A DNA stretch of 41,812 nt from Macrostomum lignano. Taxonomy: Eukaryota. Below are positions 1-41,812 of the stretch, piece after piece. The position numbers and the translations under genes are program-made. The stretch lies in NCBI GenBank assembly GCA_002269645.1, contig NIVC01004566.1, forward strand, positions 1 through 41,812, in the 5' to 3' direction. Position 1 is the first letter of the stretch. Every line of letters starts with the position of its first letter. The notes under the pieces were generated by a model that was given only the letters and a program-made list of their open reading frames with translations, was not told where the DNA came from and ran no database searches.

Positions 1-92
1 TCTATATTGGATTGTCGCATTATTTGAAAACATATTTTACTCACTATGGCTTGCAAAACTGCAATAGTTTAGCAATATTAAACTTTGCTTTT

Positions 93-1489
93 GGATCAGG
101 AGTATTATCATGGGGCGGATCAGGAGTGATTCTTGTGGGGTGGATCAGGAGTGACTCTCATGGGGTGGATCAGGAGTGATTGTCATGGCGGATCAAGAGT
201 GATTCTTGTGGGGCGGATCAGGAGTGATTCTTGTAGGCTGATCAGGATGATTCTTGTGGGGCGGATCAGGAGTGATTCTTGTGGGGCGGATCAGGAGTGA
301 TTCTAGTGGGGGCGGATCAGGAGTGATTCTTTGGGGCGGATCAGGAGTGATTCTTGTGGGGCGGATCAGGAGTTATTCTAGTGGGGCGGATCAGGAGTGA
401 TTCTTGTGGGGCGGATCAGGAGTGATTCTAGTGGGGCGGATCAGGAGTTATTCTAGTGGGGCGGATCAGGAGTGATTCTTGTGGGGCGGATCAGGAGTGA
501 TTCTAGTGGGGCGGATCAGGAGTTATTCTAGTGGGGCGGATCAGGAGTGATTCTTGTGGGGCGGATCAGGAGTGATTCTAGTGGGGCGGATCAGGAGTTA
601 TTCTAGTGGGGCGGATCAGGAGTGATTCTTGTGGGCGGATCAGGAGTGATTCTTGTGGGGCGGATCAGGAGTGATTCTTGTGGGTGGATCAGGAGTGACT
701 CTCATGTGGTGGATCAGGAGTGATTCTCATGTGGTGGATCAGGAGTGATTCTCATGGGGTGGATCAGGAGTGATTGTCATGGGGCGGATCAAGAGTGATT
801 CTTGTGGGGCGGATCAGGAGTGATTTTTGTAGGGCTGATCAGGAGTGATTCTCATGTGGTGGATCAGGAGTGATTCTCATGGGGTGGATCAGGAGTGATT
901 GTCATGGGCGGATCAGGAGTGATTCTTGTAGGGCTGATCAGGAGTGATTCTTGTGGGCGGATCAGGAGTGATTCTTGTGGGGCGGATCAGGAGTGATTCT
1001 AGTGGGCGGATCAGGAGTTATTCTAGTGGGGCGGATCAGGAGTGATTCTTGTGGGGCGGATCAGGAGTGATTCTAGTGGGGCGGATCAGGAGTTATTCTA
1101 GTGGGGCGGATCAGAGTGATTATCATGGGGCAGATCAGGAGTGATTCTCATGGGCGGATCAGGAGTGATTCTTGTAGGGCGGATCAGGAGTGATTCTTGT
1201 AGGGCGGATCAGGAGTGATTCTTGTGGGGCGGATCAGGAGTGATTCTTGTAGGGCGGATCAGGAGTGACTCTCATGGGGCAGATCAGGAGTGATTCTCAT
1301 GGGCGGATCAGGAGTGATTCTTGTAGGGCGGATCAGGAGTGATTCTTGTGGGCGGATCAGGAGTGACTTTCATATGGTGGATCAGGATCAGTGACTTTTA
1401 TATGGTGGATCAGGAGTGATTGTCATGGACGGGGGCAGATCAGGTGTGATTCTTGTGGGGCGGATCAGGAGTGACTCTAAGGGGGCGAA
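93..1489. repeat. Minisatellite, 24-25 bp unit GGGGCGGATCAGGAGTGATTCTTGT, with a local 75-bp three-unit higher-order repeat
   Basis: Unit visible throughout. The variant AGTTATTCTA recurs at 371, 446, 521 and 596 (period 75) and again at 1016 and 1091. Confidence 0.97.
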
Positions 1490-2350
1490 TGTAAAAGCAA
1501 CTGGCTCCTGCATTCACTTATTTTCGATTTAAATTGTATGCAGGAGAATATCCATAGATTCACTTGCAACAAGTCAGCTACTGAGATTTATAATTACAAA
1601 AGCACTTAACACTCGTAGACAGGGTGAAAGCCAAAGCTCAAGGCAAATTGAAACATGAAACTTTGCCCAGAGAGGAAATCCGGCTAGATCGAAGGTTTAA
1701 ACTTGACTCCAACCTGAGCCAGGTGCGCAAGCCCAGTCCCAGGACCAGCTACAGGCATTCTACACCGTGTATAGCTGTGTATAAGACAAGCAATATCTGA
1801 GCTATTAAAGTCTTGGCCACCTGCTCTCATCAGACAGTTGAATGTCTCGCGAGTATCGCGGGTTGCCACTCCGGCTCAGACAGCAGACAATACAAGCTAT
1901 TAATGTGATCGCAATGAGTAGAGGAAGTCAAAGACCAAGTTAAAGCGCTTAAAGTCGATCGGGCGGAAAATCCTCTTCTCCGAAATCAGATATCGGACGG
2001 ACAGACAGGCGGAGGATGAAAACAATGGCATTGCCGGGCCGTTCAGAAATGTTTTTTTCGCGGCAAGAACAGAAACCGAAGGAATCCATTTATAGTCGCC
2101 TTGGCACTTAGACAGCGAGACCAGATGTCACTGCGGACTTCCGATAAAAAAGGAGGCATTGGCAGATACCGTCTCATGACCGACTGACTGCTTTAACGGG
2201 GCACCTTTTTTCGATTGAAGCATTGATAAAAACTTTATTTTCAATCTGGTAGTTAAAAGCCAGTAGCCAGTGGCCAGAATTCTCGCGAATCGACCGTATA
2301 ACGAGAGATGACATGAAGAGATGACCGCCTTAAAAATATGATCGAGCTGT

Positions 2351-2920
2351 GGTGACCGACTCAAATCTAGTGATGATGACCGACTCAAATGAGCATCCAG
2401 TGCTGATGACCGACTCAAATGAGCGTCCAGTGCTGATTACCGACTCAAATGAGCATCCAGTGCTGATGACCGACTCAAATGAGCGTCCAGTGATGATGAC
2501 CGACTCAAATGAGCGTCCAGTGCTGATGACCGACTCAAATGAGCGTCCAGTGATGATGACCGACTCAAATGAGCGTCCAGTGCTGATGACCGACTCAAAT
2601 GAGCATCCAGTGCTGATGGCCGACTCAAATGAGCGTCCAGTGCTGATGACCGACTCAAATGAGCATCCAGTGCTGATGACCGACTCAAATGAGCATCCAG
2701 TGCTGATGACCGACTCAAATGAGCATCCAGTGCTGATGACCGACTCAAATGAGCATCCAGTGAAGATGACTGACTCAAATGAGCATCCAGTGCTGATGAC
2801 CGACTCAAATGAGCATCCAGTGAAGATGACAGACTCAAATGAGCATCCAGTGAAGATGACAGACTCAAATGGGCATCCAGTGATGATGACCGACTTAAGT
2901 GACCATGACGGACTCAAAAT
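2351..2920. repeat. Minisatellite, 30-bp unit GATGACCGACTCAAATGAGCATCCAGTGCT (~18 copies)
   Basis: Direct tandem copies; explains the repetitive ORFs 2349..2975, 2330..2917 and 2437..2868. Confidence 0.97.
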
Positions 2921-4037
2921 GACCAGCGACCAGTGCTACTGTGCTAGTGATGACAAAGTCAAATATTTTTGGTGATATAAATAAATAAAAGCACAAGACA
3001 ACAACCGTTATTTTGCTAGTATCTGATTACACTGATTTGCAAGACAATTAAATATCTTAAAGAATAAGCTTAATCTGGTCTTTAAGTTGTTATTTAGACA
3101 CTGGGGCTGACGAGACAGGGGTACTCGAAGAACAGTCTTCAATAACAACATTTATAAATGGCAAGTCCTATTAAATAAATAGACAAGCAAATTATTGCAG
3201 CTTCACATATAAGAAAGGTTGATTTTATCCAGACCCCGTCATCAATATTTCTAGCGCCCCCAGCATTGGGACAACACCAACAAATGTAACAAAACTAAAA
3301 ACACGGTCACGACACGTCTGTAGTTAATTTATTAAGAAAATACGCGCAAACTTTTTTATAATCATCAAAATTTACATTCATATTAGACTACTCAAAACAA
3401 AACAGTTAGTAGCGAGGGAGGGACCTGCCAATTGGAAATATATACGCTCGGAAAAAACTCTGCGCTTATCAACTTTTTAAGCACACTTTGTTGCGAAAAT
3501 TGTAGCATAGATTAATAAATAATAGAAGAAAAAAATTAATAAGGACAAGCGAACAGACACCAATTAAAATTTTATTGTCAAAAAAGCGATTATGCAATTT
3601 TTGAATGCATTAATCCAATCCAATACATTTCTGACGAGGAACAAAACGAATAAAAGGGCTAATCAACAAATAAAACTTAGAACAGTTATATCATAGCTTG
3701 CATGCGAAATACAACTGGATAGAGCTGTGAAGATCGAATCGAATACCGAACAGGCAGTTCTGATGTAGCATTTAAATTTGCCAGAATTTTAACACGGTCA
3801 AATTTTGCTATAATTTGTCTGAACAATCATATCAATGAATATTAATGAATTTTTGTAAATTACTAACTGGAATCAGTGCATACTGTTTTGCGTAATTAAT
3901 GAGCAAGCAATTATTAAGGTGTTATAAAATTATCCACTGCCGAGAAAATACCAAGTAGCGTATTACGAGGAACTATTCAATTTTCCTTTACCTTGAATAG
4001 TTTAGCAATTCATTGTATCCACTTTATAGTTTAATAT

Positions 4038-4308
4038 AATTGACTACACCTGCTCTAACGGCCAGATGTGCAACCGACAGCTCAGCCGCATGCTGCGTAC
4101 GGCTGTTCAGTCCAAGGACTGGGGGGGGGTCACCACACACCCTCAATTACCCCAGCTAATGCTGGCACCCATTTTACAGCTGGGTGAACTGAAGCAATGC
4201 AGAGTTAAGTGTCTTTGCTCAAGGACACAAATCGTTCCGATTAGGATTGGGAGTCGAACCCCGACCTTCAAGTCGTGAGTCGTGGGAGTAACCACTAGGC
4301 TAAAACCC
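4038..4308 (-). mobile_element. tRNA-derived SINE with CORE (MIR-like) central domain, apparently full length
   Basis: Minus strand has A box TAGCCTAGTGG (4302-4292) and B box GGTTCGACTCC (4260-4250). Plus-strand 4168-4230 (CCCATTTTACAG...AACTGAAGCA...GTTAAGTGTCTTTGCTCAAGGACAC) resembles the reverse complement of the MIR/CORE domain as recalled, not database-checked. Confidence 0.75.
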
Positions 4309-4377
4309 TTTAATATTAAAATAGATTAGCAATTCGTTTTATTCCCTTTACTACGGGACTGTAGCCTAGTCCCCCCT

Positions 4378-4522
4378 GCCCCCAGTCCCCGGACCGAACA
4401 GCCGTACGCAGCCTTCAGATGCGCCGCGCAATAGCTGCGGCTGAGCTGTCGGTTGCACATCTGCCACTTGGGCAGGTGTAATCAATTATTGTTATTATTA
4501 ATATTATTATTACTACTATTAT
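4378..4522 (+). mobile_element. 5'-truncated copy of the same SINE 3' tail (or partner LINE 3' end), ending in an (ATT)n-like tail
   Basis: Inverted match to 4038-4130 (GCGGCTGAGCTGTCGGTTGCACATCTG and GAACAGCCGTACGCAGC), followed by TAT/ATT repeats at 4487-4522. Confidence 0.7.
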
Positions 4523-4849
4523 GTAATATTGAATATATTAGCAATCCATTCTAATAGCCAACAAAATTAAAACAAAAAAGAATCCGGATTTCAAGTTAAG
4601 CCTACCAAAGCACAGTACCGATAGCAGCAAAATTATTTTTAGTCCAGAAAAAACGGAAAAATTTTGCAAGATCGATATTTCAATCATTAGTTTAGTTTGG
4701 CGCCTATTGCAATACAGAGGAGTCAAGCCGATGGGGTGTTGGGTAGCCTAGGACAAGCTCTTAATAACCCGACTAGTGCAGCTGAGCCGCGCTTGCTAAA
4801 AAGTTACAAACGAGTGCTTATGGGCCTATTGCCTGACTGTATTGGCTAG

Positions 4850-6866
4850 CTAGTTCCAAAAGTCGCCAGCAGCAAAAGCAGACTGCTGTTGAGCAGCGTA
4901 TTGCTGCGGCTGCTGCTGCTGTTGCGGAAAGCCAGCAGAATTGGCGGCACCTTTGAAGTTTAATCCGGCCATCTGGCTCTGTATCTGTGGGAATTGCCGC
5001 AAACGGTTAATATTACTAATACTATTAAAATTATTATTATTATACATTATTAGCTAAAGTTACTGAATTATTGTGGACATGGCGGGCCGCTGACAGAGCA
5101 AGTAAAAGGGCAAAGAAAGTTCAAATGAGCTTTGAAAATTTCATTGTTGAAAAAAGCAGTTGCAATGGCAGACACCCAAGCCGTGGAATGGGGCATTCGA
5201 AGTTAAAACCCAAATTTGAAGTCTCAAGGCCACAGAGAACTTCATTTATAGTATATACCATAGAAATGGATCTTATACTTAAGTATTGCGATTAAATATA
5301 TTTTTTCGTCTATGTCCATAGACTACTGACGATTAGTTTTCAGTAGTGCAAGCGAACATTTTTTGTCCCCGAGTCATTATTGGGTGTCATTTTCTATGCA
5401 TTGTCTGAATGGGGAGTGGCCTATCTAGTGTATATAAGATCTATAATCTATCCTACAATAAAGTGCTAAAAATTAGTATAGAGGAAACCAAATAAAAAAT
5501 ATTAAGCAACACTTACTTGTAGCAAATAAGCAGACTGATTATTGACATAGCCTGGTGGCTGAAATCCATAGTGCTGCTGCTGCTGCTGCTGTTGCTGAGA
5601 AGACGGTGTCGGCACGCCGCCAAATTGCGGCGGACCAAACTGCCCACCTGTTGAGTAGAGAGCGCCAGCAGTTTGACTGTACAGAGCCGAGAACTGCTGC
5701 TGCTGCTGCTGTTGAGGTTGATGTTGCTGCTGCAGAAATGGATATTGTTGCTGCTGCGAAAATGAATATTGCTGTTGCTGCTCCGGCATAGGCTGGTAGC
5801 CAGTTGAATTGGCTACAGAAGCTAGTTGAGGAGTACTCATCGAGTATTGCATCCCGCCAAAGTGTTGCTGCTGCTGATTGTGAGCTAGAAATCCGCCGCC
5901 TCCACTAGAAGCAGCAGCAGCAGCAGCGGTATTCTGCTGACCATACAAAGCCATGATAGAATCTTTCATAGATTTCTTTGGAGCAGCGGCGGTGTTCGCA
6001 GAATTAGAAGAATCGCTGGCAAACAGGTCGGCAGCAGTGGCGGTCGTGGCGCTGCCCTCGCTTAAGAATGCCAAATCGTTGGCGTGCGAGCTGGCGACTC
6101 CGCCACCGCCACCGCCGCCGCCGCCGCTAGAGAAGTCGCCAAATCCGTCATCGGCCAGACCGCCAAGCAGATCTGGCGGCGGCTGCTGCGGCACTGCTGA
6201 AGGAGGTGCCGGCTGCTGTGGCTGCTGCGGGGGCGGTTGCTCAGGCTTTGATTGAGACGCAGCCTGCGGCGGAGGCTTCACTGCCGCGGTGGTGTTGCCA
6301 GCAGAGCGCCTGGCTGGCGCGGGCGCGGGCGCCGGCAGCTTCGGCGACACGCCGTCAGCGGCGGCAGAGTTAGCAGCGGCGGCAGCTCGTCGCTGAGCAG
6401 TGTTGGTCTTGAGCAGATCGTACACAGCAGCTGGATCGGGTTTAGGCAGCACCCAGTCCCTGGCTAAGTAGCGCTTCTCCTCATACTTAGCCTTGATGAA
6501 CTGCTCAAGCGTGGCGTCCGTCTGCGGCCGACGGAATCCATCCGGCACGTTGGCCTCGTAGGCGGCTCTGGCTAGCGAGTTACCAATAGCGGCCACCCCA
6601 GCCACCTGTTCGGCTGTCCAGGAGTCCAAGTTGACAGATTTCACTCGCGAGATGTGCACGCCCAGCTTCCTGTGGATGCCGGCGCATCTGATGCAGAGGA
6701 ATACGCCAATGTTCCAGCTGGCCCAGCGGGGACTTTTAGCATCGCAGTCAGCGCAGTACTTATTGTCCTCGTCTCTTAGCAGCATGCCCAGCACGTCCTG
6801 GAGTAGGTCCTTCTCGCTCTTTGCAGCTGCCAGCTTGCCAGAGCGGTGTCCAGTGCTGGATGACAT
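4850..6866 (-). CDS. SMAP1: Stromal membrane-associated protein (SMAP1/2-type ArfGAP); exons 6866-5517 and 4984-4850, ~494 aa
   Basis: ArfGAP zinc finger [46 protein letters not shown] and the SMAP motif [11 protein letters not shown]. Donor CAA|GTAAGT (5516) and acceptor CCCACAG|ATA (4985) join in phase 0; stop TAG at 4852-4850. Confidence 0.93.
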
Positions 6867-7332
6867 AGCAAGGTCAGTAGGATTGTCTGCTTCAGCTATT
6901 AATGGGGTGACGCTACTCTAGGGGCTGGACTGCAGGTTCTAAAATAGAAAATTGGTATAGTCCATTTAACAATAAACGACTATAATAAGATAAATATTCT
7001 CTATTTAATTCTAGAGAATATTTATTATATTAAATAGCTTTCTAGGCTATAAGCAAAGTTGTTCATAAAAAAGGGATAACATTGGCCATAGACAAAATGA
7101 TAAATACCTTTTTCTACTTTGGTTAAAAGAATTATAAAGGGAGCTAAGAAAATTTATTACTTCTATCAACCTTACTATCCTTCTTTGCTAAATATTATTT
7201 GTAACCTATCAAAACATTAGAATATACAAGTAAAAATTTATTATTTCTATATTAATTAATTTAAAAAAAATATTACTAGGCCTATATTATCTTACACTTG
7301 ATGCATTTCAATCAACTCAGATTATTATCAAG

Positions 7333-7523
7333 CAGGTGCAGATCCAGGAATTTCTTGAGGGAGAGGCAACTTTTTTCATACTGCCCCGAGTAGGAACCTA
7401 CCCCAAGGCCTAAGCCCTTTCTTTATTTAGAAGGGGGCCAAAGGCCAAAAGCAGAATTTTTTTTGAGGCAGCTGAGGGGGGGGGGCCATGGCCCCCTTGC
7501 CCCCCTCCCAGGATCTGCCACTG
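7333..7523. mobile_element. hAT-type MITE (191 bp)
   Basis: Imperfect terminal inverted repeats CAGGTGCAGATCC / GGATCTGCCACTG, flanked by a perfect 8-bp target-site duplication TTATCAAG (7325-7332 and 7524-7531). An 8-bp TSD with 5' CAG is typical of hAT. Confidence 0.85.
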
Positions 7524-8159
7524 TTATCAAGCAATATAAACTTAAAGTCGCTTTTATTAGAAACACAGGTTATAAACAACGTGGATTATGTAAAAAGTGA
7601 ATTAAAAAATTTGTAGGCCCCCTACTCAAAGTTTTTAAGTATATTAGATCAAGATAAATTGAGCAAACAAGTGTTAGCAAAGTAAACAAAGTAAACAAAA
7701 CAGAGTGCAAAAAGTATATGTGCACTTCTTTTCTAAAAGACTCAGAGTAAATGGCCTACACCACCATGCACCAGCTAAGTATTTTATATTCAAATCAATA
7801 TAGGCCTATTCAATTCAAATATAAATTATAAGCCCCCTACCAATGACAAAGTTATCAAATCAAACTAAATATAGTAACTAACAATAGTATTAGGCCTAAT
7901 GTATAATGTTGTATGTTGTATTTATTAATTTTTAAATATAACTAGGGCATGAGATATTTAGACAATCTATTTGTCTTGTCTTAGTCTGGGTTTTATGCCT
8001 ACTAATTTGCTTTGTTAATGCTCATTGTGCTGGCACAGTGATAGTAACAAAAGAAATAATTTTGTATTAATTAACAACTCTTCAAAAGAGCACAAATAAA
8101 GGCTCTCCTGATCCTAGAGCAAGCAAAAGTCAACTAAAAATGTAAGAATAACTTAATAA

Positions 8160-9100
8160 GATATGTCGTCATAACTGACTAAAGTCCCTAGGCCGCCTAG
8201 CTCTAGGGCCTCGGCTTAAATAGTGATGACACTAAATCTGCAAAACAAAAATCATTAGATTTTTTATTTTTTTCACGTTTGAGTCACCAGTCACACAATC
8301 ATTATTAATATTGGTAAATGAGAAATGTGATATATTTTTGTGATGATTTCGTGATACTCTCATTTCTATAGATTTCAAGGACTACTTAAGTCATCCTTGA
8401 TAAATAAATTTCTTTCGGGCTGCTTTACACTTTTTTAAACAAAACATGTTAAACGAATTGCAAAATTAGACTTAAAAGTAAATTCAGCTATTCCTTACGC
8501 TTATTTATCACTTTTAAATTTAAAAAGCTTCACTACCTTTGATAAAACATTGTTTACAGAAAGTATCAATGTTGCTTTTAATTTATTATTGATTTTATAA
8601 TAATTCCAGTGACTATTCAATATTCGAGATTTTGTTGTGATCTGTTTGATCAAAAACACATAGTACATGCATGAGTGTTAAGACAGCGAAAGGTGCTTTT
8701 TTGTAGTAAATCAGCTGCAATAATAGCAATGAAGCTTACGTTAGCTAAATCTTGTTTGCATGGATTCCTGCCTCCTGCGCAGCGCACTATACGGCACTAG
8801 CATTATATATTTCAATGTTATAAATAATTTTCACCAAACAATTAGTTAATTATTTTTGAGCTTTAGAATAAATCATGTATCTTATTTCAAATTCTTATCT
8901 TAATGGATATTAGAGGTAGGTAGAAAGCTTAGAATTTTAGCAAAATTTTCTTTTTAGTCACACAGTTATGTAGTCAAGTTAAGCAGTGTGCTTATGTGCC
9001 TTTAGTTTGTTAATTTGTCAGTAGCTAGATGCACGTTTTAAGGACCGTTTCTTTCTATACAGTCACAGAAATAGAAAAATGAGTATTAAATGAATAAATC
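8160..9100. promoter_or_regulatory. Putative shared promoter region of the divergent SMAP/ROPN1L pair (CpG-retaining segment)
   Basis: Lies between head-to-head genes. CpGs are present here but rare in 6950-8150. Function inferred only. Confidence 0.3.
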
Positions 9101-9550
9101 GCTTTACTTTTTGATTTATCATATTGGCCTACCTATCATAAACCACTTGCTTTATGAATTTTAAATGATGCCTTTCTGGTATATCTAAATTGTTAAATGT
9201 TCTAAACACATAAAATATACTTCTCCACGAAATTAATTTTGAACCTAATTTTAACTTCAATATCATGGCCCAGTTGTTCCATTTTTTCTCTAGACTTTCT
9301 CTACTTTTCTACAACTTATAAACAAAGTTTACTTAAGAGTAAAAATAAGTTGTGCTTGTTTAATAACTCTTGATAAATATTTCCCTATTTTCTATATCTT
9401 TTTGAAGTCGAAGACCTACTTTATCAATAATTGTTTTCAATAATAAATAAACATTCTAGTTTTTTACTGTAAGTAATCCAAACATTTTTTCTTTCCAGTC
9501 GCCATAGTTTCAAGGCTTCAACAACCAAAATTATCATTCAAGGCTTGGCA

Positions 9551-11607
9551 ATGTCTGGTGAAAACAAAGACAATGGTGACCCCTACTACTGCTCGGAGCA
9601 GATTCAGATCCCGCCCCCATTGCCAGACATCCTGAAGCAATTCACCAAATCTGCAATCCGCACCCAGCCGCCAGATGTGCTGGCTTGGGCAGCCGCTTAC
9701 TTCCGTGCCATGGCCGACGGTGAAACTCCGCCAGTGAAGGAGCGCCTTGAGATGGCAACCGCAACGCAGAAGACGGACACCGGTCTCACTCCCGGTCTGC
9801 TCCGAGTGCTCAACAAGCAGCTGGGCCCAAAGAAGCAAGTTGAAGTAAGCGACATCACAGAAAAATGGAAGGCGCTAAATCTGCCGGAAGAGCGTCTGCA
9901 GGAACTGTTCCAGGTGAATACTGAATGCCATTCAGGGTGCAATCAGCGTATTTTTGTGATATTCGTTTTAGATAGCGAATCCTTTATTAAAATACAGTAT
10001 GCATACATTGTACCACCAGGAATGTGCTCTTAGCGGCTCGATAGTTCTAGCACAGTCCGCTCCGTTCAGCGGGTCAAAAATATTTTTATGACAGGCTGTT
10101 TTTTAGAGGAACTTGGCTCACCTAGCACCTGACTTGGTTACCCTAGCACCTGACAATTGGCTCACCTAGCACCTGACTTGGTTACCCTAGCACCTGACAA
10201 TTGGCTCCCCTAGCACCTGACTTGGTTACCCTAGCACCTGACTTGGCTCCCCTAGCACCTGACTTGGTTACCCCAGCACCTGACTTGGCTCCCCTAGCAC
10301 CTGACTTGGTTACCCCAGCACCTGACTTGGCTCCCCTAGCACCTGACTTGGTTACCCTAGCACCTGACAATTGGCTCCCCTAGCACCTGACTTGGTTACC
10401 CCAGCACCTGACTTGGCTCCCCTAGCACCTGACTTGGTTACCCCAGCACCTGACTTGGTTACCCCAGCACCTGACTTGGCTCCCCTAGCACCTGACTTGG
10501 TTACCCTAGCACCTGACAATTGGCTCCCCTAGCACCTGACAATTGGCTCCCCTAGCACCTGACAATTGGCTTCCCTAGCACCTGACAATTGGCTCCCCTA
10601 GCTCCTGACAATTGGCTCCCCTAGCTCCTGACGATTGGCTCCCCTAGCACCTGACAATTGGCTCCCCTAGCTCCTGACAATTGGCTCCCCTAGCTCCTGA
10701 CAATTGGCTCCCCTAGCACCTGACAATTGGCTCCCCTAGCACCTGACAATTGGCTCCCCTAGCACCTGACAATTGGCTCCCCTAGCTCCTGACAATTGGC
10801 TCCCCTAGCACCTGACAATTGGCTCCCCTAGCACCTGACAATTGGCTCCCCTAGCTCCTGACGATTGGCTCCCCTAGCTCCTGACAATTGGCTCCCCTAG
10901 CTCCTGACAATTGGCTCCCCTAGCTCCTGACGATTGGCTCCCCTAGCTCCTGACAATTGGCTCCCCTAGCACCTGACAATTGGCTCCCCTAGCACCCGGC
11001 GCCCCTAACAACTAAATCAATTTGCACCTTTTTGCACTGAGTTTGCGCCTTTGCAACTGAATTGACTCCCTTACAACTAACTTGGCGGCCTCTAGCAATT
11101 GAATCATTTGTCGCCCTAGCAACTGAAATTGCGCCCTAGAAACTGAATTGTCGCCCTTGCAACTGAATTGAAGCCCTTAAAACCTAACTTGGCGCCCCTG
11201 GAACCCAAAACGACCCTGCTGTATACCCTGTAACCAGTAGCAACACAACACCAAAACAAAATAACGCAAAGACTGGCGAACTCCTAACTACCCAGATCGG
11301 CGACTTCACTGGCAAAGTGGAATGGCTGAAATTCTTCGCCGTCGCTTGCGCCTCCCTGTGCAGCGACCTGACCGGCACCATGAAGCTCATCTGCGAGCAG
11401 CTCACCGCCGATCCTGAGGGCGGCCCGGCTCGAGTTAATTTCGACACTTGGAAGCGATTGTACACCTACCTGTACCAGCTGAACTCAGAGGCCGATCCGC
11501 AAGTGATGGAGGCGGCTCTCGGCTACCTGGCCTCGGATGTCGAGCGTCAGAAAGGCGTCATCCAGCCCAGGAACTTCCTGCACCAGGACTGCCCGCCGTT
11601 GCAGTGA
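9551..11607 (+). CDS. ROPN1L: Ropporin-1-like protein (RIIa dimerisation/docking domain; radial spoke RSP11-like); exons 9551-9913 and 11296-11607, 224 aa
   Basis: YCSEQIQIPPPLPDILKQFTKSAIRTQPPDVLAWAAAYF, then IGDFTGKVEWLKFFAVAC and ICEQLTADPEGGPARV. Donor CAG|GTGAAT (9914); acceptor CTAAC..CCCAG|ATC (11295); phase 0. Confidence 0.93.
10111..10997. repeat. Intronic minisatellite, 21-23 bp units (CCTAGCACCTGACTTGGTTAC / CCTAGCACCTGACAATTGGCTCC), degenerate extension to ~11200
   Basis: Direct tandem copies inside the ROPN1L intron. Confidence 0.96.
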
Positions 11608-12876
11608 TATTCAACTAATACTACTGATAGCATAACCTACTGTCTACGAGTGTTTTGTCTATTAATTTGAAATCATATTTTTCTTGTCGTTTTTTTAAGG
11701 CTTACTACTCGTACTAATAGTAAGTAGATCGCGTTGAGTTATTAAATCTATGAAGGCTATTTTTCACCGCAAAATGCACCAGAAAGATGCGTACGAAGTA
11801 ATTGGACAGACAGATTTTCAGAAGCACGAGAACTCACTAGTTTCATTTGAAGGTCAAGGTTTCGATTTTCTAGCAAACAGGAAATTTAGCCTTAAAATAG
11901 CCACATCTGTAGTTTGTACCTTAAAATAAGCCTAATTAGATTTCCGAGATTTATAACAAAAAACGGCAGTGATTTTTACTACTTGTAAATTATGATTATT
12001 TTTTAATCCATGATATAACTGATAAAGGTATTTTAAACCTTTAATATTTGATCTGTTTGTGCACTGTTTGAATTTTTATTGAAATTTTCAATATTTCCTT
12101 TGCTGTGATCAATACGAGCGTATCTGGCCCAAGTTTCGTAGCAGTCTAACGCAAAAATGTGTTTTTTTTAATTGTTGTTTTTCAATCAAATTCTAGATTA
12201 GTTCTCGATAACAAAGTGAAAGACAGTTTTTTCAGGTGTTAACACTCCCCTAAACCCTGGCTAGGTTTAGAGAAGCTTATATCCACGCAAGACTTACAAC
12301 TTTTTTCAAAATAATATCTACTTATTAACTCAACGAGCCACACCGAGTTTAATAAACATGATATATGTACCCCGTTTGTTTAAATACATGATTTACACAT
12401 TTAGAAAACTTTGTTTTTTTTGTTTGCAACAAGTCAGCAACATATAATGATGATAACATGATTAATAAGCCACAAAGTTATGCTGGCTGTTTTGCTTTTA
12501 GAAAATCATTTTTCCTCTAAAATAAAAAAGAGACCAAGGCCTTGATCAAAGGCCAGAGTAAAAACTTTCTTAGATTTTAACAGATTAATAAAACACAGCT
12601 TTTGCATTTTTTGGAAGGCAAATATTTTTTTTATTAAGCAAATTATCTGTTACAATTTGAATTAATTAATTAATAAGATACAAAATTCACAAGGAGCATG
12701 TAGTTTTGAGTAACACACTTACACTTTATCCGGATGCCTCAAACGAAACTGATATCATAGAAAATGCTTTGTAACACGCGCGCAATATTTTAGCTTGAAC
12801 TATTTTATTTAACCACGATCTGGATAAGGTTTTGAATGAGTTCAAGTGCTGAGTATGCAGTATAAGTTATCAGTGA

Positions 12877-13456
12877 GGGAGATGGGAGGGCAGGGAGATG
12901 GGAGGACAGGGAGATGGGAGGATAGGGAGATGGGGAGGACAGGGAGATGGGAGGACAGGGAGATGGGAGGACAGGGAGATGGGAGGACAGGGAGATGGGA
13001 GGACAGGGAGATGGGAGGACAGGGAGATGGGAGGACAGGGAGATGGGAGGACAGGGAGATGGGAGGACAGGGAAAAGGGAGGACAGGGAGATGGGAGGGC
13101 AGGGAGATGGGAGGACAGGGAGATAGGAGGACAGGGAGATGATGGGAGGACAGGGAGATGGGAGGACAGGGAGATGGGAGGACAGGGAGATGGGAGGACA
13201 GGGAGATGGGAGGACAGGGAGATGGGAGGACAGGGAGATGGGAGGACAGGGAGATGGGAGGAAGCAGCAGGGAGATGGGAGGACAGGGAGATGGGAGGAC
13301 AGGGAGATGGGAGGACAGGGAGATGGGAGGGCAGGGAGATGGGAGGACAGGGATATGGGAGGACAGGGAGATGGGAGGACAGGGAGATGGGAGGACAGGG
13401 AGATGGGAGGACAGGGAGATGGGAGGACAGGGAGATGGGAGGACAGGGAGATGGGG
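12877..13456. repeat. Purine-rich minisatellite, 16-bp unit GGGAGATGGGAGGACA (~36 copies)
   Basis: Direct tandem copies between the convergent ROPN1L and TFIP11 3' ends. Confidence 0.97.
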
Positions 13457-13544
13457 ATAGCAGAAAAGGATAAGTAATTTGGCCAATCAGGATAAGCGTG
13501 AAGCTAGCCAGATTATTCAATAAAGAAAAGAATGGAGTTGAAGA

Positions 13545-16500
13545 TCACTGCCGCATGGTGGCCCTATTCATAACATCGTCAAGGGACACTGGGTGCCATT
13601 GGCCCTCAGTCAGCCAGTAAATTACGCCGCGTTCAACGCAAATTTGTAGCCGACCAAAATTGAACACCTGCTTGCCGTGATGCCGGTGGCCGGTGGGGGC
13701 GAACACGATGCCGTGCTCCTGGGCCCGGCGTTCTAGAAGGTCCCTGGCGCCCAGCAGGCCGTGATTATAGTTCACTACAGTGGCTGGCTGAGCCTGCGGC
13801 GCTACGGAAGAGCTGGAAGCGGTGGCCGCGGCGGCGGCAGCGGCAGCGGCGCCGGCGGCTACAACGGCAGCCGGTTCCTGGCCGGAGAAGGCGGCGTCCA
13901 TCAGGCGAAGGGCCTGCGGGATGGTGAATTAAATAATTAGAGTAGAAATATATTAAAATAGAGGAGAGGGAGGTGAGAAAGCAGGATGGAAGAGGAGAGA
14001 TGAGAAAAGAGAGATGAGAGGAGAAGAGAGATGAGGGGAGAAGAGAGATGAGAGGGAAGAGAGATGAGGGGAGAAGAGAGATGAGGGGAGAAGAGAGATG
14101 AGAGGAGAAGAGAGATGAGGGGAGAAGAGAGATGAGAAAGGTTAGGAAAGAGGAAGTGAGGGTAGAACAGGCAGAGAAAGTATAACGATGCAGAGCGGGT
14201 AGGCGAAAATCGGGTGCACAGACCTGACCCAGCTGGTGCTGCACCCCGGGCAGGTCCAGACACGCAGGTGGCAGCTGGTCCCGCCAGCCGGCGTACCAGG
14301 CGGCCACCTGGGCCATGTCGACACCGGGGCTGGCTAGCCAGGCCGACAGGGCCCGGTGAAATCCCGGGAAGAAGCCGCGCTCGAGCAGCGAAGCAATCTG
14401 CTGCGGACTGAGCAGATCCCACCAGGCCTTGCACCAGACCCACTGCTCCAGCGGCTGGCCAGACGGGTCAATTCGCATCCCGGACAGACAGTCGATCAGC
14501 TTGGGCAAAACGTGCCGCTGCAGGAAGGCCGCCAGCAGTTGGGGTCGCACGGCGCCGCGCCATGGCGTTAGGACGCCTTTGGCACTCAGGTCGTCCGGGC
14601 GCCACTGGCCAAAGCACTGGCCGAGCTTCTGCAATACCTGCAGTATTCGTGTGTTAAGGTATTGGTTATACAGGCTTTGGCATCATTGCCAGATCCGCAA
14701 TATTTAGCAGCAGAAAACTACGGATAAGCATCAGATAGCAATGGATAAGCATCAGATCCCAATGGATAAGCATCAGATCCCAATGGATAAGCATCAGGTC
14801 ACAATGGATAAGCACCAGATCCCAATGGATAAGCATCAGGTCACAATGGATAAGCATCAGATCCCAATGGATAAGCATAAGAACCCAATGGATAAGCATC
14901 AGGTCACAATGGATAAGCATCAGGTCACAATGGATAAGCATCAGATCCCAATGGATAAGCATCAGATCCCAATCGATAAGCATCAGATACCAATGGATAA
15001 ATACCAGGTCACAATGGATAAACAGCAGTCTCTCACCTGCTCGTGCATGGCATCCAGCGCCAGCTCGGCAGACCAGGGCTGCAACCACTCGTGCACAGGC
15101 TGCGGATCCCTAGTCGGATCCCACAGTTGCAGCTCCCTCTGCAGCGCGGGCTTCACAACGGTATTAATCAGATCTTCAATGCCGGGCGCCTGGCCTCGCA
15201 GCGCCTGCACCAAAGCCAGAGCTTCGGCCGGTTGCCTCGGACTCCACTGGGCCAGCGCGCGTCGAACCTGCGGCAGCAGCGACTCGGACAGGATGGCGTC
15301 AATTGAATCGTTGGCAGGCGCCAGAGCTTCGCGCACCAGCCGAGCGCAAGCGGCGCCTCTGCCGGGCTCTAGCAGAGGTTGCCAGCCATCCAGAGAGCGC
15401 CTAGCAGCCGGTGTAACCATAGCAGCGGCTAGCGGCCGGTACGCGGCCGGCGCTGACTGCAGAAACTTCTTGGCCAGGTCGCACACGTCCGGCAGGCCGG
15501 CGCCCCGGTTAGCAACCGAGTCGTAGGCGTCCAGCAGCCGGATGAGGCTGTCCAACTCGGCTAGCTGAACAGCCCGACGGCCTCGCTGCAGTCGCTGGGT
15601 CTCGGCTCGCAGGCTGGCCAATTTGTCGCGATCCTCCCGCTGCTGCCGATCGGTTCGAACGATTTCAGCCTCGGCTGCGTCGGCCAATCTGGCCAGGTTG
15701 TGCATCAGGGCGGGACAGTCGAACCGGCGCTGGCCACCCTGCTGCTGCTGGCCCTCGGCTGCTGCCGAACCGAGCGCGTCATCGTCCGCGCCGGCCGCCG
15801 ATCGGGATAGCGCCGAATAGCCGTCGTACACCCGCTGCTGAGGCCCGGTCATGTCGATCACCTGGATAGAATATTGGGTAGATACGATAGCTGGGATTAA
15901 ACGATAACTACGAACTGGTATAGGGTAAAATTAACAACAACCTGAAGGACTAGGGGTACTACAGGCTGAAAAACTGAATAGAGACAGTAACAATGGCCTG
16001 AAGGACGAGATCGAGAGAGGGGGTAACAATGACCTGAAAGACAGGAGAGAGGGGGTAAAATGATCTGAAGGACAGGAGAGGGAGGAAAATAAAACCTGAA
16101 GGACTGTAGGAGAGGGTAACTATAACCTGAAGGACTGTAGGAGAGGGTAACTATAACCTGAAGGACTGTAGGAGAGGGTAACTATAACCTGAAGGACTGT
16201 AGGAGAGGGTAACTATAACCTGAAGGACTGTAGGAGAGGGTAACTATAACCTGAAGGACTGTAGGAGAGGGCAACTATAACCTGAAGGACTGTAGGAGAG
16301 GGCAACTATAACCTGAAGGACGGTAAGCTGAAGGATTGAATGATACACCTGAAGCCTGAAGAACCAGAGGGTAGCGTCGCGTGATTGAAGAAGGTCCGAG
16401 AATTGCAGGGAAACGGAGTTATAATTCACTCCACAATTGCATTGCAATAGACAGAACAAACCTTGACTTTGGCGCCATTGTCTAGCACTGGCACGCCGCC

Positions 16501-16899
16501 TGGCGCTTTTTTAGCTCCGTCCCGTAGAATCTCTTCTCGTGTTTTTATGGCGTACCTTGGCTGCTGCTGCTGCTGACTTCGCTTGTAGCGGGCTGCAGCA
16601 GCAAGTGAGGCGGCTTTGGCGGTCGCGTCCGTCACCGTCTCTTCGTTGCCGCGCCTGGGCACCGGCGCCGATTGTTCGGGATAAAATCCCACAGCCTCTT
16701 TGCCTTTGCGCTTTGTAGCCTGAACGGGAGTGACAATACCAGCTAGGTCTTTGCCGAGGCCTTTGCCCTGCTTGTAGCCCATCTGCTCCAGCAGCTTCAT
16801 GCCGATGCCGCGGGTGTGCCGCTCCCAGTGGCCGAATTGGCCGCCGCCGCTGCTGCTCGCATCATCCGGCGCTTCCGCTGCTCCTCTCCTCCTGCATCG
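13545..16899 (-). CDS. TFIP11: Tuftelin-interacting protein 11 (Ntr1/Spp382/STIP; G-patch + GCFC/NTR domain); exons >=16899-16462, 15861-15037, 14637-14224, 13913-13545; 5' end unresolved
   Basis: [29 protein letters not shown] (G-patch), KVK|[46 protein letters not shown], and C-terminal [18 protein letters not shown]. All four exons join through GT-AG sites in phase 0. In-frame stops at 16908-16900 block extension further upstream. Confidence 0.92.
13985..14140. repeat. Intronic purine-rich minisatellite, ~17-bp unit GGGGAGAAGAGAGATGA
   Basis: Tandem copies in TFIP11 intron 13914-14223. Confidence 0.9.
14722..15022. repeat. Intronic minisatellite, 21-bp unit CAATGGATAAGCATCAGATCC (~14 copies)
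   Basis: Tandem copies in TFIP11 intron 14638-15036; source of the MDKHQIP ORF repeats. Confidence 0.95.
15939..16322. repeat. Intronic minisatellite, 31-bp unit GAGAGGGTAACTATAACCTGAAGGACTGTAG
   Basis: Tandem copies (homogeneous 16100-16320, degenerate before) in TFIP11 intron 15862-16461. Confidence 0.93.
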
Positions 16900-17079
16900 T
16901 CATCATCATCTGTACGCCGATGTGCCGCCGGCTTCAAGCCGCTGCTCCTCGTCATCATGCTTCTTGGACTGGCGCCGCTGAGCGGGTATGGATGGGATGT
17001 CGGCGCTCTCGTCCGGGTTGCGCCGTTACGTTCCGACCGCGATTGCCGAAACTCCAGTAATTCTCCAGCCTAGAACTGA

Positions 17080-17520
17080 AATATAAATCTACGAAACCAG
17101 TAATCTCCAGACTAAAACTGTAATATGAATCTACAAAACCTGTAATATTGAATCTAAAACTGTAATATGAATCTAGAAAACCTGTAATATCGAATATAAA
17201 ATTAATATGAATCTACTAAAACTGTAATATCGATCTAAAACTGTAATATGATTGAATCTACAAAACCAGTAATCTTCAGCCTAAAACAGTAATATGAATC
17301 TACAAAACCTGTAATATCAAACTCAAAACTGTAATATGAATCTAAAAAACCGGTAATCTCCAGCCTAAAACTATAATATGAATCTACAAAACCAGTAATC
17401 TTCAGCCTTAAACTGTAACATGAATCTACAAAACCGGTAATATCAAACTCAAAACTGTAATATAAATCTCAAACCAGTAATCTCCAGCCCAAAAATGTAA
17501 TTCTAGTCTAAAAAAACCAG
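17080..17520. repeat. Degenerate ~21/42-bp tandem array (AAAACTGTAATATGAATCTAC-like) between DNAJC17 and the TFIP11 G-patch exon
   Basis: Recurring AAAAC(C)TGTAAT and GAATCTAC motifs. Confidence 0.85.
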
Positions 17521-17776
17521 TAGTAATAGCATCGAAGACTATTTCTTTACAGTCTTAAAGTCGTTACAGGGTGTAAAATCACTAAGGACTCGGATACATC
17601 TATCTAACGTTACAATCGGCCATATTAAAAAAACTAGAAAAATATTAACAGTTTATTATTTACTTTCTAATCGTAGTAAGAAACTGTATAAATGCAATGT
17701 ATTTGACTTTAAAACAATATACATGCAGCATAAAATCAACTGATCAGAATGCCACAAGTTGAGTGCTATACACATA

Positions 17777-18917
17777 CTACTGATCATCAGTAGGCGCAGC
17801 AGATGCAGCATTATCATCATCCGTACTATTCTTATCGTCGCCAGGATGAGCGCGTTTGCCACGCGAAAACATTTTAATTAGATCGTCGGCTGTCACTTTG
17901 CGCAGCCAATCGCCAGACGGTCGGCCCTGATTGGTTGGCAGCCAATCGCCTGTAGTGGCTGCCGATGCGGCAGGAGGCACGGGAGTCTGCTGGTGCTGCT
18001 GCTTCTGGCCCTGCAGCCACACAGCCGACAGTCCACTTGACCCGCTGTCAAGGCCTTGACCAACCTGTCCGCGTCGTCGTGTCTACGAAACTCGACAATA
18101 GCGACACCACCGCTGCCACCGCGACTGGATTTCTTACTACTAGCCTTGCCCGGCCTGTACAACAGGGTGACCACCTCGCCGAAGCTGGAGCACAGCGACT
18201 TCAAAGAGGCCTCCGACTGACTAGAACAGTCATCCTGATCTCCACGCCAAGTCAATTTTATTGTCGGCAGATTGTCTTTATCCTTGTCGGCAGCCGCCTG
18301 TCGGAGCTCCTGCCTGAGTAGCTCCTGCTCCCTAGCCAGAACGTCGTTCAGCTCCCGCCTAAGCCGCTGCTTCTCCCTCTCTAGGCTGGCTTCATCCTCC
18401 TGTCGGCTCCGGCCGCTTGCAGACGTCGCACTCTCAGCGGCAGCTGCAGCAGCTTCGGCTGCCTCAAGTTGCTCTTTGAATCGGCGCCGGCCTACCCCGA
18501 GAGCCCGGGCCCGCTCGGCGGCAGCCTGACGGCCACGGCGCACTTTATCGTAGGCAGCTCGGGCGGCTGCGTCAGTGAGCAGTTGCAGAGCCTCGGACAG
18601 TCGACGGAAACGTTGAGCAGCCAGCGGATCGTCTGGATTTTTGTCCGGATGAACTTTGAGCGCTGCGGTGCGATAGGCTTTGGTGATCTATCAGGGGATG
18701 GATTAGAGAGGTTTAGTTAGCACCTTAGGTAAAAAGCTGGAGTAAAAATGCCTGTATTTTAGTAAACCGATCCCTCGCCATCTAATTAGTTTTGCAATGG
18801 GCCTTTATTTCAACTTTATTATTCACAATTGAATGCACAACTTACCTCCTTTTCTGTAGCATTCTCATCAATGTTAAGTAGTTTATATAAATCTTCATTT
18901 TGTATTGGTGTATCCAT
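17777..18917 (-). CDS. DNAJC17: DnaJ homolog subfamily C member 17 (Cwc23; J domain + RRM); exons 18917-18846 and 18687-17777, with an apparent 1-nt frameshift near 18054
   Basis: Exon 1 MDTPIQNEDLYKLLNIDENATEKE, donor GAG|GTAAG, acceptor GATAG|ATC. Exon 2 ITKAYRTAALKVHPDKNPDD (HPD motif)...AARAAYDKVRR, RRM TIKLTW..FGEV..AIVEF. The conserved RRM end WLQGQ is in a different frame; adding one G in GTCAAGGCC gives VKGLDSGSSGLSAVWLQGQ. Confidence 0.9.
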
Positions 18918-20999
18918 GTTGGAGCTGATATCCTGAAGAGCATGATAGCAAATCAATAAACTATTAACACATGTTCAATTAGTAAGCTAGCTTGAAATAA
19001 AATTTCTTTCTTAATATACATAGATAGAAACATACAGTTAAAAATATACGTATAGAATATTCATTCCTAATATTACTCAGTAATTTAAAGTAAAACAGTT
19101 TTATATAAATAGTTAGTGTGATATGCTATGCAAGTCTAGAGTTAACTATCTATTTGCTTCTACAAAGTATTTTTGTAGTCTAAAGACCAAGACCCTTGCA
19201 AACATAGCTTGCAAAGTTGGTTGCAAAAGATTCAAATACCATTTTTTCTTTTTTATATTTGTTCTTCATGTCTTTATATCTTATATTAGCATTTAGGCCC
19301 TGAAATGTATCCTATGATATTGTTTTTATCTTTCATAACTTGCTTGACTGGCTAAAAACATTTTATTGTATTTGTTGCTGCTATGATTTATATTATTATT
19401 TGTGAAAGTTTTTCTTATGTAAAAATCTGTGCAATTTCATATCTGCAAATATTTCTTAGGAAAAATTTGTCTTATTATATATATTTTCCAAAATATTCTA
19501 GTGAAAATACCAAAATCAGCAGTAGACAACTTAGATATCAAAGAATATACATATGTAGGGGCCTATAGAATACTAAAAGCCATGGCCTTCTAACTTTAAT
19601 AATGTATAAGACTAAAAGAAATATATATGTAATATATTTAGTAGTAATAGCAAAATACTGCTTAGGCCTATATAAGAATGCTATTAGTACAGAACAAGAA
19701 CACATCAATAAGAAATTAAAAATACTTAGAAGTATTTTATATATTTTTAAATCCAAGGCATATTTATTAGCTATTAGCCTCTTTCTTAGTTTAAAACTTT
19801 TTTAACTAAATTTTTCTTTTTTATCTCCTGCTTCACCCTAATTTTTATTGCCTTTCTAGCCTAAAGTTAACCATATAAATATATATTTTAGTGAATGGGC
19901 TAATATACAATATTGCTAAACCAATTAGTAAGTTGTTTATATTAATAAGCTTTGGTTAATGAATTTTTCAAAGTTATTTTAGCTATTTTTATTTTTATAA
20001 AATAGCTTATATAGGCTACAATTTTTTTCTAGTGAACTGAAAATAGAAAGCTGTTTTACTAAGTATATATGTCTAAATTATAAATGGCCTATCTAGTTAT
20101 TTTAGAAATTTAGTATCTATGCTAATAACTTAATAGAATTAGTTGAAACTAATAAAATATTGTGATAACTTTTATATCAATATTTTAAAGTTAAATTAAT
20201 GTGATATAAAAACTTGTGATAGCTACCTTTGATAGTAGAAATATAATTTTGTTAAGATAAAGTACTAGCCTTAGGCCTATTGTATGTAAAAATTTTAAAT
20301 TAATAAATTAATAAAAATCATTAAGAAGGGTCTTCTTACATTAAGATTTGAATTCTTTATAAGGCCTAATTAGAATTTTAAAAGCTAAAGTAAAACTCAA
20401 TATGTAATTTATAAGCTTGAAAATTTTTAGAATATATAAAATTCTAAAATTGGTAAACAAAATGACTTTCTACATATATAACATAGAATGATAGATTGGC
20501 CTATAACAAATAAAATATGGCAAAAAATCATTGACATTTGTCAAAGATAAAATTAGAATAGATGTGTAAGCTTATAGTATGATTAGGTGGGCCAGGCCTA
20601 TTAAGTTAGGCCCTAGCTAAGCAACTTAGACTAGGCGGCTAGGCCTATGTTTGTATTTTTGATAGTTTTATATCTTTTTTTCTTATTCTGGAATCTGGAT
20701 TTAAAGGCCTATTCCTAGGCTATACAAAGTATTATAGGTCTACTTTAGATGTTTAGAATATATTGATAATATTTATGACTGCCACTGTCAGCAGTGCCAG
20801 CCAAAAAGAATAGTTAGGCCTACTAGTATTCATTACTATGCCAATGCCATCATTACTATATTACTACATATTACTAGGCCCATGCTATGCCTTCATAGGG
20901 GCACCATCATTACCACACCCCTACAAGGGGCAGGGGGCAGGTTACTACCCCTCTTGCCTTCCCTTTCCCTTAAATCTGTCCCTAGTAGCCTACTAGATA

Positions 21000-21850
21000 T
21001 AGACACTATCAATATCAATCGAAAAGGCACACAAACTAAAATGCTAATAAAAATAAAAGGAACAAATAAAATTTATTGTTATCATAGCCCATAGGCCTAG
21101 CATACTAGATCCATGACTGTACTAAACCCATATGGGCTCATGCCTGCCTGCCCGTGTAGGCCGGATGTAGGCTATATACTTGTTAGGTTGTCGATGGTAA
21201 GCTTTTGGAGTGTAATTTTCGATGAACTGTGAAATTTCGATGGATTTCAAATAATTGTCTACATAAAGACATTTGCAATAGAAATAATTCTGTGCGTAAT
21301 TATAGTAAGCAGGCCTAAATTAGAAAATCATAAAAATGCAGAACCGTTGGCGTAGGTGCTAGTATTTTAGTAAGACGTTTGTTAATATAGTAACTTTTAA
21401 ATTTATTGAAAAAGAAAGGAAAGCGATTAATGCTTATCGCTTGATAATATTAAATGTCAAACTAGGCTGGCTGAATAAACTGGGTAATCCTACCACAAAT
21501 AAATGCATTAATTACACTTCAAGTTAAAAACTCTAGATAATTTTTAAAATAAGTTTTAGTAATAAAGCTTATGTCGATTCCAGACTATAATATTAGCAAC
21601 ATGAAGTACGTCTAGATTTTTGCAAGTTGCAACATTTTCTTTCTGGCATTTTCCCAACCTCACTAAGTTTAGTTGGCTCTCAGTTGGCTGAAAATTGTTT
21701 GTTTTATTCCAGAGCCAAAACACTTAACTTTTAACATTTCCATGTTATTATCACTTTAACTATCAATGTGAGAATCTATCATTTCATTATAGATAGGCCT
21801 AAATTTGCTAAAATTATAATTATATAGGGGCCTAGTATCTAGACGGTTAT
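21000..21850. promoter_or_regulatory. Putative bidirectional promoter of DNAJC17 and XPO7 (CpG-retaining island in a CpG desert)
   Basis: About 14-15 CpGs by eye in ~850 bp versus fewer than 10 in the remaining ~6 kb between the divergent genes. Function inferred. Confidence 0.35.
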
Positions 21851-22269
21851 ATTAATAATAGTAATAATAATAATAAAAATTTAATATTGAAATTCAATTG
21901 TTTTATCTTTGCTACTATATAATAAATATTGTTTGTTTAAATAGGCCTATCCAAATAATTATTTGATTTTTTTCTTATTAAAAGCTAAACTTAGGCTAGG
22001 CCTAGGTAAAAAAGTGCTAGGCCTAATCAAATTTTGCTTAAAACAACTTATTCTTAGTAGGCCTATTTATAAGATTCAGCCTAGCAATTCCTAATCTTTG
22101 CTCAAAATTCTTGTTTTTATCTATATCTAAATGATCAAAATAAAAATCAAACATTTTAAACAAATTCTAAACCTTAGCTTTAGTAAGATGCATTATATTA
22201 TATTACATTACAATGACACTAGGTTTGGGAGGTGCTAGCGCATAGGCCTATACAATTATGAAAAAGAAA

Positions 22270-22900
22270 GACAAGATAGATTGCAGCAGTCTAGGAGGTC
22301 AGTCCAATTGCCTTCAAGTTGGCAACAAGTGTCTTTTAGAGTGTCTGGTTCTGCCCTTAGCTGCACTAAAACCATTTGATCAATGGGTACAGAATGGCTA
22401 GTCTAAATGGGTTGTTGTTGCCATGGGCAAACTACCATAGGCAGTGTCTTAGCAAGGCCTAGCAATGTTGGCAGAGCATGGCACTAAGGGATGGCAATTT
22501 TGATCTCTCTATCAGCTGGGCTATCAGGAAAACAGCCAAGTAGTACAGGCCCAACGCTTTATGTAGCAGGTTGTAGAGCATTGTATCAAGGGCCCGCTCT
22601 CATGTAGTTGTCATTGGGATAGCCTCTATGCCATAGAGAAGGATTGGCTCTATGGTGGCATAGAACAAGTAGATCTTCAGGTTGTCCTATACTTTGGAGG
22701 TAAAGATTGGCCTAAGATGGTGCATGGCATACCAGGCCTAGGTCCTCTTATCTATAATGATCGCCTCTAGGCTTATCACAAGGGTGCCTAGATAGTGGAA
22801 GTTGCTGTACATGATTAAGATGGCCTTGCCATTGAGCAGGGTCAGTGGTGGGGCATTGTTAGTACCCATATGCAGTACCTCTGTCTTGCCTGCATTAGTT
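22270..22900 (-). mobile_element. Decayed non-LTR retrotransposon (RTE-like) ORF fragment, RT C-terminal/thumb region
   Basis: One frame over ~210 codons: NAGKTE..NFHYLGT..*AWYAM..LRPIF..LKIYLFYATIEPILLYGIE..LDTM..LL.KALG..LPSLS..LLRHCL, with 9 in-frame stops and no frameshift. Confidence 0.8.
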
Positions 22901-24869
22901 CATGTAAAGATACATTAGGCTATATTTAAAGTTTGTATATATAAGTATATATATAAATTTAATAATTGATATTTAGCTAGGTTTTTTATGTGCACTGCAA
23001 AGTATGCATATTATACCATCTTTGAGTTTTAAAATTGCACTCTAAAACTAACAAAGTGGGTATAGTTTAGGTATCATTTTATAAGTTATTTTCTTTTTAA
23101 GCCTCATTTGTAATGCCTTAGAATAAGATCAAGAAATATAAGACAAGAAGTCAAGGCATATATATACAAGATAAAAAAACAAGACACAAGAAAATATCCA
23201 TAAATATGTTTATATTCCTAATTTTTTTAACTAAGAGAAATTGCATTCACTGACTCAGCCTTATAATTGCACCTTGAAATTGGGTACAAAGTGCAATTTT
23301 ATGCCTTATCTCTTATAAAACTATATTTTTAGCTTGGAATTGCTTATTATTCAAATTTAAAACAAAATAAAACCAATGTAACAATGCTATGATTCAGGCA
23401 CAAAAATGGTGCAAATATAGGTACAAATGCCTTTTTGCCTTTGTAAGAGATGATATTTGGATAAACATAATCATTTAAGTTCTATCTTTGTATTTTTACT
23501 TTTATCTTATTGTTATTGGAGTAAATAGGACCTAGCTGTGGTTGCTACTACAAGTGCATGCTAATTATCTTTTTGACCTTATGCCATTTACCAATCTTGG
23601 GAGTCAGGACTATTTTAATCATTTACTTTAGTACTGGACACTAGGCTTTTATCTTAGCCCAATATCTGCCAGTATTTGTGCTTGACATAGAGATTAGCAA
23701 CTCGGAAGGTGCACTTCTACCAATTTCACCTGAAAGAGACACTAGACAAGCATGGATATCACAATTGACTTCTAGAGCTACATTGCTACTGACACTGATA
23801 GAGATTGTCCTCTCTTACTACATTTGGTCTAAGTATTGCTTGTTTTCCCCCATGATAATGCAAAGATGGAATATATATTTAGCCAAAATTTAAAACAAAA
23901 ACTTTTAAAATGCCCAATATATAATAATGCATGCAAAAATATCTCATATGACATTTTTAGGGGTTGTAAAGAAGCAATCTAGAGGATAATATTAGCATTG
24001 TGCAAAAATTTTTGCCTGGCATAAAATCAGGTAAAATGTCTAATTATAGCACTGCAATCCAATAAATATAGGCCTAGCAGTATTTTTAAAATGATACATT
24101 ATGGCTGATAACTAAAATACTATATATATAATCACAATAGTTTTGAATTTAAATACAAATTACTTTTTATAACCACCAAAGATGTTTTTTCTTAGCTTTT
24201 AATAAACATATTTACATTGTTTAAATAATTAAGACTTAGATATAAGTTATATACTATACTAAACTTTAGTTATAAACTAGGTTAAGTAATATAGATAATA
24301 TTATTTACTTAAGACCAAGTTATTCTGCAATAATTTTTATTTAAATAAGAAGATTATATATAAGATAATCAGAAAACTGAAAACTGAAATCAATAATAGA
24401 ATTTTTCTCCCTAAGTATAAAATTATATTATATAGGGGTATATATCCATAATACCTTCCAAGCTAGCTAATCTAGCTAGCTAGCAAAAGACCTAGCCAAG
24501 GTAAGTTTCAAAATGCCTATTCAAAAGATATAGAAAAAGTATTTAAATAGATAACAAAGCATTTGGCTTTAATAATATAGTCATTATTATTTTTGACATG
24601 TACCTAGAAAATTACATTAATTTTAGCTTAGGTTTCTTTCATACATATAGATTAGTCATTTTTTTGGTCAAAAAATAAATCAGGGGGTTATATATATGTG
24701 TTATGTGTAAAAGATTTTAACATGAAAATAAATATAATTGACATATTAGTTATTCTAGACATGTGGAGTCTCAATCAATGTCAAAAAGTTTGTTGGAGTG
24801 TATTGGCAGAGCTACAACTAAAGTTGGTATTGTCAATGCAGTTTAGAATAGAAGCAGCAATTCTATTAT

Positions 24870-25332
24870 CTTAAAACCTGATGCAAAACATTGTCTTTAC
24901 TAAGTAAAAAGCGAACAATGAGGCATCATTCATCAACTGCACTTAAATTTGGCCTTAGTATTGTCTTAGTAATTTTCCATGCAGTTAATATAAATACAAT
25001 GTTTTTCTCCATTGCATTCCATTTTTCCAATGTGCATTTTTCCATTGCACATAGAAAGCAATTTTGTGATAGACTACCAAATGCATATAGTTGCATGTCA
25101 AAGTATACTGACCATTCATCATTATAAATCATTATGCTAAGTTTTATAAACTTTTCAATGATTAGTAAAAGGGTAAGAATATCTTATGAGACAATGGGCC
25201 AAATAATATCATTGCAAGATAAATCACCACATTCTACTATTCTAAAAATCCAGATCTAGGTACCTTTCTAAGAACCTTGATAGTATTTGAGCTTTCTACC
25301 AAAAGGGATTTGTCAATCTCATAAGGCATTTT
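24870..25332 (-). mobile_element. Decayed Merlin (IS1016/IS1595-like) DDE transposase fragment
   Basis: Motifs in the expected order across frames: EIDKSLL (cf. EIDESLF), IWIFRIVECG (cf. WVFGxxER), IYNDEWSVY (cf. IxSDxWxxY), HLVVYHK (cf. HxxVNHS). Confidence 0.6.
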
Positions 25333-26110
25333 ATAGGGCATTAAGCAGGTGTAAAAAATAATTCAAATGATTTCTAAGATTAGCATCTTAATTCTTAATG
25401 ATACATTTCTAGCCTTTATCTGTCTAAAAAGTTATTTTTCAATAAAAGTTAAAATTTAATAGTTAAAAGTTGTTCTGTCTATTAAATCTTTTAAAATTTG
25501 AATTTGAATTTAAAATATTGATAGTCTTTTGTTCCTCAAAGGTAAAATTGCATCTAGGGTTAGATTTTAGGTTATAATTTTAGAATTTTTTAATGTTAAG
25601 TCTATATATGCACAATTTCCAGTGCAATTACAATTGACAATATTAACAAATTAAGGACTTTTACTTGTTTTTGATAAGCTACTAAACTAAGTCACATTTT
25701 CAGTCAAAACTTAGTCTTATGGCTAGTGTAATTTTAGAATTTGTGCATTTATAAATAATATAATTTATAAAACTTTATAACACTTTTTTCAGTAAAGTTG
25801 ATGCAAATAAGTATTTGAAGTATAAAACGAATTTTAATTATATGTTTGCTTTATGCTTTTATTAAAAACAAAAATAGTTGATTTTTCTATCATTGCTAGT
25901 TCTTATTATTAATCAGGAGTTTAATTTAATTAGACTATGCAAGTCTTCTAACAAAGAAACTAAGTTATTGATAACTCATTTAGTAAACCTCTGTCCAAAG
26001 AAGATAAATAAGCTATAGTTAATAAAACATTTTACAATATTTGATTTACTGTGCAAATTTCAGCTTATTTCAGTTTATCAACCATATTTAAATTTAGCGC
26101 CAATACAAAC

Positions 26111-28570
26111 ATGGAAGTTGAGCAGGTTGAGCTGCTGTGCAAGCAGCTGTATGAGACGCAGGATGCTTCATTGCGCTCAGAGGCTGAGAAAGCGCTAGTG
26201 AACTTGACCAATGATCCATTGTGCATGTCAAAATGTCAACTGCTGTTGGAACGGGCCAATTCTCCCTATTCTCAGCTGGTTGCCAGCAACAGTCTCACTA
26301 AACTGCTGTCAAAGCCTTCGCTTAGTCTGTCAGTTGAAGAGCGCCTAGAGATGCGCAATTATGTGCTGAGGTACTTAGCCCAGCATTCTGGCAAGCTAGT
26401 TAGCTACGTGCAGCAGAGCTTGGCCCAGCTGTTCTGCCGTCTGACTCGGCTGGGCTGGTTCGACTCGGACAGTAAAGAGGATTGGCCGTTTCGCAATGTT
26501 GTTCAGTTAATTACTAATTTTCTGCAGAGACCGGACTCGCAGCATGTGCTGATTGGAGTGCAGCTGCTCTCACAGTTGGTTGCCGAGATGAATACGTTTG
26601 CTGATCAGGTGAGCATGTTAGTCACTTGGAAGTCATAGGCCTTCCAATGCAGTTACAAAATAGGTTTCTGTTAATTAGTGTGCTAGGTCCAGGTGTTCTA
26701 ATAAGTTTGCTATGCTAGTTGTGCAAAAATAGTTATTTGCCCTAATTCTTTGCTAGATGTGCTAATTAGTGTGCTAGGTGCTCTAATTGGTGTGCTAGGT
26801 GCTCTAATTGGTGTGCTAGGTGCACTAGTTGGTGTGCTAGGTGTTCTAATCGGTGCGATAGGTGTTCTAATTGGTGTGCTAGGTGCTCTAATTGGTGTAT
26901 GCTAGGTGTTCTAATTGGTGTGCTAGGTGCTCTAATTGGTGTGCTAGGTGCACTAGTTGGTGTGCTAGGTGTTCTAATTGGTGTGCTAGGTGTTCTAATT
27001 GGTGTGCTAGGTGCTCTAATTGGTGTGCTAGGTGTTCTAATTGGTGTGCTAGGTGTTCTAACTGGTGTGCTAGGTGTTCTATTTGGTGTGCTAGGTGTTC
27101 TAATTGGTGTGCTAGGTGTTCTAATTGGTGTGCTAGGTGCTCTAATTGGTGTGCTAGGTGTTCTAATTGGTGTGCTAGGTGCTCTAATTGGTGTGCTAGG
27201 TGCTCTAATTGGTGTGCTAGGTGCTCTAATTGGTGTGCTAGGTGCTCTAATTGGCGTGCTAGGTGCTCTAATTGGTGTGCTAGGTGCTCTAATTGGTGTG
27301 CTAGGTGTTCTAATTGGTGTGCTAGGTGCTCTAATTGGCGTGCTAGGTGCTCTAATTGGTGTGCTAGGTGCTCTAATTGGTGTGCTAGGTGTTCTAATTG
27401 GTGTGCTAGGTGCTCTAATTGGTGTGCTAGGTGCTCTAATTGGTGTGCTAGGTGCTCTAATTGGTGTGCTAGGTGCTCTAATTGGTGTGCTAGGTGCTCT
27501 AATTGGTGTGCTAGGTGCTCTAATTGGTGTATGCTAGGCTGCTAGCGCAGGGTGTATTAGTTTGTTACGCTTTCAAAATATACTAATATTCATAAAATGG
27601 AAACATCAGGCCTTTATACCGCTTTTTTACTAGCTACTACTACTGTTAGTACTAAGCTTTACCTCGCCATCTGCCTAATTAACCTCCCCTGCAGGAGTCC
27701 AGCCGCTCCCTGAGCATGCACAGGAAAATCGCTTCCTCATTCCGCGACTCTCAGTTATTCGAAATATTCCGACTCGGCTGCTCTCTGCTACGCGACGCGT
27801 CCTCGAATTTGAAATCGCTCAGCAGCTCGGTCGCCGATCCGTCATCAACCGAGCACAATCTGCTAGCGCACACGCTTCGCCTAGTAAAGAACTGCTTGAA
27901 CTTTGATTTCATCGGCACAGCTGGCGACGAATCAGCCGACGATTTGAGCACCGTCCAAATACCGACCTCTTGGCGGCCGGCCTTCTTCGATCAGGACTGC
28001 GTACTGCCCGGCCTGTTCTTTGAGCTGTTCTCCGGATTGCCTGCCAGCCTGGCTCCGCTGTCCCTGGCCTGCCTAGTCCAGGTGGCCTCAATCCGCCGCT
28101 CCCTGTTCTCCAATGCCGAACGGGCCGCATTTCTTAATTCGTTGGTTCGCGGAGTTCGCGACATTCTGCGCAATCCTGTTGGTCTGAACGATCCGTCGTG
28201 TTATCACGAATTCTGCCGACTGGTTGCCCGGCTCAAGTCTAATTATCAGCTTGGCGAGTTGGTTCGGATTGAAGCCTATGATGAGTTTATTAAACTCATT
28301 GCCGATTTTACTGTTCGCAGCTTGCAGCTGTACAATTTTGGATCGAATAGCGTGCACTATCTGCTGTCTCTATGGCAACGCATGGTCGCTTCGATACCGT
28401 ATTTGAAAGTTACCGAGCCGCACTATTTGGAGGCCTATGTGCCAGAGATTGTAACGGTATGTTTATTTGTGTTGGTTGTAATTGCCAAAATTTATTGGTT
28501 CTCCAAAGCAGGTCGACAGATGGACAGATGGATAGATAGTATAGATAATTAGATAGTTAGATAGAAAGAC

Positions 28571-28623
<53 letters not shown>

Positions 28624-31600
28624 TAGATAGATAGATAGATAGATAGACTGAAGTGCCAAATGTACTTTGTCTCTGCTGTCAAACCCAAAGTTGCTTCCCA
28701 TATCCTAAACACACACAGTTAAGTAATGCCAAATTGCATTCCCAACAGGCCTACGTGACCTCCCGAGTGGACTCCGTATCGCTAGTGTTTCGCGAGGGCC
28801 TCGAGCAGCCCCTGGACGATGTGAATTTGGTCAGCCAACAGTTGGAACAATTAGCTACCATTGGTCGTTGCGATTACGAGAAAACTGTTCAACTGCTTGT
28901 ACAGTTATTTGACCAATCAGCTTCGGCCTATAGTCAGGTGATGCCGCTGGGCGGTACAGATGTACTTGTGCAAGAGTGCAAACTGGCCTGGCTGACCTAT
29001 TTTATGGGCGCCTGCGTTGGCGGCAGGATATCCTTTAATTCAACCGATGTTCACGACGAATTGGACTCGGAGCTCTGCTGCCGGGTGCTCCAACTGATGC
29101 GGCTGGCCGACCAGCGGCTGCCCCACGCTGCTCACAGGCTGGAGCTGGCGTTTCTCTACTTTCTAGACCAATTTCGCAAGATCTACGTTGGCGACTCGGT
29201 GCAGAAGGCCTGCAAAGTCTATAGAAGAATGGGCGAAGTATTGGGCATAGCAGATGAGAGTGCGATTCTGGCTGTGTTTGTTACTAAGGCAAGTGTTTTG
29301 CTATTGTTCTTCCTAGAAAGGCTAAGGGGGTCACCTGACCCATTTTATAAAGACAAGTGGTTTAACGATTCTCAAGAATTCTCAGGGGTCAGTTGACCCC
29401 TTTTAGAAGTACAAGTATTTCGAAGATTTCCGAGAATTCCAAGGGGTCAGTTGACCCCTACCAGAAGTACAAGTATTTCAAATATTCCCAAGAATTTCAA
29501 GGGGGGGTCAAGTGACCCCTTAGAATTTCAAGTGGTTTGATGATTCCTAAAAAATTCCAGTGGTCACGTGACCACCATAGGAGTTCAAAGAAGGTTAAAG
29601 GGTCTGATGGACCCTCCCTAAGAAATCCGAAGGTCAACTGACCCCTCCCCCAACAAGTATAGGGGTCAGGTGTCCCCCTAAGAAATACAATGCGTGAACT
29701 GATCTCCAAATTGGGTCTAGATATCAGACTATCTCAGTGTAAAATCAAGGGATCATCTGGCAATAACCAACGGTAAAGATTCAAATCAACAACTTTCTTC
29801 AATCAACAAACTCTCAGGTAATAGCCAATCTAAAATTCTGGAGCCACCACGAGACCATCATAGGCCGCACATTGGCCCTGCTCAGCGATCTCAGCGCCGG
29901 CTATTCCGCAGTGCGCAAACTGGTCAGACTAGAAAGCGTCCAATTCGTACTGGCCAATCATTCCGCCGCGCATTTCCCGTTCCTCAGCGGCCAGGAGACC
30001 CTGCCGACTAGGCTGAAATTTCGCACCTCATTCTATGCCGCTCTGGGCCGCCTGCTGATGGTCGATCTGGGCGAAGACGAGGACCGATTCCAGGCGTTTA
30101 TGCAGCCGCTAACTGACGCATTCTCTAATGTTGGCAATTTGCTCAATTCAAATCAACTGCAGGAGGCTCAGACTGGCCTTGTTGGCTTGGCTAGAGATCT
30201 GCGCGGCATTGCGTTCAGTTTGAATACTAAGACTGCGTATATGATGCTGCTGGATTGGTTCTGCCCGGACTATTCACAGCTTATGGTCAAGGCGCTTGAG
30301 GTTTGTAGCCATTTACACATTGCCTCTCTCTCCCTCCCAGCTCACTATCTCCCTCTATCCCATTGTCTCCCTCTCCCATCTCACTGTCTCCCTCTCTCTC
30401 AGTGTCTCCCTCTCCTATCCCACTGTCTCCCTCCCTTTCTCCCATCTCACTGTCTCCCTCTATCCCATTGTCTCCCTCTCCCTCTCCCATCTCACTGTCT
30501 CCCTCTCTCTCAGTGTCTCCCTCTCCTATCCCACTGTCTCCCTCCCATCTCACTGTCTCCCTCTATCCCATTGTCTCCCTCTCCCTCTCCCATCTCACTG
30601 TCTCCCTCTCTCATCTCACTGTCTCCCTCTCTCATCTCACTTTCTCCATCTTCTATCTCAGTGTCTCCCTCTCCTATCCCACTGTCTCCCTCCCTCCCTC
30701 CCTCCCATCTCCCTGTCTCCCTCTCCTATCTCACTTTCTCCATCTTCTATCTCAGTGTCTCCCTCTCCTATCCCACTGTCTCCCTCCCTCCCTCCCTCCC
30801 ATCTCACTGTCTCCCTCTCCTATCTCACTTTCTCCATCTTCTATCTCAGTGTCTCCCTCACCCTCTTACTGTCTCCCTCTCCCATCTCACTGTCTCCCTC
30901 TCTCTCATTGTCTCCATCTCCCATCTCACTGTCTCCCTCTCTCATCTCACTGTCTCCCTCTCTCATCTCACTTTCTCCATCTTCTATCTCAGTGTCTCCC
31001 TCTCCTATCCCACTGTCTCCCTCCCTCCCTCCCTCCCTCCCTCCCATCTCACTGTCTCCCTCTCCTATCTCACTTTCTCCATCTTCTATCTCAGTGTCTC
31101 CCTCACCCTCTTACTGTCTCCCTCTCCCATCTCACTGTCTCCCTCTCTCTTATTGTCTCCCTCCCATCTCACTGTCTCCCTCTCTCATTGTCTCCCTCCC
31201 ATCTCACTGTCTCCCTTTCCCATCTCATTGTCTCCCTCTCTCATCTCACTTTCTCCATCTTCTATCTCAGTGTCTCCCTCTCCTATCCCACTGTCTCCCT
31301 CCCTCCCTCCCTCCCTCCCATCTCACTGTCTCCCTCTCCTATCTCACTTTCTCCATCTTCTATCTCAGTGTCTCCCTCACCCTCTTACTGTCTCCCTCTC
31401 CCATCTCACTGTCTCCCTCTCTCTCATTGTCTCCATCTCCCATCTCACTGTCTCCCTCTCTCATCTCACTGTCTCCCTCTCTCATCTCACTTTCTCCATC
31501 TTCTATCTCAGTGTCTCCCTCTCCTATCCCACTGTCTCCCTCCCTCCCTCCCTCCCTCCCTCCCATCTCACTGTCTCCCTCTCCTATCTCACTTTCTCCA

Positions 31601-34086
31601 TCTTCTATCTCAGTGTCTCCCTCACCCTCTTACTGTCTCCCTCTCCCATCTCACTGTCTCCCTCTCTCTTATTGTCTCCCTCCCATCTCACTGTCTCCCT
31701 CTCTCATTGTCTCCCTCCCATCTCACTGTCTCCCTTTCCCATCTCATTGTCTCCCTCTCTCATCTCACTTTCTCCATCTTCTATCTCAGTGTCTCCCTCT
31801 CCTATCCCACTGTCTCCCTCCCTCCCTCCCTCCCTCCCATCTCACTGTCTCCCTCTCCTATCTCACTTTCTCCATCTTCTATCTCAGTGTCTCCCTCACC
31901 CTCTTACTGTCTCCCTCTCCCATCTCACTGTCTCCCTCTCTCTCATTGTCTCCCTCCCATCTCACTGTCTCCCTCTCTCTCATTGTCTCCCTCCCATCTC
32001 ACTGTCTCCCTTTCCCATCTCATTGTCTCCCTCTCTCATCTCACTTTCTCCATCTTCTATCTCACTGTCTCCCTCCCTCCTATCTCACTGTCTCGCTCTA
32101 TCTCATTGTCTCCCTCTCCTATCTCACTGTCTCCCCCTCTCATCTCACTGTATCTCTCTCATTTCAATGTCTCCCACTCATCTCTGTCTCCCTTTCTCAT
32201 CTCACTTTCTCCATCTTCTATCTCAGTGTCTCCCTCTCATGTCACTATTTCTCTCTCCCATCTCACTGTTTCCCTCTCCCATCTCACTGTCTCTCTCATC
32301 TCACTCTCCCTCTCCTATCCCACTGTCTCCGTCCCATCTCACCGTCTCCCTCCATTATGTGTCTATCGATCCATATCCCGCCTCACACTGTTTCCTGTTC
32401 TTCGATACTACAAGTAGTAAAGCTAGTACTAGAACAAAAATTTAATACCGAACTAAACAACACTGGATGGCAGGTCTGGGGCGCCTCCCCCGAGGTGACC
32501 ACCCCGATCCTGAAGCTGTACGCCGAGGTGGCGCAAAACCGGTCCAACCGGCTGCAGTTCGACGTGGCCAGCCCGGACGGTGTCCTCCTGTTCCGCGAGC
32601 TGTCCCGGGTTGTCTGCACCTACGGCGAAGGCCTTCTAGCCAGACAGCCGCCTAAGGAACGAATCTATCATCACAAGTTGAAGGGCATCGCTGTCTGCTT
32701 TACTATATTGAAAGCAAGTCTATCTGGCAACTATGTGAACCTTGGCGTATTCAGTCTGTACCAGGACCCAGCATTGGACTCTGCGCTGTCTGTATTTGTC
32801 CGCCTATTGCTCAGCGTTGAACAGACTGAACTGTTGCAATACCCGAAACTGTCTCAGGCTTATTATCCTCTGCTGGACTGTCTGGCCCAGGACCATGTGT
32901 ACTTCTTGGCCGGCTCCGAGCCCACTGTCTTTCTGTACGTGCTGCAATCCGTTCACGATGGCCTGACTTCTTCCGATACTCTGGTCTGCTCGGCTTGCTG
33001 CGCTGTGCTCGATAGTCTGCTCAGCTTCCTCTTCACCTGTCTGCAACGGCGCGGCAGACTAAGGCCTCGGCAAAGGGAGGCGTGCGATCGAATGCAGGCG
33101 AGTTGCTGCGATGCTGGGATTTGGAAAAATATGAGGAGTTCTGGTCCGCTATCAGTATTTATTGGTTGCCATGGGGACTTCTGGGTTGCTATGGCGATTA
33201 ATTGGTTGTCATGGGAAATTCTGGATTGTTATGGGGATTTCTTGATTGTCATGGGAAATTCTGGGTTGCTATGGCGATTTATTTGTTGTCATTGCTAATT
33301 CTGGGTTGCTATGGGGATTTATTGATTGTCATTGGAAATTCTAGGTTGCTATGAGGATTTATTGGTTGTCATTGCTAATTCTGGGTGGTTATGGGGCTTT
33401 ATTGGTTGTCATGGGGATTTCTAAGTTTCTATGAGGTTTTATGGCTCTATGAGGATGTTTGTTTTGCTATGGGGATTTGAATCGATTATGGAGTTTAAGA
33501 GTCACTATTCGGATTTATTGGTTGATGTATAGATTTGGAGATTGATGATATGGAGACTTCTAGGTTGCTATAGGGATTAATAATCGCTTTGTATAGATTT
33601 TCGTGGATTCGGTTTGGGAACCGTCTATGAACTATTAGGGCTATTATCGAGTTATATATAGAGGATTTTTAAATGGTTAATATATTGATAATCGCTTGCA
33701 ATTTTCCGCCCACGCAGACCAGTGTCCAGCCCCGCCTGCTGGAGCAGCTGCTGGTCACCCTGCTCAACATTGTGGTATTCGAAGATTGCCGGCACCAATG
33801 GAGCCTGTCCCGGCCGCTGCTGCCGCTCATACTGCTAAATGAGAAATGCTTCCAAGAGGTGCGCGCCTCCATCATCAGCTCGCAGCAGTGGGGCGGCGGC
33901 CAGGCCGGGATGGAGCGGCAATCGGCCGTGTCCGCCTGTTTCGACAAGCTCATGGAGGGCGTCGAGCGGAATCTGCTGGTTCGGAATCGGGACAAGTTCA
34001 CCCAGAATCTGTCGCTGTTCAGGCGGGACATTGGCGACGCGTTGAAAGCCGCCCCGGCTGTTGACCTTGGCAACGAGATGTCCTGA
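26111..34086 (+). CDS. XPO7: Exportin-7 / RanBP16-17 family; exons 26111-26608, 27695-28456, 28749-29288, 29818-30300, 32474-33097, 33718-34086; 1091 aa
   Basis: [105 protein letters not shown]. All junctions are phase 0 and the total matches family length (~1090 aa). Introns 3 and 5 have GC donors. Confidence 0.95.
26763..27538. repeat. Intronic minisatellite, 21-bp unit GGTGTGCTAGGTGCTCTAATT (~37 copies)
   Basis: Tandem copies in XPO7 intron 1. Confidence 0.97.
28520..28647. repeat. (GATA)n microsatellite
   Basis: Near-pure GATA run in XPO7 intron 2. Confidence 0.97.
29326..29680. repeat. Degenerate ~59-bp tandem repeat with palindromic core GGGGTCA-NN-TGACCCC
   Basis: Cores at ~29326, 29385, 29443, 29504, 29561 and 29631, plus weaker copies, in XPO7 intron 3. 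Confidence 0.8.
30320..32350. repeat. ~2 kb CT-rich polypyrimidine satellite with a 519-bp higher-order duplication
   Basis: Units such as CTCCCTCTCCCATCTCACTGT. Identical translated segments at 30841-31047 and 31360-31566 give a period of 519. XPO7 intron 4. Confidence 0.97.
33140..33470. repeat. Degenerate 40-bp tandem repeat (CTGGGTTGCTATGGCGATTAATTGGTTGTCATGGGAAATT-like)
   Basis: Unit starts at 33181, 33221, 33261, 33301, 33341, 33381 and 33421; XPO7 intron 5. Confidence 0.9.
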
Positions 34087-36630
34087 ATACTGCAATTGAT
34101 TAAACAGCAGGACCGACTAGGCCAAAAACACAGGCGTCAGAGACTTGTTGCTTTCCTTTATTTATAAAATCCCGTCCCCTCTGTTCTCTCTAATCTTGGC
34201 TTTAGCACCACCTATCAATTATGTGTGTTATTTCACAGAAAGCTGGGCTGCTTCGTTTCTATGAAAAATATGTTTTTTGAAGGCTCAAAGTAGCAAGCAT
34301 TGAGCCTTTGAAAATTTCTTGAAACGATTTGCCTCGTCTTGTCTACTTACTAATAGTAGTACACGGTTTGAATTTGTATTTAATCTACATGAAAAAGGTG
34401 TGTATTATAATGCCTAATGCTAAGTACTTTTTAATGTCCATAATAGGCCAGTAAATAAAAAAATTATATTTATTACGCCTAAGTACATTGTTAATGTACA
34501 TGTTCAAGTGTACAGATTGCTCACACACTGCGGTGACGTGCAAAATGCGCCCACTAAATTTACATATTTTAATATAATTTAATTATCAAAAAATGCTTCA
34601 TATTTCCTGTGTACTCTATGGTTATTTTTGCAGGCATTGAGCAGTGTACATCATGTCTAATGTCTAGTTTCTGGCTGCAGGTCGATATTCTGTAAAAACA
34701 ATTTCTTATTTAGTAGGTTAAAAAACGGTGAGTAGCTTTTTTGCTTTAATCTTGCTGTATTCAAGTTTGGCACAAGTACAACTAGTTACATTCAAATTAG
34801 CATTTCGGAAGAAATTCTCTGACCGAAATTGCTTTGAGAGAGACACATAGAGATTGTTCCCGACTTATAATGTGCATTATGGTTTTACCCCTGATTTGCA
34901 ACTTATTGATGCCATCAAATGCAAGAAAGATTTATTACTGTCAACCGACTGCTTCACAGACCCCCTGTTTGGGCCATAGACAGGTGAACAGCAAGTCTTT
35001 AGTAGCTTGGCTCTCCCGCAAAGGATTGAACTGCTTGCACCTAGGTAAATGCTAAATTTCCGAGTATCTATAATCCGGTCCTCGGGTCAATTAATAAGCA
35101 TATTTTTTCTTGTCTGATTTTTACTGCTCGCGTGTTAGATTATTTTGTGTCTAAAAATTGCTTCTTTTATTATCCCTTTCCATTTGTTCAACTGTCTGTA
35201 TTCATTGATTTTATTGTAACACGCGGTCTGTTAACCATTGCTGTTTGCTAACTATTATATTAATCTATTGTTGGAACTTTGCCGTTCAATACCTGTGCCC
35301 AAGTTGTCAAGCGGAAGGATTTTTCTTAGTTGCTTCTTCTATTATATAGGATCACTTGGATTGAATCTAATCCAAGATTTGTTTGCAATGGAGCTTTTGT
35401 CTATGGTGGCAGGGCTGCCACAGCGGCATTTAAATTGGTCCATAGCGGCTATGAAACCCAATCATGAGTCACAGTTGTGTAATGCAATTTATTGAAGCAA
35501 ATTTCACTGTGCCAACACAAGGTGACGTCAAAAATTCAAAGAGCAAAAAGCCCATGGCATTTGTTCAACAGTCTGGCATAATGGTCCACGATTCTGGGGC
35601 TTATGAAGCACCGATTTCTTGCTCACTGCCTGTGACAGTCATGTCTAAATGAAAATCTAGGGGTGAAACTGCAGAGTGACTATGAGATCAAATTAGATGC
35701 CGCTGTGCCAGCCTTGCTACTATAGACAGAAGCTCCGTTACTTTGGCAAACGTATCTTGGATTAAATTCAATGCGTGTAGGCCCAAATGGACTGCAAAAT
35801 GCTGTACTGCCTTTGTCTGTTATAGCTACTCAATGAAAATGCGCAGCACGTAGGTCGGATTTATAATAGATATTGATTAGAGAGGTTGGGCCATAGACAG
35901 CAGAAACAGTGAGAAACAGAGGTCATTGTGCTCCTACGCATGCGAATAAGCGCATGTACGCTGGCGCACACTGGCTCACATAGGATGTACAGCGGTCCTG
36001 ACTCTCTTATCTGTCAGTCATGTACACTTTTTTGGCCCTCCAATCTAGCGCTTCAGAACTTCAAACAATCAAACGACTGCATTATTGTAGTATAGCTTGG
36101 CCAGACAAAAGCCAATCACCTTGGCATTTTGCCTGCTAGATTGAATCCAACATGGGACAAAGGTTTGGAGAATGCCGTATTATGCATATTTATTGAGTTA
36201 TCACTTGCCACCGAAGCCCGCGTGTGTGGTTTCGTTGTCTAAAATTCGATTTGTATTTTTTCTACTCAAGGTCGAGTTGCTCGAGTCCGGTCCCCACCGA
36301 TTTATCTCCTCTGCCCCGACTACAGGAGCAACCAGCAACGCTTGTTCGGTCTCTGTTTAAAAATGCATTTACTTCTATTTGTAGTAGTAATAGCGGTATA
36401 AACTGTAATGACAAGTTCGCCCGAGGCTCTTCTTTAATGAAGAAAACAATAAATCAAATAAATTATAAATTGGATGCGCAGCCTGTGCGCGTGCGTATCT
36501 GAAATTCGGATTGAGCGATGACTGACTTTGAAAAATACTTGTTTTAATTAAATGCGTGTCCAAGTGTGGTCTGTTCTATTTATTCGATTAGTTTACATTC
36601 ACAAGTCAGGCAGAAGAACAGGGCAGGACG

Positions 36631-37340
36631 GACAGGACCAGCTTACACAGATCATCGAAGACAGGAACAGCTGACATATCATAGGGAGACAGGAACAGCT
36701 GACATATCATAGGAGACAGGATCAGCTGACAGATCATAGGAGACAGGAACAGCTGACATCGTAGGAGACAGGACCAGCGCACATATCATAGGAGACAGGA
36801 CCAGCGCACATATCATAGGAGACAGGACCAGCGCACATATCATAGGAGACAGGAACAGCTGACATATCATAGGGAGACAGAAACAGCTGACAGATCATAG
36901 GGAGACAGGAACAGCTGACAGATCATAGGAGACAGGAACAGCTGACATATCATAGGGAGACAGAAACAGCTGACAGATCATAGGGAGACAGGAACAGCTG
37001 ACAGATCATAGGAGACAGGAACAGCTGACAGATCATAGGAGACAGGAACAGCTGACAGATCATAGGAGACAGGAACAGCTGACAGATCATAGGAGACAGG
37101 AACAGCTGACAGATCATAGGAGACAGGAACAGCTGACAGATCATAGGAGACAGGAACAGCTGACAGATCATAGGAGACAGGAACAGCTGACAGATCATAG
37201 GAGACAGGAACAGCTGACAGATCATAGGAGACAGGAACAGCTGACAGATCATAGGAGACAGGAACAGCTGACAGATCATAGGAGACAGGAACAGCTGACA
37301 GATCATAGGAGACAGGAACAGCTGACAGATCATAGGGAGA
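36631..37340. repeat. Minisatellite, 27-bp unit GACAGGAACAGCTGACAGATCATAGGA
   Basis: Tandem copies upstream of KIF1; source of the MICQLFLSP ORF. Confidence 0.96.
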
Positions 37341-38412
37341 AGGAAGACGGGAATTTTTTATGTTTTAAGGATTGTCTCTCAATTTAGTCAGAAAAAAGGT
37401 GCAAGCAAATAGCTTTACACCACTTTCTCTTCACAATTGCGAGTTAAAGATGTCTGTCTCATATAAACACGAGCGTATATCTATATATATATCTATATCT
37501 CGTATGTCTAATTGAAATCAGACATTATTTACAAACCTAAATTAATAATCTCCCAACAGGGAATATTGTATCTGCATGGCAACACCATTCTGTCTAGACC
37601 ATACAAAATATGCAATGAAGGGTGACGATTTGTACTCGTATTTATAGTTTGCAGAAATATGGGAAATTTGGCAACCAGTTCCCCGACATTTCTATCCAAT
37701 TTAATTGGCCTTTCTGAATGCTCCTCCCTGTGCGCTGTTTAAAGCCTGCTGGCTAGCTGCTGGAAACTCTGTACTCATCCTGTGCTCTCTAAATTCTCTT
37801 CCCAGAAGCAGCTGCAGTGCTCCAGAAAAGCTCCTAGAGACCGTGTCGCCCAACCCCTCCCAAGCTTGTACTGCCGACCGGATCGCTCACCCCATGCCTC
37901 CAGCTCCTTAGCATTGCATTCTCCCTCATCTCCCAGCCTCTCCCCTAGCATTGGGTGCAGAGGTTATCTCCCCGCCCCACACACGCACGCCTGTGCACGG
38001 GACACACTGCATGGCATCCACTTTCAAAGTGCTGGCGCCGCCGCCAGCCTCTCGCGCCGCTGAAACCTCCCGACAGCTCAGCCCCATCGATTTTCCTGCC
38101 CCTTCGGCTTTCTCTCTCTCTTGGCTGCACTTCCCCTCCCAGCCTCCCCCAGACCGTCCTATCTGCATGCTAGATGAAGCGCTTAGGACTGGCCCTATCA
38201 GTGCCGCTGGAGCCCGCAGACGTCCCACGTAGTAGCGAAGCCTGCAGGACAGACAGTCGGACAAAGCGAACCGGCCCTGGTGGTGTGTGTGACACGTGTC
38301 TGCATGCCCGCCTGCCGCTGCTGCTGCCTCTGCAGCACAAGCCAGTCTGTTGGTCTATTTTCTTCTATTAGTATTTTAATAACAGACTTATAGACTCGGA
38401 ACTCCTAGGGTC

Positions 38413-41400
38413 ATGTCGTCAGTGAAGGTGGCAGTTCGGGTCCGGCCGTTCAACAGTCGCGAGCTGCACAGCGATGCCAAGTGCATAATTGAGATGCGCG
38501 ACAACACAACGTGTGAGCTGACTCGGTCGAGGTTTACTTTTATGTTTAGCATTGATGATGTCATTTTTGCAAATTAATTAGGACGTTGCTCAACACAAAT
38601 TGAGCTCTCGAATTTCATTTCGAATTTTCTGATAGTTACTAGTTGGTCTCCATAATCGCTTAGCTGTTATGAATAGGTATATATTGCTACGGGACTATGC
38701 AGACTAGAATATTTACTCGCGTTGAAACTTTTCTTAAAGTGCAGCCAAGCCCAGAGAGGTCTTCTCAAATCCGTATGTAAACCCCCTACATTCGGAGAGC
38801 CGAAAGTCAAACACTGAGCTGTCAGGATCTACTTTCCGCTATGGACGAAATGGCATGGCATCAAGAGAATATTTCAGAGATTGTTTGCTTCAGGCTCGAG
38901 AAGAGTTGGAGAGTGGTGATCGCCTGGGAAGATTTCCTCTTCAATCCCCTTTTGACAGGAGAATCCGCTTCCGCTTCTTAATTATAGCCCCTTCTGGACC
39001 GCCTGCCCCCCCCCCACCTCCCGGAAGTCTGTGATGGAGTGGAGTTTGAGGCGAGCAGGAGCTTGGCGGGCTGCCTCGGGCATGGGTCGCACGTGACCTG
39101 CCATTTTTATACGTATATTATATTATATTTTATTATTTTCTGAATACATTATTCCAGGAATCTTAATAAACAGTTTGGGGAATTTCAATAAATATTTTGG
39201 AGGATCTCAATAAACAGTTTAGGGAATCTCAATAAACAGTTTGTGGAATCTCAGTAAACAGTTTGGGGAATCTCAGTAAACAGTTTGTGGAATCTCAATA
39301 AACATTTTGGGGAATCTCAATAAATAGTTTGGGGAATCTCAATAAACGGTTTGGGGAATCTCAACAGACAACTTGGGGAATCTCAATGAACAAGTTGGGA
39401 ATCTCAATAAACAGTTTGGGGAATCTCAATAAACAATTTGGGGAATCTCAATAAACAGTTTGGGAATCTCAATAAACAGTTTGGGGAATCTAAACAGTCT
39501 GAGGAATCTCAATAAACAATTTGGGAATCTCAATAAACAGTTTGGGAATCTCAGCAAACAGTTTGGGGAATCTCAATAAACAGTTTGGGGAATCTCAATA
39601 AACAATTTGGGAATCTCAATAAACAGTTTGGGGAATCTCAATAAACAATTTGGGAATCTCAATAAACAATTTGGGAATCTCAATAAACAGTTTAGGGAAT
39701 CTCAATAAACAATTTGGAATCTCAATAAACATTTTGGGGAATCTTAATAAACAATTTGGGGATCTCAATAAACAGTTTGGGGAATCTCAATAATCAGTTT
39801 GGGGAATCTCAATGAGCAATTTGAGGAATCTCAATGAGCTTGAGGAATCTCAATGAGTAATTTGAGGAATCTCAACAGACAGTTTGGGGAATCTCAATAA
39901 ACATTGTAGCGAATCTCAATAGACAGTTTGGGGAATCTCAACAGACAGTTTGGGGAATCTCAACAGACAGTTTGGGGAATCTCAATCTCAACTCCCTCAG
40001 ACATCACGAACCCGAAAGCCGGCCCCAAAGAGCAGGCGGTCAAGAGCTTCCAGTTCGACCACAGCTACTGGTCGCACCAGCCCGGCGGCCCAGGATTCGC
40101 CAGCCAGCGCCGCGTCTACGAAGACATCGGCGTGGAAACGCTGGAGCACGCGTTCGAAGGCTACAATGTGTGCATCTTCGCCTACGGGCAGACAGGCGCG
40201 GGCAAGAGCTACACGATGATGGGCCGGCCCTCGGAGCCTGAGCAGGCCGGCATCATCCCGCAGCTGTGCGAGAATCTGTTCTGCCGGCTGGGCCAGCTGA
40301 CCGAGGCCGGGGCCAGCAGCATCCTTGAAGTGTCCTACATGGAGATCTACTGCGAGCGGGTTCGCGACCTGCTCAATCCGAAGAACAAGGCCAACCTGCG
40401 GGTTCGCGAGCACCCGCTGCTGGGGCCCTACGTTGAGGATCTGTCCAAGTGCGCTGTGACCAGCTTTGGCGACATCAACGATTTGATTGATGCCGGAAAT
40501 AAGTCCAGGTGATTGAAGGCTGGGATTCTCTTAGTGCTGGGAAATCTGCAAAAAATGAGGAGACTTTTTCTGAAATCGGAAATCGATCTTTTACGGGAAT
40601 TTTTTAATCCAAGACCGATATGGGAGAATTTTCCTAGCACTCTTAAAATCGAAAATCGATATTTTAAAGAAATTCTCCTAGCACTATGAAAATCGATACC
40701 GGAGGGGAATTCTCCTAGCACTATGAAAATCGATATCGGAGGGGAATTCTCCTAGCACTCTGAAAATCGATACCGGAGGGGAATTCTCCTAGCACTCTGA
40801 AAATCGATACCGGAGGGGAATTCTCCTAGCACTATGAAAATCGATACCGGAGGGGAATTCTCCTAGCACTATGAAAATCGATATCGGAGGGGAATTCTCC
40901 TAGCACTCTGAAAATCGATACCGGAGGGGAATTCTCCTAGCACTCTGAAAATCGATACCGGAGGGGAATTCTCCTAGCACTATGAAAATCGATACCGGAG
41001 GGGAATTCTCCTAGCACTATGAAAATTGATACCGGAGGGGAATTCTCCTAGCACTATGAAAATCGATATCGGAGGGAATTCTCCTAGCACTATGAAAATC
41101 GATACCGGAGGGGAATTCTCCTAGCACTATGAAAATCGATGTCGAAAGGGAATTCTCCTAGCACTCTGAAAATCTATGTCGAAGGGGAATTCTCCTAGCA
41201 CTCTGAAAATCGATACCGGAGGGGAATTCTCCTAGCACTATGAAAATCGATACCGGAAGGGAATTCTCCTAGCACTCTGAAAATCGATACCGGAGGGAAT
41301 TCTCCTAGCACTATGAAAATCGATACCGGAGGGAATTCTCCTAGCACTATGAAAATCGATACCGGAGGGGAATTCTCCTAGCACTCTGAAAATCGATGTT

Positions 41401-41646
41401 GGAGGGGAATTCTCCTAGCACTCTGAAAATCGATGTTGGAGGGGAATTCTCCTAGCACTATGAAAATCGATGTTGGAGGGGAATTCTCCTAGCACTCTGA
41501 AAATCGATGTTGGAGGGGAATTCTCCTAGCACTATGAAAATCCATGTTGCAAATTCTGAATTCTGAAAATCGAGTTCATGCCGTGTTTCAGCATTGTGCT
41601 CACTCAGAAACGGCACGACGCAGCCACCGATCTCACGGGCGAGCGG
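38413..41646 (+). CDS. KIF1A: Kinesin-3 motor KIF1A/unc-104, 5' part; exons 38413-38512, 40001-40508 and a damaged third exon ~41577-41646; gene continues beyond the window
   Basis: [17 protein letters not shown]; phase-1 junction T|AC ATC ACG AAC CCG; [11 protein letters not shown]-loop [54 protein letters not shown]. Downstream [23 protein letters not shown] ends at donor GTGAGA (41647). Confidence 0.92.
39157..39985. repeat. Intronic minisatellite, 21-22 bp unit GGGAATCTCAATAAACAGTTT(G)
   Basis: Tandem copies ending ~15 nt before the exon 2 acceptor. Confidence 0.96.
40625..41545. repeat. Intronic minisatellite, 37-bp unit AAAATCGATACCGGAGGGGAATTCTCCTAGCACTATG
   Basis: Period 37 (e.g. 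40681 and 40718); KIF1 intron 2. Confidence 0.97.
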
Positions 41647-41680
41647 GTGAGACTGGAAGAGCTTGATGAAGGGTTACAGG

Positions 41681-41812
41681 CTCTCAGGTTGCACACCACC
41701 TCACACCCTACTGACTCTTCAGGTTGAGCACCACCTCACACCCTACTGACTCTCTCAGGTTGAGCACGCACCTTCCACCCCTACTACTGACTCTCCAGGT
41801 TGAGCACCACCC
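41681..41812. repeat. Start of an intronic ~34-36 bp tandem repeat (CTCTCAGGTTGAGCACCACCTCACACCCTACTGA)
   Basis: 3-4 copies up to the window end. Confidence 0.8.

What the first reader, a model, noticed from the sequence alone, without database searches (positions are those of the whole stretch)
13545..18917. DNAJC17 (Cwc23) and TFIP11 (Ntr1/Spp382), known physical partners, are tightly tandem: candidate splicing-factor operon
Seen: same strand, with under 0.9 kb between the DNAJC17 stop (17777) and the TFIP11 G-patch exon. About half of that gap is a minisatellite. An AATAAA lies at 17657-17652 and strong acceptors at TTTCAG| (17076) and TTCTAG| (17070). No separate CpG-island/AT-flank promoter of the kind seen for other genes is evident. 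From the 17070 acceptor one frame is open for ~90 codons. Established: yeast Cwc23 binds Ntr1/Spp382 in Prp43-dependent spliceosome disassembly; flatworms resolve polycistrons by SL trans-splicing, and their SL ends in AUG that can serve as initiator. Inference: a functionally coherent two-gene operon, with TFIP11 possibly initiating on the leader AUG (or at ATG 16958).
Basis: partly seen in the sequence, partly recalled or inferred. Interest (0 to 1): 0.8.

Follow-up and report, generated by a model that had tools for sequence, protein, structure and literature searches.

The report
Tandem flatworm splicing-factor gene pair
Two splicing-disassembly genes (DNAJC17 and TFIP11) lie head-to-tail in the flatworm Macrostomum lignano at a spacing typical of that species' very common operons, but this contig's copy of TFIP11 lacks its start, so the proposed way of starting translation cannot work.

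Summary
The window is a whole 41.8-kb contig (NIVC01004566.1) of the Macrostomum lignano Mlig_3_7 assembly. It is one of at least three near-identical copies of this locus.

**Confirmed:** the gene identities (DNAJC17, TFIP11), the shared strand, the ~0.7-0.9 kb gap, the 42-nt minisatellite, the AATAAA and the two acceptor-like sites.

**Defects in this copy as assembled:**
- DNAJC17 lacks one base at 18036/18035, so its annotated ORF stops at 17893, not 17777.
- The TFIP11 5'UTR, ATG and TIP_N-coding part (583 nt in the paralogous contig) are reduced to a 211-nt remnant riddled with small deletions.
- The ~90-codon frame from acceptor 17070 or ATG 16958 is out of frame with the G-patch. It stops at 16797.
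- The G-patch frame is closed upstream by three TGAs. Initiation on the leader AUG or at 16958 is refuted.

**Operon idea:** it remains plausible but untested, and ordinary.
- About 15% of M. lignano genes are assigned to operons by a published rule: same strand, repeat-adjusted gap under 1 kb, downstream gene SL trans-spliced.
- This pair meets the first two conditions. The third needs RNA data I could not reach.
- The linkage is absent at seven loci from other animals.

Interest is low.

The parts
18846..18917 (-). DNAJC17 exon 1 coding part (ATG 18917-18915; 24 codons)
   Evidence: Translation and GT donor at 18845. Matches the start of NCBI protein P0023/P0024.
18688..18845 (-). DNAJC17 intron (158 nt, GTAAGT...TAG)
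   Evidence: Splice sites read directly. The length agrees with the paralog gene call: 1163 nt for 334 aa.
17777..18687 (-). DNAJC17 exon 2 coding part. The intact-type frame ends at TAG 17779-17777. As assembled, the ORF ends at TGA 17895-17893.
   Evidence: J domain E=8.6e-22 and RRM_1 at 20.3 bits. Named DNAJC17 homologs at 36-43% identity. NCBI model P0023 ends at 17893.
18035..18036 (-). Site of one missing base that frameshifts DNAJC17. The site is G in contig L001 and T in contig L003.
   Evidence: Three-way alignment and difference list.
17652..17657 (-). AATAAA, the likely DNAJC17 poly(A) signal, 120 nt after the intact-frame stop
   Evidence: Pattern search: the only minus-strand match in the gap. 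Function is inferred.
17054..17501 (-). Intergenic 42-nt minisatellite, 10.7 copies, 80% matches. Each unit carries TTACAG.
   Evidence: TRF and motif count. Also present in paralog contigs L001 and L003.
17070..17081 (-). Acceptor-like TTTCAG| (17076) and TTCTAG| (17070), in the last repeat unit
   Evidence: A leader ATG joined at 17075 reads ATG TTC TAG. Joined at 17069 it gives a 91-codon off-frame ORF.
16837..17047 (-). Shredded remnant of the TFIP11 5'UTR, start codon and TIP_N-coding part of exon 1
   Evidence: Colinear with L001 9898-10480 in 26 blocks, 92% identity over 200 columns, 23 internal deletions of 1-37 nt. Score 121, against 13-31 for control exons and 20.6 +/- 6.5 for shuffles.
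16900..16908 (-). Three consecutive TGA codons closing the G-patch reading frame upstream
16462..16836 (-). Intact part of the TFIP11 first coding exon (FGHWERH..., G-patch), ending at a GT donor
   Evidence: Pfam G-patch E=1.9e-14. 99% identical to P0001. Exon end.
15037..15861 (-). TFIP11 exon (VIDMTGPQQ...HEQ), start of the GCFC domain
14224..14637 (-). TFIP11 exon (VLQKLGQ...QLGQ)
13545..13913 (-). TFIP11 last exon, stop TGA 13547-13545

Best explanation
The region is one redundant copy of a tandem DNAJC17 -> TFIP11 gene pair, seen so far only in Macrostomum lignano, in the Mlig_3_7 assembly.

**Intact configuration (contig NIVC01001013.1, locus L001)**
- The DNAJC17 stop and the TFIP11 ATG are 823 nt apart.
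- 448 nt of that is a minisatellite, so the repeat-adjusted gap is about 375 nt.
- From the predicted poly(A) site to the first acceptor-like sites the gap is about 130-190 nt.
- This puts the pair in the size class that the species' own literature treats as SL-resolved operons.

**Most likely mechanism (inferred, not shown)**
- DNAJC17 is transcribed from a promoter upstream of 18917.
- The polymerase reads through the AATAAA and the minisatellite.
- The TFIP11 mRNA is released by SL trans-splicing at an acceptor a few tens of nucleotides upstream of its own ATG.
- TFIP11 is translated from its own ATG, not from the leader AUG.

**This window's copy**
- Both ORFs are broken as assembled: one missing base in DNAJC17, and a deletion-riddled 211-nt remnant in place of 583 nt of TFIP11 5'UTR and exon 1.
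- This is most likely a consensus artefact of a redundant long-read contig. A truly degenerate homeolog is less likely.
For: **Source and copies**
- The window is the whole contig. The P0001 cluster holds a Mlig protein on a 41812-bp contig, and the record is NIVC01004566.1.
- The paralog loci L001 and L003 carry the same pair in the same order.
- L001 is more than 99% identical to the window across DNAJC17 and the spacer.

**Gene identity**
- P0001 (821 aa) has TIP_N, G-patch and GCFC domains.
- P0001 matches human TFIP11 in 8ro2 at E=1.8e-97.
- The top hits of the DNAJC17 query are named DNAJC17.

**Operon class**
- The published M. lignano criterion is: same strand, repeat-adjusted gap under 1 kb, second gene SL trans-spliced. 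The operon mode lies near 100 bp. 10,458 genes (15%) are assigned to operons, and 18% of those genes are in operons that start with a non-trans-spliced gene (PMC8629364).
- 45% of genes with human homologs are trans-spliced.
- The published acceptor motif [T/C]TNCAG is present upstream of the ATG in L001: TTTCAG, GTTTCAG and ATTGCAG.
- UniRef models P0026 and P0027, which I take to derive from an earlier assembly, splice the DNAJC17 stop region (CAGTA|GTATGT) to acceptors just upstream of the TFIP11 ATG. This is weak evidence because they may be ab initio predictions.

**Defects in the window copy**
-.
- NCBI calls no CDS for TFIP11 on this contig.
- The DNAJC17 missing base falls exactly on a G/T difference between the other copies.
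- Contig L003 also shows scattered 1-nt indels near its end.
Against: - No RNA evidence could be reached: no SL-read, poly(A) or precursor data for this locus.
- In the Mlig annotation DNAJC17 (Mlig017391) and TFIP11 (Mlig019197) carry different transcriptional-unit prefixes at L001. The RNA-seq assembly therefore did not join them. The authors note that such units often break in repeat-rich spacers.
- In L001 a good cis donor (cgcag|GTGAG) lies 56 nt upstream of the ATTGCAG acceptor. A short first exon with its own start site is therefore possible.
- The linkage is absent at every outgroup locus examined. Nothing shows selection for the arrangement.
- The artefact reading of the shredded exon is an inference from its pattern, not a test.
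Confidence: 0.55

Rival explanations
1. The two genes are independent transcription units that happen to be neighbours. TFIP11 would have its own promoter in the non-repeat part of the spacer or at the end of the minisatellite, perhaps with a short first exon and a 56-nt 5'UTR intron. No polycistronic RNA would be made.
For: - The two genes carry different transcriptional-unit name prefixes at L001.
- A GTGAG donor followed 56 nt later by an ATTGCAG acceptor lies upstream of the ATG in L001.
- A canonical AATAAA follows DNAJC17.
- The linkage is not conserved in Hymenolepis, Opisthorchis, an unidentified relative, Capitella, Ridgeia, Bicyclus or Gigantopelta.
Against: - The repeat-adjusted spacing falls in the mode that the published analysis finds for trans-spliced operon pairs, not in the broad mode for non-trans-spliced pairs.
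- Conserved housekeeping genes are preferentially trans-spliced in this species.
- A poly(A) signal between cistrons is normal in operons (general knowledge of SL-resolved operons).
Confidence: 0.4
2. The damage in this copy is real. The contig would represent a homeolog or haplotype of the neopolyploid genome in which TFIP11 lost its start and TIP_N domain through a burst of small deletions, and DNAJC17 acquired a frameshift. In that case it is a decaying duplicate pair.
For: - The copies differ by other structural variants: about 1 kb between window 25290-24096 and L001 655-2865, and minisatellite copy numbers. They are therefore distinct loci or haplotypes.
- The assembly is known to retain duplicated large-chromosome sequence.
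- No CDS is annotated over TFIP11 on this contig.
- The remnant is not at a contig end.
Against: - Twenty-three separate deletions fall within 583 nt, while the flanks are more than 99% identical with almost no substitutions. That is not how neutral decay looks.
- The four downstream TFIP11 exons are intact and 98-99% identical to the paralog.
- The DNAJC17 gap coincides with a between-copy G/T variant, as expected from a consensus error.
- The assembly comes from noisy PacBio reads assembled with Canu and polished with Pilon.
Confidence: 0.35
3. One reading: TFIP11 of this locus starts on the AUG of the spliced leader joined at 17075 or 17069, or at ATG 16958.
For: - The acceptor-like sites exist, and a 91-codon frame is open from 17069.
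- The M. lignano SL ends in ATG.
Against: - That frame is not the G-patch frame, and it stops at 16799-16797.
- Joining at 17075 gives ATG TTC TAG.
- No AG between 17110 and 16823 puts a leader ATG in frame with the G-patch. The one in-frame site, at 16822, lies inside the G-patch coding sequence.
- In the intact paralog an in-frame TAA lies 24 nt upstream of the genuine ATG.
Confidence: 0.02

Closest known systems
SL trans-splicing-resolved operons of Macrostomum lignano (Wudarski et al. 2017, PMC5730564; Ustyantsev & Berezikov 2021, PMC8629364)
   Same: - Same species.
- Two same-strand genes with no opposite-strand gene between them.
- Repeat-adjusted spacer well under 1 kb, with a repeat inflating the raw distance, as the authors describe for operons.
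- [T/C]TNCAG motifs upstream of the second gene.
- Two-gene operons are the commonest size (75%).
   Different: - The defining feature, SL reads on the downstream gene, could not be checked.
- The two genes carry different transcriptional-unit prefixes in the public annotation.
- In this contig the downstream gene lacks its 5' end.
Yeast NTR spliceosome-disassembly complex: Cwc23 with Ntr1/Spp382 (PMC6044358; PDB 5y88)
   Same: - The two window genes are the animal orthologs of two subunits that bind each other in yeast.
- Both yeast proteins appear as hits in 5y88, chains T and U.
   Different: - The yeast genes are not reported as an operon.
- I did not find a direct DNAJC17-TFIP11 contact in animals. 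The two DNAJC17 papers I searched do not mention TFIP11.
- No DNAJC17 chain appeared among the PDB hits, although the list does include spliceosome entries.
- The partnership in flatworms is therefore inferred from orthology.
C. elegans operons (Blumenthal & Gleason 2003, as cited in PMC8629364)
   Same: - Polycistronic pre-mRNA resolved by 3' end formation plus SL trans-splicing.
- Intercistronic distance of about 100 nt.
- Mostly two-gene operons.
   Different: - M. lignano uses a single SL, not a dedicated SL2.
- Spacers are often inflated by repeats.

Membership tests
M. lignano SL-resolved operon (criteria of PMC8629364) | Adjacent genes on the same strand, not interrupted by an opposite-strand gene | tested here: met
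   DNAJC17 and TFIP11 are both on the minus strand. Nothing is called between them in the window or in L001.
M. lignano SL-resolved operon (criteria of PMC8629364) | Repeat-adjusted intergenic distance under 1 kb | tested here: met
   L001: 823 nt from stop to ATG, minus the 448-nt minisatellite, leaves about 375 nt. Window: 700 nt from stop to acceptor, minus about 425 nt of repeat, leaves about 275 nt.
M. lignano SL-resolved operon (criteria of PMC8629364) | Downstream gene carries the 35-nt spliced leader on its mRNA | not testable with these tools
   No RNA-seq, SL-read or transcript data were reachable. The gene IDs are absent from the searchable papers and supplements.
M. lignano SL-resolved operon (criteria of PMC8629364) | A single precursor RNA spans both genes | not testable with these tools
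   Only indirect hints exist. The different transcriptional-unit prefixes argue weakly against. The fused UniRef models argue weakly for.
M. lignano SL-resolved operon (criteria of PMC8629364) | Trans-splice acceptor motif [T/C]TNCAG close upstream of the second gene's start | tested here: inconclusive
   The motif is present: TTTCAG at 17081-17076, and TTTCAG, GTTTCAG and ATTGCAG in L001. However, it occurs 2.4 times per kb per strand by chance, and ten of the eleven matches in the gap are the TTACAG of repeat units.
TFIP11 / STIP / Ntr1 family | G-patch domain followed by a GCFC domain | tested here: met
   Pfam G-patch E=1.9e-14 and GCFC E=1.5e-39. The paralog protein P0001 gives PDB 8ro2 (human TFIP11) at E=1.8e-97.
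TFIP11 / STIP / Ntr1 family | N-terminal TIP_N domain and an initiator codon (animal members) | tested here: not met
   Absent from the window copy. The G-patch frame is closed by three TGAs at 16908-16900 with no upstream ATG. Both are present in the paralog protein P0001.
DNAJC17 / Cwc23 family | N-terminal J domain with an HPD motif | tested here: met
   Pfam DnaJ E=8.6e-22. 'KVHPDKNP' is read directly from the translation.
DNAJC17 / Cwc23 family | C-terminal RRM-type domain, and best matches being DNAJC17 orthologs | tested here: met
   RRM_1 scores 20.3 bits, just under the 20.7 cut-off. The top 20 or so hits are named DNAJC17, at 36-43% identity over 74-83% of the query, and most have DnaJ plus RRM_1. 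The test used the repaired, paralog-type sequence.
DNAJC17 / Cwc23 family | Uninterrupted ORF through the RRM and C-terminal tail | tested here: not met
   A one-base gap at 18036/18035 shifts the frame. The annotated product P0023 is 290 aa and ends at 17893.

The most novel reading that the evidence does not exclude
The intact copies of this locus are a genuine SL-resolved two-gene operon that arose within the Macrostomum lineage. It would place two predicted physical partners of the spliceosome-disassembly (NTR) complex under one promoter, giving an animal operon that co-expresses subunits of one complex in the manner of bacterial operons.
Probability: 0.45. Interest if true: 0.35.

Novelty: new member of a known kind. 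Interest (0 to 1): 0.2.

Why it matters
If the pair is co-transcribed, it would be a tidy example of an animal operon that couples two subunits of one complex. It would bear on whether metazoan operons are selected for co-regulation or are only tolerated. That case is weakened here because the arrangement is not seen at any outgroup locus examined, and because roughly one M. lignano gene in seven is already assigned to an operon.

The more practical lesson is about data quality. This contig is a redundant copy with local consensus damage or decay. Fine-scale inferences about start codons, frames and leader-AUG use drawn from it are unreliable. They should be made on the intact paralogous contig instead.

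Tried and rejected
- **Rescuing introns.** I looked for a small intron that would restore the DNAJC17 frame (a 26- or 31-nt GT..AG around 18030) or the TFIP11 frame (a 24-nt GT..AG around 16915). I rejected these by reasoning. They are too short, have the wrong length modulo 3, or remove conserved residues (WLQGQ). The paralog shows a simple one-base difference instead.\n- **Leader AUG at every AG.** I joined the leader ATG to every AG from 17110 to 16800. None gives an in-frame complete G-patch.\n- **Diverged paralog or gene-conversion tract.** I first read the TFIP11 5' island as about 60% identical to the paralog (MAFFT). A gap-tolerant alignment shows 92% identity in 26 colinear blocks. 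The difference is therefore a pattern of deletions, not substitutional divergence.\n- **RNA-level evidence.** I searched for the gene IDs and names in papers and in the supplements of PMC8629364, PMC5173321 and PMC5816591. Nothing was found. The Wasik et al. 2015 genome paper is not held.\n- **Other RNA features.** I looked for an SL RNA gene or another Rfam RNA in the window. There is none.\n- **Small-intron sizes.** I tried to gauge typical small intron sizes from the neighbouring ArfGAP gene, to judge the putative 56-nt 5'UTR intron. It was uninformative.

Full report
**Source of the sequence**

A protein search with the conceptual TFIP11 translation returned a 99%-identical Macrostomum lignano protein, P0001 (BOX15_Mlig019197g1, 821 aa). 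Its 90% cluster also holds P0023 (BOX15_Mlig017391g5, 290 aa, 'partial'), which lies on a contig of exactly 41,812 bp. Looking up P0023 gave record NIVC01004566.1 of assembly GCA_002269645.1 (Mlig_3_7), covering window 28923-7893 in reverse. The window is therefore a complete contig of that assembly.

The assembly was built with Canu from PacBio reads and polished with Pilon (PMC5730564). It is known to keep duplicated copies of large-chromosome sequence: 46% of scaffolds were removed by later deduplication (PMC8629364).

**What is in the region (all on the minus strand)**

DNAJC17:
- The ATG is at 18917-18915 and exon 1 ends at 18846. The intron is 158 nt (GTAAGT...TAG) and exon 2 starts at 18687.
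- Pfam finds a J domain (E=8.6e-22) and a borderline RRM_1 (20.3 bits against a cut-off of 20.7).
- The best database hits are named DNAJC17, from molluscs, annelids and vertebrates, at 36-43% identity over 74-83% of the query.

TFIP11:
- The exons are ...16836-16462 (G-patch), 15861-15037, 14637-14224 and 13913-13545, all with clean GT/AG borders.
- Pfam finds G-patch (E=1.9e-14) and GCFC (E=1.5e-39).
- The paralog protein P0001 matches human TFIP11 in PDB 8ro2 at E=1.8e-97.

Spacer:
- The AATAAA at 17657-17652 is the only one on that strand in the gap.
- A 42-nt minisatellite of 10.7 copies spans 17501-17054.
- TTTCAG| ends at 17076 and TTCTAG| at 17070.

DNAJC17:
- Across DNAJC17 and the spacer the window is nearly identical to the paralogous locus L001 (NIVC01001013.1; DNAJC17 8015-9177, TFIP11 10001-13673).
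- One base is missing between 18036 and 18035.
- As assembled, the ORF leaves the RRM frame and stops at TGA 17895-17893. That is what NCBI annotates (P0023 ends ...LAIGCAK).
- The missing base sits exactly where the other copies differ: G in L001 and T in L003. A consensus error is the likeliest cause.

TFIP11:
- Identity with L001 collapses between window 17047 and 16837, then resumes at FGHWERH (16836).
- L001 has 583 nt here: 5'UTR, the ATG at 10001 and about 160 codons including the TIP_N domain. The window has 211 nt.
- A gap-tolerant global alignment shows that the 211 nt are a colinear subset of the 583 nt. There are 26 blocks at 92% identity over 200 columns, separated by 23 internal deletions of 1-37 nt.
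- The alignment score is 121. Five control GC-rich exon stretches of equal length score 13-31, and 200 shuffles score 20.6 +/- 6.5.
- The third copy, L003 (the end of NIVC01002991.1), has the L001-type exon 1, though with scattered 1-nt indels.
- The NCBI record for the window contig calls no CDS between DNAJC17 and the next gene.

**Consequence for the proposed initiation**

- The G-patch is read in the frame I call frame 1. Upstream it is closed by TGA TGA TGA at 16908-16900, and its first ATG is at 16800, inside the G-patch.
- The ~90-codon frame from acceptor 17070 and ATG 16958 are both in frame 2, which ends at TGA 16799-16797.
- A leader ATG joined at 17075 reads ATG TTC TAG.
- I joined the leader ATG to every AG from 17110 to 16800. 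None gives a complete in-frame G-patch.
- In the intact paralog an in-frame TAA lies 24 nt upstream of the ATG. None of the candidate acceptors upstream of the L001 ATG puts a leader ATG in frame (read).
- TFIP11 therefore uses its own ATG, which this contig lacks.

**Artefact or real decay?**

For an artefact:
- Twenty-three deletions fall in 583 nt, while the flanks show almost no substitutions.
- The downstream exons are intact at 98-99% identity.
- The DNAJC17 gap lies at a between-copy variant.
- The assembly is based on noisy reads.

For a real degenerate copy:
- The contigs differ by other structural variants.
- The remnant is not at a contig end.
- No gene model was placed there.

I put this at roughly 60:35 in favour of an artefact. 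It cannot be settled without reads.

**Is the pair an operon?**

The relevant knowledge is specific to this species.
- M. lignano has one 35-nt SL that ends in ATG. About 30% of its genes are trans-spliced.
- 10,458 genes (15%) are assigned to operons by a rule: same strand, repeat-adjusted spacer under 1 kb, and an SL on the downstream gene.
- The operon mode is near 100 bp once repeats are subtracted. Of the genes assigned to operons, 75% are in two-gene operons and 18% are in operons that begin with a non-trans-spliced gene (PMC8629364).
- 45% of genes with human homologs are trans-spliced.

How the pair measures up:
- In L001 the stop-to-ATG distance is 823 nt. The minisatellite accounts for 448 nt, leaving about 375 nt.
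- From the expected cleavage site after AATAAA to the acceptor-like sites the distance is about 130-190 nt.
- The two structural criteria are met, and the spacing sits in the operon mode.

What remains open:
- The decisive criterion, SL reads on TFIP11, cannot be tested with the tools at hand. The gene IDs and names appear in no searchable paper or held supplement.
- Weakly against: at L001 the two genes carry different transcriptional-unit prefixes, Mlig017391 and Mlig019197. The authors say such units often break in repeat-rich spacers.
- Also against: a GTGAG donor 56 nt upstream of the ATTGCAG acceptor in L001 could define a small 5'UTR intron behind a separate first exon.
- Weakly for: two UniRef models join the DNAJC17 stop region (CAGTA|GTATGT) to acceptors just upstream of the TFIP11 ATG (P0026, P0027). 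I take these to come from the earlier assembly, and they may be ab initio predictions.

I put co-transcription at about 0.5-0.55.

**Conservation of the linkage**

I inspected 10 kb on each side of TFIP11 or DNAJC17 in seven other genomes.

| Anchor gene | Genome | Neighbours |
|---|---|---|
| TFIP11 | Unidentified relative, 39% identity (ENA contig) | Upstream same-strand ORF looks like a prostaglandin-E-synthase-2-type protein |
| TFIP11 | Hymenolepis weldensis | No DnaJ gene; tblastn with DNAJC17 negative |
| TFIP11 | Opisthorchis felineus | No other gene called within 10 kb |
| TFIP11 | Bicyclus anynana | No DnaJ gene |
| DNAJC17 | Capitella teleta | No TFIP11 |
| DNAJC17 | Ridgeia piscesae | Downstream same-strand gene has no TFIP11 domains on record |
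| DNAJC17 | Gigantopelta aegis | No TFIP11 |

None shows the pair. The 10-kb reach is short for trematode-sized genes, and the informative congeners (M. cliftonense, M. hystrix) are not in the collections. As far as tested, the adjacency is specific to Macrostomum.

**The functional-coherence argument**

- Cwc23 and Ntr1/Spp382 are partners in yeast. Cwc23 is part of the NTR complex and binds the Ntr1 C-terminus (abstract of PMC6044358). Both are chains of the yeast ILS structure 5y88, which appeared among the hits for each window protein.
- DNAJC17 is described as the vertebrate ortholog of Cwc23 (PMC5958099).
- The two DNAJC17 papers I searched do not mention TFIP11. No DNAJC17 chain was among the PDB hits. 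An animal DNAJC17-TFIP11 contact is therefore an inference from orthology.

**Verdict**

The genes and their arrangement are real. The operon reading is reasonable but unproven, and it would be one more member of a very large, already described class. The specific initiation mechanism is wrong. The copy in this window is defective at the 5' end of TFIP11 and in the DNAJC17 tail, probably through assembly error. Interest is low.

Noticed in passing
window 16837-17047 (minus strand) versus L001 9898-10480: The stretch is a 'shredded' colinear copy of the TFIP11 5'UTR and exon 1: 23 small deletions in 583 nt, with flanks more than 99% identical. The pattern is unusual and fits either a local consensus failure or a burst of microdeletions.
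   Followed up: partly
window 18035-18036; L001 8917; L003 ~647: The single missing base that frameshifts DNAJC17 coincides with a G/T difference between the other two assembled copies.
   Followed up: yes
whole window, e.g. 93-1478, 10113-10996, 12876-13455, 26751-27530, 30324-32353, 36631-37345, 39157-39986, 40671-41542: At least 14 minisatellite arrays (periods 16-42 nt) cover about a quarter of the contig. Every TFIP11 intron holds one (31/62-nt, 21-nt, 17-nt), and a 16-nt array starts about 90 nt after the TFIP11 stop. Several have extreme strand skew (GC skew down to -0.83 at 30.5-32 kb).
   Followed up: partly
UniRef proteins P0026 (1118 aa) and P0027 (354 aa); L001 9175-9990: Public gene models, which I take to be from an earlier assembly, fuse DNAJC17 to TFIP11. 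They splice out the DNAJC17 stop codon (donor CAGTA|GTATGT) to acceptors just upstream of the TFIP11 ATG. This is either a prediction artefact or a trace of read-through RNA.
   Followed up: partly
L001 9909-9964: A possible 56-nt intron (GTGAG...ATTGCAG) lies in the TFIP11 5'UTR of the intact copy. Its donor and acceptor are both lost in the window copy.
   Followed up: no
window 24096-25290 versus L001 655-2865: A roughly 1-kb length difference between the two contigs lies in the AT-rich region upstream of DNAJC17. It shows they are distinct haplotypes or homeologs rather than one locus assembled twice.
   Followed up: no
L004 (ENA ERZ25070786 ctg145728l) 10001-12199: An unidentified organism carries an intronless TFIP11 (732 aa, 39% identical) amid reverse-transcriptase and DDE-transposase ORFs. 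A prostaglandin-E-synthase-2-like ORF lies 870 nt upstream on the same strand.
   Followed up: no
window flanks: about 26066 onward (+), 9515-11607 (+), about 4969-6856 (-): The neighbouring genes are an exportin-4-like gene divergent from DNAJC17, a 236-aa gene with no domain hit that is convergent with TFIP11, and an ArfGAP gene. The DNAJC17-TFIP11 pair is bracketed by opposite-strand genes, so any operon would have only these two members.
   Followed up: partly
gene identifiers Mlig017391 / Mlig019197 / Mlig000474: The Mlig numbers look ordered by transcriptional-unit length. The DNAJC17 unit cluster ranks above the TFIP11 cluster (~2.7 kb) although the DNAJC17 mRNA is only ~1.2 kb. This hints that some DNAJC17 unit extends about 1.5 kb further. 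It is a lead only.
   Followed up: no
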